Below, piece by piece: positions 1 through 62,079 of a stretch of 62,079 nucleotides of DNA. The stretch spans positions 39,738 through 101,816 of the forward strand of contig CAXTPQ010000005.1 in assembly GCA_964246215.1 (NCBI GenBank). The letters run 5' to 3'. Origin of the DNA: an uncultured Terriglobus sp. GTDB taxonomy: Bacteria; Acidobacteriota; Terriglobia; Terriglobales; Acidobacteriaceae. The translations under genes and the position numbers were made by a program. A model generated the notes under the pieces. That model was not told the DNA's origin. It was given only the letters and a program-made list of their open reading frames with translations, and did not search any database. Position 1 is the stretch's first letter. Every line of letters starts with the position of its first letter.

Positions 1-69
1 CGCGTTCAGGTGCTGCTGCAGAAGAACGGAAGCCGTGAGCGTACCGCGGAAGATCTGGAATTGAATTGA
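1..69 (+). CDS. 3' end of a CDS entering from the left edge (product unknown)
   Basis: Frame +1 is open (RVQVLLQKNGSRERTAEDLELN) to TGA at 67-69 and converges on the NUDIX gene. Confidence 0.5.
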   Translation, partial: RVQVLLQKNGSRERTAEDLELN

Positions 70-77
70 GGCTTGCT

Positions 78-572
78 CTAAGCTGCCGGGATGGCAAGTT
101 TGCCGTCCGCCAGGTCACGGATCAGGCCAACGTCCGCTGTTAAGAAGTCGAAGAGCGGCAGGCTCTCAAAATCCGACCAGCGAATCTCCTGAAAGATGCG
201 GTTGTCCAGTTCACCGGAGAAGCTCCGCACGACAAAGAACTGCAGATCTACGGCACCACCATTGCGATAGTTGTGGCGGATTTGGGTCACGGGCGGGCCA
301 ATCTCCGCGTGAATTCCTAATTCTTCGTTCAATTCGCGCCGCAGTGCTTGCGTGGGGGACTCACCGGCTTCGATTTTGCCGCCAGGAAACTCCCATTTCA
401 GGGCCATTGGCTGGTCCGCTTTACGCTGGCAGATCAGCACTTCTTCGCGTCCATCAGGTGCCGCACGCAGGATCAGGGCAGCGACCACGAGCCGCAATGT
501 CCGTGTCCCGCCGTTGTCACCGCCAGAGTTCAAGGTGGAGCCCCTCCCGAGTTTGCGTATCCCTTTGCCCAA
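78..572 (-). CDS. mutT: MutT-like NUDIX (d)NTP pyrophosphohydrolase
   Basis: Nudix box WEFPGGKIEAGESPTQALRRELNEELG; exact start uncertain. Confidence 0.85.
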   Translation of the reverse strand: MGKGIRKLGRGSTLNSGGDNGGTRTLRLVVAALILRAAPDGREEVLICQRKADQPMALKWEFPGGKIEAGESPTQALRRELNEELGIHAEIGPPVTQIRHNYRNGGAVDLQFFVVRSFSGELDNRIFQEIRWSDFESLPLFDFLTADVGLIRDLADGKLAIPAA

Positions 573-598
573 GATGCGCCACTGTCCTCACCATGAGA

Positions 599-1387
599 TT
601 AGACGCTACCTGCGTCCGCGGCAGCGGCTTGTTCGCCGCGGTAAGTGAGGGAGACCGGAAAGTACACAGGCCAACCGCGTTCCGTTGCCAGGTTCTGCAG
701 CCTGGGATTGGGATTGACCGCAAATGGCTGCCGCGCAAGCTCCAGCATGGCCGCGTCATGAATGCTGTTGCCGAAAACCAGGTCAGGGCGGGCCAAACCG
801 ACGCGATGAAGCGCTGTAGCTTTTCCTTCGTCAGAGGGTACATCCACTAGCGCGGCCGTGACGTGGCCATCGCTGCTTGCCACACAGGCGGCCAGAACGC
901 GGTCGGGAGTGATGCCGAGTTCGCGCACACCCTCCTCAATGAGCCAGTTGTTGGTCGAGCTTACCGCCCAAATCTCCACGCCTTTGCGTTTCAGCTCGCG
1001 GATGAGCTCCACCATCACCGGGTAGAGATGCGGCTGGACTAGCTGCCGGAAGTACTCACGCGCGCTCTGGCGGACCACGCTCTCGGGCAGTCCCTCGTAG
1101 ACCTGCACCATCTCTCCACAGATGGTGATCTCGTCGACTTCGCCGCGATGGTAGCTCGCATGACGTGCATGCAACCACTCGGTCTTCTCCGCCGTGAGCA
1201 GGCCGGTGGTCATGGTCCAGCGCATGAAGCCGGAACCCGCATCGCCCGGCCAAAGTGTGCCATCGTAGTCGAAGACCGCCGTTGCGGGTTGGGTTGCGTA
1301 CACCCGCTCCAGAAACTCCTCGGTTCTCAAGCCATTCAGTGCTGGCAGGTTGGAAAGAGCGGATGACATCGCGGCAGGATTGGGCAT
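599..1387 (-). CDS. HAD-superfamily hydrolase (subfamily IB, phosphoserine phosphatase-like)
   Basis: Motif I FDYDGTL, motif II VSST, K, motif IV GNSIHD; start placed at ATG 1387. Confidence 0.8.
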   Translation of the reverse strand: MPNPAAMSSALSNLPALNGLRTEEFLERVYATQPATAVFDYDGTLWPGDAGSGFMRWTMTTGLLTAEKTEWLHARHASYHRGEVDEITICGEMVQVYEGLPESVVRQSAREYFRQLVQPHLYPVMVELIRELKRKGVEIWAVSSTNNWLIEEGVRELGITPDRVLAACVASSDGHVTAALVDVPSDEGKATALHRVGLARPDLVFGNSIHDAAMLELARQPFAVNPNPRLQNLATERGWPVYFPVSLTYRGEQAAAADAGSV

Positions 1388-1553
1388 AGGTCCATCATCG
1401 CAAATAGGGCAGCCGGTGCGAGGCCGTGCCACGCGGTGGGAGAGGTACTCCGCCTGAAACCTCTGCGGAGATTCCGCATCCTATACTGTGAAACTGTGGT
1501 GTATATCCACACGCCAGGGTGGCGAAGTTCGCCTCGGCAAGAGAGGGATCCAA

Positions 1554-1898
1554 ATGGCTGGTCAGTTCGTCACAGAAGTGAACGATGCAGATTTCGAGCA
1601 GGCAGTGCTGAAAAGCGAGACACCGGTTCTGGTGGACTTTTGGGCTGCGTGGTGCGGACCCTGTCGCGCACTGGCACCTGTGGTCGATCAGGTTGCCAGT
1701 GAATATCAGGGAAAGCTGAAAGTCATGAAGATGGACGTGGACCGCAACAACGCCACGCCCGGCCGGTACGGCATTCGCGGCATTCCGGCTCTTCTGGTCT
1801 TCAAAGACGGCAAAGTTGCGGACCAGATTGTCGGCTATGTTCCGAAGGACACGATCGACAAGTCAGTCAGCAAGGTGCTCGCGACCGTCTCTGCGTAA
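1554..1898 (+). CDS. trxA: Thioredoxin
   Basis: DFWAAWCGPC active site and GIP cis-Pro; GAGAGG RBS before ATG 1554. Confidence 0.95.
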   Translation: MAGQFVTEVNDADFEQAVLKSETPVLVDFWAAWCGPCRALAPVVDQVASEYQGKLKVMKMDVDRNNATPGRYGIRGIPALLVFKDGKVADQIVGYVPKDTIDKSVSKVLATVSA

Positions 1899-1918
1899 TT
1901 TAAGCATTTCAATACTTT

Positions 1919-1949
1919 GAGAAAGCCCGGCAAATTGCCGGGCTTTCTC
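1919..1949. terminator. Intrinsic terminator after trxA (symmetric, possibly bidirectional)
   Basis: Perfect 15-bp inverted repeat GAGAAAGCCCGGCAA-A-TTGCCGGGCTTTCTC. Confidence 0.8.
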
Positions 1950-2003
1950 CGTTGTGACGTTCTTCATTCCACGCTGTAAATCCGTCGGTGTGCAAGGGCT
2001 GGA

Positions 2004-2009
2004 TACACT
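2004..2009 (+). promoter_or_regulatory. -10 element of a probable leaderless promoter
   Basis: TACACT 6 nt before ATG 2016, no SD. Confidence 0.55.
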
Positions 2010-2015
2010 CTTCCT

Positions 2016-3449
2016 ATGCTCGAGTTGGTATTTTTCCGCCTGCTTACGGTCGCGGTTTTAATTCTTGCCACTGCGTTTTTTGTGGCGGCGGAGTTTGCGA
2101 TCGTCTCCGTGCGCGAAACCCGGCTGGAGCAGATGGTTGGGCAGAATCGCATTGGCGCGCGAGCTGCTCTGAAGCTCAAACGTGAGATGAGCGACTTTCT
2201 AGCGGCAAACCAGCTGGGTGTTACTCTGTGCTCCCTCACGCTTGGCTGGCTCGGGGAACAGGGCATCGCAGAAGTCCTGGAGTATGCGGCCCGCCGGTCC
2301 GGTGTGCTGTCGAGCCTTCCACCACTCCGTGCCCACAGTACGCTGCTGGCGCACGGCTTTGGGGTTGTCGCGGCATTCTCTCTGATCACTTTCCTGGAGG
2401 TGGTCGTTGGAGAGCAGGTTCCAAAGTCACTCTCATTGCAGCGCAACGAGCGGATCGCTCTGGCGGTGGCCGCACCGATGGATGTTTTTATTCAGATCAC
2501 CCGGCCGGCGGTTCGCCTGCTGAAAGTCTCCACTTCGGCCGTCCTCCGCCTTTTCCGTGTGCCACTGCACGCCGAGGGTGGTGAGGTTCACTCGCCGGAT
2601 GAGATCAAGCTGGTGGCCACGGCCACCCGCGAGGGCGGCTTGCTGCCCGCCTTTCAGGAACGCATGATTCACCACGTTATTGACCTGAATCATGTGACAG
2701 TCCGTGAAATCATGACGCCTCGCGGACGCATCTTCTGCCTTCCAGCGGACATGCCCGTGGAACTGGCCTCCGCGCGCATTGTGGAAGAGCAGCACTCACG
2801 TGTGCCGGTGTACGATCCGGCGCTGGGCACGGAACATATCATTGGCATCGTTTACTCGAAAGACGTATCGAGGCTCATGCATTTTCGCCGGGACAGCCGG
2901 TTGCCTGCTGCCTATGGCAATGCCGTGCTGCAACTGCGGATGGTGATGCGGGATGTGCTGGTGGTGCCGGAAACCAAGCTGGCGGTGGAACTGCTGACCG
3001 AGTTTCAGGAGCGCCGCCGGCAGATGGCCATTGTTGTGGATGAGTTCGGTACAACGGTGGGCCTGGTCACGGCGGAAGATGCCTTGGAGCAAGTGGTGGG
3101 TGAGCTCCACGATGAGTTCGATGTGACCAGCCTGAATCTCTCGTCATTGCAGCAGGCAAGCGGCAGGTATGACCTGGACGGAACAGTGACGTTGCGTGAT
3201 CTGACAACGCAGCTGCACTGGACATTTCCGCGTGTCGCCGGCATTGAAACACTTGCCGGATTCATTTTGTCTCAGCTTGGCCATTTGCCCGAACGTGGCG
3301 AAACCGTTCACCATGGTGGCCTCGCGTTCACCGTGGCGGAACTGACAGGGCGCCGCATCAGCACCATTCACGTGGAGACGGACCGGCACGGGCAGGCCAC
3401 CGGACCGCAGGCCATGAGCACGGAGGAGAAGGCGGCGGTCGCCCATTGA
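2016..3449 (+). CDS. CNNM/DUF21-CBS-CorC (hemolysin C family) divalent cation transporter-like protein
   Basis: FFVAAEFAIVS, QLGVT..SL.LGW.GE, GEQVPK, IMTPR, HSRVPV, VVDEFG..GLVT.ED, C-terminal CorC ETLAG. Confidence 0.9.
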   Translation: MLELVFFRLLTVAVLILATAFFVAAEFAIVSVRETRLEQMVGQNRIGARAALKLKREMSDFLAANQLGVTLCSLTLGWLGEQGIAEVLEYAARRSGVLSSLPPLRAHSTLLAHGFGVVAAFSLITFLEVVVGEQVPKSLSLQRNERIALAVAAPMDVFIQITRPAVRLLKVSTSAVLRLFRVPLHAEGGEVHSPDEIKLVATATREGGLLPAFQERMIHHVIDLNHVTVREIMTPRGRIFCLPADMPVELASARIVEEQHSRVPVYDPALGTEHIIGIVYSKDVSRLMHFRRDSRLPAAYGNAVLQLRMVMRDVLVVPETKLAVELLTEFQERRRQMAIVVDEFGTTVGLVTAEDALEQVVGELHDEFDVTSLNLSSLQQASGRYDLDGTVTLRDLTTQLHWTFPRVAGIETLAGFILSQLGHLPERGETVHHGGLAFTVAELTGRRISTIHVETDRHGQATGPQAMSTEEKAAVAH

Positions 3450-4444
3450 TGCGGCATGCGGCTCGCTCATTCCACCCTCCGGCCTCATTCCGGGCGGCAT
3501 TGCCGTTGCTGCGCCGCCTGTTGCTGACCCTGCCTGTGCTCTGGCTGATCGTTTCATTCGTGTTTCTGCTCATCCATCTTGTACCCGGCGACCCGGTGAC
3601 CCAGATGATGGGCGAGGGTGCCAGCGCAACGGACTTATCCGCACTGCGCCATGCCTATGGTCTGGATGTGCCGCTGCCTCAGCAATACCTGCGTTACTGG
3701 TGGGGTATTTTTCATGGCGACCTGGGCACCTCTCTGCGTTCTCATGAGCCGGTGTTGCGTTTGATTGCGCAACGCTACCCGTACACCTTGCTGCTGTCTG
3801 TGCTGTCGCTTCTGCTGGCCCTTGCCATGGCGATTCCCGCGGGTCTTACATCCGCATTGCGGCAGGGCAGGGCAGCCGACCGGGTGCTCGGGTTGCTTTC
3901 GCTGGTTGGCTTGTCATTTCCCAACTTCGCGCTCGGCCCGATTCTGATCATCCTGCTCTCGATCCGGCTGGGCTGGCTGCCCGTCTCCGGCGCGGGTGCC
4001 GGGCCGCTCTTGGGTGTGGACACGCTGCTCCACCTTTTGCTGCCGGCGGTTACGCTGGCCCTGTCACTCGCCGCCATCCTGACGCGCATGGTGCGCACCT
4101 CCATGCTGGAGGAACTGGGCCAGGACTACATCCGCACCGCGCGGGCCAAAGGGTTGAGCGAGTCGCGCGTCCTGTACCGCCATGCGCTGCGCAACGCGCT
4201 TATGCCGGTGCTGACGGTGGTCGGGCTCCAGTTTGGTTCGCTGCTGGCTGGTGCCATTGTGACGGAAACGATCTTTTCCTGGCCGGGAATCGGGCGGTTG
4301 ACCATCTCCAGCATCGGCAACCGCGACTATGCCGTGGTGCAGGGCTGCACGCTTGCCATTGGACTCACGTATCTTGCGGCCAATCTGCTCACTGACCTGG
4401 CGTATACGCTGGCAAATCCGCGCCTTCGCAAAACAACCGCGTAG
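3446..4444 (+). CDS. DppB/OppB/NikB-family ABC transporter permease
   Basis: PGDP, GDLGTS, EAA loop QDYIRTARAKGL..VLYRHALRNA, ETIFSWPGIG. Confidence 0.9.
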   Translation: MMRHAARSFHPPASFRAALPLLRRLLLTLPVLWLIVSFVFLLIHLVPGDPVTQMMGEGASATDLSALRHAYGLDVPLPQQYLRYWWGIFHGDLGTSLRSHEPVLRLIAQRYPYTLLLSVLSLLLALAMAIPAGLTSALRQGRAADRVLGLLSLVGLSFPNFALGPILIILLSIRLGWLPVSGAGAGPLLGVDTLLHLLLPAVTLALSLAAILTRMVRTSMLEELGQDYIRTARAKGLSESRVLYRHALRNALMPVLTVVGLQFGSLLAGAIVTETIFSWPGIGRLTISSIGNRDYAVVQGCTLAIGLTYLAANLLTDLAYTLANPRLRKTTA

Positions 4445-4470
4445 CGCGTAGCTCGCATACACTGGTCTGC

Positions 4471-5166
4471 GTGAGGCCTCCTTTTCATCTGATGTTCGTT
4501 CTTTGCCTGGCTCTATGCAGCGCAATGCTTGTTCCGGTGGCAATTTTGCGCGCTCAGCAGACGCCAAGTCCGAAGCCGGTCATCCCGCGCATGCCCTCCC
4601 GCGATCTGAAGGGGTACACGATTCCGGCCGAGCCGGAGCATCCCGAGCCGTCCGCGACAAGCTTTTCCGATCCCAAGTACAAGGTCTCCTTTCATGTCCC
4701 GGCGGGCTGGAACTTTGAAAGGCATGACGGGCTGCTGTCCAACTTCGGTGTGGAGACACGCTCCGTGGTCCGAAGGACAGATGTGCGAGGTGTGGCGGCC
4801 ATCAACTTCAATCCCTGGCCGGTAACGACCTTTGCCGGAGCACTCTTTTACTATTCCGTCGTGCCTCGCGCCAGCGCGGAAATGTGCGCCGCTCAATTAC
4901 AGCGTGGCCACGCCAAGCCGCTGGGCGACGCGGAAATCTCCGGCTTGACCTTTCGTCATGGCCGCGACGAGCACGGGAGAGTGTGCACGGAAGCGCGCGA
5001 CGAAATCTTCACCGCGATGCGCGGGAATGCCTGCCTCCGCTTCGATCTGGTGGTGAACACCTTCTGCGCGGAGACGAGCGGCGCGATGGAAATCAATGCG
5101 ATGCAGCTGAAGGATGTCGACAGCCGTCTTGCGAACATTCTTGGGTCCGTCAAGATTGACCGTTAG
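4471..5166 (+). CDS. Hypothetical secreted protein
   Basis: Signal-peptide-like N-terminus, Pro-rich linker, four Cys in the mature part; TACACT 7 nt upstream of GTG. Confidence 0.65.
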   Translation: MRPPFHLMFVLCLALCSAMLVPVAILRAQQTPSPKPVIPRMPSRDLKGYTIPAEPEHPEPSATSFSDPKYKVSFHVPAGWNFERHDGLLSNFGVETRSVVRRTDVRGVAAINFNPWPVTTFAGALFYYSVVPRASAEMCAAQLQRGHAKPLGDAEISGLTFRHGRDEHGRVCTEARDEIFTAMRGNACLRFDLVVNTFCAETSGAMEINAMQLKDVDSRLANILGSVKIDR

Positions 5167-5169
5167 CGG

Positions 5170-5658
5170 TTAGGACGCGGGAAAGGTCTTCATCTTGATC
5201 TCAAGTGAACCGTTCTGGATCGTTGCCATGGCCATGGAAATCGGCAGCCGGAAGCGCCGCGGGCCCACACTGCCCGGATTTAGGTAGAGGACTCCGTTGC
5301 GGCGCTCCTGCGCGGGCTGGTGTGAGTGTCCGTACACCACGATATCCACGCCGGCCGCCACGGGGTCCAGATCGAGATCGGCAATTGCATGGACCAGGTA
5401 AAACGTCAGCCCGCCAAGCTGAACCATCTCCGTGGCAGGCAGGGCAGAGAGCGGCGGCTCTGTGTCGACGTTGCCACGGATAGCAGTGAGCGGAGCAAGC
5501 TCCTGCAGGGTTCGCAGAACGGCTTCGCTGCCCAGGTCTCCCGCGTGCAGGATGTGATCGACGGCCTCTAGTTCCGCGAGTACAGCAGGCCGCAACAGGC
5601 CGTGAGTGTCTGAAAGAATGGCGATTTGCAATCGAGTTCTCCGCTCGGCAATCAGCAT
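5170..5658 (-). CDS. YfcE/MJ0936-type metallophosphoesterase
   Basis: SDTHG, HAGD, RGNVD, GHSH, NPGS motifs; start 5658 (ATG) or 5631 (TTG). Confidence 0.85.
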   Translation of the reverse strand: MLIAERRTRLQIAILSDTHGLLRPAVLAELEAVDHILHAGDLGSEAVLRTLQELAPLTAIRGNVDTEPPLSALPATEMVQLGGLTFYLVHAIADLDLDPVAAGVDIVVYGHSHQPAQERRNGVLYLNPGSVGPRRFRLPISMAMATIQNGSLEIKMKTFPAS

Positions 5659-5740
5659 GTTGCATCGTTGCCGTTTCTGAACCATGATCAACCAGGTACG
5701 GCGAGTCGCGTATCGCTCTGAGGAAACGGATAATCGATTC

Positions 5741-6697
5741 GTGCAGAAGCAAGCAAGCGCAATGCCGGGCCCGGAGCACAGCACGCAGGATGCGCGTCTC
5801 CTGCGCGAGTATCTGACGTACCTGCATGTGGAGCGCGGTCTGCGGCCACTGAGCTGCGCCAGCTATGGCAAGGACTTGGAGCAATTTGCAGAGTTCCTGG
5901 AATCGAGCAACCGAGTGTTGTTCAAAGCGACGCATGCCGACGTTGCCGGATGGATGCAGCATCTGCGTACCCACGACCGCACCGACCGGTCCATCGCGCG
6001 CAAGCTGAGCTGCCTGCGCGGTTTTTACAAATGGCTCTTGCTGGATAAGCGCATCGCCCACGATCCCACAATCCACGTTGATTCTCCCTCAACCTGGAAA
6101 GTGCTGCCAAAATCTCTTGCAGAATCTGAAGTGCGCACCATGCTGGATGGTGCAGCTATGAGCGCCGGCCATCCGCAGGCAGACGCTCTGGCCTTGCGCG
6201 ACCACGCCATCCTGGAAGTGCTGTACGGCGGGGGGCTTCGCGCGGGAGAGGTCGTTGCCTTGCGCGTCGAGGACCTTCACCTGGATCAAGGCCGTGCGCA
6301 GCTTCGCGGCAAGGGCGACAAGGAACGCATTGTGCCGCTTGGCGCACCGGCCTGTGCCGCCCTGCGGACCTATCTGGAACGAGGCCGCGTCTCGCTGGTG
6401 AGCCGTGGCCTGCAGCGCACGCTCTTTCTGTCGCACACGGGAAAGCCACTCACGACCCAATGGATGTGGAAGATCGTGAAGAGCCGCGATGCAACGGCCA
6501 GCCCGCACCGGTTGCGGCACAGCTGCGCCACACACATGGTGGAGCATGGGGCTGACCTGCGCAGCGTGCAGATCCTTCTGGGCCATGCGGACATCGCGAC
6601 CACGCAGGTCTACACGCATCTTGCCTTGGGCCGGCTCAAAGAGGTGCATCGCGCGCATCACCCCCGGGGGCGCCGCAGAGTGGAAGCAGGCGCGTGA
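5741..6697 (+). CDS. xerD: Tyrosine recombinase XerD
   Basis: SAM-like N-domain; [51 protein letters not shown]; start GTG 5741 follows GATAAT. Confidence 0.8.
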
Positions 6698-7674
6698 GTT
6701 CTTCCCTCAGAAGCCTTGCCGATGATTTTCTGAAGACGATTGCCCAGGAGCGGTCTGCTTCCGGGCACACGCTGCGGGCCTATACGCGAGAAGTCCATGC
6801 GTTTGCAGAGTTCCTGTGCGAGCTGCTGGGACCGGAGGTGGCGATCCTCTCGGTCGAGCACACTCATATCCGGGCTTACCTGGCCGCGCTTTATCAACGT
6901 GGGCTCACGCGAGCCTCGGCGGCGCGGGCGCTTGCCGCCATCCGCTCCTGGTTCAAGTGGATGGCCCGCGCCGGATACATCGAGCAGAATCCCGCGTCGC
7001 TGGTCAGCACGCCCAAATTGCCGAAGCATCTGCCACGCGTGCCTTCCGCAGAGGAGGTCAATCGCGTGCTCGACGGCATCGCGGAGCAAGGCAAGCCCGC
7101 AGAGGCCTGTAGTGGCTTGGGTCCAGTCGTCGCTTCCCATCCCTCCTGGCCGGAGCGTGACCGCGTCATCTGGGAACTGCTCTATGGCTGCGGCATCCGG
7201 AATTCTGAGCTGGTCGGCATCAATGTCGAGAACATTCATTGGGCGAATGACGCGATCCTGGTGCGCGGTAAGGGCCGCAAAGAGCGCTATGTGCCTCTGG
7301 GCGACGCTGCAGCGGAAGCGGTCCGGGCGTACGAAGCGTCCCGCGCCGCAACGCTGACCGGGGCGATGAAGTTATCGATGCTGAAGAAAGGGCCACTGCT
7401 GATCAACCGGACCGCACGGGGAGCGGCACGGCTCACCACACGCTCGGTTGGCCGGATTGTGAAGAGCATCGCGGTCGCCCGTGGGCTGCCGGCCGACGTG
7501 CACCCGCACACGTTGCGGCACGCTTTCGGCACGCACATGTTGGAAGAGGGTGCGGACCTGCGTGCCATCCAGGAGCTGCTGGGTCACGAGCGGCTTTCCA
7601 CCACGCAGCGCTATACCCAACTCACCGTAAACCAGATCGAACAGGTCTACGACCGGACACATCCACGAGCCTGA
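6694..7674 (+). CDS. xerC: Tyrosine recombinase XerC
   Basis: [56 protein letters not shown]. Confidence 0.8.
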
Positions 7675-7822
7675 GAGAACACCGGACTCAAAGACCTGCG
7701 CGCGATATACTTAGGTATCGTGTTCTGACAGTGCGCCTCGACCGCCAATGGTGGAAGAGCGTGGCCACGGAACATCCGGCTGGCGTGCTCACACGAGGCG
7801 TGCTCAGACGCAGGGAAAAGCT

Positions 7823-10744
<2,922 letters not shown>

Positions 10745-10760
10745 CGAGACGAAGCACCTC

Positions 10761-10784
10761 GGTCATTCCGACGAAAGCGGGACC
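10761..10784. repeat. Degenerate REP-like palindrome (GTCATTCCG...)
   Basis: GGTCATTCCGACGAAAGCGGGACC forms a weak hairpin between convergent genes; shares a GTCAT head with elements at 26.3 and 46.1 kb. Confidence 0.3.
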
Positions 10785-10839
10785 GGCAGTCAGAGGCCTT
10801 CAGCCTGTGGCTACCAGTCCCGTATCAAATGGGACTCAC

Positions 10840-11424
10840 TTACTTGAGAAGGTCATCCAGCAGCACCTTGGCCTTTGTTGCCAAGGTGTGCGCCGCTTCC
10901 ACGTCAGAGGCGTTCCACGATTCCTGCGCCTGCCGGATGTACAGCCGTGCCTGCTCCACGTCCGCCTTGTGATCGTTCACGAACGAACCCTGCAGGCCAT
11001 TCACCCGCTGCGTTTCAGAGTGAATCAGGTCAATGGTTTGCTGCCGGAGATTGCTGGAAGTTTCTCCGCCAGCGCTGAGCTGACCCAGGCGGATGGGCGG
11101 TGGGGCAGTGCTTGCCGTTGTCTGCTGTGGAAGCGGCGCAGCAGGCGCTGTGACAGCAGCGGGCGGCGGCGTTGTAGCGGCAACTGTTGCGGACCGGCGC
11201 GTCCGCGTGGGCTTTTTGACTGGTTTTTCTGGTGGCGGTGCCACGGTCACCACAGGCTTGAGTGGGGCGGGCAGCGGTTCCGTCGGGTGTGTCGGCGGAG
11301 GTACGCTCACCATCACCGGCGCAATCTCCGGCGGCGCGGGCGGCAGAGCGAAGACCTGCTTGGCGTGGCGGTGGCAGCCAGACAGCGGCAGCAGGCAGCA
11401 CAGAATCAGCAAAGCTCGCTTCAT
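10840..11424 (-). CDS. Pro-rich lipoprotein with a helical C-terminal domain
   Basis: MKRALLILCCLLPLSGC lipobox; overlaps the kinase stop codon. Confidence 0.75.
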   Translation of the reverse strand: MKRALLILCCLLPLSGCHRHAKQVFALPPAPPEIAPVMVSVPPPTHPTEPLPAPLKPVVTVAPPPEKPVKKPTRTRRSATVAATTPPPAAVTAPAAPLPQQTTASTAPPPIRLGQLSAGGETSSNLRQQTIDLIHSETQRVNGLQGSFVNDHKADVEQARLYIRQAQESWNASDVEAAHTLATKAKVLLDDLLK

Positions 11425-13340
11425 AGCTGTGCCCTCGCGATCTCACGCGTGCCATGTTGCCGGGTTGCCAAAGGGAGACGCACCGCAAATAGGGTACCGC
11501 GCGTGGGCGATTCCGCAACAGCGTCGGACTCAACTTCGACAGTGCCGCCCATCATTTGCACCATGCGCCAGGTCATCGCCAGCCCAATGCCGCTTCCGGT
11601 GGACTTGGTGGTGAAGTACAGGTGGAAGATGCGGTCCAGCAGCTCCGGCGCAATGCCCTCGCCGGTGTCGCGGATGCGAATGGCAATTTCACCGCGCTCC
11701 CGAGCCGTTTGAATGTAGAGCGTTCCGCCGCCCGGCATAGCATCCATCGCGTTCAGAACAATGTTCAGTAGAGCCTGGTGCAGCATCTCCGAATCAACCA
11801 GGACGCGTTCGTTAGCCGCATCGTTGGCGACCTGCACGGTAATGCGGCGAAGCGAAGCGTCCACGGAAACAAGCCGTAGCACCGACTCAATGAGCGGCCC
11901 GATGGTGCGTTCGCGCAATTGCGGCTCCAAGGGACGGCTGAAGTCGGCCAGAGTTTGTACCACCCGGTCCAATCGAGCCATCTCACTGGCCAGCACGTCC
12001 ACATGCCGTCCGGCACCATCGACGGGCGCGCTGCTCTTGTCCAGCTTGCTGCGCAGCAGTTCCAGGTGCAGCACCATGGCATTGATCGGATTCTTAACCT
12101 CATGACCGACCCCGGCGGTCAGCCGGCCGATGCTGGCCAGCCGCCGGGAAAGGTCGATCTCCCGCTCGATTTCTTCCTGTGCGGCTGCGTCGTGCAGCGT
12201 CAGCATCGCTCCCAATGAGGTAGTTGCGGAGGAGTTCTTTCCGTTGACTCCGGCAAAGGGAAAGTTGAGCGACAGTTCGACAGCTCGTCCATCCCATAGA
12301 GTTGCTGGGCGATTTTGTAAAGGCTGCTTTGCGGAAAGAGCCGCTCGAATGAGTTCGCCGACCGCGGTTTCCGCAGGAAAGATGGCACCGATTGACTGAC
12401 CGGTGAGATTTGCCGGGGACGGCAGGAAATTGCGGGCGGAGTCGCTGGCCATCAGCACCGTTCCATCCGCCGCCAGCAATAGCACGCCATCTTTCAGGGT
12501 CTGCAACATCTGCGAAAGATTGCTCGCCAGTTCCGTCCGCTGCTGGGCAGAGGTGCGCAACTGCTCATCCAGGCGTGTGATGGTGGTGGAGACTTCCTGC
12601 ACGGCATCGCGCCGGGGCTGCGCCAGGCTTGGCGCGCTGGCCTGTTCCGGTTCGCCCGACAGAGCAGAAAGCCGGCGGCTGATCTGTTCAATGGGCCGGA
12701 CTGCCAGCGACGACAGAAGGACGGCGGCGGCCAGGGATATGCCAAGAGCTGTCAGCCCGATCAGTCCTGCCTCCCGCAGCCAGGGGGCGAAGGCGTTGCG
12801 CAGCAGAGAGGAGCGCACACCGATGTGCGCGTACAAGAACGGTTGGCCGTTCCTCTCCAGCGGCAGCACGGTATCCAGCACCTCCGGCTTGCCGAAAACA
12901 GTTTTCACCTGCTGCGCAATGCCGCCTGTGGCAAAGGTGGACAGCAGCCGGCGTTGAGGAGGCCGGCTTCCCATGATGGCGGGATTGCTGCTCAGCAGCA
13001 CACGACCATTGGCTCCGCTGACGGAAACGTCCTGCACCGTGGGCGAATACTCCACGATCGCGTCGATCGTTTGCGTGAGTGCCTGGTCCTGCTGCAGGGT
13101 CTTCGTAATGGCCTTTTCAAAGGCCGCTTCTCCCGGTTCCGCCGTCGCGTTGGCCGCAAGATCGTTCTCCAGCGCTGTCCGCATCGATAGAAGCACTTCA
13201 TGCGCTAAAACGACGTTCGATGCCTCGGCCTGGGAAAGGCGGCCGCGCAGAAGTTGTGAAAAAAAGACAGAGCAGAGCGTCGCTGTCAGCAGCACTGTGA
13301 AGACAGAGGTGGCCAGCACCAATTTGGTCTTCAGCCGCAT
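11421..13340 (-). CDS. Membrane sensor histidine kinase (periplasmic sensor, HAMP, PAS-like, HisKA, HATPase)
   Basis: Two TM segments; H-box GHEVKNP, N-box NIVLNAMDAM, DTGEGI, FTTK..GSGIGL. Confidence 0.92.
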   Translation of the reverse strand: MRLKTKLVLATSVFTVLLTATLCSVFFSQLLRGRLSQAEASNVVLAHEVLLSMRTALENDLAANATAEPGEAAFEKAITKTLQQDQALTQTIDAIVEYSPTVQDVSVSGANGRVLLSSNPAIMGSRPPQRRLLSTFATGGIAQQVKTVFGKPEVLDTVLPLERNGQPFLYAHIGVRSSLLRNAFAPWLREAGLIGLTALGISLAAAVLLSSLAVRPIEQISRRLSALSGEPEQASAPSLAQPRRDAVQEVSTTITRLDEQLRTSAQQRTELASNLSQMLQTLKDGVLLLAADGTVLMASDSARNFLPSPANLTGQSIGAIFPAETAVGELIRAALSAKQPLQNRPATLWDGRAVELSLNFPFAGVNGKNSSATTSLGAMLTLHDAAAQEEIEREIDLSRRLASIGRLTAGVGHEVKNPINAMVLHLELLRSKLDKSSAPVDGAGRHVDVLASEMARLDRVVQTLADFSRPLEPQLRERTIGPLIESVLRLVSVDASLRRITVQVANDAANERVLVDSEMLHQALLNIVLNAMDAMPGGGTLYIQTARERGEIAIRIRDTGEGIAPELLDRIFHLYFTTKSTGSGIGLAMTWRMVQMMGGTVEVESDAVAESPTRGTLFAVRLPLATRQHGTREIARAQL

Positions 13341-13429
13341 TGTTCCCCTCGCCTCAAGCCTCCATCATGCCCCATCCGGCGTATGCCGTGCTTGATCAGG
13401 TACCGTCCCGCATACTGGCTAGGCCCGTA

Positions 13430-14881
13430 TCAACGCGCGGCGGCTTCTGTGCTGGCGTACTCCTTGAGCTTATTCTGCAGCGTCTTTGAACTGATGCCGA
13501 GGATTTCCGCGGCACGTGTTTTGTTATTTCTGGTGGATTCGAGCGTGCGCAGGATCAGCTGCTTTTCAGCCTGGTCTACCGTGGTGCCGACCGTGACCTG
13601 CACAACTTCCCGGTCGTCCAGGATAGCGGGATGCGGAAGGTCCAAGCTGGGCTGGAACAGCTGAGGAACAGGCGCGGCGATGGCTCCGTGCGCCGGTGGA
13701 ATGAAGCCTTCCTCGCCAAAATTTGGCGGCAGGTGAGAAACATTTAGCCGTTCATTCCCCGCCATGATGACTGCACGCTCAATGGTGTTCCGCAGTTCGC
13801 GGGCATTGCCCGGCCAGGGGTAGCGCTCCAGGCGAGCCAACAGCGTAGGCGCGATCCCCGGAACGGTGGTGCCGTGGCGTGCATTCATCTCTTCCACCAT
13901 GGCCTCGGCAATAGCGGGAATGTCGCCTGCATGTGTGCGCAGTGCGGGCATTTCGATGTGGAAAACATTCAGCCGGTAATACAGATCACCGCGGAGTTCA
14001 CCACTGGCCACGGCCGACTGAGGATCCTTGTTGGTCGCGGCAATTACACGCACATTGACAGATGTTTCTTCACGGGCACCCAGACGGCGGAGCTTGCGGT
14101 CTTCCAGCACGCGCAGAAGTTTGGTCTGAGTGGCAGCGGGCATCTCGCCGATTTCATCCAGCAGCAGCGTGCCCTCCTCGGCAAGCTCGAAACAGCCGGC
14201 GCGCCGCTCCTGCGCTCCGGTGAAGGCTCCGCGCTCATGCCCGAAAATTTCGCTTTCAATGAGTGTTTCCGGAATGGCGGCGCAGTTCACAGCCACAAAA
14301 GGCTTGTGGCGCCGGCCGCTCAGCAGATGCAGCGCCCGGGCGGCGAGTTCCTTGCCCGTGCCGCTTTCTCCCGTAATCAAAACGCTCACATTGGTAGGAG
14401 CGATGCGTTCAATGGTGCGGTAGACCTCCTGCATGGCTGTCGAGCCGCCGATCAGGGGACCAAGCCGCCCCTGCTGACTTGGCTCTTCTGAGGATGGGCG
14501 TTGCTCCGTCTCCTCCATCTGTTCACTGGCGTTCTGCAGGATGGTTCGCAGGCGCGATGGATCGATCGGCTTCTGAATATAGTCGTACGCGCCCATGCGC
14601 ATGGCATGCACGGCGGAATCCACGGCTCCGTGCGCCGTAACCATCACCACGGCGACTTTCTGCTGCAACTCGCCGATGCGGTCGAGCATTTGCAGGCCAT
14701 CCATGCGCGGCATCATCAGGTCAGAGACCACGACAGCCGGTGACCAGCGCTGCACCATCTCAAAGCCGGCGACACCATCCGCTGCCGTTTCGGTGCGATA
14801 TCCCCAGGATGTCACGAGCTCTGCAAGCCCGGCGCGTGCGTTTGCCTCGTCTTCGACGATTAATACTTTCGTCTGAGCCAC
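13430..14881 (-). CDS. NtrC-family sigma-54-dependent response regulator
   Basis: Receiver (VEDE, SDLMMP), GESGTGKE, GAFTGA, LLLDEIGEM, WPGNAREL, Fis-type HTH. Confidence 0.93.
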   Translation of the reverse strand: MAQTKVLIVEDEANARAGLAELVTSWGYRTETAADGVAGFEMVQRWSPAVVVSDLMMPRMDGLQMLDRIGELQQKVAVVMVTAHGAVDSAVHAMRMGAYDYIQKPIDPSRLRTILQNASEQMEETEQRPSSEEPSQQGRLGPLIGGSTAMQEVYRTIERIAPTNVSVLITGESGTGKELAARALHLLSGRRHKPFVAVNCAAIPETLIESEIFGHERGAFTGAQERRAGCFELAEEGTLLLDEIGEMPAATQTKLLRVLEDRKLRRLGAREETSVNVRVIAATNKDPQSAVASGELRGDLYYRLNVFHIEMPALRTHAGDIPAIAEAMVEEMNARHGTTVPGIAPTLLARLERYPWPGNARELRNTIERAVIMAGNERLNVSHLPPNFGEEGFIPPAHGAIAAPVPQLFQPSLDLPHPAILDDREVVQVTVGTTVDQAEKQLILRTLESTRNNKTRAAEILGISSKTLQNKLKEYASTEAAAR

Positions 14882-14948
14882 CTATCCTCTTTTCGTTTGT
14901 CACTCTATGGATGCAACAGATGCATCGCGGTTTGCGTATTCTGAACAA

Positions 14949-15275
14949 GTGCTAGATTACGAAATTTCCGCAGCAGAGCTAAAAAAGCTCCGAGATGAGA
15001 ACCCTACCCTTACCATTCTGGATGTTCGCGAGCCCTGGGAGGTCGCCACGGCGTCGCTGACAGGCAGCAAAGACATTCCCATGGGTGAGGTGCCGGCGCG
15101 AGCGCACACCGAACTCGACCCAGACGGGCGCATCGTGGTGCTTTGTCACCACGGAATGCGTTCACTGAGTGTTACGACGTGGTTGCGGCGGGAAGGTTTC
15201 GATCAGGCACAGTCGCTTGCCGGCGGAATTGACGGCTGGTCCCGCGAAGTCGATCCAAAAGTGCCGCTGTATTAA
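14949..15275 (+). CDS. Rhodanese-like sulfurtransferase
   Basis: LDVREPWE, CHHGMRS active loop, LAGGIDGW; GTG 14949 follows TATTCT. Confidence 0.85.
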   Translation: MLDYEISAAELKKLRDENPTLTILDVREPWEVATASLTGSKDIPMGEVPARAHTELDPDGRIVVLCHHGMRSLSVTTWLRREGFDQAQSLAGGIDGWSREVDPKVPLY

Positions 15276-15390
15276 GTCACAACGACCGGTAGCTCGAGCA
15301 GATTTGGCCTTCTCCGAAGGAGTAAAGCTGCTTGCTGGGTGTGCAGATCTCTATGTGTAAACGTGTCAAGTAAGTCAAAGCAGGAGGGCT

Positions 15391-16767
15391 ATGAGCATGC
15401 TGGAAGCGGCGCTGCAGTTTGCGGAAAAAAATAGGGAAGCGGCGCTGGAGCAGCTGAAGACTTTTTTAAGGATCCCGTCGGTCTCGACGCTGCCCGACCA
15501 TGCGGCGGATGTGCGCCGGGCTGCGGAGTTCCTGGCTGCGGAACTGCGCCGCATTGGCATGGAAAATGTTCACTTGATTGAGGGTACCGGCCACCCGCTG
15601 GTCTATGCCGACCATTTGTACGCTCCCGGCAAGCCGACTGTGCTGTGCTACGGCCATTACGATGTGCAGCCGCCCGATCCGCTGGACGAGTGGCTCTCGC
15701 CGCCATTTGAGCCGGAGGTACGGAACGGAAATGTCTATGCGCGTGGCGCGGTGGACGACAAAGGCCAGCTCTGGATGCATGTGAAAGCTCTGGAGGCGCT
15801 GCTGCAGGATGGCGGCAAGCTGCCGGTGAACATCCGCATGCTTGCCGAGGGCGAAGAGGAGGTGGGTGGTGAAAGCATCGCGGCCTATTTGCGGGAAAAG
15901 CCGGAGACACTGAAGGCTGATGTGGCACTGGTGAGTGACACGGACATGTTTGCGCCAGACCTGCCGACCATCTGCGTGGGTCTGCGCGGCATGATCTACA
16001 CCGAAATCGAGGTTCGTGGCGCGAAGGGCGACCTGCACAGCGGGATGTATGGCGGGGCCGCCCCCAATCCCTTCATCGCGTTGGCGCAGATCATTGCGCG
16101 GCTTAAGGATGAGCAGGGAAACATCCTGATCCCAGGCCTTCTGGACACTGTCGAATCTCCGAGCGAAGCAGAGTTGGCGGCATGGAAACGCCTGCCCTTT
16201 GATGAGGACCGCTACCGAGCGGAGGATGTGGGCGCGAGTGAGCTGGTGGGTGAGCCTGGATTCAGCGTGCTGGAACGGCTATGGGCACGGCCCACGCTGG
16301 AGGTGCATGGCATGCCGGGCGGGTTCACCGGTGCAGGGGCAAAAACAGTGATTCCGGCGAAGGCGACTGCTAAAGTATCCATGCGTCTGGTGCCGGGCAT
16401 GGAGCCGCAACGGACGTTTTCCATGCTTCGGGATCATGTCGCCTTTGTCGCACCGCGAGGTGTCTCGGTCGAAACGCGATTGATCCACTCCGGTGACCCA
16501 GTGGTGGTCAGCACGGATAATCCGTTCATCCAAGCCGCGACCGATGCCATGCAGGCCGTCTTTCATCGCGAAACGGTCTTCGTGCGGGGTGGCGGGTCCA
16601 TCCCGATCGTTGGCGATTTCGAGCGCAATTTGAGAATCCCGACCGTGCTGATGGGCTTTGGACTGCCGGACGACAACCTGCATGCCCCCAACGAGAAGTT
16701 TCACCTGGCGAACTTCTACCGTGGCATTGAGAGCCTGATTCGATTCTTCACCCTTGTGGGAGCGTGA
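15391..16767 (+). CDS. M20 family dipeptidase
   Basis: YGHYDVQP, RGAVDDKG, EGEEE, DLHSG, HAPNE; AGGAGG RBS. Confidence 0.92.
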   Translation: MSMLEAALQFAEKNREAALEQLKTFLRIPSVSTLPDHAADVRRAAEFLAAELRRIGMENVHLIEGTGHPLVYADHLYAPGKPTVLCYGHYDVQPPDPLDEWLSPPFEPEVRNGNVYARGAVDDKGQLWMHVKALEALLQDGGKLPVNIRMLAEGEEEVGGESIAAYLREKPETLKADVALVSDTDMFAPDLPTICVGLRGMIYTEIEVRGAKGDLHSGMYGGAAPNPFIALAQIIARLKDEQGNILIPGLLDTVESPSEAELAAWKRLPFDEDRYRAEDVGASELVGEPGFSVLERLWARPTLEVHGMPGGFTGAGAKTVIPAKATAKVSMRLVPGMEPQRTFSMLRDHVAFVAPRGVSVETRLIHSGDPVVVSTDNPFIQAATDAMQAVFHRETVFVRGGGSIPIVGDFERNLRIPTVLMGFGLPDDNLHAPNEKFHLANFYRGIESLIRFFTLVGA

Positions 16768-17450
16768 TGCCGGCGGGGGATGGCGAGCCCCTGTTACAGC
16801 CGCGTGGCTACGTGCTGGCCGGCGGCCAGAGCCGGCGCATGGGCCAGGACAAAGCTTTCGTTCTCCTCAGCGGCAAGCCTCTCATCCAGATCGCGGTGGA
16901 GCGGCTGAACGAGGTCTGCTCAGAGGTCCGCATTCTGAGCGGGACAAGCAGTTCTGCCCGTGCGGCCGCGCTATCTGAGTTTGCGGGCGTGATTCCAGAC
17001 GCAACGCCGGAACTCGGACCGCTTGCGGGTGTGCTGGCCGCGCTCACAGACACGGGCATGGGATGGTGCTTGATCACAGCAGTTGACCAGCCTCTCGTGA
17101 CTTCGCACATGCTCTCAGATTGGCTGCAGTGGGCAATGCAGCAGCAGGAGATTAGCGCATCCTGGCTCTGTGAGACCCCGTGCAACCAGGCAAATCTAGA
17201 GCACCTGCCCGTTCTGCTGCACACGCGCTTGCTGCCCATTCTGTCCCGAGTCGTCCAAAGCGGTGAACGCAAGCTCATGCAAGCCATTCAGCTCGCAATT
17301 CAACAGCAGAATTCTCAGTTCCTCGCTTTTCCAGTCAACGGCGGAACCGACTGGACGTTGAACCTGAACACACCGGCGGACGTGGACCGGGCGCAACGCA
17401 TTGTTGAGCAGTACGGGCCGAACCAAAACGCCGCTGGAGCATCTGAATAG
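16764..17450 (+). CDS. mobA: Molybdenum cofactor guanylyltransferase
   Basis: LAGGQSRRMGQDKA, GPLAG, AVDQP, NLNTPAD. Confidence 0.85.
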   Translation: MMPAGDGEPLLQPRGYVLAGGQSRRMGQDKAFVLLSGKPLIQIAVERLNEVCSEVRILSGTSSSARAAALSEFAGVIPDATPELGPLAGVLAALTDTGMGWCLITAVDQPLVTSHMLSDWLQWAMQQQEISASWLCETPCNQANLEHLPVLLHTRLLPILSRVVQSGERKLMQAIQLAIQQQNSQFLAFPVNGGTDWTLNLNTPADVDRAQRIVEQYGPNQNAAGASE

Positions 17451-17453
17451 CCT

Positions 17454-18479
17454 ATGGCGGAGAACGAACAACAAGCGCAAACGTCAACTGGCGAGCAGAA
17501 TACCAAGCAGGACGAAGCGGCCGCTCAGCCTGGAGGTCAGACCCTGGCCCAGGCTCTTGTCGCGGAAGCATCCGAGCCGAACGAGCATCTAGTCGCGCCA
17601 CCACTGGTGGTGGATGAGGAGGCGCTCAACCGGCCGCTGATTGAAGAAGTCTCTCCGGACGTTGCACAAGAAGTCGGCGACTTCATCGCGGAAGCCGCCG
17701 AACAGAATGAGCAGACGGAAGCCAAGCCCGCCACCAGCTACATCGCCTTCAGCCATGTGGAGAAGTCGTTCGGCGACTTTCATGTGTTGCAGGATGTGAG
17801 CTTCTGCGTGAATCAGGGCGAGACGCTCTGCATTTTGGGCCGCTCCGGTGTCGGCAAGTCGGTTTCGCTGCAGATGCTGATGGGTTTTCTGAAGCCCGAC
17901 GGTGGTTCGATCAAAGTCGCCGGAGAAGAAATCACCGGCTTCAGTGAGCGCGAGATGCAGGCAATCCGGCGGAAAGTCACGATGGTTTTTCAGAATGGTG
18001 CCCTTTTTGATTCCATCTCCGTTGGAGAAAATGTCGCTTTTCCACTGCGTGAGAAGGGCGAACTGTCGGATGAGCAGATCCGGCAAGTGGTAAAGGGATT
18101 GCTCGAGATGGTGGGCGTAGCCGGTATGGACGATCTGCTGCCCAGTGATCTATCCACCGGCATGAAGCGCTCCATTGCCATTGCCAGAGCGCTGGCTTCG
18201 CAACCTGAAGCAATACTTTACGACGAGCCGACGACCATGGTGGACCCACTGATGGGACATTTACTTGGAGATTTAATCGAGCGGTTGAAGCGGCAACTGC
18301 ATCTGACCAGTATCGTTGTGACACATGACATGCGCTTTGCCCGGAAATTGGCGGACCGGGTTTTGTTCCTGCACGAGGGAAAAGCTCAGTTCTTTGGTAC
18401 TGTTGAGGAGCTGGAACATACAGAAAACATTGTCTTGAAAGAATTTCTTTCCATGGATGAGTTGTTACTGCCGGCCTAG
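17454..18479 (+). CDS. MlaF/Mkl-type ABC ATP-binding protein with an acidic N-terminal extension
   Basis: GRSGVGKS, VFQNGALFDS, LSTGMKR, LYDEPT, VTHD. Confidence 0.85.
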   Translation: MAENEQQAQTSTGEQNTKQDEAAAQPGGQTLAQALVAEASEPNEHLVAPPLVVDEEALNRPLIEEVSPDVAQEVGDFIAEAAEQNEQTEAKPATSYIAFSHVEKSFGDFHVLQDVSFCVNQGETLCILGRSGVGKSVSLQMLMGFLKPDGGSIKVAGEEITGFSEREMQAIRRKVTMVFQNGALFDSISVGENVAFPLREKGELSDEQIRQVVKGLLEMVGVAGMDDLLPSDLSTGMKRSIAIARALASQPEAILYDEPTTMVDPLMGHLLGDLIERLKRQLHLTSIVVTHDMRFARKLADRVLFLHEGKAQFFGTVEELEHTENIVLKEFLSMDELLLPA

Positions 18480-18484
18480 TTGTA

Positions 18485-18506
18485 TGTCACTTTCGTGTTA
18501 CTTTCG
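18485..18506 (+). promoter_or_regulatory. Tandem 11-bp direct repeat, candidate OmpR/PhoB-type operator
   Basis: TGTCACTTTCG TGTTACTTTCG, about 150 bp upstream of the sugar transferase. Confidence 0.35.
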
Positions 18507-18658
18507 TTGCTGTCACCGCAACTCTTCTTTATCCTCGGGTCATGGAATGAGAGCTTGAGCACCACCAGCCGGAGAATGTCTTCCGACGGTGTCCGATCTG
18601 CCTTGTGGCAGTTCTGGCTCTCATCATTGCGAAGCTCAGTATCGGGGATACGGTAAGC

Positions 18659-20167
18659 ATGTCTACACGCGAGTTCACCGACGGCTTCGGATTACATCAG
18701 CCGAGACGCGTTGCAGAGCAGCCATCCTTGCGGATGGGGCAGGGCACGCTTAGTCAGCCGTCCATTGCGGCAAGCGCCTGGATGCTGCTGGATATTTCCA
18801 CTGTTTTGATTGCGAGCTTGATTGCACTCCGCATCCGCAGCGATGTGGCTGAGAGCAGCGGCATTCTGTACTCGGCCGGGCTTCGGCATGAATTGCTTGG
18901 ACCCTTGGGTGTTTACCTGGCGTGGTTTGCCGCTTGCCTCATTTCATTTACACATTCGTACGGCTTGTATGGCCCGATTCAGAACCGCAGTGGACTCAAC
19001 GAGCAGCGGATGACCATCCAGGCAACTCTGGTCTCCGGCCTCATTCTTTGTGGAACGATTTACCTGTCCCGCGGTGAATTCGCGTCACGCATCGTGGTGA
19101 TCCTGTGCGTACTGATGACGGCGGCCATGCTTTGCGCGCGGCGGGCTCTCTGGCGGTCACTGGTGTATAGCCGTTATCGCGACGGTATCGACACACGCAA
19201 TGTCCTCATCCTCGGCTCGGGCCGTGTGGCTCACGCGCTGCGCAACCATCTGGAGTCATTGCGCCACCTGGGCTTTCGCTTCAAAGGCTTCATTGCAATC
19301 AACGAGGCAGAGCAGGAGTCGGGCGAGCCGGACATCATCGGCAACCAGCGCAACTGCCTGGCGCTCGCACGCGCTCTCTTTGTCGATGAGATTTTTATCT
19401 CAGTCCCGGCGGAAAAGCAGATGGTGATCTCTCTTGTGGAGGAGGCACGCGCGCTGGGCATTGACGTGCGCGTTGTGCCGGACCTTTACGACGGCCTAGC
19501 CTGGAATGCACCCGTGGAGTACGTCGGCCAGTTTCCAACGATCCCGCTGCACCGGAGGGAGTTCCCCATTGGCTCCTTCATGCTCAAGCGCATGCTGGAC
19601 ATCACAATCTCCATAGTCGCCCTGATCCTGCTCTTACCATTGCTGTCGTTGATAGTTCTTGCCGTCCGTCTGGACTCCCAAGGGCCGATTTTCTACTCGG
19701 CAAAAAGAATCGGGCGCAAGGGACGAACCTTTGACTGCTACAAGTTTCGAACCATGGTGCCCAATGCCGAAGCCATGCTGCAGAGCATGGGTCACTTGAA
19801 TGAACGTGACGGCATCCTGTTCAAAGTCACCAATGACCCGCGCATTACCCGGGTCGGGCGGATTCTGCGGAAATATTCGCTGGATGAACTGCCACAATTC
19901 TGGAATGTGGTGCGCGGCGACATGAGTCTGGTGGGCCCGCGGCCCCCCATGGCGGCGGAGGTTGAGCAGTACGACCTGGCTCATTTACGAAGGCTAGACG
20001 TGTTGCCGGGCATCACTGGATTGTGGCAGGTGGAAGCGCGGCAGGATCCGTCGTTTGACAGCTATATCTCGCTTGACACGGCTTATGTTGAGAACTGGAC
20101 GCTCTGGCTGGACCTGAAAATCATGGTTCGCACGGTGAGTGTCGTGCTGGGTGGAACCGGCACTTAA
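18659..20167 (+). CDS. WcaJ/WbaP-family polyprenyl glycosylphosphotransferase (priming glycosyltransferase)
   Basis: N-terminal TMs, CoA-binding-like domain, [43 protein letters not shown]. Confidence 0.92.
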
Positions 20168-20184
20168 ACGATGGCGCGCCAACG

Positions 20185-20190
20185 TAGAAT
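20185..20190 (+). promoter_or_regulatory. -10 element of a probable leaderless promoter (nadE)
   Basis: TAGAAT 6 nt before GTG 20197. Confidence 0.55.
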
Positions 20191-20196
20191 AAGCCT

Positions 20197-21891
20197 GTGA
20201 AGATCGCGCTTTGTCAGCTCAATCCTACGGTAGGCGACTTTCAGAACAATGTCGGCAAGTTGTTGGCGGCTGCTGAATACGCTGCCGGTCAGGGTGCCCG
20301 CCTAGCGGTATTTCCGGAATTGAGCACGTGCGGCTATCCCCCGGCCGACCTCTTGGAAAAGACAGAGTTCCTCGATCAGGCGGAAGCCGCGATGCAGCGG
20401 ATCACGGTAGTTTCTGCTGAGGCATTCATGCCCGCGATCCTCTTTGGCACGGTCTTGCGATCGGACAAACGGCCTGGCAAGCCCGCGCGCAATGTGAGCG
20501 TACTGTGCGACGGCGGCAAGGTATTGCTGGTTCAGCAAAAGATGCTGCTGCCGTTTTATGACGTTTTTGACGAGCAGCGCTACTTTGAAGCGGGTGACGA
20601 TCAGTCGCTCGTGGAATTGGATGGCGAAACACTGGCCATTACCATTTGTGAGGACGCCTGGAACGACAAGGAGTTCTGGCCCGAGCGCTTGTACAGCAAC
20701 GATCCCGTTGAGAAGCTCATGGCAAAGCGCGGTGCTGCCGGGCAAAAGGCGACAGTCATTCTGAACATCTCTGCTTCACCCTACTGGCAAGGCAAGCAGC
20801 AGGTGCGGCGCGAGATGCTGGCTATGCTGGCAAAGCGGCATGGGGTCACGGTGGCTCTGGCGAACCAGGTGGGGGGCAATGACAGCTTGTTGTTTGACGG
20901 CGCGTCCTTTGCTATCGGCTGCGATGGTGGGCTGCTTGCCGCGGCAGCCTCGTTCCGCGAAGATACCGTGCTGTTCGATACGGACTGCGAACCGGTGCAT
21001 CTGCCCGCAACGCTGGTGGGGGAGGTGGAGACCGACTGGCAGGGTCTGGTGATGGGTGTGCGGGATTACGTGGCCAAAACAGGGTTTTCAAAAGTGCTAA
21101 TCGGCTTGAGTGGCGGCATTGACTCTGCCGTGGTGGCCGCCCTGGCCGTGGAAGCCTTGGGCAAGGATTACGTGCTGGGTGTCGGCATGCCGAGCGAGTA
21201 TTCATCGAGCGGCTCCATTGAGGATGCTCGTCAGCTAGCAGAAAACCTTGAAATTCGCTTTGAGTTGCTCCCGATTCGTGACGGCTTCAACAGCCTGGAG
21301 CACACGCTTGAGCCGCTTTTCCGCAATACTGAATTTGGTTTGGCCGAGGAGAATCTGCAATCCCGCCTGCGTGGAACACTGCTGATGACGCTGTCGAACA
21401 AGTTCGGTCATCTGGTCCTGACGACCGGCAACAAGAGCGAGATGTCCGTCGGGTACTGCACCCTGTATGGCGACATGGTCGGAGCTCTCGCGGTGATCGG
21501 AGACGTGTGGAAGACACGTGTTTACCAGCTCGCCCACCATGCCAACCGCCACGGCGAAGTCATCCCGTACAACACCATCAGCAAGCCACCCTCCGCCGAA
21601 CTGCGGCCGGGGCAGATGGACACGGATTCCTTGCCACCGTATGAGGTACTCGATCCTTTGCTGCAGGCATATGTCGAGCGATACGAGTCTGTCGAGGAGA
21701 TCGCGGCTTCGCAGAATTTGTCGCTCGACAGGGTTGGGCAGGTGATCGCCCTGGTCGAGCGGAGCGAGTACAAGCGCCAGCAGGCGGCTCCGGTATTGAA
21801 GATCACGCGGAAGAGCTTTGGCAACGGGCGGCGCTTTCCGATTGCGGCACGCTTTCGCCGCACGCTAATGCCCGCGGGCCAGAGCAGCTAG
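20197..21891 (+). CDS. nadE: Glutamine-dependent NAD+ synthetase
   Basis: Nitrilase domain (FPEL, ICED) plus GLSGGIDS, ENLQSRLRG, TGNKSE, PPSAEL. Confidence 0.95.
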   Translation: MKIALCQLNPTVGDFQNNVGKLLAAAEYAAGQGARLAVFPELSTCGYPPADLLEKTEFLDQAEAAMQRITVVSAEAFMPAILFGTVLRSDKRPGKPARNVSVLCDGGKVLLVQQKMLLPFYDVFDEQRYFEAGDDQSLVELDGETLAITICEDAWNDKEFWPERLYSNDPVEKLMAKRGAAGQKATVILNISASPYWQGKQQVRREMLAMLAKRHGVTVALANQVGGNDSLLFDGASFAIGCDGGLLAAAASFREDTVLFDTDCEPVHLPATLVGEVETDWQGLVMGVRDYVAKTGFSKVLIGLSGGIDSAVVAALAVEALGKDYVLGVGMPSEYSSSGSIEDARQLAENLEIRFELLPIRDGFNSLEHTLEPLFRNTEFGLAEENLQSRLRGTLLMTLSNKFGHLVLTTGNKSEMSVGYCTLYGDMVGALAVIGDVWKTRVYQLAHHANRHGEVIPYNTISKPPSAELRPGQMDTDSLPPYEVLDPLLQAYVERYESVEEIAASQNLSLDRVGQVIALVERSEYKRQQAAPVLKITRKSFGNGRRFPIAARFRRTLMPAGQSS

Positions 21892-23195
21892 CCGTTCGCC
21901 AGGAAAACGAATCTGGCCAGAAAGAGTGCGGCTAGCAAGAATAGCAACCAATCCTGCCGCCGGGCACGTCCGCTGAAGAGCTGCAGCAGGGCATAGCTGG
22001 TGACGCCCATGCCCAGTCCATTCGCGATGGAGTAGGTCAGCGGAATCAGAATGAGCGTCAGGAAGGCTGGGATGGCAACCAGCGGATCGGCCCACTCAAT
22101 CTCAGCGATCGAGCCGGCCATCAGCGCACCGACCAGGATAAGCGCCGGCGCGGTTGCGGAGGTGGGCAAGGGACCGGCAAGCGGCGCGATGAAGAGCGCA
22201 AGCAGGAAGCAGAGTCCAGCCACGATGGCCGGCACGCCAGTGCGCCCGCCCACGGCCACGCCCGCAGACGACTCGATGTAGGAGCAGACCGTACTGGTGC
22301 CGGTAAGAGACCCGGCAATGGTGGCCGTGGCATCCGCAAAGAAGATACGTGAGAGCCGAGGTATGTGTGTGCCGTCTTCAATCAGGCCGGCACGTTTGGT
22401 GACGGCGATCAATGTGCCAATGTTGTCGAAAAGATCGACAAATAGGAAAACGAAGATGATCTCCAGCACGCCGATGCGCAGGGCACCCCGAATGTCGAGC
22501 TTGCCGGCGGTCAGCGTCATCTGTTGCAGCGCAAGGTGCTGCGGTGCCCAGTGCACCCGGTGAAAGATGAAGCCGGTGAGCACCGTTCCGGCGATGCCGA
22601 TCAGAATGGATGCTTTGATCCGAAGCACCTGCAGAATCGCAATAAGAGCAAGGCCGAAGATCGCCAGAGCTGTATCCGGTGAGCGCAGGTTGCCGAGCGT
22701 GACGGCAGTGCTGGGGTCCTTGACGATAATGCCCGCTTCGGTGAGGCCGATGAACGCAATGAACAGGCCGATGCCGCCGGCAACCGCGGCATGCAGTTCG
22801 CGCGGGATGGCACCAACAAGCATCTGGCGCAGGCCTCCGATGGTGAGCAACAGAAACACCACGCCAGAAAGGAAGACCGCGCCCAGAGCGGTTTGCCAGG
22901 GGATGTGCATCTTCAGGCAGACGGTGTAAGTAAAGTAGGCGTTCAGGCCCATGCCGGGCGCCAACGCCAGTGGATAGCGCGCCAGCACGCCCATCAGAAT
23001 TGAACCGAGGGCCGCGCACATGCAGGTGGCGGCGGTCACGGCGGCAATGGGCATGCCTGTCTTGGCCAGGATCGCCGGGTTGACAAAGATGATGTACGCC
23101 ATGGTGAGGAAGGTGGTGAGGCCCGCGAGGATCTCCGTGCGCCACGTCGCTCCAAGCTGCTGGAACTCGAAGTACCGCTCCACCCGCTCAAGCAT
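21888..23195 (-). CDS. NCS2/AzgA-type purine permease
   Basis: TEILAGLTTFLTMAYI, APGMGLNAYF, YIESSAG...GGRTG. Confidence 0.92.
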   Translation of the reverse strand: MLERVERYFEFQQLGATWRTEILAGLTTFLTMAYIIFVNPAILAKTGMPIAAVTAATCMCAALGSILMGVLARYPLALAPGMGLNAYFTYTVCLKMHIPWQTALGAVFLSGVVFLLLTIGGLRQMLVGAIPRELHAAVAGGIGLFIAFIGLTEAGIIVKDPSTAVTLGNLRSPDTALAIFGLALIAILQVLRIKASILIGIAGTVLTGFIFHRVHWAPQHLALQQMTLTAGKLDIRGALRIGVLEIIFVFLFVDLFDNIGTLIAVTKRAGLIEDGTHIPRLSRIFFADATATIAGSLTGTSTVCSYIESSAGVAVGGRTGVPAIVAGLCFLLALFIAPLAGPLPTSATAPALILVGALMAGSIAEIEWADPLVAIPAFLTLILIPLTYSIANGLGMGVTSYALLQLFSGRARRQDWLLFLLAALFLARFVFLANG

Positions 23196-23847
23196 CCAGC
23201 GGCTCCGGAACGGCCTGGCCTTCGGCGCGCCGCAGCGTCAGCAATCTTGCCCAGAGCTGCTTCAGGCCGCGGTCCTGCTTGCCGAGCTTGGCCGAGCAGG
23301 TCAGCACCTCGTCAATGCCATGCTCTCGCTTCAGCGCAGCGATTGACTTCACCAATGTATTGCTGGAGAGGCGGTCACTCTTGGTCCCCACCACCAGAAA
23401 CGGGCGCTGAACTTCGCGCAAAAAGTCCAACAATTGCTTGTCACTGGCTTGGGGTGGCACGTTCATGTCCACCAGACAGCAGCAGAGCGCCAGTTGTGCC
23501 CGTTCTGTCAGGTATGGGTCGATGAAGGACGGCCACTCCGATGAGATCGATTTCGAGATTTTTGCGTAACCGTAACCGGGCAGGTCGGCGAAGATGAGCT
23601 CGGGTTTGGGCCGGGTCTGGCCGCTGGGCAATTGCTCCTGCAGCGCGAAGAAATTGATGGAACGCGTGCGGCCTGGCGTGGATGACACGCGGGCATGCAC
23701 TTCTCCCAACAAGCCATTGATCAGGCTGGATTTGCCCACGTTGGAGCGGCCAAGGAAGGCGACTTCCGGGACGTCTACCGTTGTGGCCGAGGCCGGGAAC
23801 TGGTCGGCGGCAAAGGCCGAGAGCAGAAATTGTGCGCGCAGCCGCAT
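23188..23847 (-). CDS. yihA: Ribosome biogenesis GTPase YihA/EngB
   Basis: GRSNVGKSSLIN, STPGRT, DLPGYG, TKSD; true start ATG 23847. Confidence 0.92.
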   Translation of the reverse strand: MRLRAQFLLSAFAADQFPASATTVDVPEVAFLGRSNVGKSSLINGLLGEVHARVSSTPGRTRSINFFALQEQLPSGQTRPKPELIFADLPGYGYAKISKSISSEWPSFIDPYLTERAQLALCCCLVDMNVPPQASDKQLLDFLREVQRPFLVVGTKSDRLSSNTLVKSIAALKREHGIDEVLTCSAKLGKQDRGLKQLWARLLTLRRAEGQAVPEPLDA

Positions 23848-23852
23848 GGCTA

Positions 23853-23891
23853 AGTGTAGCGGCGAACACCGGTCAGCGATCGCGATACACT
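23853..23891. promoter_or_regulatory. Divergent pair of -10 elements (yihA / ATP-grasp gene)
   Basis: TACACT on minus (23853-23858) 5 nt before ATG 23847; TACACT on plus (23886-23891) 7 nt before ATG 23899. Confidence 0.55.
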
Positions 23892-23898
23892 CACCGGC

Positions 23899-25134
23899 AT
23901 GATCGCCGCGCTTCGCCAGGAGTTCAACCGCCGCTACACTCATGAGAAATATGCCGACCTGCTGCGGCGCATGAATGCAAAGACACGCACGGATCTGCAG
24001 ATTCGCGTTGCGGAAACACCGGTTTTCCTGCCAGCGCAGCTCGTCCAGCAAATGGTAGATGCGGGCATCGAGATGACGAAGCAGTTGGTGAACGACCGGC
24101 AGTACCTGCGGCGAGCCGCGGAGACAATTCCTGCGGCCTACCGCGTCGCCAATCAGGACGCCCATCCGAACTTCATGACTGTCGACTTTGGCCTGGTGCA
24201 CGCAGGCGAATGCTCCTGGCAAGGCGACTGGCGGACCTTACAGCCCAAGCTCGTGGAATTGCAAGCATTTCCCTCGGTGTACGGCTACCAGGCTCTGCTC
24301 ACAGAGGAGTACCGGCGCGTCTTCGATCTCGATTCGTCACTTGGGGCCTACCTGAACGGTCATGACGACGCGAGCTACTGGCAACGCCTGCGCGAGGTCA
24401 TCCTGGGCCGGCACGCGCCGGAGAATGTGATTCTGATGGAGGTCACGCCGGACCAGCAGAAGACGCTGCCCGACTTCCACATTCATAAAGACCGGCTTGG
24501 CATCCGCACGGTGGACATCCGTAGCGTGCACCAGCGTGGAAGAAAACTTTTCTGCGATTGCGACGGCGTTGAGACACCCGTTTACCGCATTTATAACCGG
24601 GCCATCGCCGATGAGATGGTCCGCAAAGATGTGAAGCCCGGCTTTGATTTTTCCGCCGAGCTCGACGTTGAGTGGGCGGGACATCCGAACTGGTATTTTC
24701 TCCTGAGTAAATTTTCGCTTCCGTACTTGCCGCACCCGAGCGTGCCAGCCGCTGTCTTTCTGGACGACTGGTTCCACGGCAATGGCCGGGACCGTCTGCC
24801 GGCTGACCGGTCGCAATGGGTATTGAAGCCCCTGTTTTCGTTTGCGGGCAAGGGTATCGAGTTCGCGCCGAGTGAGGAGATGCTGCGATCCGTACCAGAG
24901 GAGGACCGCCGCAACTATCTGCTGCAGCAGCGTGTGCAGTTCTCGCCTACGGTGGACACGCCCTTCGGTTTGACTCAGGCGGAGGTGCGGATCATGTATG
25001 TATGGCCGGACGGCGGAGAGTTGGAAGCAGTACAAACACTGTTGCGGCTGGGCCGGGGCATCATGATGGGCGTTGACCATAACAAAAATCAGGAGTGGGT
25101 GGGCGGCTCAGCGGGATTGATTTGCTTTCAGTGA
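23899..25134 (+). CDS. Uncharacterised ATP-grasp-like protein (glutathionylspermidine synthase/circularly permuted type)
   Basis: VDFGL, VELQAFPS, IYNR, WVLKPLFSFAGKG, LLQQRV. Confidence 0.65.
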   Translation: MIAALRQEFNRRYTHEKYADLLRRMNAKTRTDLQIRVAETPVFLPAQLVQQMVDAGIEMTKQLVNDRQYLRRAAETIPAAYRVANQDAHPNFMTVDFGLVHAGECSWQGDWRTLQPKLVELQAFPSVYGYQALLTEEYRRVFDLDSSLGAYLNGHDDASYWQRLREVILGRHAPENVILMEVTPDQQKTLPDFHIHKDRLGIRTVDIRSVHQRGRKLFCDCDGVETPVYRIYNRAIADEMVRKDVKPGFDFSAELDVEWAGHPNWYFLLSKFSLPYLPHPSVPAAVFLDDWFHGNGRDRLPADRSQWVLKPLFSFAGKGIEFAPSEEMLRSVPEEDRRNYLLQQRVQFSPTVDTPFGLTQAEVRIMYVWPDGGELEAVQTLLRLGRGIMMGVDHNKNQEWVGGSAGLICFQ

Positions 25135-25191
25135 ACGCCAGCTTGCGCTACACTGCGAATATCGGTGACTCTGGTAACGGATTTCACATTC

Positions 25192-25551
25192 ATGATTGAA
25201 AAAATAGGTACGTCGCAGCAGTCACATCCGCCTGAAGATTCCTTCGAGGCAATGCGTACGGCGGTTCGCTTTCCTTTGGCGCTGCATGTTGATTTACGCA
25301 CGGAAGTGGGTTCAACTCAGGCGCTCACCCGTGATGTTTCAGCAGCCGGCATCCAGTTTCAAATGTCGCACGCACCCCGCATCGGCTCCATGCTGGAGTG
25401 GAGCATGCACCTGCCCGGAAACATTATGGGTACACCGGATGACATTACGGTCGCATGTGTCGGCAGAGTCGTTTGGGCCGCGTCTAGCGGTGACCATGTT
25501 CATGTCGGTGCCGTGATCGATCAATACGTTTTCAAAGGTGAAGCCGAATGA
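25192..25551 (+). CDS. Stand-alone PilZ-domain protein
   Basis: RTAVR (RxxxR) and DVSAAG (DxSxxG) motifs, GRVVW; start 25165 or 25192. Confidence 0.75.
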   Translation: MIEKIGTSQQSHPPEDSFEAMRTAVRFPLALHVDLRTEVGSTQALTRDVSAAGIQFQMSHAPRIGSMLEWSMHLPGNIMGTPDDITVACVGRVVWAASSGDHVHVGAVIDQYVFKGEAE

Positions 25552-26309
25552 GCACGAACGAAAATTTGCACGATTCATCCCCCGTGAACGAGCCGGAACA
25601 GCCGGCCATCCGCGTCATCCTGGCCGATTCCCAGGCCATTTACCGGGTCGGCATGCGGAAGGTTTTCGCCATCGAAGACGACATCCGCGTGGTGGCTCAA
25701 GCGGAAACTCTGGCGAACCTGTTTACAGCGTTGCAGCGCTTTCCCGCGGAGATCGTTGTGCTGGAAGGCCAGCTGCTGGCCGGCACTATCGATGCCGTGC
25801 CGGAACTGGTGCGGCGGGCACCCGACGCCAAGCTCATTGTGCAGGTGATGGAGACGGATGAGGCCAACACTGTGGAGCTCTACCGGCGCGGCGTGCGCGG
25901 AGTCGTGCCAAGGTCCATTTCGCCGGACCTGCTGATCAAATGCATTCGCAAGATCGCCTCCGGAGAGACCTGGATTGACAATCAGTCCGTCAGTTGGGTG
26001 ATTGAGGCCTACCGGGCGCAGGCTCTATCGCTAACTTCTCCACGCAACCAACCAAAGCTGTCTCCCAAGGAACTGTCGATCATTACGTGCATCACGCGGG
26101 GCATGCGCAACAAGGAGATCGCCTACCAGATTGGGACGACGGAACAAGTCATTAAGAACTACCTGCGCAAGGTGTACGACAAGCTTGGCGTGTCTGACCG
26201 CCTGGAGTTGGCCCTCTATTGCATGCATCACCAACTGCTCAAGCAATACCCGCAGGAAGCCCTGGCGCAGTTGGTGAGTGCGGCAAATGGAAAGCGCGCG
26301 CAGGGTTAG
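25548..26309 (+). CDS. NarL/LuxR-family regulator with an atypical receiver domain
   Basis: C-terminal LSPKE..I...GMRNKEIA HTH; phospho-Asp position is Glu (IVVLEG). Confidence 0.85.
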   Translation: MSTNENLHDSSPVNEPEQPAIRVILADSQAIYRVGMRKVFAIEDDIRVVAQAETLANLFTALQRFPAEIVVLEGQLLAGTIDAVPELVRRAPDAKLIVQVMETDEANTVELYRRGVRGVVPRSISPDLLIKCIRKIASGETWIDNQSVSWVIEAYRAQALSLTSPRNQPKLSPKELSIITCITRGMRNKEIAYQIGTTEQVIKNYLRKVYDKLGVSDRLELALYCMHHQLLKQYPQEALAQLVSAANGKRAQG

Positions 26310-26330
26310 AGTTGTCCTGCATATGCCACG

Positions 26331-26437
26331 GTGCTGTGAGGGTCATCGTGGTGCACTAACGAAGGATTTGGCCTTGATTGCATGGCTGCGAGCCTCGAGG
26401 AGATCCTTCGCGTTTCAGCGATGACCCTCGTGGTCAC
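26331..26437 (+). repeat. Long imperfect hairpin / degenerate REP doublet
   Basis: GAGGGTCATCG/CGATGACCCTC, CGAAGGAT/ATCCTTCG and CCTTGA/TCGAGG nested arms between convergent genes. Confidence 0.6.
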
Positions 26438-26448
26438 AATGAGAAGCT

Positions 26449-27030
26449 TCAGTTTGAGACTTCCAGATCGATTGTGAACTTGACCTCGTCCGCCAGCACG
26501 GGTTCTCCATACTTTTGGCCAAAGTTGAAGTCCTTACGCTTGATTGTGCCCGTGGCGGAGAAGCCACTTACCAGCTTGCCCTGCATGCCCTTCTGGGGTG
26601 TCGCCGGCCCGTCTACATCCAGAGTGACAGGCTTTGTCTGGCCTCCAAGCGTCAGGTCGCCGATAATCTGCAGCTTGTGATCCGCGCTGCGCTTGACGGA
26701 TGTGGACTTGAAGGTGAGTGTGGGGTACTTGGCCACATCGAAGAAGTCAGGGCTTTTCAGATGTTCGTCGCGCTTCTCCTGTCCGGTGCTCACTGTCTTG
26801 GCATCGACGATCGCTTCCACATGCGCCTGAGAAACATCTTTCTCGTTCCAGACAAGCGTTCCGGTCACGCCCGAAAAACTCCCACGTACCGTGCTGACGC
26901 CCAAGTGCTTGATCTGAAATTCAACACCGGAGTGTGCTGAATCGATCGTCCATGTGGAGCTCTGGGCAACGATGGGCAAAGCCAGCAGAAGTGCGGCAGC
27001 CAACGTGGCAAAACGAAATTTCGCGATCAT
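26449..27030 (-). CDS. YceI-family periplasmic lipid/polyisoprenoid-binding protein
   Basis: Signal peptide; WTIDSAHS, GSF, RDEHLKSPDFFD, GDLTL, RKDF. Confidence 0.9.
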   Translation of the reverse strand: MIAKFRFATLAAALLLALPIVAQSSTWTIDSAHSGVEFQIKHLGVSTVRGSFSGVTGTLVWNEKDVSQAHVEAIVDAKTVSTGQEKRDEHLKSPDFFDVAKYPTLTFKSTSVKRSADHKLQIIGDLTLGGQTKPVTLDVDGPATPQKGMQGKLVSGFSATGTIKRKDFNFGQKYGEPVLADEVKFTIDLEVSN

Positions 27031-27224
27031 ACAATCTCCCTGGTTCATCAATGTGACCCCGCGCAACGCGGAATGTACTTTCAGATCGGTTCCGCCGCTG
27101 AGTTTGCAGTGTCTCAATATTGCAAAAGATGATTGCACAAAATGGCGTGATTCATAATTATTTCGAAGTCGTATCTCTTGTGAGATAGGCGGGCTGATCC
27201 GATGTGCGACGATGGCTTTCACAG

Positions 27225-28481
27225 ATGATCGATACACTTCGCGAGAAGATTGGCGGACTTACACGCGTTCAGCGCAATGCATTCATTGCGTGCTTTCTGG
27301 GTTGGTCGCTGGATGCTTTTGACTTTTTTATTCTCACGTACTGCCTGAGCGCGGTTGCCGCGGACTTTCATACCGGCATCAAGCAGGTCTCCGAGGGGCT
27401 GTTCTGGACGCTCGCGATGCGGCCGGTGGGAGCACTGCTGTTTGGCGCGATGGCGGAGCGGTATGGACGCAAGCCGACCCTTATGTTGAACGTGATCAGC
27501 TTTGCGGTATTTGAGTGTGCCTCGGCCTTTGCGCCTACACTGCCGGCGCTGCTGGTGTGCCGCGCACTGTTCGGCATCGCCATGGGTGGCGAATGGGGCG
27601 TGGGTGCCGCGCTGACCTTTGAAACACTACCGGCGGAGGGCCGCGGCTTTTTCTCGGGCTTGCTGCAGGAGGGCTATGTGGTGGGTAACCTGCTGGCGGC
27701 CGCGGTGTACTGGCTGATCTTTCCCCATCTGCACGGCACGGGCATGCTGACGAACTGGCGGGTTATGTTTCTGATCGGCACGCTGCCGGCGCTGCTGGTC
27801 TTCTTCATCCGTATTGGCGTGGAAGAGTCGCCAGCGTGGCGCGAGGGACGGACCGCGAAAGCGAAGCTTGGTGTCCCCAAACAGTCCGTGCTGCGGTATG
27901 CGGGTTCGTTCGCGATGCTGGTGCTGCTGATGACCGCGTTCACGTCATTCAGCCACGGCACGCAGGACTTGTATCCGACGTTTCTGGAAAAGGGCAAGCA
28001 CTTTCTGCCGGCCGATGTGGGCAAGATCGCCGTCGTTGCGAGTCTGGGAGCGTTGCTGGGCGGCATCAGCTTTGGCACGCTTTCAGAGCGGCTGGGGCGG
28101 CGCTGGGCAATTGTGCTGGCGTCGGCGCTGGCTATTCCCATGGTGCCTCTGTGGGCTTGGACGCATTCGCTGGCCGCGTTGGCTGCCGGTGGTTTTCTGA
28201 TGCAGTTCATGGTGCAGGGTGCATGGGGAGTGATCCCGGCACATTTGAACGAGCTTTCACCGGCGGCCGTGCGGGCTATCTTTCCCGGACTGGCGTACCA
28301 GTTAGGCAATCTCCTGTCCTCCCGCAATAGCGTGCTGCAGGCGGCAGTCGCCGGCACCCGCTTTGGGGGATCGTTGCAGCCTGTGCTTGGGATGACGGTG
28401 CTGGTGGTGGCCTTAGCGGTCGTTATCTTGACGCTGGTTTGCGGTGAGCGCAAAGGGGAGGACCTGTCCGCGGTGGCTTAG
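27225..28481 (+). CDS. MFS transporter, Jen1/NanT (SHS) family
   Basis: GWSLDAFDFF, GGEWG, SHGTQDLYPTFL, VQGAWGVIP.HLNEL. Confidence 0.88.
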   Translation: MIDTLREKIGGLTRVQRNAFIACFLGWSLDAFDFFILTYCLSAVAADFHTGIKQVSEGLFWTLAMRPVGALLFGAMAERYGRKPTLMLNVISFAVFECASAFAPTLPALLVCRALFGIAMGGEWGVGAALTFETLPAEGRGFFSGLLQEGYVVGNLLAAAVYWLIFPHLHGTGMLTNWRVMFLIGTLPALLVFFIRIGVEESPAWREGRTAKAKLGVPKQSVLRYAGSFAMLVLLMTAFTSFSHGTQDLYPTFLEKGKHFLPADVGKIAVVASLGALLGGISFGTLSERLGRRWAIVLASALAIPMVPLWAWTHSLAALAAGGFLMQFMVQGAWGVIPAHLNELSPAAVRAIFPGLAYQLGNLLSSRNSVLQAAVAGTRFGGSLQPVLGMTVLVVALAVVILTLVCGERKGEDLSAVA

Positions 28482-28530
28482 GATTTCCTCAGCCGATCTG
28501 AGAAGATAGCAGTGCTGTATCGAAAGGTGT

Positions 28531-29223
28531 TTGATTTTGCCGCGTATCCATTTTCAGCAACAGTTGATGGTGCTGAAAGACAAGCTGCTGGCCATGGCGG
28601 CACTCTCGCAACAGGCGCTTGAGCTGTCTGTCGAGGCGTTTCTGAAGCGTGATCTTCGACTGTGTGAACACGTCATCGATGTGGAAGCCGCGATCAATGC
28701 AGCCCAGCGCGATGTGGATGAAATGGCCTATGAGCTGTTGGCCAAGCAGCAGCCGATGGCCATTGATTTGCGCTTTCTAAAGGCGGTTATCCGCATTACC
28801 GGTGATCTGGAGCGCATCGGGGATCAGGCTGCGAACGTGGTGAAGCAGTGCCGCGCTCTGATGGAAACCGAGCCTGCTGGTGCCAATCCCGAGAGCCTGC
28901 CGGGAGACATCAACGGCATGGGCCAGATTGCGCGGCGCATGATCCGCACCGCATTGCAATCGCTGCTGAACGGTGATCCCGAACAGGCCGAACTGGTGCT
29001 GACCATGGATGACGAGATCGACCGGTTGAACCGCGATGCACAGGTGGAACTGCTCAAGGCCATGCAGCAACAGCCGGAGCAGACCGACCGCGCGTTGAAT
29101 TCGATCATTGTGTGCCGCAACCTGGAGCGCAGCGCCGACCATGCCACGAATATTGCGGAAGACGTGATCTTCTGGGTGAGCGGCGCGGATGTGCGGCATG
29201 GCGCACCGGTCGCGGGTGGCTGA
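28531..29223 (+). CDS. phoU: Phosphate signalling protein PhoU
   Basis: QQPMAIDLR, DLERIGD, MDDEID, LERSADHATNIAE. Confidence 0.92.
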   Translation: MILPRIHFQQQLMVLKDKLLAMAALSQQALELSVEAFLKRDLRLCEHVIDVEAAINAAQRDVDEMAYELLAKQQPMAIDLRFLKAVIRITGDLERIGDQAANVVKQCRALMETEPAGANPESLPGDINGMGQIARRMIRTALQSLLNGDPEQAELVLTMDDEIDRLNRDAQVELLKAMQQQPEQTDRALNSIIVCRNLERSADHATNIAEDVIFWVSGADVRHGAPVAGG

Positions 29224-29263
29224 AATTCCGAAGAGTGTTACCGGTTGCGTTTACCCTGATGGG

Positions 29264-30142
29264 GTGAAAGTACATCTGGTGGATGGGACCTATGAGCTGT
29301 TCCGGCATTACCACGCGCTGCCATCGCTGAAGGATGCGGACGGACGCGAGGTGGCGGCGGTACGCGGTGTGCTGGCTTCTGTGCTTGGGATGATCCGTGG
29401 CGGCGCAACGCATATGGGTGTGGCTACCGATCATGTGATTGAGTCCTTTCGCAATGCGTTATGGCCCGGCTACAAAAGCGGCGAGGGCGTGCCGGAGGAG
29501 CTGCTGCTTCAATTTTCGTTGCTGGAAGAGGCGCTTACAACCATGGGTATTGCCGTCTGGCCGATGGTGGATTTTGAGGCGGATGACGCACTGGCAGCCG
29601 CGGCAGCGCGCGCCGCGGACGATGCACGTGTGACACAGGTGCTGATCTGCACACCGGACAAGGATCTGTCGCAATGCGTGCGCGGAGAACGCGTTGTGCA
29701 GCTGGACCGGCGTAAGAACGAGATCCGCGATGAGGCCGGCGTCTGGGCGAAGTTCGGGGTCGAGCCTGCATCGATTCCGGATTATCTGGCGCTGGTGGGA
29801 GACACTGCCGATGGATTTCCGGGGTTGCCGGGGTGGGGTGCCAAGTCAGCAACCGCCGTGCTGGCGAAGTATGAGCGGCTTGAAGCCATTCCCGCGGATG
29901 CGCGCGCGTGGCAGGTGCGCGTGAGCGGAGCGGCTGGCCTGAGCGAGACGCTGGAAGAGCAGCGAGAACGGGCCATGCTCTTCCGGCGGCTTGCAACACT
30001 GCGCACGGATGTGTCCGTGTTTGACGATGTGGAGGAGCTTCGCTGGCGCGGTCCAACGAATGATTTTGAGCTGTTGGCGGCAAAGCTGGATGCCAATGTA
30101 ACGGGCGAGGGCCGACGCGGGCGCAAGCTCAATGCGCTTTAG
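29264..30142 (+). CDS. Stand-alone 5'-3' exonuclease / flap endonuclease
   Basis: LVDGT, EADD, DKDL, LVGDTADG.PG.PG.G.K (H3TH); GTG 29264 follows TACCCT. Confidence 0.88.
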   Translation: MKVHLVDGTYELFRHYHALPSLKDADGREVAAVRGVLASVLGMIRGGATHMGVATDHVIESFRNALWPGYKSGEGVPEELLLQFSLLEEALTTMGIAVWPMVDFEADDALAAAAARAADDARVTQVLICTPDKDLSQCVRGERVVQLDRRKNEIRDEAGVWAKFGVEPASIPDYLALVGDTADGFPGLPGWGAKSATAVLAKYERLEAIPADARAWQVRVSGAAGLSETLEEQRERAMLFRRLATLRTDVSVFDDVEELRWRGPTNDFELLAAKLDANVTGEGRRGRKLNAL

Positions 30143-33100
30143 TCGAGGATGCTGAAGCATCTGCAGGAGCTGCCGTGGGTTCCGGGAGATAGCCGTAGAG
30201 CAGATAGGGCTCCCGCCGCCGCCGGACATTCGCGAGATCAGTTTCCCATGCTGCGGCGATGTCGTGCGGGTCCTTGCCCGCATTTAGTGCATCCATGGTC
30301 GCCTGATTGAGAATCAGGTTCTTCGCTTTAGCGAACTGGAAAGCTTGCGGGTATTGCGCGTGCAATGCCGTGATCAACTCGATCCCAAATTCGGCGGCAT
30401 CAAAGCGTTGGCGGTCCGTGACCCGGAAGATGAGTCCGTGCACCGGCTGGCCCGCAAACGGGTAGGGCTTGGCAGGCGTGAAGCTGGTAGCGGCGATCTC
30501 GATCCCAGTCAGCTTGCGCGCGTTGAGCGTTGCGGCCAGCTGCTGTGCATCGGCGTCAGAGGCGATCCAGGCCGCACCAATCTGTTCAAAGGGCTTCTCT
30601 GTGCCGCGGCCGACGGAGATGTTGGTGAACTCAAGAAGGGCCAGACCGGGATAGAGCGTGGCGGCCTCCATGGTGCGCAGGTTGGGGCTGGGATTCACCC
30701 AGGGCAGGCCGGTTTGGTCATACCACAGGCCGCGCTGGTAGCCGCTCACGGGCACAACGGCCAGGTTTGCACCGAGGTGCCGCTCGCCGTTCACAAAGCG
30801 GGCAAACTCTCCCAGTGTCATGCCATGATGCGTCGGCTCGGACATGTAGTTGATGTAACTCTCTGTGCCCACGTCGCTGGTGGGCCCATTTACAACCACG
30901 CCGCTGATGAGCGCGGGCCGGTCCAGCACGATGACTTGCGGGTGGTTTGCTGCTTTCGCCACAGCCTCCAGAAAATATCCGACTACGGTTTCATACGTAT
31001 AGAACCGTTCACCTGCATCCTGCAAATCGATGAGGATGGCGTCGAGCTTTTCGAGGTCGGCGACCTTGGGGCGGTGGTCCTCCGGCTTGCTGCCGTAAAG
31101 GGAAAGGATCGGCAGCTTTGTTGGCCCGTCCACAGCGTTGCTGATGCCTTCCTTGTCCTCGGCCCCGGCAATGCCATGCTCGGGAGAGAAGAGCGTCGTG
31201 AGCCTGGCGTCTGGCAAGGTCTTCGGCAGGTCCTTTGCCAGGATGTCGATGGTGCGCCTGCCGTGTAGATCCACGCCGGTGTTATTGGTCAAAAGCCCGA
31301 TGCGGAGAGGTTTGTCTGGCCGCACAAGCCTTTTCAACTGCTGAAATTGCGCACGCTCTGAAACGTCAATGCCCGGCACCACCGCCTCGTCTACTCCGGA
31401 AACAAGCGTCTCGCACAACCCACCCTTTTCCAGGCTGTCGCTGCACCGGCCAACACCAAAGCCGATCTGGCCCGCAGGCGCTGTCCCATAAAGATAGAGC
31501 GCCTGCGCGGCGGCTGTGGCCACCTTGCCGCGCAGAGCCGAGATCGCCGGCCTTCCCCGTGGATGTATCGCGTTCGATAGCAAGATGACGTAGGTGTTGG
31601 AGCGCGGATCCATCCAGAGCGAGGTGCCGGTAAATCCAGTATGGCCGAAGCTGCCCACGGGAAAGACGGTGCCACGCGGGCGCGAGTAGGGGGAATCGAT
31701 GTCCCAGCCAAAGCCGCGCAGCCACTTGGCTCCAGACGGTTGCTCGGGCTGGCACATCAGGCGCAGCGTCTCCATCTTGAGTGGAAATGTACTTGGGCGA
31801 TCTGCAAGCCGGTCGAGCAGCGCCTGGGCAAACAGGCTCATATCGTGAACGTTGGAAAACGCGCCGGCATGCCCTGCCACACCGCCCATGCGGCGCGTGG
31901 TCGGGTCATGCACCGTGCCGCGCAGCAGTTCATCGTGCGTCATCGGCTTGTCGTCATTGTGGGCCGTGGGCGCGATCCGTGGGACCAGGCTTGCAGTGGG
32001 CAGGTACTGTGTTTGCGTCATCCCGAGCGGAGTAAAGATGTGCTTTGCCGCGTAGGCATCCAGCGGCTCGCCGCTGATCTTCTCCACCAGCGCACCCAGC
32101 GTGATGAAGTTGATATCGGAATACTTAAAGGTGACACCGGGCGGACCGTACGGCACCGATTCCATGGCACGGCGGATACCTTCAGCTTTACCGCTCCATA
32201 CATCGGTCAATTGCACGTCTTCGCGCAGGCCGGAGTAGTGCGTGAGCAGCTGCCGAATGGTGATGGTGCCCTTGCCATTGCTGGCGAAATCGGGCAGGTA
32301 TTTGGCAACAGGGTCGTCGAACTGCAGCTTGCCCTGCTCGTACAGTTGCATCACGGCAGTCGCGGTGGACAGGCATTTGGAGAGCGAGGCCATGTCGAAG
32401 ACGGTGTCTTCTGTCATGGGTTCAACAGCCGGCTCTAATGCACGGTCGCCGTAGGCGTGGTGATAGGCAATCTGTCCACCGTGGCCGACCACGAGCACCG
32501 CTCCGGGCAGTTCATTGTGCGCGATGGCCTCATTCAAAATGCGGTCGGTCTCGGTCCAGTCCGGAACAGTTTGCGCCTGGGAACCACGCGGTAGTGTTAT
32601 GCAGGCAAGCAGCATTGCGGCAGCGGCCAGCGCGGTACGTTTCTTCGGCAAAACGATACTGCAGATCGCGCCCACGGCAAAGGTCACGACCGAACCGATC
32701 AGCACGTACCAGGTGAATGCGACGTGGGTAACTTCATAGTAGAAAGTGCCTTTTGCCGTGGTGAGTGTGTAGCCGCTGTTCGCCGGTGTAAGCCAGAGAA
32801 AGAGGTTGAGAGCGAAGCCGCAGATCATGCCGAGGATGGCTCCTGTTTGTGTCGCAAAGCGGGTGAGTGTGCCCAGCAAAAAGACACCGAGCAGCGAGCC
32901 GTATGCGACCGAAGCAATGGACAGTCCTGTTTCGACGACGTGACCCTTGCCGCCGTGCAGCACGGAGTAAACAGCAATCGCAAACAGCACCAGAGCCCAG
33001 AAGACCGTGCTGACGCGTGAAAGCAGAGTGCGGGCGCGGTCCGTGCTGTCCGGTTTCAGCCGGAGATAAAAATCGACCACGGTCGTGGAAGAAAGGGAAT

Positions 33101-34139
33101 TGAGCGCAGCGGAAAGATTCGACATCGCTGCCGCAAGGATGGCCGCGACAAGCAGGCCGGCAACACCGGTCGGCATCTGCTGCACGATGAAGGCGGGAAA
33201 GATACGGTCAGCGGCATGCACGGTCTGTGCCTGTGGATGCTGCCCGTAAAAGACATAAAGCCCCGCGCCAATGATCAGGAAGAGCGTGAACTGCAGCAGG
33301 ACCACGCCGCCCGAGGCGAGCAGGGCAATGCGCGATTCGCGAAGGTTCCTGGCTGCAAGCAGCCGCTGCACCAGCAATTGATCTGTGCCGTGCGAGGCCA
33401 TGGTGAGGAAGGCACCGCCAAGAATCCCGGCCCAGAAGGTATACGTCGTGGTCAGGTTCAGGGTGAAGTCGAAGAGACGCAACTTGCCTGCGGCAGAGGT
33501 GGCGGCGTGGATTGCCGTCCAACCGCCATCTACTTTACTACCGAGCGTAAGGATCGCCACGATCGTTCCGGCGATGTAGAGAAACATCTGTACAACGTCG
33601 GTCCAGATGACGGCGGTCATGCCGCCCTCAAACGAGTAGAGCACTGTGAGCGCCGTGATGATGGCAATGCTTGCGATGTCGTTGGTGCCGATGGCAAGAC
33701 CGACCACGATGGAAACGGCAAAGACACGCACACCCTCTGCCGCGGCGCGCGTGAGCAGAAAGAGTCCGGCCGTGACCTTGTGCAGTACTGGACCGAAGCG
33801 CCGGTCGATCAGCTGATAGGCGGTGAAGAGCTCGCCCTGAAAATATCTCGGCAGAAAGAGCACGCAGATCACAATGCGGCCCACCATATAGCCGAGGACG
33901 AGTTGCAGGAAGGTGAAGTTACCACCGAAGGCGATGCCGGGCACGCTGATGATGGTGAGCGTGCTTGTCTCCGCCGAAACGATGGACAGCGCGATGGCCC
34001 ACCATGGCACATTGCGGCCAGCCAGAAAGTAGGTCGAAAGCGAATTGTCCGCTTTGCGGAAGCGCAGGCCGAAGATCGTGATGCCGATCAGATAGAGAGC
34101 GATGAGCGCGAGGTCGAATGCATGAAGCCGTGCCGGCAT
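30129..34139 (-). CDS. Fusion protein: sodium:solute symporter + beta-lactamase-family serine hydrolase (AmiE-like) + DUF1343/NamZ exo-beta-N-acetylmuramidase
   Basis: SSS motifs (YFLAGR, SAETST, GGMTAVIWTD, GTDQ..VQR, AAAMS); ASLSK (SxxK), YSDIN, GHTGFTG; LFSPEHG, DLQDAGERFYTY, LDRP, PSPNL, SVGRGT; one uninterrupted ORF. Confidence 0.88.
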   Translation of the reverse strand: MPARLHAFDLALIALYLIGITIFGLRFRKADNSLSTYFLAGRNVPWWAIALSIVSAETSTLTIISVPGIAFGGNFTFLQLVLGYMVGRIVICVLFLPRYFQGELFTAYQLIDRRFGPVLHKVTAGLFLLTRAAAEGVRVFAVSIVVGLAIGTNDIASIAIITALTVLYSFEGGMTAVIWTDVVQMFLYIAGTIVAILTLGSKVDGGWTAIHAATSAAGKLRLFDFTLNLTTTYTFWAGILGGAFLTMASHGTDQLLVQRLLAARNLRESRIALLASGGVVLLQFTLFLIIGAGLYVFYGQHPQAQTVHAADRIFPAFIVQQMPTGVAGLLVAAILAAAMSNLSAALNSLSSTTVVDFYLRLKPDSTDRARTLLSRVSTVFWALVLFAIAVYSVLHGGKGHVVETGLSIASVAYGSLLGVFLLGTLTRFATQTGAILGMICGFALNLFLWLTPANSGYTLTTAKGTFYYEVTHVAFTWYVLIGSVVTFAVGAICSIVLPKKRTALAAAAMLLACITLPRGSQAQTVPDWTETDRILNEAIAHNELPGAVLVVGHGGQIAYHHAYGDRALEPAVEPMTEDTVFDMASLSKCLSTATAVMQLYEQGKLQFDDPVAKYLPDFASNGKGTITIRQLLTHYSGLREDVQLTDVWSGKAEGIRRAMESVPYGPPGVTFKYSDINFITLGALVEKISGEPLDAYAAKHIFTPLGMTQTQYLPTASLVPRIAPTAHNDDKPMTHDELLRGTVHDPTTRRMGGVAGHAGAFSNVHDMSLFAQALLDRLADRPSTFPLKMETLRLMCQPEQPSGAKWLRGFGWDIDSPYSRPRGTVFPVGSFGHTGFTGTSLWMDPRSNTYVILLSNAIHPRGRPAISALRGKVATAAAQALYLYGTAPAGQIGFGVGRCSDSLEKGGLCETLVSGVDEAVVPGIDVSERAQFQQLKRLVRPDKPLRIGLLTNNTGVDLHGRRTIDILAKDLPKTLPDARLTTLFSPEHGIAGAEDKEGISNAVDGPTKLPILSLYGSKPEDHRPKVADLEKLDAILIDLQDAGERFYTYETVVGYFLEAVAKAANHPQVIVLDRPALISGVVVNGPTSDVGTESYINYMSEPTHHGMTLGEFARFVNGERHLGANLAVVPVSGYQRGLWYDQTGLPWVNPSPNLRTMEAATLYPGLALLEFTNISVGRGTEKPFEQIGAAWIASDADAQQLAATLNARKLTGIEIAATSFTPAKPYPFAGQPVHGLIFRVTDRQRFDAAEFGIELITALHAQYPQAFQFAKAKNLILNQATMDALNAGKDPHDIAAAWETDLANVRRRREPYLLYGYLPEPTAAPADASASSTKAH

Positions 34140-34146
34140 ACGAACG

Positions 34147-34152
34147 AGTGTA
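34147..34152 (-). promoter_or_regulatory. -10 element of a probable leaderless promoter of the fusion gene
   Basis: TACACT 7 nt before ATG 34139. Confidence 0.5.
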
Positions 34153-34179
34153 GGGGAGACGGCACGCCTGTTGCTGCGC

Positions 34180-35376
34180 TTATGCTCGCGAGAGATAGCC
34201 GCCGCGCAGAAGTGAACCTGCAAAGGTGCCGTCCGGTCCAAATAGATTCAGGTTTGCCTCCGCACCCTCACGAACGTCGCCCGTGCCGTCAGAGAGGCCC
34301 AGCAGCGCGGCAGGATTGCGCGTGGCAAGCCGCACGGCTGTCGCCAGGTCCGTGCCAGCAAAGCGTTGCAGATTGGCCACGGCGCGATCCATGGTCAGCA
34401 CGGAGCCGGCCAGCACACCGCTTGACCTGCAGACGCCGTCCTGCACCTCCACCTCCAGCTCACCGAGTTTGTAAGCCCCGTCCGGCATGCCGGTGGCTGC
34501 CATGCCGTCGGTCACCAGCAGCGCACGTTCCGGGCCTTTGCCGCGGAACCAGAGCCGCACCAACTCGGGTACAACGTGAATGCCATCGCAGATCAGTTCG
34601 GCATACAAGTCATGATCGTCGAGGACCACACCAAGGATGCCGGGCTCACGATGATCGAGCGCGCGCATGGCGTTAAAGGTATGTGTCGCCGAGATGGAGG
34701 GTGGCTCGCCGTCCAGCGTCCGGGAAGCCTGGCGAGCCGAAGCAATACCCGCGCGTGCTTCTGCCGCGAGCGCGTTGGAATGGCCGATGCTGAGGCGCAC
34801 GCCGCGTGTAGCCGCATGTGCCATCATCTCCGGCGCGCCAGGCAGCTCGGGTGCCACGGTCATGAGCCGGATATAGCCGCGAGCTGCTTGGTAAAAACGA
34901 TCGAAGAGCGCTACAGAGGGTGGCTGCAGTTGCGCGGCGGGGTGTACGCCGCGTTTCGCATGCGAGAGGAACGGTCCTTCCAGGTGGATGCCGACCGGCC
35001 GTGCTCCACCGGCTGCGGGGGCGGTCTCCATGGCGGCTGCAATCTGGTCAAGCGCCTGCAGTGTTGCGTCGACCGGTGCAGTCACGGTGGTCGCCAGAAA
35101 GCTCGTCGTGCCATAACGTGCGAGCATGCGGGCCACGCCGCTTACCGCATCCGGAGCGGGCTCCATCACGTCGCGTCCGCCCGCCCCGTGCACATGAATG
35201 TCGAGGAATCCCGCGGTGATGGTGTGCCCGGGAAGGTTCAGGGTTGCGGCGGGCTGGGTCATCTCCACCTGTGTGGCGATGCGGATGATGTGTCCGTTCT
35301 CCATGAGCAACAAAGGCCTGGGCACGATGGCATGTGCCGTGATCAGTGTTTCCGCAGCTACAGCCTGATAGGTCAT
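34180..35376 (-). CDS. nagA: N-acetylglucosamine-6-phosphate deacetylase
   Basis: DIHVHG, HLEGPF, HTFNAM, DGIH, VTD, LAGS. Confidence 0.92.
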   Translation of the reverse strand: MTYQAVAAETLITAHAIVPRPLLLMENGHIIRIATQVEMTQPAATLNLPGHTITAGFLDIHVHGAGGRDVMEPAPDAVSGVARMLARYGTTSFLATTVTAPVDATLQALDQIAAAMETAPAAGGARPVGIHLEGPFLSHAKRGVHPAAQLQPPSVALFDRFYQAARGYIRLMTVAPELPGAPEMMAHAATRGVRLSIGHSNALAAEARAGIASARQASRTLDGEPPSISATHTFNAMRALDHREPGILGVVLDDHDLYAELICDGIHVVPELVRLWFRGKGPERALLVTDGMAATGMPDGAYKLGELEVEVQDGVCRSSGVLAGSVLTMDRAVANLQRFAGTDLATAVRLATRNPAALLGLSDGTGDVREGAEANLNLFGPDGTFAGSLLRGGYLSRA

Positions 35377-37535
35377 TTTGTGGCGGAGCTCGGCGTTGTG
35401 GAAGGAATTACAGAGCCGGGCAGCGGGATGCCTAGTTCCGAAGCAGGCGGCAGCGTGCCTGAATCATTCCAGGCGCGCCGTGTGGCACGCACGCGGTCAC
35501 CGCGCGTGATCCATTTGTCGACCTCGATGGTGTAGCGCTCGCTCATGGTGTGCAGGTAATAAGGCCGATAGCTCTTTAGCCAGGCTTCCTCGTACAAGTC
35601 GCGCAGCATGCTGTAGTTGTTGCGCAGGTCTTCATACTTGCCCTGCACGGAATTCGGGTGTGCGATATCGCTGAGCGAACGGATGAGCTCGGCGCGGTCG
35701 GTGCGGACTTTGCTGCCCTGCAGGGCGTACGCACGCGCGTAGTCGGCGGCGACTTCATCGGCCACCTGAAACTTGAAGCCGATCATGTCCATGCGGCGCG
35801 CTCCAAGCTCCATCACGTCCAGAGCGTCCTGCTCGCGAAGAGTGTTGGCGGCCCGCGCCTCGCGCACCAGGATCAGCGCGCGTTCCGCATGCATGCGCAA
35901 GTCGTGCAGCATAGGCCGCAGCTTGGCTGTGATGCGCTGGCCTTCCGGTGTATAGGGATCGATCCAGAAGAGAAAGTCATTGGCATCGGCACCCTTGGTG
36001 TAGCTGTCCTTGAGGAGAAGATGTGCCGCGGTCAGCTCCTGCTCAGCCTGGTCGATTTTGCCGGTGGGGTCGCCGTGAAAAACACGGCCATAGCTGCGCT
36101 GAAAGGCGGGGATGGAACTTGAGCCTGGCTGCCATGCAGCCGCCGCACCGAAGAGCACACCGTACCAGTTGGCGTTGAAGAGCGCCTCGCCGTCATCATC
36201 CCACACGGTGTTGAGCTGGCCGGTGCATCCGGCGGCCTGGCCCTCGGCCGTGAAGCCCTGAATGTTCGGAAGGGCGAGGCTGTTGTCCGGAAAAACACGG
36301 TTCCAGTCGTTCACGCCAGGGGCGACCCAGCACTCCAGATTGGCGTTGGTGAAGGGCTTAATATACGGCGCAAAGGTTGGATGAGGGTTGTATTCCCAGG
36401 CTACGGCAACGACATTGCGCTTGAAATCTGGCGGCAGTGCCTTGACTAAATCCGGCTCGTGCATCGCGACGTCGCCCCAAAAGAGGAAGCGGCGGTTTAG
36501 CGGTTTCAGGTCGGTGACAATGCGCTGCAGAAAATCCAGATAGACGGGGCCAAGGCCGCGTGCATCCACGTCCGGTTTAGTGACGCCTTTGCCGAGGTCG
36601 AAGGTTTCATCGGCGCCTAGATGCAGAAAGGGACCGGGATAATCCCCGGCGAGCTGTGTGAACATGCGATGGATGAAAGGAAGAGCCCCCGGCGCGCTGG
36701 GTGCAATGACGTGGCCGTGCGGCGTTTCCGCCAGTGGCGCGTAGAGCTCGGTGTTGAGCATGTAATGGAGGTGCCCAAAGGCCTCCTGCTCCGGGATGAT
36801 CAGGACGTGGTACTTCGCGGCGTAATTGACCAGTTCGCGCGCTTCCGCCGGTGTGATGGACCCGCCCGGCGGTGCTGCCAAAGGATCGGACACATACTGC
36901 ATTGTGTTCTCGAAATATGGCGAGTAGACATTTGCCTTGTAAGCCGCGAGCGTGCGGATTTGCTTCTTCTGGAAGTCCAGCGTGGGCACAGGTCCGCGAG
37001 ATAGATCGTCGTGCAGGCCGCGGTACTTCATCGCGGGCCAATCGCGGATGGTGGTGATGTGCAGGGTTGCCGTTGCGCTGTTGCCGGGTGTGCTGTTTTC
37101 AACGAGCTGCTTGACCGTCTGCGTGCCATAGAAGATGCCGGCCGGCGTGGCCGCGATCACCGCGATGCCGTTGCCGCGCGGAACAATGGCGTAACCCTCT
37201 GCCTGCATCTCCGGGGTGATCTGCACAGAGCCCAGTGCCTCCCGTCCTGCTGCCGAGCCGGAGCGGAGCAGGGTGACACTCACCGGTGCGCCGTTGATCG
37301 AACGCAGACCCATCTCCTGCAACGATTGCGAGAGATCCCGTGCCGCGAAGCTGTCGTCAGCGTCGCAGTCTGTACATAGCACGCTCACGCCGTTGCTCAG
37401 CGGCAGGGTTCGTTCGGCATGGACTTCGCGGGGCGCCGGCAGAAGGGTAAGTTGAGCCGATGCAACAGGCAAAGGAAATAGGGCAGCGGCAGAGAGCATA
37501 GCGGCAATCAGTAGCCGGAACCGGCAGAGGGACAT
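35373..37535 (-). CDS. Secreted GH20 beta-N-acetylhexosaminidase
   Basis: Signal peptide, GH20b domain (EGY.I...GIFYG.QT..QL), IRDWP..YRG.HDD.SRG, catalytic HLGADE. Confidence 0.88.
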   Translation of the reverse strand: MSLCRFRLLIAAMLSAAALFPLPVASAQLTLLPAPREVHAERTLPLSNGVSVLCTDCDADDSFAARDLSQSLQEMGLRSINGAPVSVTLLRSGSAAGREALGSVQITPEMQAEGYAIVPRGNGIAVIAATPAGIFYGTQTVKQLVENSTPGNSATATLHITTIRDWPAMKYRGLHDDLSRGPVPTLDFQKKQIRTLAAYKANVYSPYFENTMQYVSDPLAAPPGGSITPAEARELVNYAAKYHVLIIPEQEAFGHLHYMLNTELYAPLAETPHGHVIAPSAPGALPFIHRMFTQLAGDYPGPFLHLGADETFDLGKGVTKPDVDARGLGPVYLDFLQRIVTDLKPLNRRFLFWGDVAMHEPDLVKALPPDFKRNVVAVAWEYNPHPTFAPYIKPFTNANLECWVAPGVNDWNRVFPDNSLALPNIQGFTAEGQAAGCTGQLNTVWDDDGEALFNANWYGVLFGAAAAWQPGSSSIPAFQRSYGRVFHGDPTGKIDQAEQELTAAHLLLKDSYTKGADANDFLFWIDPYTPEGQRITAKLRPMLHDLRMHAERALILVREARAANTLREQDALDVMELGARRMDMIGFKFQVADEVAADYARAYALQGSKVRTDRAELIRSLSDIAHPNSVQGKYEDLRNNYSMLRDLYEEAWLKSYRPYYLHTMSERYTIEVDKWITRGDRVRATRRAWNDSGTLPPASELGIPLPGSVIPSTTPSSATK

Positions 37536-37676
37536 GCAAGAAAGCTATACGAATCCCCCCTGTGCCGTAAGCGTGTGGGTATTTAGGGCGAGACCTGCCG
37601 GATTTGGTAGGCTTCTCTTGCCGTAGCTGCAATGCATGCGGCGTCGCGAGTTGCGCGATGGGAGTTTTGGCCGCAA

Positions 37677-39065
37677 ATGGCTCTGCACGAAGATCGTCTC
37701 TTCCCCTCTGACCCGGCTACCCGCCAAGTGGCGCGGCGTCTCTATGGCATCGCGCGCGACCTGCCGATTGTGAGTCCGCATGGACATACGGATCCCGCGT
37801 GGTTCGCGAAAAATGAGGCTTTTCCGAATCCCGCGGCGCTGCTGATTCAGCCGGATCACTATGTCTTCCGCATGCTGTACTCGCAGGGTGTTTCGTTGGA
37901 GTCGCTCGGCATTGGAGGTCATGCCGCAGACCCGCGCGAAGTGTGGCGAATCTTTGCCCGGAACTACTATCTTTTCCGGGGCACGCCGACCCGGTTGTGG
38001 CTCGATACAGTATTTGGTTCGATCTTTGGACTTGACGAGCGTTTGACCGAATCAAACGCGGACAGCTTTTACGAGGTGATCGAAAAGGCCCTGCAAACGC
38101 CGGAGTTCCGGCCTCGTGCCCTGTATAAGCGCTTCCGGTTAGAGGTGTTGGCGACGACCGATTCGCCGCTCGATTCTCTGGAGCACCATCGCGCGATCCG
38201 CGACTCCGGCTGGAAAGGCCGAGTGATCCCAACCTTTCGTCCTGATGCTGTGATCGACGCCGGCTTTCCAGGGTTCCGAGAAAATTTACAAAGGCTCGGT
38301 GAACTGACCGGCGAAGATGTGAGCGGCTATGCCGGTTATCTGGCCTCACTGCGTCAGCGGCGAACCTGCTTTCGCCAGATGGGTGCCACGGCTACAGATC
38401 ACGGCCATCTGACTGCCCAAACTGCGGACCTCTCCAGAACCGAAGCCGAGGCGCTCTACGCAAAGATTTTTCAAGGCACTGCCGATGTTCAAGATGCTGA
38501 GCTTTTCCAGGCGCAGATGCTGACGGAGATGGCCGGCATGAGTGTGGATGACGGCATGGTCATGCAGCTGCATCCCGGGTCTATCCGCAATCACAACACG
38601 GGGCTGTATGAGAAGTTCGGGCGTGACAAGGGTGCCGATATTCCCTCGTCAACCGAGTATGTGCGCGCGCTGCGTCCTTTGCTGAACAAGTTTGGCAATG
38701 AGCTGAACTTCACTCTCGTGCTATTTACGTTGGATGAGTCGGCCTACGCCCGCGAGCTGGCACCGCTGGCGGGACACTACCCCTGCCTGCGGCTCGGCCC
38801 GGCGTGGTGGTTTCATGACTCGCCGGAAGGCATGATGCGGTATCGCGAGCAGGTGACGGAGACAGCCGGCTTTTACAACACTGCTGGATTCAACGACGAC
38901 ACGCGCGCGTTCCTCTCCATCCCGGCGCGGCATGATGTAGCGCGGCGCATTGATGCCGCATACCTCGGACGGCTTGTGGCGGAGCACCGTTTGGACGAGG
39001 AAGAAGCCGTGGAGCTGATCCAGGACCTGACCGTGGGTCTGGCGCGAAAGGTGTACCGGCTGTGA
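37677..39065 (+). CDS. uxaC: Uronate (glucuronate) isomerase
   Basis: SPHGH, PDHY.FRML, TTD.P.D.L, WWFHDS, FNDDTRAF.SIPARHD. Confidence 0.95.
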   Translation: MALHEDRLFPSDPATRQVARRLYGIARDLPIVSPHGHTDPAWFAKNEAFPNPAALLIQPDHYVFRMLYSQGVSLESLGIGGHAADPREVWRIFARNYYLFRGTPTRLWLDTVFGSIFGLDERLTESNADSFYEVIEKALQTPEFRPRALYKRFRLEVLATTDSPLDSLEHHRAIRDSGWKGRVIPTFRPDAVIDAGFPGFRENLQRLGELTGEDVSGYAGYLASLRQRRTCFRQMGATATDHGHLTAQTADLSRTEAEALYAKIFQGTADVQDAELFQAQMLTEMAGMSVDDGMVMQLHPGSIRNHNTGLYEKFGRDKGADIPSSTEYVRALRPLLNKFGNELNFTLVLFTLDESAYARELAPLAGHYPCLRLGPAWWFHDSPEGMMRYREQVTETAGFYNTAGFNDDTRAFLSIPARHDVARRIDAAYLGRLVAEHRLDEEEAVELIQDLTVGLARKVYRL

Positions 39066-40339
39066 GCACTTACTGCTCCATTGGCTCACCCACAACGGAA
39101 CTCTCGCCCGCTGAATTGCAGGCGCATCTCACGGCGGCGCTGGAGCAGCTTGGTCCACCCAAGCGTGTGCTCGCCGTACCGCCGGACATCTCACGGATGC
39201 ACTCGCAGGCCGGCGTGCTGACTGAAATGGCTTGGCGGCACTACGGCCCAGCGCTGACTGATGTTCTGCCGGCGCTGGGCACGCACCGGCCCATGACCGA
39301 TGCTGAGATTGCCGCGATGTACGGCGATACGCCGCGCGATCTCTTCCGCGTGCACGACTGGCGCAACGACGTGATCACGCTGGGTGAGGTGCCCGGCGAA
39401 TTTATGCACCCGGTGAGTGAGGGCAAGCTGGATTATCCGTGGCCCGCACAGGTCAACAAGCTCCTGCGCGATGGCGGCCACGATCTCATCCTCTCCATTG
39501 GCCAGGTGGTGCCTCATGAGGTCATTGGCATGGCTAACGGCAACAAGAACATCTTTATCGGCACGGGCGGAGTGATGGGCATCCATCGTTCTCATTTTTT
39601 GGGCGCGGTGTACGGCATGGAGCGCATCATGGGCCGGGCTTCTTCGCCCGTCCGGTCGGTGCTGAATTATGCTTCGGAGCACTTTGCCCGATTCATGCCT
39701 CAGATCGTCTACGTGTTGACGGTGGTGGGCAAAAGTCTGGCCGGACAGCTTGCCGTGCGCGGACTGTTCATCGGTGATGACACGGAATGCTTTGAGCAAG
39801 CCGCTGCTCTGGCGTTGCAGGTCAATTTCGTCATGATGGACCGGGAAATCCGCAAGGCCGTTGTCTACCTGGACCCGCACGAGTTCAAGAGCACCTGGCT
39901 CGGCAATAAGAGCATCTATCGCACGCGTATGGCACTGGCGGACGATGCGGAACTGATCGTGCTGGCGCCCGCTGTCCACGAGTTTGGTGAGGACCCCGTG
40001 ATCGATACACTCATCCGGCGCCATGGTTACCGCGGTACGCCGCGCACACTGGAAGCGGTAAAGCACGACCCTGAGTTGGCTGCGAACCTGAGTGCCGCGG
40101 CACACCTGATCCATGGATCGAGTGAAGGCCGTTTTGGCATCACCTATTGTCCCGGCCATCTCTCCCGGCAGGAGATTGAAGCCGCCGGTTTCGGTTATGG
40201 TGATCTGGCGCACATGACTTCGAAATACGACCCGCTCACGATGCATGACGGCTGGAACCACATCGCCGGTGAGGATATTTTTTTCGTCAGCAACCCGGGA
40301 TTGGGATTGTGGGCGCATCAGGAGCGTTTTAACGCATGA
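39062..40339 (+). CDS. LarA-superfamily (DUF2088) racemase/epimerase, GntE-like
   Basis: PDISR, ALGTHRPM, HDW, VVPHEVIGMANGNK resemble LarA motifs; lies between uxaC and gluconokinase. Confidence 0.75.
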   Translation: MSTYCSIGSPTTELSPAELQAHLTAALEQLGPPKRVLAVPPDISRMHSQAGVLTEMAWRHYGPALTDVLPALGTHRPMTDAEIAAMYGDTPRDLFRVHDWRNDVITLGEVPGEFMHPVSEGKLDYPWPAQVNKLLRDGGHDLILSIGQVVPHEVIGMANGNKNIFIGTGGVMGIHRSHFLGAVYGMERIMGRASSPVRSVLNYASEHFARFMPQIVYVLTVVGKSLAGQLAVRGLFIGDDTECFEQAAALALQVNFVMMDREIRKAVVYLDPHEFKSTWLGNKSIYRTRMALADDAELIVLAPAVHEFGEDPVIDTLIRRHGYRGTPRTLEAVKHDPELAANLSAAAHLIHGSSEGRFGITYCPGHLSRQEIEAAGFGYGDLAHMTSKYDPLTMHDGWNHIAGEDIFFVSNPGLGLWAHQERFNA

Positions 40340-40920
40340 CCACTCAGGACATCACTTCGTCCGTTCTCGTCTTCATCCTGATGGGCGTGACCGGTTCCGG
40401 TAAGACGACCATCGGCACCGACCTCGCGCAGCACATCGGTGCCGAGTTCATCGATGCGGACGACTACCACCCGGAGGCCAACAAGGAAAAGATGCAGGCG
40501 GGCATCCCGTTGACGGACGCCGATCGATGGCCCTGGCTGGCTAAATTGAACCAGATGCTGCTTGCCCATGTCACGGCAGGGCAGACCTGTGTGTTGGCCT
40601 GTTCCGCGCTGAAGGAGTCCTACCGCGACTTGCTGGAACAGGGACTCCCGCCCACGCAGGTCAGATTCGTCTTCCTGGAAGCCACCCGCGAGTTGCTTGA
40701 AATCCGTTTGGCCCATCGTCACCACGAGTTTATGAATAGCAATCTCCTTAGCAGCCAGCTCGCCACACTGGAAGAACCGGAAGATGCGATCCGCATCAGC
40801 AACGACAGATCGCCAGACGAGGTGGTGCAGGAAATCCTGGATGCCACGTCCGGAGCAACGTCCAACATGGCGGCCGCGCCACGGCAAGCCGGCGGAAAGG
40901 AGGGGCAGAGTGGCACGTAA
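40336..40920 (+). CDS. gntK: Gluconokinase (GntK/IdnK type)
   Basis: MGVTGSGKTT, DADDYHP..N..KM..GIPLTDADR.PWL, CSALK..YR, SQLATLEEP. Confidence 0.9.
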   Translation: MTTQDITSSVLVFILMGVTGSGKTTIGTDLAQHIGAEFIDADDYHPEANKEKMQAGIPLTDADRWPWLAKLNQMLLAHVTAGQTCVLACSALKESYRDLLEQGLPPTQVRFVFLEATRELLEIRLAHRHHEFMNSNLLSSQLATLEEPEDAIRISNDRSPDEVVQEILDATSGATSNMAAAPRQAGGKEGQSGT

Positions 40921-41686
40921 CCTGTTCGACTTGTCCGGCAGGACGGCAGTGGTGGTCGGCGGCACCTCTGGCATCGGTCTCGCGATCTCATTAGGTCTGG
41001 CAGAGGCTGGTGCAAACGTGGTGGCGAGTTCACGCCGCAAGGAACAGGTCGAACAAACCGCTGCACAACTTGAGTATGCCGGAGCAAAAACGCTGCGCGT
41101 GACCTCCGACGTGTGCGATCGAAGCTCTCTGCAGCGGCTGCTGAATGCGACGCTGGAGAGCTTCGGCCAGGTCGATACCCTGGTCAATTGCGCCGGCAAG
41201 ATCAAGCGGGAGCCGACCCTGACCCTGAGTGAAGCGACCTGGAACGACATCATGGAGACGAACGTGACGGGAACGCTGCGTGCCTGCCAGATCTTCGGCG
41301 CGCATATGCTGGAACGCGGGTACGGCCGCATCGTGAATATCGCTTCTCTCAATACCTTTGTATCGCTGAAAGAAGTCACAGCCTATGCGGCCAGCAAAGC
41401 GGCAGTTGGCGCGTTGACCAAGTCATTGGCCGTGGAGTGGAGTGCGCGGGGCGTCGCGGTGAATGCCATTGCTCCCGGGGTTTTTCGCACCGCGCTGAAT
41501 GCCGATCTACTGGACAACAGTGAGCGCGGCAAGGAGCTTCGCATGCGCACGCCCATGGGCCGTTTTGGACGAACTGATGAAGTGGTGGGTGCGGCGATTT
41601 ACCTGTGCAGTGACGCTGCCAGCTTTGTCACGGGTGAAATCCTGGTCGTGGATGGTGGCTTTTTGGCCAGTGGAGTGAACCAGTGA
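40910..41686 (+). CDS. SDR oxidoreductase (gluconate 5-DH/KduD/mannonate oxidoreductase-like)
   Basis: GGTSGIG, NCAG, YAASK, VNAIAPG, VDGG; AGGAGG RBS before GTG 40910. Confidence 0.88.
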   Translation: MARNLFDLSGRTAVVVGGTSGIGLAISLGLAEAGANVVASSRRKEQVEQTAAQLEYAGAKTLRVTSDVCDRSSLQRLLNATLESFGQVDTLVNCAGKIKREPTLTLSEATWNDIMETNVTGTLRACQIFGAHMLERGYGRIVNIASLNTFVSLKEVTAYAASKAAVGALTKSLAVEWSARGVAVNAIAPGVFRTALNADLLDNSERGKELRMRTPMGRFGRTDEVVGAAIYLCSDAASFVTGEILVVDGGFLASGVNQ

Positions 41687-41696
41687 GAGCACTGCA

Positions 41697-41924
41697 GTGC
41701 GTGGAAAGATCGTGATATCTGCAGGGCTCATGATGTGCTGTACATCTGCCCAGGCTCAAAGCAATGCTGAGACAAAGAAATATCCAGATGTCTGTGAGCA
41801 GCGCACCGCAGCCGATTTAAAAAAGCAAGGCTCAGCGTTATTGGGAAGCTCAAGCATTCGCAACCTTCACATCCGAGTGCTCGATGGCATGAACATCCTT
41901 TCAACTAAACAATATCGCCAGTAA
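41697..41924 (+). CDS. Short secreted-looking ORF, possibly a truncated gene
   Basis: Signal-peptide-like start ending AQA; only 75 aa; sits at the boundary of the surface/EPS region. Confidence 0.3.
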   Translation: MRGKIVISAGLMMCCTSAQAQSNAETKKYPDVCEQRTAADLKKQGSALLGSSSIRNLHIRVLDGMNILSTKQYRQ

Positions 41925-41996
41925 GCGACATGAATGTTTGTTGAATATCATCGCTGGCATCCTAAGGCCATATATCGGAATGAAGGAGATTGCCGC

Positions 41997-42779
41997 ATGC
42001 GCTTTCGCTCGTTTGTTGTTTCAGCCTTAGCAGTTCTAGCACCGCTGGTGCCGTCCGTGATAATGAGTCAAACTGCCCAGGCAAACCTCTCGCTTACACG
42101 CAAAACCGAAGTACCGGGCGCGATCCTAAAACCGGGCAATTACACCATCCAGGTTGTCGACCACTTGTCCGACCGGATGATTGTTCGCGTGGAAAACAGT
42201 GCCGGACAGAAACAGGCGGTTTTCCTCGGTGTCAATGCTCCCAACCTGCCCAAAACCGGATCCGTGGAGTGGCAGAGCACAGGTGCGGATGCGGCTCTAC
42301 GCGGATATTCCTTTACCAACGGTCCATCGGTCGAGTTCGTCTATCCCAAGGCGGATGCGGTGCGACTGGCAAAGAGCAACAGCAGCAGCGTCGTCGCGAT
42401 CGATCCCGCGTCAGAAGGCCGTAAGCCGAAAAATATGTCTGGTGATGACCTGCAGATGGTAAGTCTCTGGTTGCTGACTCCAACTGTAGTCGGTCCTGAC
42501 AGTCAGCCCGGCATCGGTGCGAAGCATTTCGAAGCAACTCCCGAGAAAAGTCCAGTAGTGGCAAGCACATCGCCCGCGAACTCCACACGGCCAGTGTCCG
42601 GAACGCAGGTGGCGCAGGCAGAGACACAGCCGGACCTGATTGCGCGCAAGCCGGCACCAAAAGCGCCTCACGTGGTGAAGGTGCTGCCGCACACTGCCGG
42701 CTCCATGCCTCTGGTCTGGCTTGTGGCGGTCGGTTCATTGGGTGGTGCCCTGATATTACGGCGGCAGCGGCTGGCCTAA
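41997..42779 (+). CDS. Secreted protein with a C-terminal sortase sorting signal (LPHTA-TM-basic tail)
   Basis: Signal peptide ending AQA; LPHTAG at 42684-42701, then MPLVWLVAVGSLGGALIL and RRQRLA; AAGGAG RBS. Confidence 0.85.
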   Translation: MRFRSFVVSALAVLAPLVPSVIMSQTAQANLSLTRKTEVPGAILKPGNYTIQVVDHLSDRMIVRVENSAGQKQAVFLGVNAPNLPKTGSVEWQSTGADAALRGYSFTNGPSVEFVYPKADAVRLAKSNSSSVVAIDPASEGRKPKNMSGDDLQMVSLWLLTPTVVGPDSQPGIGAKHFEATPEKSPVVASTSPANSTRPVSGTQVAQAETQPDLIARKPAPKAPHVVKVLPHTAGSMPLVWLVAVGSLGGALILRRQRLA

Positions 42780-43394
42780 GTGCAGCACCAACCTTCATCC
42801 ACTGCGTTTCGGTTATGGTTGGAGCGGAGTTTGTGCTGTCTCGGTCTGATCTGCGCTGGGCTGTGTCTGCTCGTTACATTGCGAGCAGGGGCAGCCCTTC
42901 GCTCCGTTCACGCCATGGTGACGCCAACTGCACAGCGGAGTGGCGCCTCCACTCCGGAGAGAGACGAATCTACGCTGGACGGGTTTTTGGGTGAGCTCTC
43001 CATCCCAAAAATTTCTTTGACCGTACCCATTCTCCCGGACTACGACACTGGCAGCCTGCTCAAAGGCATTGGACACGTGAAAGGCACGGCATTGCCCGGT
43101 GGTCTGGGCAATATGGGCTTGGCTGGACATCGTGATACCTACTTCCGTCCGCTCCGGAATATCTCGGCCGGGATGGATATCCGCGTCAAGGACGCGAATG
43201 GCACTTACCACTACATCGTCGATCGTATGGAAGTGGTGATGCCCGACCAGGTTAGCGTTCTAGACATAGGACAACGCCCTGAACTGACGCTGATCACCTG
43301 CTACCCATTCAATTATGTGGGCGCGGCACCAAAACGCTTTATCGTTCATGCACATCTGCTTTCCGTCGATGCAGACTCGTCTGGCCGGCAGTAG
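42780..43394 (+). CDS. Class D sortase
   Basis: N-terminal TM; LAGHRDT (His), LTLITCYPF (Cys), PKRFIV (Arg). Confidence 0.92.
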   Translation: MQHQPSSTAFRLWLERSLCCLGLICAGLCLLVTLRAGAALRSVHAMVTPTAQRSGASTPERDESTLDGFLGELSIPKISLTVPILPDYDTGSLLKGIGHVKGTALPGGLGNMGLAGHRDTYFRPLRNISAGMDIRVKDANGTYHYIVDRMEVVMPDQVSVLDIGQRPELTLITCYPFNYVGAAPKRFIVHAHLLSVDADSSGRQ

Positions 43395-43591
43395 TGTACG
43401 GTTTCCATATCCGCCTAAAAATACCCACTTTGTGGGAAAGACTTCTACCCGAACGTCCTTACGAACGCTACGTTTGTTCGGCTATCGACGACATAGAATC
43501 GCTTCAAACAACGACGTCTGAGCAGTGGCCCGAACGACGCGGCAGAGTTGCGATGATCTCGGCGTGCGATCTCTTTTGGGTGGATGTCTAC

Positions 43592-46111
43592 ATGATGATT
43601 CGCGTCGCAACGGCTCGTGCCGCTGCAGTGCTGGTGTGTTCCTTTCTTCTGATTGTCGGCTGCAAGTCGCGGGCGCAAACCGATCTCCAGATCACTTATG
43701 GCTCAGGCGGCATACAGACGCTGAGCTATAAGGGTCAGGTTCTCGAAAATATGGGGGCTCATCCCGAGGACGCTTTCCATATCTGGCATATGAAAGCCAC
43801 CGATCTGCAGGGCAACTTGTTGAACACGCCCCAAACTGGATGGGGTGAAAACAACCTTGGAAAGACTTGGGACGCAGGCAGCCATACCTGGACCTATCGC
43901 TTCAATTGGGGCACGATCCAGGTTCAGTTCGTTCAGGTGGGCAATTCGCTCAACATGAACGTGACGGAAACGAATCTGGCCAACTCCGGCATTGTTCTCG
44001 ATGGTGCAACGATCTACCCCTTTGTCTTGCATTTTCCGCAGATGCCGCTCAACTTTACAAATGCCAGCTACAACCAATGGTCTTACAACACAAATGCCCC
44101 CAGTGCGCTGGCGGCCGATTATAGCTCCGGTGAGGTGGTCGCAGTGGTGCCGGACGCTGCAAAACCACTTTTCAGCGGCTTCCTCTCTCAGAACAACAAT
44201 GCGTATGTACCCATTATCAGTTCCACGAGTCCGGATGCACTAGCCGCCTTTCAGCCGCATAACGATCGGCCTATCCAACCTGGCCAGACGGATACCTTCA
44301 CCGTTTCCCTCCGATTCACCGCTTCAGGAACTGCTGCGGCAAGTGTGGCTGCCGATGCTCTGCAAAGCTGGACTTCCACATGGCCGCCGCTGTTAAATTG
44401 GACCGATCGCCGCATCATTGGGACGGCATACCTGGCGAGTTCACCGCAGGGTAACAAGAGCGTTCCCGGAGGTTTTCCGAACAATCCACGCCGCTATTTC
44501 AACGATGGCAATGCCACAGATTTTGACATACGCACGGCTGCCGGGCTGGCGCAATTTCAGTCAAAGATGCTGCAGCAAGCGGCAAATATCGTCACCAATC
44601 TAGGCCGGCTCAATGCGCAGGGCATGATCACCTGGGATCTGGAAGGTGAGCAGTACCCGATGGACACGAGCTATCTCTGCTCGCCAGACATGATCGGTAC
44701 GATCGCACCGGAAATGGAAAGTGTAATCAGCAATTCCTCCTCTGCGTACCACGGCGCGAAGCTGGTGGACGCCTACTTTGCGATCGTCCATTCCGCTGGT
44801 TACCGCGTCGGCCTGTGTATCCGTCCGCAGCATTTCGCGATCAACGCGGACGGAACTGCACAGCAAACCACGTTAAGCAATGCCCAGGTGCCGGCAGAGT
44901 TGCTGCGCAAAGCGAAGTACGCTCACGATCGTTGGGGCGTGACACTGTTCTATGTCGATTCCAGTGTCGACGCTTTCGGGGGTGCACTCGATGCCACGAT
45001 CTTCCAGCAACTCGCAGCCGCTTTGCCCGATTCGCTCTTCATCCCGGAGGAGACCACACCCAAGCACTACCTGTACACCGCACCCTTCCAGACGTTTATC
45101 TTTCATGGCGACCTGGGCACAAGCACCTCAATCTATCCGATTTACCCGAAAGCATTCAGTGCAAACCTGATCAACGATGTGGATCCGGGAACACTGGCAG
45201 CTCATCGTGCCGATCTGACTGCTTCCGTGAAGAGAGGTGACATTTTGATGGTGCATGCCGATTACTGGCAGGCGAACAACGATACCGTTGTGCAGATGTA
45301 TAACGACGCAGGCGTGACAGCAGTTCCTGCTTCACCCACAACGACCGCGCCAACCACGCCGGCTCCTGCGCCTGTACCGACGCCCGCTCCAGTACCGGCA
45401 CCAGTTCCAGCCCCTCAACCAACACCTGTACCGGCACCAGTGCCTCAGCCCAGCGCCGCCGTGTTCCTCACTTTTCCTACAGCCGGTCAGACCGTAGCAG
45501 GAATCGTCACGGTGCAGGCCCAGATCCAGGTTTCTCTGGATCCAGCTGGTTCTTACCTGATGGTGGATGGTATGGAGTACGGGACGAGGCGAGTGAGCAG
45601 CGGCCCTTACCAATACGCTCTGGACACAAAAAGCCTGAACGACGGAACACATACGCTGCAGATTTGGGCTCATGACATCGGCAACAATACCGACCTGTCG
45701 GCTCCCGTTGCGATCACAGTACAGAATGCCGGAACTGTTTCCACAGTTCCAACGCCGGCCCCTGTCACGCCTGTGACTTCGCCTGCACCGGTAACGACAA
45801 CACCCGTGATTCCCACAACCCCGGTCGTGTCGAACTCTCCTGTCACCATCGTTTACCCGGTGAGCGGACAGGCCGTTACAGGAACTGTTCAGGTCAGCGC
45901 GAACGTTCTCCCTCCACTTGACCCGGCTGGCTCCTACCTGATCCTCGATGGCCAGGCGTTGGACATGCATCGGGTGACGCAGGCACCGTATGTCTATAAC
46001 CTGGACACCTCCGGACTTGCTGCTGGAAATCACTCGCTGCAACTCTGGGCGCATGATCTGGGAAACAACACACTGCTGTCTTCCGCAATTTCGATTGTGG
46101 TGACGCATTAA
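43592..46111 (+). CDS. Large secreted protein (possible lipoprotein): unknown globular, possibly glycosidase-like region + Pro/Thr linkers + two Ig-like domains
   Basis: Signal ...FLLIVGC; acidic motifs WDLEGE, YVDS, IPEE; two homologous ~90-aa beta-rich domains. Confidence 0.75.
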   Translation: MMIRVATARAAAVLVCSFLLIVGCKSRAQTDLQITYGSGGIQTLSYKGQVLENMGAHPEDAFHIWHMKATDLQGNLLNTPQTGWGENNLGKTWDAGSHTWTYRFNWGTIQVQFVQVGNSLNMNVTETNLANSGIVLDGATIYPFVLHFPQMPLNFTNASYNQWSYNTNAPSALAADYSSGEVVAVVPDAAKPLFSGFLSQNNNAYVPIISSTSPDALAAFQPHNDRPIQPGQTDTFTVSLRFTASGTAAASVAADALQSWTSTWPPLLNWTDRRIIGTAYLASSPQGNKSVPGGFPNNPRRYFNDGNATDFDIRTAAGLAQFQSKMLQQAANIVTNLGRLNAQGMITWDLEGEQYPMDTSYLCSPDMIGTIAPEMESVISNSSSAYHGAKLVDAYFAIVHSAGYRVGLCIRPQHFAINADGTAQQTTLSNAQVPAELLRKAKYAHDRWGVTLFYVDSSVDAFGGALDATIFQQLAAALPDSLFIPEETTPKHYLYTAPFQTFIFHGDLGTSTSIYPIYPKAFSANLINDVDPGTLAAHRADLTASVKRGDILMVHADYWQANNDTVVQMYNDAGVTAVPASPTTTAPTTPAPAPVPTPAPVPAPVPAPQPTPVPAPVPQPSAAVFLTFPTAGQTVAGIVTVQAQIQVSLDPAGSYLMVDGMEYGTRRVSSGPYQYALDTKSLNDGTHTLQIWAHDIGNNTDLSAPVAITVQNAGTVSTVPTPAPVTPVTSPAPVTTTPVIPTTPVVSNSPVTIVYPVSGQAVTGTVQVSANVLPPLDPAGSYLILDGQALDMHRVTQAPYVYNLDTSGLAAGNHSLQLWAHDLGNNTLLSSAISIVVTH
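45322..45455 (+). repeat. Intragenic Pro/Ala/Val/Thr tandem repeat (linker)
   Basis: PAPAPVPTPAPVPAPVPAPQPTPVPAPVPQP. Confidence 0.8.
45461..46108 (+). repeat. Two intragenic Ig-like domain repeats (~45461-45727 and ~45842-46108)
   Basis: Both share P..GQ.V.G.V.V.A, LDPAGSYL..DG, PY.Y.LDT..L..G.H.LQ.WAHD.GNNT.LS. Confidence 0.8.
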
Positions 46112-46137
46112 AGCATTTCTCGCATAGGTAAAGCTCA

Positions 46138-46177
46138 GTCATTTCGACCGAAGCGAAGCGAAGAAACCTGCTTTTTT
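46138..46177. repeat. REP-like element half followed by a T-run
   Basis: GTCATTTCGACCGAAGCGAAGCGAAGAAACCTGCTTTTTT just after the large secreted gene. Confidence 0.45.
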
Positions 46178-46244
46178 ACCGCTCAAATCATTTTCATGGC
46201 AGATTAGCGTGACTACACACAAGCGAGAAACGCTATAGCAACTA

Positions 46245-46367
46245 CCGGCGCGTGCTCCGAGATGCTCTCTGACTAAGTCTAAAAACTTCATCTTCTGATT
46301 CGGTCTACATCCAAATCAGAAATGAATTCTAGGCAAAGTCAGAAGAGCACCCCGGACACGGCTTCCG
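46245..46367 (-). other. Long imperfect inverted repeat (~55-bp arms)
   Basis: CGTG.TCCG..TGCTC.TCTGACT...TTCAT.TTCTGATT pairs with AATCAGAAATGAA...AGTCAGAAGAGCA..CGGACACG. Confidence 0.6.
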
Positions 46368-46424
46368 GGAATATCAAGTTTGTGAAGAGGACAGGTCAGA
46401 CAGCAAAAGCACTTTTCTGTCCTC

Positions 46425-47612
46425 TCAGGCTGCTTGCATGTGGACGCTGGGCAAATCCCGTGTTGGGGAAAGCTTCTGGTCAAGTGCCTCGCGAACCGTA
46501 TCGGCACGAACCCGCCAGGTTGCATTGCGGCTGGCATTCCAGCGGAGTGCCTGGTGACCATCATTGAAGTTTTGCGATTGCAACTGGCGTAAGTGATCAA
46601 TCATCTCCGCCGCTGTGGCAACCAGCTTTAGAAGTGGTTCTTTGTGCGTAAGTTCCTCAAAGCCGCGTGTCGCGATCATGGGCCGGCAAGCAGCAAGGTG
46701 CTCGTAAAAGCGAGTGCTGGATCCGGAGTAGGTCGGTTCCAGTTTCCGGTAAGGCAATACGGCAACATCCAGAGCTCTCGCGTAGCTGCCGAGTGCAGCA
46801 TGAGGGCGAGCTCCGATGAAATGTGCATTCGGTAATGACATGACATCTTTGCGAGCTTGGCTGTAAACCTGGTCAGCGATGGTCATGGTGTACGGCCCGA
46901 CAAAGAGCCAGCTCAGGTCGAGCGTTTGCCTCATCGCCTCACGCACCAGTAGCCAGTCGATGTTGCCCGCTTGATTCCCGAGAACACCGATCACCGGCTT
47001 GCCACGCGGCAAACGCAAATCTGCGGGCAAGGGTGCTGGATAGATGGCTGGCTCGCCATACAGATTGACCGCGCGAACGGCATTTGGAATCACCACGATC
47101 TTACCCGGCGAACAGCTCGCACTCTCAACTAGGTAGTTGCCGATGCGCTGTGAATTGGGGCAGACCAGCGTTGCTGCCGCGCACATTCGCCGGTCCAAGG
47201 CAGGAATGTCTTTGCCGGAGGCGCTCTCGTACTTATCGATCAAATCGGTCAACCAATAAACAACAGGTCCCGGCCAAAGTTCCGCTACCGGTGCAAAATA
47301 AGGAACTGTACAAATCAACGGACTGTGCCGGTCGGGCACATGCGGCAGCATCTGCTTCAAGACATTCGGCCCCGTGCGCGCAATCAGAGAGAGGGGATAC
47401 GTAGCGTAGCCGCGCAAAAGTGAAAACTTTCGGATTCTGAAGCTTGGTGCAACGTCCCGCGATACTGAATTGTTGCGTGAGCGGATTGGAAAGTAAGTAC
47501 GATGCGGTTCCCACCCCTGGACTGGAACCGACTCGGCAAGGGCAGAGGCAAATTCCAGGTCCAAGGCGTCGGATATTTGCAAGAGCTGCCATTCGGTTGT
47601 AGCTCGATCCAT
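46425..47612 (-). CDS. GT-B glycosyltransferase (GT4/TuaH-like)
   Basis: VVYWLTD, VIPNAV, GVLGN....IDW.L, LDVAVLPY, FYEHLAACRPMI. Confidence 0.8.
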   Translation of the reverse strand: MDRATTEWQLLQISDALDLEFASALAESVPVQGWEPHRTYFPIRSRNNSVSRDVAPSFRIRKFSLLRGYATYPLSLIARTGPNVLKQMLPHVPDRHSPLICTVPYFAPVAELWPGPVVYWLTDLIDKYESASGKDIPALDRRMCAAATLVCPNSQRIGNYLVESASCSPGKIVVIPNAVRAVNLYGEPAIYPAPLPADLRLPRGKPVIGVLGNQAGNIDWLLVREAMRQTLDLSWLFVGPYTMTIADQVYSQARKDVMSLPNAHFIGARPHAALGSYARALDVAVLPYRKLEPTYSGSSTRFYEHLAACRPMIATRGFEELTHKEPLLKLVATAAEMIDHLRQLQSQNFNDGHQALRWNASRNATWRVRADTVREALDQKLSPTRDLPSVHMQAA

Positions 47613-47618
47613 ATCGTC

Positions 47619-49031
47619 CTACGCAGCGCGCTCCAGATCGAATTCCGGTTCCATAAAGTGAGCAGAGTGGTGGACCATGGCAACCTGCACATGATGCAGC
47701 ACGGTCATGATTTTTGTTGGAGCCGTTTGTGGCATACCCGTAACCTGCAACTTGCCGCTACTGCCAAAAGAGAGATGGATGGAGCATGCCGGCTCATTCT
47801 GATCCATCGAGTGGAACTGATGAGAGAACCGCCGGCCATTCCACTCCATTTTCACCGTGGCAAATTCCATGTCCTTGCAGGCTTTCTGCATCACAGTCCA
47901 GCATTCCTCGACCGTCTTTGACGCCTGCAGTGCACGGCTCATCTCTTCCAGGTAGATTTCTTCCTCTACGGCGCGGCGAAAACGTTTTGTGGAGAAGGTA
48001 CGGCGTGCTGCCTGGAACTCAATGTATTTGAGCCGGCTGATGCCGACGACCACCAGAACAAAGAAAGCGAGAAGGACGGCCCAGCCCATCTCTTTCTTGC
48101 CGAAGCTCTCCATCAAGGCAAGCACAGCGGAGATGGCACAGAACGCATACAGGATCAGCGCCGCCGCCCGCGTGGAGAAGCCCAGGGCCAAGACCCGGTG
48201 ATGCACATGGCTGCGGTCACCCGCGGTGATGGGCGCGCTGCGCAGGTATCGTCTGCCAATGGCGAGTGCCACATCGATGAGTGGCAGGGCCAACGTCATA
48301 AAAGGAGCCACCATGCCGAGCATGCCGGAACCGCGGCTCCAGATAAGTCCAAGACAGCCAAGAACGAAGCCGATGGTGAGGCTGCCGCAATCCCCTAAAA
48401 AGATGGAGGCGGGTGCAAAGTTATAGCGAAGGAATGCGAGCAAGCAGCCGGCCAGTGGTGCTGTCGCAAGTGCCAGGCCATGATTTCCAGTGACCAACGC
48501 CACGATAAGGGTGGTCAACGTCGCCATCAAACCCATGCCGGTGGCCAGACCATCCATACCGTCGATCAGGTTCACCGCATTGGTGCAGGCCAGCAGCCAG
48601 ATCACACTCAGCAGAGCGGCAAGCCAGGAGGGCCCATGCGACCACTGGAGACGCGCGCCAAACGAAACAGCGATGCAGGCCGCGATGATTTGGCCCAGCA
48701 GTTTCTGTTTCGGCTTGAGCGTAATCCGGTCGTCAATCAATCCCGTGATGAAGATGACCGCTGTTCCGGGCAGCAGGGCCCACAGCAGAGCGTGATGCTG
48801 CACATGGAAGCGTGCACCATACGGCCCAAGCAGATAGCCGATGCCGAGCGCGCCGATGTACGCGGCAACAATCGCAACCCCGCCCACGCGGGGCGTGTCT
48901 CCGCGGTGAAGTTTCCTAAACTGATCCGGCTTGTCGACCCAATTGAAACGGATCGCAAGCGACCGGCACAATGGAGTGAAGACAAGACATAAGAAAAACG
49001 CACTGACACCAAGAAGAAGAACGGCATTCAT
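47619..49031 (-). CDS. WecA/MraY-family undecaprenyl-phosphate HexNAc-1-P transferase with a C-terminal extension
   Basis: DKP..RKLH...PRVGG, GLIDD, NAVNLIDGMDGLA, FLGDCGS, DRSHVHHR. Confidence 0.9.
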   Translation of the reverse strand: MNAVLLLGVSAFFLCLVFTPLCRSLAIRFNWVDKPDQFRKLHRGDTPRVGGVAIVAAYIGALGIGYLLGPYGARFHVQHHALLWALLPGTAVIFITGLIDDRITLKPKQKLLGQIIAACIAVSFGARLQWSHGPSWLAALLSVIWLLACTNAVNLIDGMDGLATGMGLMATLTTLIVALVTGNHGLALATAPLAGCLLAFLRYNFAPASIFLGDCGSLTIGFVLGCLGLIWSRGSGMLGMVAPFMTLALPLIDVALAIGRRYLRSAPITAGDRSHVHHRVLALGFSTRAAALILYAFCAISAVLALMESFGKKEMGWAVLLAFFVLVVVGISRLKYIEFQAARRTFSTKRFRRAVEEEIYLEEMSRALQASKTVEECWTVMQKACKDMEFATVKMEWNGRRFSHQFHSMDQNEPACSIHLSFGSSGKLQVTGMPQTAPTKIMTVLHHVQVAMVHHSAHFMEPEFDLERAA

Positions 49032-49040
49032 ACACTGACC

Positions 49041-50279
49041 TCATGCGGCGCTGTGGCTGTGGTCCGCGACATAACTCCTCCTGCCCTGTTCCGGGATCAT
49101 GGAGGCAACCTGGTTTTCAAGCTCGCCCGTCAGAATCCGGGCGATGCGCCGGACGCCGATGGGCAGGTCGTAATATTCCAACAGCGCCTGACGTGCGCGC
49201 TTTCCTGCGGCAGTCACCTCTTCCGGGTGATCTGCCAAATGAAGCAGAAGTTCGGTGAGCCGGTCCACATCATTACAAGCGACATGCCAGCCACATTTGT
49301 GCCGTTCAATCGTCAAAGCCGGCGTAGCACTTGCCGGCCCAATAAAAAGAATGGGCCTTCCGGCCGCCATGATGCCATAGACCTTGCTGGGCACCACCGT
49401 TCCGGAGCAGACATCATCCTGGGTCACTAAGCCGATGTCGCCCGCGGCAAGGCCTTCGCTCAGCTTGTCGCGCGAAACATACGGTCGCATCTCCAGCCGG
49501 GTCACACTGTGCTCCTTGGCAAACTCCTCCACCTGCTTACGCTTGTTTCCACCACCCACAAATAGGTAACGGAATGGCTTGTCGCGCAGATTGCTCATGG
49601 CCGCACAAATCGTGTCGATATCATGCGCGAGACCAAGATTTCCTGAGTACAGCAGGACAAGTTCATTCGGGTCGCCAGGCCGGTCCATGGGAGTGATCGC
49701 GGCGGCATTTGCCCAGTTCTCGGCAATCTGAATTTTGCCGGGAGCGATGCCGCGCCGTATCAGCCGGGTCTTCATGCATTCGCCGAGCGCGATGATACCG
49801 TCCGCATGCCGGCGGCTGAAATCGGCGAAGACTGCCGTGAACCGTTCCGCGACTCCACCCTTCTTGATGTAGTGCAAGTCGACCGCCACATCGGGATACA
49901 AATCCTGCTCCCAGATGTAATGCCGCGACCCGCGCAGCATCTTGATCATGCTGCCGACCAGCGAGATGACCGGTGGCGTGGTGAGCGACACCACCACATC
50001 CATGCGCGGCAGAACCGGGCCGCGCAGTGCCGCCGTCGTGTAGAACGACAAGTAGGACAGCAGACGTCCCAATTTTCCTTTGACGAAGGGTAATGCCTTA
50101 ACCCGGTGAATTGTGACCGGTGGCTGTGTACTTGCGGCCGCAGCCGCATAGCCGCCCTCACCGCAAAGCACATGGATCTCATGACCAAGTTCCGCCAAGC
50201 CGGTCGCCAGATCGGTCAATTGCTGGCTGGTGGCCGAGGAATCCGGCCAGAAGAATTGGTTGATAAAGAGGATCCTCAT
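49041..50279 (-). CDS. GT4 glycosyltransferase (WcaI/WbuB-like)
   Basis: NQFFWPD, QDLYPD, YSGNLG.AH, VPSKVYGIMAAGRP. Confidence 0.88.
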   Translation of the reverse strand: MRILFINQFFWPDSSATSQQLTDLATGLAELGHEIHVLCGEGGYAAAAASTQPPVTIHRVKALPFVKGKLGRLLSYLSFYTTAALRGPVLPRMDVVVSLTTPPVISLVGSMIKMLRGSRHYIWEQDLYPDVAVDLHYIKKGGVAERFTAVFADFSRRHADGIIALGECMKTRLIRRGIAPGKIQIAENWANAAAITPMDRPGDPNELVLLYSGNLGLAHDIDTICAAMSNLRDKPFRYLFVGGGNKRKQVEEFAKEHSVTRLEMRPYVSRDKLSEGLAAGDIGLVTQDDVCSGTVVPSKVYGIMAAGRPILFIGPASATPALTIERHKCGWHVACNDVDRLTELLLHLADHPEEVTAAGKRARQALLEYYDLPIGVRRIARILTGELENQVASMIPEQGRRSYVADHSHSAA

Positions 50280-50872
50280 CGCAGTACCTCCTCGCGCGCG
50301 GAGCTCAGCACGGGATCGATGACACGTTCCTTCACAAAGCAGGCGGGATTGCCCGCGAAAATCTGGTAATCGGGAACGGCTCCGGAGACAACGGCACCGG
50401 CTGCTGCAATGGAGCCTTCTCCCAACGTCGTTCCGGGGGTGAGCAGACACATGGCTCCGGCCCAGGAGCCGTTGTGCAACGTGATGGGCCGAACGATCAA
50501 ACCAAACGACGGATCCGACCAGTTGTGATTGCCCGTGCAGAAATACGCACCTTGCGAGACGCAAACATCGCTGCCCAGCGTGACCGTGGTGAGATTGTCA
50601 ATCCAGACGTGCTCACCGATCCAGCAATCGTCGCCCACCACCAGATGCCAGGGGTACTTCACATCAACGGACGGCTTGATCGTGACTCGCTGGCCGATAC
50701 GAGCTCCAAAGCTACGCAGCAGGCTCACGCGCAGTGACGAGGACGGAATCCAGGCCGAACGAAGGACGGGCTGGCCCAGGAAGAACCAGGCTGCCCGCTT
50801 CAGGAACGAGCCACCCGGCGAGTACCAGGAATTGTCATAGGTCTGCAGCTTGACCACGGTCCGGGGCGTCAT
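50276..50872 (-). CDS. wcaF: WcaF-like polysaccharide O-acetyltransferase
   Basis: LLRSFGARIG, VKYPWHL, hexapeptide repeats, CTGNH, GNPA. Confidence 0.85.
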   Translation of the reverse strand: MTPRTVVKLQTYDNSWYSPGGSFLKRAAWFFLGQPVLRSAWIPSSSLRVSLLRSFGARIGQRVTIKPSVDVKYPWHLVVGDDCWIGEHVWIDNLTTVTLGSDVCVSQGAYFCTGNHNWSDPSFGLIVRPITLHNGSWAGAMCLLTPGTTLGEGSIAAAGAVVSGAVPDYQIFAGNPACFVKERVIDPVLSSAREEVLR

Positions 50873-52095
50873 GGCAACATCACCTCGCAGCTGTGAGGCT
50901 TTGGTCCGCCCTGGAGCCAGGCATACAGTTCTGTCATGCTCCGGCCCACACGCGCCCAGCTGTACCGCTCCTGTACCAGCATGCGGCCTCGCAGGCCCCT
51001 GGCCTGATTGTTTTCCGGTGAATCACACAGGAAATGCTGCAATGCAGTCGCGAGTTCATCGGCATCCGGCTCAATCTGCCAGCCGGTCTTGTGGGTCGCA
51101 ATCTCCGGCATGTTGCAGGGACGGGTGGCAATGACGGGCAGGCCCATTCCCATGGCTTCCAGCAGGCCCATACTCAGACCTTCCGAGTGGGAGGGCAGCA
51201 CAAAGCATTCACTGGCGGCAATGGCGTTCCACTTGGCCGCGCCGCTCAGCATGCCGGTGAACAGGACGTTATACAAACCGAGTGCCGCCATCTGTGCCTC
51301 AAGCTGAGCCTGCGTGCCATCGCAATCCGGACCGGCAATCACGAGGTGTGCTTCCGGCCAGATGTGTTCCAGCGCTGCCCATGCAGTCATCAACAGATCG
51401 AGTCCTTTCTTGGGGTGCAATCTGCCAAGAAAGAGAACGATGCGTTTGCCGGTCAGCTTCGGGTATTGGTCGATGAAGCTGGCAGGATTTGCAGTCTCCG
51501 GCAAGTCAACGCCGTTGGGTATGACCACAACCGGATTGGCCGCTCCGTAGTCGCGGTACGAGTCGACCTCCGCCGCCGTCAACGCATGCAGGCAGCTGGC
51601 ATGCTGCACCAGCGGCCGCTCCACCAGGGCGGAGTAAAAGACCTTTTTCCAGCGCTTGTTGTGGAGCGCCCAGGGCTCCAGCATTCCATGGGCGGAGACG
51701 ACATAGGGCTTGCTTTGTCGGCGTGCAAGCGAAGCGGTCACGGTTGAACTCTGCTCCCAGAGGCCGTGAATGTGCACGCCATCGGCGTCCGCGAGCTGCC
51801 GGGCATAGCGGCGGCGGAGTGATGTGTTTGTCCACCAATCCTTACGGCTGGAGGGCCAGAGGCTGACCTCCCGTCCGGCAAGGTGTGCCGGGACATTTTG
51901 CTCATTGGCGGCGCAGAATGCGGCGATCGGTGCCGCGGTTGTGCCCGCGTGTTCGATCACGCCAGCCAGTGCCGGAATGGCGCTGCTCAGGCCACCGTAT
52001 TTCGGGTCGATGTGCGACAGGACTTGAAGCCAGCGTGAGCTGTATTGCTCTGCCGGGCTTCCTAGGTCGTGCAGATTGGCGGTCACGGTACTCAT
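50869..52095 (-). CDS. GT4 glycosyltransferase
   Basis: HIHGLW, HGMLEPW, IPNGVD, FLGRLHPKKG, EGLSMGLLEAM. Confidence 0.9.
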   Translation of the reverse strand: MSTVTANLHDLGSPAEQYSSRWLQVLSHIDPKYGGLSSAIPALAGVIEHAGTTAAPIAAFCAANEQNVPAHLAGREVSLWPSSRKDWWTNTSLRRRYARQLADADGVHIHGLWEQSSTVTASLARRQSKPYVVSAHGMLEPWALHNKRWKKVFYSALVERPLVQHASCLHALTAAEVDSYRDYGAANPVVVIPNGVDLPETANPASFIDQYPKLTGKRIVLFLGRLHPKKGLDLLMTAWAALEHIWPEAHLVIAGPDCDGTQAQLEAQMAALGLYNVLFTGMLSGAAKWNAIAASECFVLPSHSEGLSMGLLEAMGMGLPVIATRPCNMPEIATHKTGWQIEPDADELATALQHFLCDSPENNQARGLRGRMLVQERYSWARVGRSMTELYAWLQGGPKPHSCEVMLP

Positions 52096-53327
52096 CGCAC
52101 TCCCTCCGCCATGGCGCGTTCGGCGGTGTTGGCTGGTGGCGCATCCACGATCTGTGCCACTTCCGCGCCGAAGCGCTGCGGCGAATATGCCCGGATGCGA
52201 GCCGCTGAGCCCAGGGCCATGCTGTGCAGCTCGGCACGTTCGAGTGAAGCAATGCGGTTCAACGCTTGCGTGAGTTGCTCTGGCTGCGATGGACTGAAGA
52301 GGAAGCCATTGCTTCCGGCCTCGACCAGGTCTGCGGCGCAGCCACAGCGGTCAGAGACGATCACTGGCAGCGAGGAGGCCATGGCTTCGTTCACCACAAG
52401 ACCCCAGGGCTCACGTGTGCTGGGCAGCACAAAACAGCCAGCGAAGGCGTAGAAGGGCAGCAGTTCACGGGAGGATTTCAGTCCGGGAAAATACACGTCG
52501 GATGCGTATGGGCTAGCGTCCGCCACGTGGCGCAGGGCATTGTGTTCGGGGCCGTCTCCCACCAGGACAAGAGGCCAGCTCCCGCCGCCGTTGCGGTAAC
52601 TGATCCAGCTATCGATCAACTGCCGGACATTCTTTTCCGGGGCATGGCGGCCGACGTAGACGAAGTAGGGCGAGCCTGGCAAGCCGAACTGCTCGGGCGT
52701 TGCACTCTCACGCAAAGCGTCAGTGCCATCACGGAACATGGCATTGTCCACCACGTCATAGCAGCCCGCGATCCGGTCTGCGGGAAAGCCGAGCTCCCGG
52801 AGGTAGGAAACATGGTCTTTGCCACCAGCGACCGCCCAGTTGAAGCACAGGCGGAGGACTACGCGCTTGAGAGCTTCCTTCCAGCCCACGCGCACGTGAT
52901 CATAGTTCGTGCTTTCCGTCATCAGAATGCTGCGCCGGCCGTGCAACCGCGCCCATGCCGCAGCAGCCAACGCCGGCAGGGTGTAGTAGCCGGGCACCAG
53001 AACGGCTTCCGGATTTAAGGCGGAGAGGCGCTGCCACACCAGCCGGGCCAAGTGCCATTTGCTTGCCTGTTGCCAACTGCTGTTCGGGAGGAGTGTGTCC
53101 ACGGCGATGCCGGCCGGCAAGTCTTCGCGGAACTTCAGCCCGGCATGGAAGCCGACGCCGCCGACCATCTCCATACCGGCAACTCGACCGGCAAGACTGG
53201 GCGCGCTTTCCAAGCCGAGAAAGCGTGCGACATGATAGGCATACCAGTCCATCCAGATCACGGCCAGACGGCAGCGTTGGATTGCCGGTTTTTTGGTTGT
53301 CACTGTGACTTGCGTCGAGTTAGACAT
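52092..53327 (-). CDS. GT4 glycosyltransferase
   Basis: YVGRHAPEKN, EPWGLVVNEAMA; start ATG 53327 after GGAGG. Confidence 0.9.
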   Translation of the reverse strand: MSNSTQVTVTTKKPAIQRCRLAVIWMDWYAYHVARFLGLESAPSLAGRVAGMEMVGGVGFHAGLKFREDLPAGIAVDTLLPNSSWQQASKWHLARLVWQRLSALNPEAVLVPGYYTLPALAAAAWARLHGRRSILMTESTNYDHVRVGWKEALKRVVLRLCFNWAVAGGKDHVSYLRELGFPADRIAGCYDVVDNAMFRDGTDALRESATPEQFGLPGSPYFVYVGRHAPEKNVRQLIDSWISYRNGGGSWPLVLVGDGPEHNALRHVADASPYASDVYFPGLKSSRELLPFYAFAGCFVLPSTREPWGLVVNEAMASSLPVIVSDRCGCAADLVEAGSNGFLFSPSQPEQLTQALNRIASLERAELHSMALGSAARIRAYSPQRFGAEVAQIVDAPPANTAERAMAEGVR

Positions 53328-54684
53328 GGCTTGGCTCCTCCAGATCGCTCCACGCGATGTAATGGCCCGACAACGGAACCGCCTCATGGGGAACGGTCTG
53401 TGCAGCCTGTGCCCGCAATGCCCAGCGCCATGTCAGCCAGCAAGGCAGTGAGAGAAGAATTGTCCGGAAAATTACGGCTTCCATCGTCTGCATCACGAGG
53501 TAGATCGAGAGCGCCGAAAGCACCGTGTACTGGCTCATCCAGCCGCCGCCCCGCAGCATGGCTCGCTTCCAAACAGTGCCGTAGATCCAGCCAAGCAGAG
53601 CCATGAACGGCACCGCCAGCCACCAGACTTCCACCCACAAATCCGCGACAATGCCGGGCGCGGACCCGGGTGCGCCGACCCACCCGAGCGTTTCACCAAA
53701 GCCCTCGCCGGTGCCGGCGTTTTGCAGCAACTCCGGCACGCCGAAGTCCTCGTATTTAGTCGGCCAGATCGCGGAAGGGATCGGCCGCACCATGATTTGC
53801 GCCAGGTAGCGGCGCATCCAGAAGTAGTGGTCGCGGCGTTCGGAGCTGAGCACTGTGCCCGACCCATAGATGTATTCGTTGCCGGTCTGCGGCTTGTCCA
53901 CGATCTCGCTTACATCGGTCTTCACGTCGAAGTCCGACCCGAGATAGATGCTGGAGCGATTGGTGACCAGAAAGAGCACAAGCCACCCCAGGCAAACGGC
54001 TACCGCACCCATTGCGACAACCGGCGGCCGCTTGCCGCGCGGCAGGAACCAACCCATCAGCAGGACGGTAAAGAGGGCAAACGTGGGTCCACGGCGGCCC
54101 ATCAGGATGGCGCTTGATGCCCATGGCAAGGCAAAGACGGCAATCTGCATGAGTGACTGCAGGCGCTTGCCGCCCAGCGACAGCGACGTCATCGCCAGCA
54201 GAACGCCCACCAGCAGGAGCAGGCTGCCGTCACGCACATATCCGCTGTCGTCCCAGCCGCCTGCGTACGAGTTGCTGAAGGCGTTGACGAATCCACCGAC
54301 GTTGACAATGGTAATCGTCCAGCACATCAGGCCAAGTCCGCCCGCGATGGCGGAACCAATGAGCAGGCGCGGGCAGACCGCAGTCGAGAGCTTTTCGCGC
54401 GCTGGCAGCACCCGTGGCAAGCGCAGCCCCACGCTCAGGCAGGCAATCAGGAAAGCCGCCATGCCCAGGAGATTCAGGCCATGTACAAAAACAAGCTGAT
54501 GATCGTCGAAAAAGCGTGAAAGGCCATCGGCGGCGAGCAGCTTGTACGGCATCCACGCGTACAGGAACAGCATCATCGGCCCGATAAACATAAGCGGATG
54601 GAGCACATCGCGGCTGCCATCAAAGGCAATCACGATGGCGGCGATGGTAAGGACGGCGCCGAGCGCAAGCATCCACTCAAACAT
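53320..54684 (-). CDS. Putative Wzy polysaccharide polymerase
   Basis: About 10 TM helices, GRRGP loop, large periplasmic loop; located between the flippase and the GTs. Confidence 0.6.
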   Translation of the reverse strand: MFEWMLALGAVLTIAAIVIAFDGSRDVLHPLMFIGPMMLFLYAWMPYKLLAADGLSRFFDDHQLVFVHGLNLLGMAAFLIACLSVGLRLPRVLPAREKLSTAVCPRLLIGSAIAGGLGLMCWTITIVNVGGFVNAFSNSYAGGWDDSGYVRDGSLLLLVGVLLAMTSLSLGGKRLQSLMQIAVFALPWASSAILMGRRGPTFALFTVLLMGWFLPRGKRPPVVAMGAVAVCLGWLVLFLVTNRSSIYLGSDFDVKTDVSEIVDKPQTGNEYIYGSGTVLSSERRDHYFWMRRYLAQIMVRPIPSAIWPTKYEDFGVPELLQNAGTGEGFGETLGWVGAPGSAPGIVADLWVEVWWLAVPFMALLGWIYGTVWKRAMLRGGGWMSQYTVLSALSIYLVMQTMEAVIFRTILLSLPCWLTWRWALRAQAAQTVPHEAVPLSGHYIAWSDLEEPSHV

Positions 54685-56338
54685 GGCGGACCTCCGGTGC
54701 GGAAGGCCGTCCAAAGCGGGCCTTGAAGCTCTGCATGAGACCACGAGTTGCCTGCGGAGAAGGAATCCACCGATGCCGTTTTCCAATCGCGAAAAGCAGT
54801 GCCGCAGATCCGGCGAAAATGATCAGCATGACGGCACTCATGGCGAAGTTGTGGGCCACGGAGGAGCTTCGGAAGATGGCCAGGATCGCCAGGGCCGCTG
54901 CTACGCTTGTGCCTAGCAGGTAGGCCACGGTCATGCCCGCTGGCAGATGGTCTATCCGCCGGAGAGTCGCCAACACTGCGATTGCGCTCAGCAGGTGTGC
55001 CGCGAAAAGTATGCCCAAACCCTGCGCTGCGCTGCCGTGGCGGAACAGAAGAAGTGTGGCTGCCGCGGCAACAAAGAGCGCCCAGAGAGTGTTGATAACA
55101 GCCGTCGCCCGGATGGAAACAATCGACAGCCTTGCGGCCGCGGGCGCGTTTGCCATGTGTGCGACGGCAATAGCAAGGCCGGCAGCCACCGCCGCACCCG
55201 CGGAGCGGTACGCATTGCCGTACAGCAGGAAGAGAAGGAGCGGCACCGCAATGATGCCGGCACCGGCAAGCGCAAATGACACGGAAAGGGCGGCAAAGCT
55301 GCACAGCGCCATGACACGATGCGGCGTGGAACTCTTTGTCCCGTCGGCGTCCACCATGACGGCGTAGCTGCCCTCCGTTAACAGGCCGGGAGCGATTCCG
55401 GCCAGGTTGCGAAACTGGCTGGCGATGGCAAAAAAGCTCATCTGGACCAAGCTGGTGTCGGCCCGGGCGACCAGGGTGGTGAGCCACCATCCAGCCAGAT
55501 TCGATCCCACCAGGCCGGCAAGCTGCACAAAACCGAAGGCCCAAACCTCACGGAGCATGGCCGTAAAGGGGCGAGTGCTTGAGCCGTTTTGCTTGGCAAA
55601 CAGGGAGAGAGGGCCGGCAAGCATCAGGCAGACCAGGACTGCGCCCGCGGTGATCAAACCCTGCGACGTGATCATGTGGCTGGGATTGTGTGTTCGCGCG
55701 GCGAGCGGCAGGATCACCACCATACCCGCACCCACCAGCACGGAAAGCAACAGCAGCGCACGAAGCCGGCGCTGGCCCACAAAGAAACCGCGTGCACACT
55801 CGAGCAGAATGATACCGGCGGCTGAAACCGCGGCCCAACGCAGCAAAGGTGTGAGTGCGTCTTTGTGCAACAAGTGGGCAATGGGAGCGGCACCCAGCCA
55901 GAGCGCCAGCGCGGCTAGCGTGGCCGATAGGAAGGACACCAGCATGAGTACGCGGGCGAGGGTGCCATAGCCATGGTTGCTGTCGTTGTACTTGCCTGAA
56001 AACCGGGTGGCCGTCGCGCCGATGCCGCCCGCCGCGTAGGTGGAGATGTTGTTGGCCGTTGTGATGGCCAGCGAGTAGGCGCCAAACGTGGAGGCTCCGC
56101 CAAGGCGAGCCGCCAGGATGTTTGCCAGAAAGCCGGTCCCGCGTTCCAGCATGACACCCAGGCCCAGAGCCGCGGTTCCGCCGACAAGGTGTTGCCGCAC
56201 GTCCGCAGAAAGTCCCGGAGACGTGGCGGGCGAGATCTTGCGAACGGCTTCGGTCTCGGTCACCGCCGCGATTTGTGTGGCGGAGGGCAGGGCAGTGTCG
56301 ACCGTGCCGTCCATCTCCTGTGTGAGCACGGGACTCAT
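54677..56338 (-). CDS. Wzx-type polysaccharide flippase
   Basis: 12-14 TMs; MOP-family N-terminus ILAARLGG..FGAYSL. Confidence 0.75.
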   Translation of the reverse strand: MSPVLTQEMDGTVDTALPSATQIAAVTETEAVRKISPATSPGLSADVRQHLVGGTAALGLGVMLERGTGFLANILAARLGGASTFGAYSLAITTANNISTYAAGGIGATATRFSGKYNDSNHGYGTLARVLMLVSFLSATLAALALWLGAAPIAHLLHKDALTPLLRWAAVSAAGIILLECARGFFVGQRRLRALLLLSVLVGAGMVVILPLAARTHNPSHMITSQGLITAGAVLVCLMLAGPLSLFAKQNGSSTRPFTAMLREVWAFGFVQLAGLVGSNLAGWWLTTLVARADTSLVQMSFFAIASQFRNLAGIAPGLLTEGSYAVMVDADGTKSSTPHRVMALCSFAALSVSFALAGAGIIAVPLLLFLLYGNAYRSAGAAVAAGLAIAVAHMANAPAAARLSIVSIRATAVINTLWALFVAAAATLLLFRHGSAAQGLGILFAAHLLSAIAVLATLRRIDHLPAGMTVAYLLGTSVAAALAILAIFRSSSVAHNFAMSAVMLIIFAGSAALLFAIGKRHRWIPSPQATRGLMQSFKARFGRPSAPEVRHV

Positions 56339-58659
56339 TGCGCGGTAAGCTCCGGCTCCGGCGCGTCGGACATCTGATAGCGCACGTAGGACGAGTAGTA
56401 GTTTGACAGACCCTCTTCGGACGGCTTGAAGTCGTTCAGGATGGTGCCGACCAGTTCCACCCGGTCCTTCGCGAATAATTCCAACGCCGCTTGTGCCTGC
56501 TGCATGGTGGTGCTGCCCGCGCGCAGGACAAGAATGCTGCCCTGGCTGCGGCGCGCCAAGATGCGTGCGTCGGCAATGTGTTGCATTGGCGGTGTATCGA
56601 TCAGGACGATGTCGAATTCCTGCTTGAGCCGGTCGAGCAGCACCTCAACAAGCGGCGAGTGCAGCAGGCCAACCGTGTCCTCATCGCCGGTGCCCGCCGG
56701 CAGCACAAACAAGTTTGGAAGAAAGGTCGGCTTACAAAAGCTCTCGATGGGTGCTTTCTGCACATTGAACTCGCCACGGAGCAGATTCCGCAGACCCGGG
56801 CCGTTTGTCAGGCCAAAGGCCTTGTTCAGCTTCGGCTTGCGCATGTCGCCGTCCACCAGGACCACCCGCATGCGTGTTTTGCTCAGTGCGACGCCAAGGT
56901 TCGAGGTCACGGTGGTCTTGCCTTCGCCGTCATTGGGGCTGGAGATGACGTAGCTGCGCGGCTCCCGTGTTGCGTTCGCCAGCAGGATCGAGAGAGTTGC
57001 GCTGCGGTATGCCTCGGCCGTGATGGAGAAGGTGTCATCCCACCGCGTGATGGCCAGCGCTTCACCCGGCTGTGCCACCGGCATACCGTTCGAGATCAGC
57101 TTGTTGGAGGACCCGGCAGGCCGGTTCAGCGATGCCTTGGCAACCTTGTTCGCATGTGGGATGACACCCAGTTCCTGCACATGCAGCGTGCGCTCGATCT
57201 GACCGGGGATGCGCACCAGCTTGCGCGCACGTTCACGATAAAACGAGAAGCCAATGCCGCAAACACCGCCAAGTGCAATGCCTTCCATGGCCGCCAGGCT
57301 TCTGCGAGGTGACGCCGCAAATCTCGGGACTTTTGCAGTATCCACGACATGTATTGTGGATGCCTGCATGGCCGAAGCAAAACCAGCTTCCTTGGCCCGC
57401 TGTAGAAGAGTCTGGTAGAGCTGCTGTTCTGAGTCGACCTCACGCTTGAGCAGCGAAACCTGGGCTTTCTTTTGCAAATCTGACGAGACACTGCCCTCCT
57501 GCGTGTCGTAAGCGACTCGCAGCAGATGCTCGCGATGGCGTGCGGCGGCGAGTTCATTGTCTTGCCGGCCTGTGCTGTTCTTCGTCACCGAGGTTAACCC
57601 CGTCTCGGCTTCCCGGATTTGCGCGCGCAACTTGACGATCTGGGGGTTTGCCTCGGTGAGCGTGGGGGCGAGCTTCGCGATTTGCTCACGCAACTGGGCG
57701 ATCTGATCCTGGTAACGCCGGTATTGCGGGTCATCCTGCACCACGCCAAGCGACGAAGTCGTGGCACTACGCTGCAGGGCGACCTGGGCTTCCTTCTGCA
57801 TGCGGTCGGACTCGGCCTTGACGAGCTCGTCCTGCAGCTCGCGCAGGCGCTCTTCGCCCACGGAGGTCGTGTCCTGGCTCAGCATCAGACCGTTTCCACC
57901 AAGCGACGCCTCGAGCTTTTTGCGGGAGTCATCGGCTTTCTGGCCCACATCGGCAAGCTGCTTGCCCAGCCACACGCTGGTCTTCTGCGCCTCCGCAGTG
58001 CGGGTGTTCATGTCGTGATCTTCAAATTGCGTCGTCAGTGCGTTGCAATACTGGGCGGAAAATTTCGCATTGAGCGATTCACAGGTGATCTCAACCAGCC
58101 GGGTCACACCGAGCGGCTTCACTTTGGTGCGCTGGGCCGTATCGTCCACAAGCTCTTCATAGGAGAGCGGCGCCGCGTGGGGCAGGTGCAGCACACGCAG
58201 AAAGCGGGACAACATGTCGTCACGCTCGACAGACGCGGGATGAGGCTGCGCAAGCAGACGCTGGTTGGTCTGTTCGGTCAGGCTTTCGCTTTGCAGAATC
58301 TTGATCTGCGTTTGCAGGTTGATGTCACCTTCCGCCGCGCTGTCGCTCCCCGTTTGGGAGACATCGTGCAGGTTCATGAAGCTGCTGTTCAGGCTGCGGA
58401 TTTCAAGGGAGGTACGGGTGCGGAAGACCGGCAGGGAAGCGATCGTTAGCAGAACTCCGAGCACACCGCCCAGAAGGGCAATGGCCGCAACGCGCCAGCG
58501 ATACCGGCTGAGCACCTGCAGATACTCCGCGAGCAGATTGCGCTCTTCCGGCTCTCCGGCAAATGGCTGAGAGGGGCGGCGGGCAGAACGCGCCGGCCCA
58601 AGATGTCCACCGGCAGAAGGCCGCTCATCGCGAGTCAATTGATTCAATTCAGTTCCCAT
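56335..58659 (-). CDS. wzc: Wzc/GumC polysaccharide co-polymerase tyrosine kinase
   Basis: TM-coiled coil-TM; EAYRS, SPNDGEGKTT, VDGDMRKP, IDTPP, C-terminal Tyr cluster YYSSYVRY. Confidence 0.9.
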   Translation of the reverse strand: MGTELNQLTRDERPSAGGHLGPARSARRPSQPFAGEPEERNLLAEYLQVLSRYRWRVAAIALLGGVLGVLLTIASLPVFRTRTSLEIRSLNSSFMNLHDVSQTGSDSAAEGDINLQTQIKILQSESLTEQTNQRLLAQPHPASVERDDMLSRFLRVLHLPHAAPLSYEELVDDTAQRTKVKPLGVTRLVEITCESLNAKFSAQYCNALTTQFEDHDMNTRTAEAQKTSVWLGKQLADVGQKADDSRKKLEASLGGNGLMLSQDTTSVGEERLRELQDELVKAESDRMQKEAQVALQRSATTSSLGVVQDDPQYRRYQDQIAQLREQIAKLAPTLTEANPQIVKLRAQIREAETGLTSVTKNSTGRQDNELAAARHREHLLRVAYDTQEGSVSSDLQKKAQVSLLKREVDSEQQLYQTLLQRAKEAGFASAMQASTIHVVDTAKVPRFAASPRRSLAAMEGIALGGVCGIGFSFYRERARKLVRIPGQIERTLHVQELGVIPHANKVAKASLNRPAGSSNKLISNGMPVAQPGEALAITRWDDTFSITAEAYRSATLSILLANATREPRSYVISSPNDGEGKTTVTSNLGVALSKTRMRVVLVDGDMRKPKLNKAFGLTNGPGLRNLLRGEFNVQKAPIESFCKPTFLPNLFVLPAGTGDEDTVGLLHSPLVEVLLDRLKQEFDIVLIDTPPMQHIADARILARRSQGSILVLRAGSTTMQQAQAALELFAKDRVELVGTILNDFKPSEEGLSNYYSSYVRYQMSDAPEPELTAQ

Positions 58660-58676
58660 ATATTTGGCCGCCAATC

Positions 58677-59672
58677 CTAGTGGCGATAAATCGCCAGCCC
58701 CGATGCCACACCCACGCCGGCTCCCAGAGCAATCTGCGAGACAGCTTTGATGTTGCTGTTGGGGATAAACAAGACATCATTCGCAAAGAGAGGCACGTCC
58801 GGCTCTTTGCCTTCGTAAATCTTCTGAGCGTTGATCTCGATCTCGTGCGTCTTGCCGATGCCCTCGGGGTCGCGCCGGAGAATGCGCGCATGCTTCGCAT
58901 TGGCATTGGGCCCGAAGCCCTCCGCGAGTGACAGCGCATCCAGAACGGAGATTGCCTTGTGTTGGGAGAGAGTGAATCCTCCTGCGCGTTTCACGTTGCC
59001 GAGCACGTAGACCAGTTCCGCACGCGGAATGGTGACCGTATCGTTGGCGCCAATCAGGATGTTGTCCTCCGGACGCTTGGCATCCGTGATGTCGTCCAGC
59101 GGAAGCGTCACCGAGGTATAGCCCGTGTTCGCGGTTGTGGTGACACCCGGAGCTTCGACTTTGCCCGCATCGACCGGGCGCGTCACAATCACGGTTGAAC
59201 CGGCGTCCACCGCGGGGCCGCCCGCCAGAGAAAGCACCTCAAGCAGCCGCTTGGGTCCCTGCAGTTGATACACGCCGGCATGGTTTACCGATCCAAGCAC
59301 GAAAACTGGCCGGCTCTGGTAGTCCGTGACATTTAAGCTGACTTCAGGCGTAACAACAAAGGTCTTCAGCCGCTTGGAAAGGTCCTGTTTCAGCTCGGAG
59401 GCGGTCATGCCCGCGGCTTTGACCTCACCCAGCATCGGCAGGTCAAGATATCCGCTTGGGCTGATCCGGATTGGCTTGTCGGAGATCTCTTCCACATCCG
59501 CGACATGCAGCACAAGCTGATCGCCCGGGCCAAGCACATACTCGCTTTGCGGGAGATCCCGGCGGACGAGGGTCTGTGCAGATAAAGTTTGGCAGCAGCT
59601 GAATGGCACAAGAAATGCAAACGAGCAGCATAACCCAAACGCGTAATGTCGTGTTTTGCTCACTGTAGACAT
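58677..59672 (-). CDS. wza: Wza-type polysaccharide export protein (Poly_export + SLBB)
   Basis: EYVLGPGD, G.LDLP.LGEVKAAGMT, V.VLGSV..AG.Y, second SLBB domain. Confidence 0.88.
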   Translation of the reverse strand: MSTVSKTRHYAFGLCCSFAFLVPFSCCQTLSAQTLVRRDLPQSEYVLGPGDQLVLHVADVEEISDKPIRISPSGYLDLPMLGEVKAAGMTASELKQDLSKRLKTFVVTPEVSLNVTDYQSRPVFVLGSVNHAGVYQLQGPKRLLEVLSLAGGPAVDAGSTVIVTRPVDAGKVEAPGVTTTANTGYTSVTLPLDDITDAKRPEDNILIGANDTVTIPRAELVYVLGNVKRAGGFTLSQHKAISVLDALSLAEGFGPNANAKHARILRRDPEGIGKTHEIEINAQKIYEGKEPDVPLFANDVLFIPNSNIKAVSQIALGAGVGVASGLAIYRH

Positions 59673-60025
59673 GATGCCCCTGCATGGGTCAAAGTAGTGT
59701 CGGTTCTGAACGACAGCTAACCAGAAAGTCACATTGACTGGTTACCCGCCCCTGTTCTATGTCCTTCATAGGACGCGCGTAAGCGCTTGGCGGATTGGTG
59801 GAAATGCCGCATTGCAGGGAATTTGACCACCTATTGACAGAACACCCTGTTGATTACCCCGTACGACTTTATTGTGGGAGCCACAATGCCGGCCGGGTAG
59901 GGTATGGTGAAGGTCGCAATGCTTTGTTCTCGATCCGTACCTGCAGGCAGGCCGTCTCTCCCGGTGCACACACACACTCCTGCACTCTTGCAGGTGCATG
60001 TCTTTCAACTGCGGTCTGATGCCGA

Positions 60026-61153
60026 ATGAACGTTCTTGCCTACGTGCACCTGCGCAACATCTACGCGTCCACAGGGGCGGGCCGGACTGCGCGGCAGATC
60101 GTGGAGCACCTGGCTCCGTTGCCGGGTGTCGAGATGAAAATCCTTGCCGACCAGAGTGACAAAAATCGCATTCTTCCCCTGGTCGGCCGGCCGTGGACCG
60201 AATACACCTATGCAACCTTTGCCGCGGACACTTCCCGGCAGCAAGCCAAATGGTTCTTCCTGAATCGACCGGTGGCCGAAGAGTATTGGCCGGAAACACA
60301 GGTTGTTTTCTGCACAGCTGAGTCCTACGTGCCAGTGCGGCGAGCTCGCCTGGCCATGACGGCGCACGATGCCAGTTATTTCGAGCGGTACGGCCACCAG
60401 AGAGACTGGCGCTACTGGCAGACTCGCCTGAAATGGCAGTTGCTTTTCGCCAAGCTCTCGCGCAAGGTGGACCTGTTTCACACAGTTTCGCAATTTTCCG
60501 CGGACCGTCTCGCCTATTTCTTTCCGTCGATTGCGCCCCGGATACGGTGTGTTCACAATGGAGTGACACCACACTTCTTTCAGCCCGTTTCGCCGGCGGG
60601 AGACGATTACCTGCAACAAGCCGGTCTGGCGGACCGTCCCTTTCTGCTGATCCCGGGTGGTTTGCATTATCGAAAAAACGCTGAGTTGATTCTGGAAGCG
60701 ATCCCGCAGCTTTTGCGGAAGTTTCCAGATCTGGTGATTGCGATCGTGAACCATGCCAACCCCCTGTATGCCGCGCGCGCCCAGGCCTTTGCGCCGCGTG
60801 TACAAATGTTGGGTTTTGTCTCGGAGAATGCTTTGCACGCGCTGTACGCGGCAGCGCGGCTTGTTTGGTTTCCATCGCGGTATGAGGGATTTGGCCTGCC
60901 CGTGGTGGAGGCCATGGCCTGCGGCACACCTGTGGTCGCCAGCAATAGCTCATCCATTCCTGAAATTGCGGGCAGCGCGGCGCTGCTGGCCGATCCGGCT
61001 GACGCTTCCGCGCACATTGCCGCGATCGCGAGTTTGCTGACCGACGCCAGGGCTGCCGATCAGCTTCGGGAGGCTGGCCGTTTGCGGGCAAAGCAGTTTA
61101 CCTGGCAAAAGACCGCCGAAGCGCTGAAGCAACACTTTGAGGCATTGCTTTGA
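60026..61153 (+). CDS. GT4 glycosyltransferase (mannosyltransferase-like)
   Basis: TVSQFS, VHNGV, RKN, PSRYEGFGLPVVEAMACG. Confidence 0.9.
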   Translation: MNVLAYVHLRNIYASTGAGRTARQIVEHLAPLPGVEMKILADQSDKNRILPLVGRPWTEYTYATFAADTSRQQAKWFFLNRPVAEEYWPETQVVFCTAESYVPVRRARLAMTAHDASYFERYGHQRDWRYWQTRLKWQLLFAKLSRKVDLFHTVSQFSADRLAYFFPSIAPRIRCVHNGVTPHFFQPVSPAGDDYLQQAGLADRPFLLIPGGLHYRKNAELILEAIPQLLRKFPDLVIAIVNHANPLYAARAQAFAPRVQMLGFVSENALHALYAAARLVWFPSRYEGFGLPVVEAMACGTPVVASNSSSIPEIAGSAALLADPADASAHIAAIASLLTDARAADQLREAGRLRAKQFTWQKTAEALKQHFEALL

Positions 61154-62079
61154 TGAATCCAGCCACCACCTCCGCTTCGATGAAGGCGAGACAAGGGGAT
61201 GCGAACGACATAATTTGGGAGACTGCTCCGGGCGTGTTTGGAGCAGCCCAGAACAAAGCCGCGTATCAGAAATATGTCGTCGTGCATGCGGGTGCACGCG
61301 ACAACTATCAGCTGTCTATCGCACTTGCACAAAACGGTCTGCTGGAAACCCTCGTCACCGATCTGTTCTGGCCGGCTGACCGCTCCTGGGCAAAGAAATT
61401 GTTGCAGCGTTTACCTGCGGGCGCACAGAGCCTGCTGCAGCAGCGCAATCACGTGGAATTGCCCTCGTCCCTGGTCACGATGGCGCCGCTTGCTGGCCTA
61501 CGAACGCTGCTTCTGGACCGGATCAAGGCCGTCCCGTTTGCCTGGCGCAGATGGTCCACAAGAACGTCGGACCGGCGTTTGGGCAGGCTGGCGGGCAGGA
61601 TCGCCCGCCGCCACTCCGCTGGTCTGCTGAGCTACAGCTACACCGGGCATGCGGCTTTCCAGGCATATGGCAAACCGGCCATGCTCTTTCAGGCCCACCC
61701 GCATCCAGCGACCATGCGGCGCATTTTGCTACAGGAGCTGCACGATCATCCGGATTGCGCGGCATCCCTGCAGCAGGAGTGGGAGCTGGCATTGCCTAAG
61801 CGGGAGTATGAGTCGCTCATTGAGGAAACGCGCAGTGCCGCACGATTTTTAGTGGCATCCAGTTTCACACGGGACAGCCTGATCGAGAATGGGATCGCGG
61901 CCTCAGCCATCACTGTCGTTCCCTACGGTGTTGATCTCCAACGGTTCCATCCGGGTAAGAGCGCACCTAATCTGGCTGCGCCGCTCCAGTTGCTGTTTGT
62001 CGGCCGCATCAACCAGCGGAAGGGCATCAAGTACCTGCTGCAAGCGCTCGATCAACTCAAGGGCCGGCCGGTTCACCTG
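61153..62079 (+). CDS. GT4 glycosyltransferase, partial (runs off the window; not in the ORF track)
   Basis: TGATG overlap; VVHAGARDNYQL, VASSFT..SL, VPYGVD, LFVGRINQRKG. Confidence 0.85.
   Translation, partial: MNPATTSASMKARQGDANDIIWETAPGVFGAAQNKAAYQKYVVVHAGARDNYQLSIALAQNGLLETLVTDLFWPADRSWAKKLLQRLPAGAQSLLQQRNHVELPSSLVTMAPLAGLRTLLLDRIKAVPFAWRRWSTRTSDRRLGRLAGRIARRHSAGLLSYSYTGHAAFQAYGKPAMLFQAHPHPATMRRILLQELHDHPDCAASLQQEWELALPKREYESLIEETRSAARFLVASSFTRDSLIENGIAASAITVVPYGVDLQRFHPGKSAPNLAAPLQLLFVGRINQRKGIKYLLQALDQLKGRPVHL

What the first reader, a model, noticed from the sequence alone, without database searches (positions are those of the whole stretch)
30129..34139. Transporter-amidase-muramidase fusion: a single-polypeptide peptidoglycan salvage machine
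Seen: one uninterrupted ~1336-aa ORF with a complete SSS symporter (~34139-32650), a beta-lactamase-fold hydrolase with SxxK/YxD/HTG motifs (~32570-31490) and a DUF1343 domain (~31380-30200). Known: in Bacillus subtilis the separate proteins AmiE (beta-lactamase-fold MurNAc-L-Ala amidase) and NamZ (DUF1343 exo-beta-N-acetylmuramidase) degrade muropeptides with a hexosaminidase. Inference: the two periplasmic hydrolases are tethered to the importer of their product (MurNAc/GlcNAc), which would allow channelled, PTS- and AmpG-independent cell-wall scavenging. I do not know of a characterised protein with this architecture.
Basis: partly seen in the sequence, partly recalled or inferred. Interest (0 to 1): 0.85.

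Follow-up and report, generated by a model that had tools for sequence, protein, structure and literature searches.

The report
Wall-sugar importer–enzyme fusion with internal signal
One real, conserved gene of soil Acidobacteria joins a membrane importer to two cell-wall-recycling enzymes through an intact export signal, so it is likely a precursor that is cut into a muramic-acid importer and a free periplasmic enzyme pair rather than a permanently tethered machine.

Summary
The 1,336-aa ORF is real: SSS symporter, beta-lactamase-fold (AmiE/PBP4B-like) domain and NamZ. It is fused the same way in 19 of 24 congeneric genomes. The tether idea is doubtful. The joint is a complete Sec-type signal peptide: 177 of 190 fused homologues keep [AG]-[QE] after the hydrophobic core (shuffles 74±7), while neighbouring positions are saturated. 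The same SSS subfamily fused independently several times (single origins rejected): to AmiE-NamZ, GH3, NamZ alone, even an efflux adaptor. Nearly all these joints keep the passenger's own signal, including lipoprotein-type Cys signals. Best reading: a polyprotein cut by signal peptidase I into a 13-helix importer and a free, rigid periplasmic AmiE-NamZ (pTM 0.91, versus 0.61 for SSS+AmiE). The importer likely takes MurNAc or anhydro-MurNAc: murQ lies in 40 and a MurK-like kinase in 46 of 80 loci; the family has AnmK (40/40) but rarely AmpG (1/40). No activity or cleavage is shown. Ten literature searches found no description. This scan found the same fusion earlier on three other genomes, one with a similar reading.

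The parts
30129..34139 (-). Fused ORF, 1,336 aa: SSS symporter - signal-peptide joint - AmiE/PBP4B-like amidase - NamZ
   Evidence: conserved full length in 119 other listed clusters
32649..34139 (-). SSS symporter, residues 1-497, 13 predicted membrane helices; likely MurNAc/anhydro-MurNAc importer
   Evidence: SSF and TIGR00813 above cut-off; best solved relative SiaT 5nv9/5nva; model; R131, R138, H250 in 156 of 156 subfamily rows; gene context
32574..32648 (-). Joint, residues 498-522: basic KKR, hydrophobic core, S520-Q521-A522 before Q523; predicted internal signal peptide and signal peptidase I site
   Evidence: 13-residue low-confidence helix 503-515 in the model; cleavage itself is inferred
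31551..32546 (-). Beta-lactamase-fold serine hydrolase (residues 532-863), AmiE/PBP4B-like; predicted exo-MurNAc-L-Ala amidase
   Evidence: among beta-lactamase-fold models the best NCBIfam match is PBP4B, 137.5 bits, below its 385 cut-off; 31% identity to E. coli YfeW/PBP4B of the murQP operon, with SxxK, YSD, VHD and GHTG shared
30195..31301 (-). NamZ/DUF1343 (GH171) domain, residues 947-1315; predicted exo-beta-N-acetylmuramidase; E987 and R1178 invariant
   Evidence: relatives 4k05 and 4jja by sequence and fold
34180..35376 (-). nagA, GlcNAc-6-phosphate deacetylase, directly upstream on the same strand
   Evidence: TIGR00221 284.5 bits, cut-off 225.65
35373..37535 (-). GH20 hexosaminidase with an N-terminal signal ending A-Q and a G-A-D-E motif; likely first gene of the operon (overlaps nagA by 4 nt)

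Best explanation
The gene encodes one 1,336-residue chain that is likely cut by signal peptidase I after Ala522 into a membrane importer and a free periplasmic amidase-muramidase, which together are predicted to salvage muramic acid from cell-wall fragments. Shown: the chain, its domains, the conserved signal-like joint, the operon neighbours and the repeated fusions. Inferred steps: (1) the chain inserts as a 13-helix SSS; the joint crosses the membrane as a 14th segment and exports the 814-residue C-terminal part; (2) LepB cuts at S520-Q521-A522/Q523; (3) the GH20 removes GlcNAc, the AmiE-like domain removes the stem peptide, and NamZ releases MurNAc, as NagZ, AmiE and NamZ do in B. subtilis; (4) the SSS imports MurNAc or anhydro-MurNAc, probably with Na+; (5) a MurK-type kinase or AnmK, then MurQ, NagA and NagB feed it into amino-sugar metabolism. 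The fusion would fix 1:1 co-production; it survives because cleavage restores the two ancestral proteins.
For: Joint motif: [AG][QE] after the hydrophobic core in 177 of 190 fused homologues (500 shuffles: mean 74, max 95); strict small-x-A-[QE] in 124 (shuffles: mean 27, max 47); at least one K/R before the core in 190 of 190; 183 of 190 if Ser is allowed at -1. Positions -2, -4 and -5 have column identity 0.08-0.11 against 0.78 for the SSS core, so the joint had time to decay. Six in-to-out SSS helices of the same proteins give the strict motif in 0, 0, 11, 0, 0, 0 of 190. Free AmiE-NamZ proteins carry the same kind of N-terminal signal ([AGS][QE] in 20 of 27 scored). Independent origins: AU tests reject one clade for all AmiE-NamZ fusions (p 2e-47) and for all GH3 fusions (p 3e-5) on 50 rows (tree). 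All 13 Thermoanaerobaculia-clade joints examined end their hydrophobic stretch in Cys-Ala, and a free sister there has an N-terminal lipoprotein signal (L059). Unrelated passengers (RND adaptor, PEGA/kinase proteins) are fused with their signals intact. Re-fission: G003, G015 and G022 nest inside the fused clade, with a DUF3738 gene between the parts in G003 and G015. Models: AmiE+NamZ pTM 0.91, SSS+AmiE pTM 0.61. Substrate context: of 80 subfamily loci, BadF-type kinase 46, murQ 40, GH3 34, namZ 30, any of these 59; the best solved relative of one such kinase is a MurNAc/GlcNAc kinase, 8zo3; a Streptomyces homologue lies next to anmK. The own genome has 2 MurQ, 1 BadF kinase, a NagB-family gene and 3 signal peptidase I matches. 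Precedent: S. aureus LtaS is cut by SpsB between its membrane and outer domains (PMC11898559 passages).
Against: No cleavage, activity or uptake was measured, and no SignalP-type predictor was available. The joint is hydrophobic enough to act as an uncleaved anchor: median best 19-residue Kyte-Doolittle score 1.78, within the 1.61-2.41 of the core helices. The -1/+1 conservation is partly by construction, and the 190 rows are kin, so the shuffle test overstates. The loose motif also follows SSS helix 8 in 84 of 190. A few joints lack the site (e.g. P0150, P0207; P0344). In a marine cluster (P0287, 34 members, one named Ca. Neomarinimicrobiota) a NamZ-like domain is joined directly to the outer N-terminus of this SSS with no signal between, so true tethering does occur in the subfamily. 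Most Cys joints are not canonical lipoboxes. The local operon (GH20, nagA) fits GlcNAc import as well as MurNAc. The amidase assignment rests on 31% identity to PBP4B, and its closest solved relatives are esterases.
Confidence: 0.62

Rival explanations
1. Tethered machine: the joint is an uncleaved or slowly cleaved 14th helix that holds AmiE-NamZ next to the importer, raising local product concentration.
For: The fusion has been kept across several genera. The joint's hydrophobicity matches real helices. A direct NamZ-SSS tether without a signal exists in P0287. LtaS release has been described as slow (PMC11898559 passage), so full-length protein could be present for a while.
Against: The cleavage motif is retained against a saturated background. 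Most subfamily members are unfused: 89 of the 90 matches outside the family have no frame over 1,200 aa. Re-fission has occurred inside the fused clade. The SSS+AmiE model shows no confident packing. Unrelated passengers are fused in the same way.
Confidence: 0.22
2. Same processing, different cargo: the SSS imports GlcNAc or the MurNAc-GlcNAc disaccharide, and/or the beta-lactamase-fold domain is an esterase or peptidase rather than a MurNAc-L-Ala amidase.
For: nagA and GH20 are the immediate neighbours; BadF kinases include GlcNAc kinases; the PBP4B score is under cut-off and the best solved relatives are esterases.
Against: murQ, which acts only on MurNAc-6-P, lies in 40 of 80 loci. Two arginines on helix 4 are invariant (156 of 156), which suits an acidic sugar (inference by analogy with SiaT). 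The domain is linked to NamZ and to GH3, and shares the VHD motif with PBP4B.
Confidence: 0.11
3. Nested start: the enzyme is made mainly from an internal start just before the signal peptide, so the apparent fusion is two overlapping translation units.
For: The joint is a complete signal peptide; Met509 is in frame in this protein.
Against: A Met between the end of the last SSS helix and the hydrophobic core occurs in only 38 of 190. GTG/TTG starts and ribosome-binding sites were not tested.
Confidence: 0.05

Closest known systems
Bacillus subtilis murQ-murR-murP-amiE-nagZ-namZ (PMC8054146; passages and section 12 read)
   Same: AmiE-like amidase, NamZ, a hexosaminidase and MurQ for exo-lytic breakdown and MurNAc catabolism
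   Different: Here uptake is by an SSS, not a PTS (none found); the local hexosaminidase is GH20, not GH3; AmiE and NamZ are one unit joined to the importer
Tannerella forsythia namZ1-murT-murK-murQ (PMC5790795, PMC7670621, PMC5388701, bioRxiv 2021.12.02.470905; passages read)
   Same: PTS-independent MurNAc importer plus BadF-type kinase plus MurQ next to a GH171 gene; PMC5790795 calls MurT a sodium symporter superfamily member in its introduction
   Different: MurT is a separate gene beside ampG; the same paper calls it MFS in its discussion and PMC7670621 calls it a novel Bacteroidetes family, so homology to this SSS is unresolved; T. forsythia has no AnmK
SiaT of Proteus mirabilis (5nv9; PMC5931594 passages read)
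   Same: 13-helix N-out/C-in SSS fold (TM-score 0.87 on the target); acidic N-acetyl sugar as likely cargo; Na-site residues partly kept (A337, S340, D181, S343)
   Different: 25% identity; SiaT Arg135 aligns to Ala134, with invariant Arg131 and Arg138 one turn away; Ser343 to Asn341 and Ser346 to Ala344; no C-terminal passenger
Staphylococcus aureus LtaS (PMC11898559 passages read)
   Same: Polytopic membrane protein whose outer enzyme domain is released by signal peptidase I at an internal site
   Different: LtaS is one enzyme and is reported to be inactivated by the cut; here two independently working proteins would be released from each other
Bradyrhizobium FbcH cytochrome b-c1 precursor (recalled only; not found in one search)
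   Same: Membrane protein and exported protein made as one precursor with an internal signal peptide
   Different: Respiratory complex subunits that reassemble; unrelated sequences

Membership tests
SSS / sodium:solute symporter (PF00474, TIGR00813) | Profile score above curated cut-off | tested here: met
   142 bits against 22.8; 215 against 184
SSS / sodium:solute symporter (PF00474, TIGR00813) | LeuT fold with 13-14 helices, N-terminus outside | tested here: met
   model; Foldseek best hits SiaT, SMCT1, NIS; positive-inside count
SSS / sodium:solute symporter (PF00474, TIGR00813) | Na2 site (two hydroxyls on TM8) | tested here: inconclusive
   S340 kept in 151 of 156, but the second position is N/S/P/T (N341 here)
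SSS / sodium:solute symporter (PF00474, TIGR00813) | Ion-coupled transport | not testable with these tools
   needs uptake assay
SiaT sialic acid transporters | Arg135 and nan gene context | tested here: not met
   Ala134 at that column; neighbours identified are mur/nag genes
MurT of T. forsythia | Sequence homology to Tanf_08375 | not testable with these tools
   sequence and original paper not held; the one Tannerellaceae namZ locus fetched was not the murT cluster
MurT of T. forsythia | Linkage to murK and murQ | tested here: met
   kinase in 46 and murQ in 40 of 80 subfamily loci; both unlinked in the own genome
NamZ / GH171 exo-beta-N-acetylmuramidase | NamZ_N and NamZ_C domains above cut-off, fold of BF0371/BF0379 | tested here: met
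NamZ / GH171 exo-beta-N-acetylmuramidase | Conserved Glu after strand 2 and Arg of the C-terminal domain (Glu92, Arg279 in BsNamZ) | tested here: met
   E987 (P-E-H-G) and R1178 (G-R-G) invariant in 29 and 81 sequences; the mapping to B. subtilis numbering is inferred from the paper's description, not from an alignment with BsNamZ
NamZ / GH171 exo-beta-N-acetylmuramidase | Hydrolysis of pNP-MurNAc / MurNAc-GlcNAc | not testable with these tools
   needs enzyme assay; TfNamZ1 shows that specificity varies in the family
AmiE / PBP4B exo-amidases | SxxK, YxD, HTG motifs on a beta-lactamase fold | tested here: met
AmiE / PBP4B exo-amidases | PBP4B equivalog score above cut-off | tested here: not met
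   137.5 bits against 385; still well above AmpH (62.7) and class C beta-lactamase (60)
AmiE / PBP4B exo-amidases | Direct homology to B. subtilis AmiE and amidase activity | not testable with these tools
   AmiE sequence and the 2010 paper not held; that AmiE and YfeW are one family is recalled
Class C beta-lactamase (resistance enzyme) | Score above family cut-off | tested here: not met
   60 bits against 415
Sec/SPI signal peptide (internal) | Basic n-region, hydrophobic core, small residues at -3/-1 | tested here: met
   (pattern tests of my own, not a trained predictor)
Sec/SPI signal peptide (internal) | Core too short or weak to be a stable membrane anchor | tested here: inconclusive
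   13-residue helix in the model, but hydrophobicity is not separable from core helices
Sec/SPI signal peptide (internal) | Actual cleavage by LepB | not testable with these tools
   needs N-terminomics or blots

The most novel reading that the evidence does not exclude
The C-terminus of this SSS subfamily is a recurring bacterial polyprotein platform: at least five independent fusions turned a downstream exported protein into a tail that is released by signal peptidase I or, in Thermoanaerobaculia and some Vicinamibacterales, lipidated and released as a lipoprotein from the end of a 13-helix transporter. The subfamily itself is the missing MurNAc/anhydro-MurNAc importer that lets Acidobacteriota recycle cell wall with AnmK and MurQ but without AmpG or a PTS.
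Probability: 0.4. Interest if true: 0.72.

Novelty: new variant of a known kind. Interest (0 to 1): 0.5.

Why it matters
It names a testable route for cell-wall recycling and necromass scavenging in one of the most abundant soil phyla, whose family Acidobacteriaceae carries AnmK (40 of 40 genomes) but almost never AmpG (1 of 40): break the wall down to single sugars in the periplasm, then import them with an SSS. It also offers natural, repeated examples of internal signal peptides of both classes behind a polytopic transporter, which bears on how Sec, LepB and Lgt/LspA handle C-terminal passengers and warns against reading every transporter-enzyme fusion as substrate channelling. The chemistry is known; the packaging and the importer's cargo are what is new and untested.

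Tried and rejected
Assembly artefact: rejected by conservation. 'Open frame' lengths from the genome search were not trusted after G015 showed 1,635 aa yet proved split by translation; I re-translated the loci used in the genus and family counts. Long frames in G134, G169, G266 and G111 are upstream extensions, not C-terminal fusions; P0136 and P0141 have only an SSF domain. 'Joint too short to be a membrane helix': not supported by hydrophobicity. 'AnmK is absent, so only foreign wall is used': rejected, since AnmK is missing from this draft but present in 29 of 30 congeners and 40 of 40 family genomes. Single ancient fusion: rejected. Expression: no RNA holder listed; contigs only. Complex prediction of SSS with NamZ was not available, so docking was not tested. 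Promoter/terminator scan found nothing above chance. MurT comparison failed for lack of a sequence. MurK-specific residues of T. forsythia could not be mapped, because that kinase was not among the PDB hits. Papers sought but not held: Litzinger 2010, an LtaS cleavage paper, Ruscitto 2016. Literature searches (listings seen; nine papers opened as passages) showed no account of this fusion; subscription journals and bioRxiv supplements were out of reach, and no supplement was read.
Full report
Observation. Window 30129-34139 (-) is one open frame of 1,336 aa with SSF 37-441, Beta-lactamase 532-863, NamZ_N 947-1157 and NamZ_C 1162-1315. Upstream on the same strand lie nagA (34180-35376) and a GH20 hexosaminidase with its own signal peptide (35373-37535). 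All 120 best full-length hits, one being the window's own, carry the four domains, and the named ones are Terriglobus, Edaphobacter, Granulicella and Tunturiibacter, so the window is probably from a Terriglobus (inference). Translation of the loci from 24 congeneric genomes gave 19 fully fused, 1 fused at the joint with a frame break inside the amidase, 3 split and 1 cut by a contig end. In a draw of 250 genomes of the phylum, 107 had this SSS at E <= 1e-70 (the tally includes unpublished G063). Of the 17 in the same family, 9 are fused and 8 split. Of the 90 outside the family, one (G107) has the same triple fusion.

The parts. The SSS folds into 13 long helices and its closest solved relative is SiaT, which has 13 helices with the N-terminus outside and the C-terminus inside (PMC5931594 passages). 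Lys+Arg counts fit this topology (16 in 85 inside residues, 7 in 108 outside). One more membrane crossing therefore puts the hydrolases in the periplasm. The second domain has S585-x-x-K588, Y673-S-D675 and H833-T-G835; its best NCBIfam match among beta-lactamase-fold models is PBP4B, below cut-off, and it is 31% identical to E. coli YfeW, the gene after murQ-murP. That YfeW and B. subtilis AmiE form one family is recalled, not tested. The third domain matches the DUF1343 structures 4k05 and 4jja and keeps an invariant Glu and Arg that probably correspond to Glu92 and Arg279 of BsNamZ. AmiE and NamZ are predicted as one rigid unit (pTM 0.91), whereas SSS plus AmiE gives pTM 0.61 at pLDDT 88.6, with the joint at pLDDT near or below 50.

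What the importer likely carries. Eighty GTDB loci of this SSS subfamily were fetched (the best 80 of 600 candidates, Pyrinomonadaceae over-represented, flanks up to 7 kb). A BadF-type kinase lies in 46, murQ in 40, GH3 in 34, namZ in 30, a beta-lactamase-fold gene in 48 and nagB in 11; 59 of 80 have at least one of the first four, and 29 of the 36 loci of full length do. One such kinase is closest to a solved MurNAc/GlcNAc kinase (8zo3). A Streptomyces homologue at 38% identity sits beside anmK. R131, R138 and H250 are invariant in 156 of 156 rows. The own genome has two MurQ, one BadF kinase and a NagB-family gene, but no PTS EIIC, AmpG or AnmK (93.6% complete). AnmK is in 29 of 30 congeners and 40 of 40 family genomes, AmpG in 1 of 40 (these tallies include unpublished G292). 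A family with AnmK and MurQ but without AmpG or, in the one genome checked, a PTS needs an importer of free (anhydro-)MurNAc; this SSS is the obvious candidate (inference). GlcNAc or a disaccharide is not excluded.

The joint. Residues 498-522 read as a Sec signal peptide: KKR, a hydrophobic core, then S-Q-A before Q523. Of the 219 proteins then held, 190 passed my filters (SSS at least 55% identical to the query, amidase present, anchors found). All 190 have a K/R before the core; 177 have [AG][QE] after it against 74±7 (max 95) in 500 shuffles, and 124 have the strict small-x-A-[QE] against 27±5; 183 if Ser is allowed. Positions -2, -4 and -5 are near random (0.08-0.11 column identity; SSS core 0.78), so the joint has had time to decay. 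Six in-to-out helices of the same SSS proteins give the strict motif in 0-11 of 190; the loose motif reaches 84 after helix 8. Free AmiE-NamZ proteins have the same kind of signal at their N-termini (20 of 27 scored, 4 dropped for lack of an anchor). Against cleavage: the joint is as hydrophobic as core helices (1.78 against 1.61-2.41), the rows are kin, and a few joints lack the site. A conserved internal Met is not seen (38 of 190).

Repeated fusion. Searching with the distant fusion from G107 and with a subfamily profile found the same SSS fused to AmiE-NamZ in Thermoanaerobaculia and in two long-branch rows near a Pirellulaceae locus, to GH3 in three separate places, to NamZ alone, to an RND efflux adaptor, and to PEGA/kinase proteins. 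On a quick tree of 156 rows the fused state changes at least 14 times (some 'free' labels may be contig-cut). On 50 selected rows, AU tests reject one clade for all AmiE-NamZ fusions (p 2e-47) and for all GH3 fusions (p 3e-5) (LG+G4, groups defined by fusion type, tested after I had seen the larger tree). Nearly all joints keep a signal. All 13 Thermoanaerobaculia-clade joints examined end their hydrophobic stretch in Cys-Ala, only some as canonical lipoboxes, and the free sister L059 starts with a lipoprotein signal; the RND-adaptor fusions also have Cys joints. Inside the Acidobacteriaceae fused clade, G003, G015 and G022 have split again, and in G003 and G015 a DUF3738 gene lies between the parts. 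This is what one expects if loss of the SSS stop codon is tolerated because a signal peptidase restores the two proteins. Counter-examples exist: P0344 has no clear site, and P0287 (34 members, one named Ca. Neomarinimicrobiota) has a NamZ-like domain, lacking the P-E-H-G motif, joined directly to the outer N-terminus of the SSS.

Mechanism and odds. Most likely (0.62) a precursor cut by signal peptidase I (three matches in the genome) into an importer and a free periplasmic amidase-muramidase; with the GH20 these would reduce wall fragments to GlcNAc, peptides and MurNAc, as NagZ, AmiE and NamZ do in B. subtilis (PMC8054146 passages), and MurNAc would enter through the SSS to a kinase, MurQ, NagA and NagB. 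Rivals: lasting tether 0.22, other cargo or activity 0.11, nested start 0.05. Nothing biochemical is shown.

Comparison and novelty. The pathway parts are known: B. subtilis amiE-nagZ-namZ; T. forsythia murT-murK-murQ, a PTS-independent MurNAc uptake route whose transporter is described inconsistently as sodium-symporter or MFS (PMC5790795 passages) or as a novel family (PMC7670621 passage); DD-peptidase-DUF1343 and GH3-DD-peptidase architectures (PMC2605481 passage). Internal cleavage of a polytopic protein by signal peptidase I has a precedent in LtaS (PMC11898559 passages); FbcH is recalled only. Searches listed no paper on the SSS fusion; most subscription journals were not searchable and no supplement was read. 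The scan had noted the same fusion on three other genomes, two mentioning the signal-like joint; I had reached that reading before looking. Verdict: new variant of a known kind, interest 0.5.

Noticed in passing
P0287 (cluster of 34): Reverse fusion in a marine lineage (one member named Ca. Neomarinimicrobiota): a NamZ-like domain without the P-E-H-G motif is joined directly to the outer N-terminus of this SSS. It could be a dead enzyme reused as a tethered sugar-binding domain.
   Followed up: partly
L127:2041-4566, L128:6992-9493, P0242: The same SSS subfamily fused through a Cys-type signal to an RND efflux periplasmic adaptor (Vicinamibacterales-related); a passenger unrelated to cell-wall salvage.
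   Followed up: partly
P0147, P0154: SSS fused through an intact signal to PEGA-domain proteins, one ending in a Ser/Thr kinase.
   Followed up: no
L045:8700-9872, L046:8401-9309: A DUF3738 gene lies between the re-split SSS and AmiE-NamZ genes in G003 and G015.
   Followed up: partly
window 42780-43394 and 43394-46111: A sortase-domain gene directly followed by a 905-aa protein with Ig-like (Big_7) domains in a Gram-negative genome; no sorting motif was checked.
   Followed up: no
window 37632-41686: Divergent uronate cluster: uxaC, a nickel-dependent LarA-family putative hexonate epimerase (NF052594 above cut-off) and a short-chain dehydrogenase.
   Followed up: no
L037, L040, L041, L042, L043, L044, L097 (amino acid permease ORFs): An APC-family permease often lies next to the unfused SSS; a candidate importer for released stem-peptide residues.
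   Followed up: no
L097, L113 and other Vicinamibacterales loci: GHL10 (PF02638) hydrolase, stand-alone beta-lactamase-fold gene, murQ, kinase and nagB form a different cluster around the same SSS, without namZ.
   Followed up: no
L044:7155-7928, L123:5183-5971, L134:5038-5799: A conserved ORF of about 255 aa without a Pfam match lies beside the BadF kinase in several loci; it may be a shadow frame.
   Followed up: partly
L007 (G019): The fused gene lacks about 130 residues at the start of the NamZ domain, including the conserved Glu region; deletion or mis-assembly.
   Followed up: no
window 46425-61091: Exopolysaccharide cluster: glycosyltransferases, flippase, Wzc-like and Wza-like genes; ordinary.
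   Followed up: no
G000 whole genome: anmK is missing from this draft though present in 29 of 30 congeners; the assembly has many 100-N scaffold gaps.
   Followed up: yes
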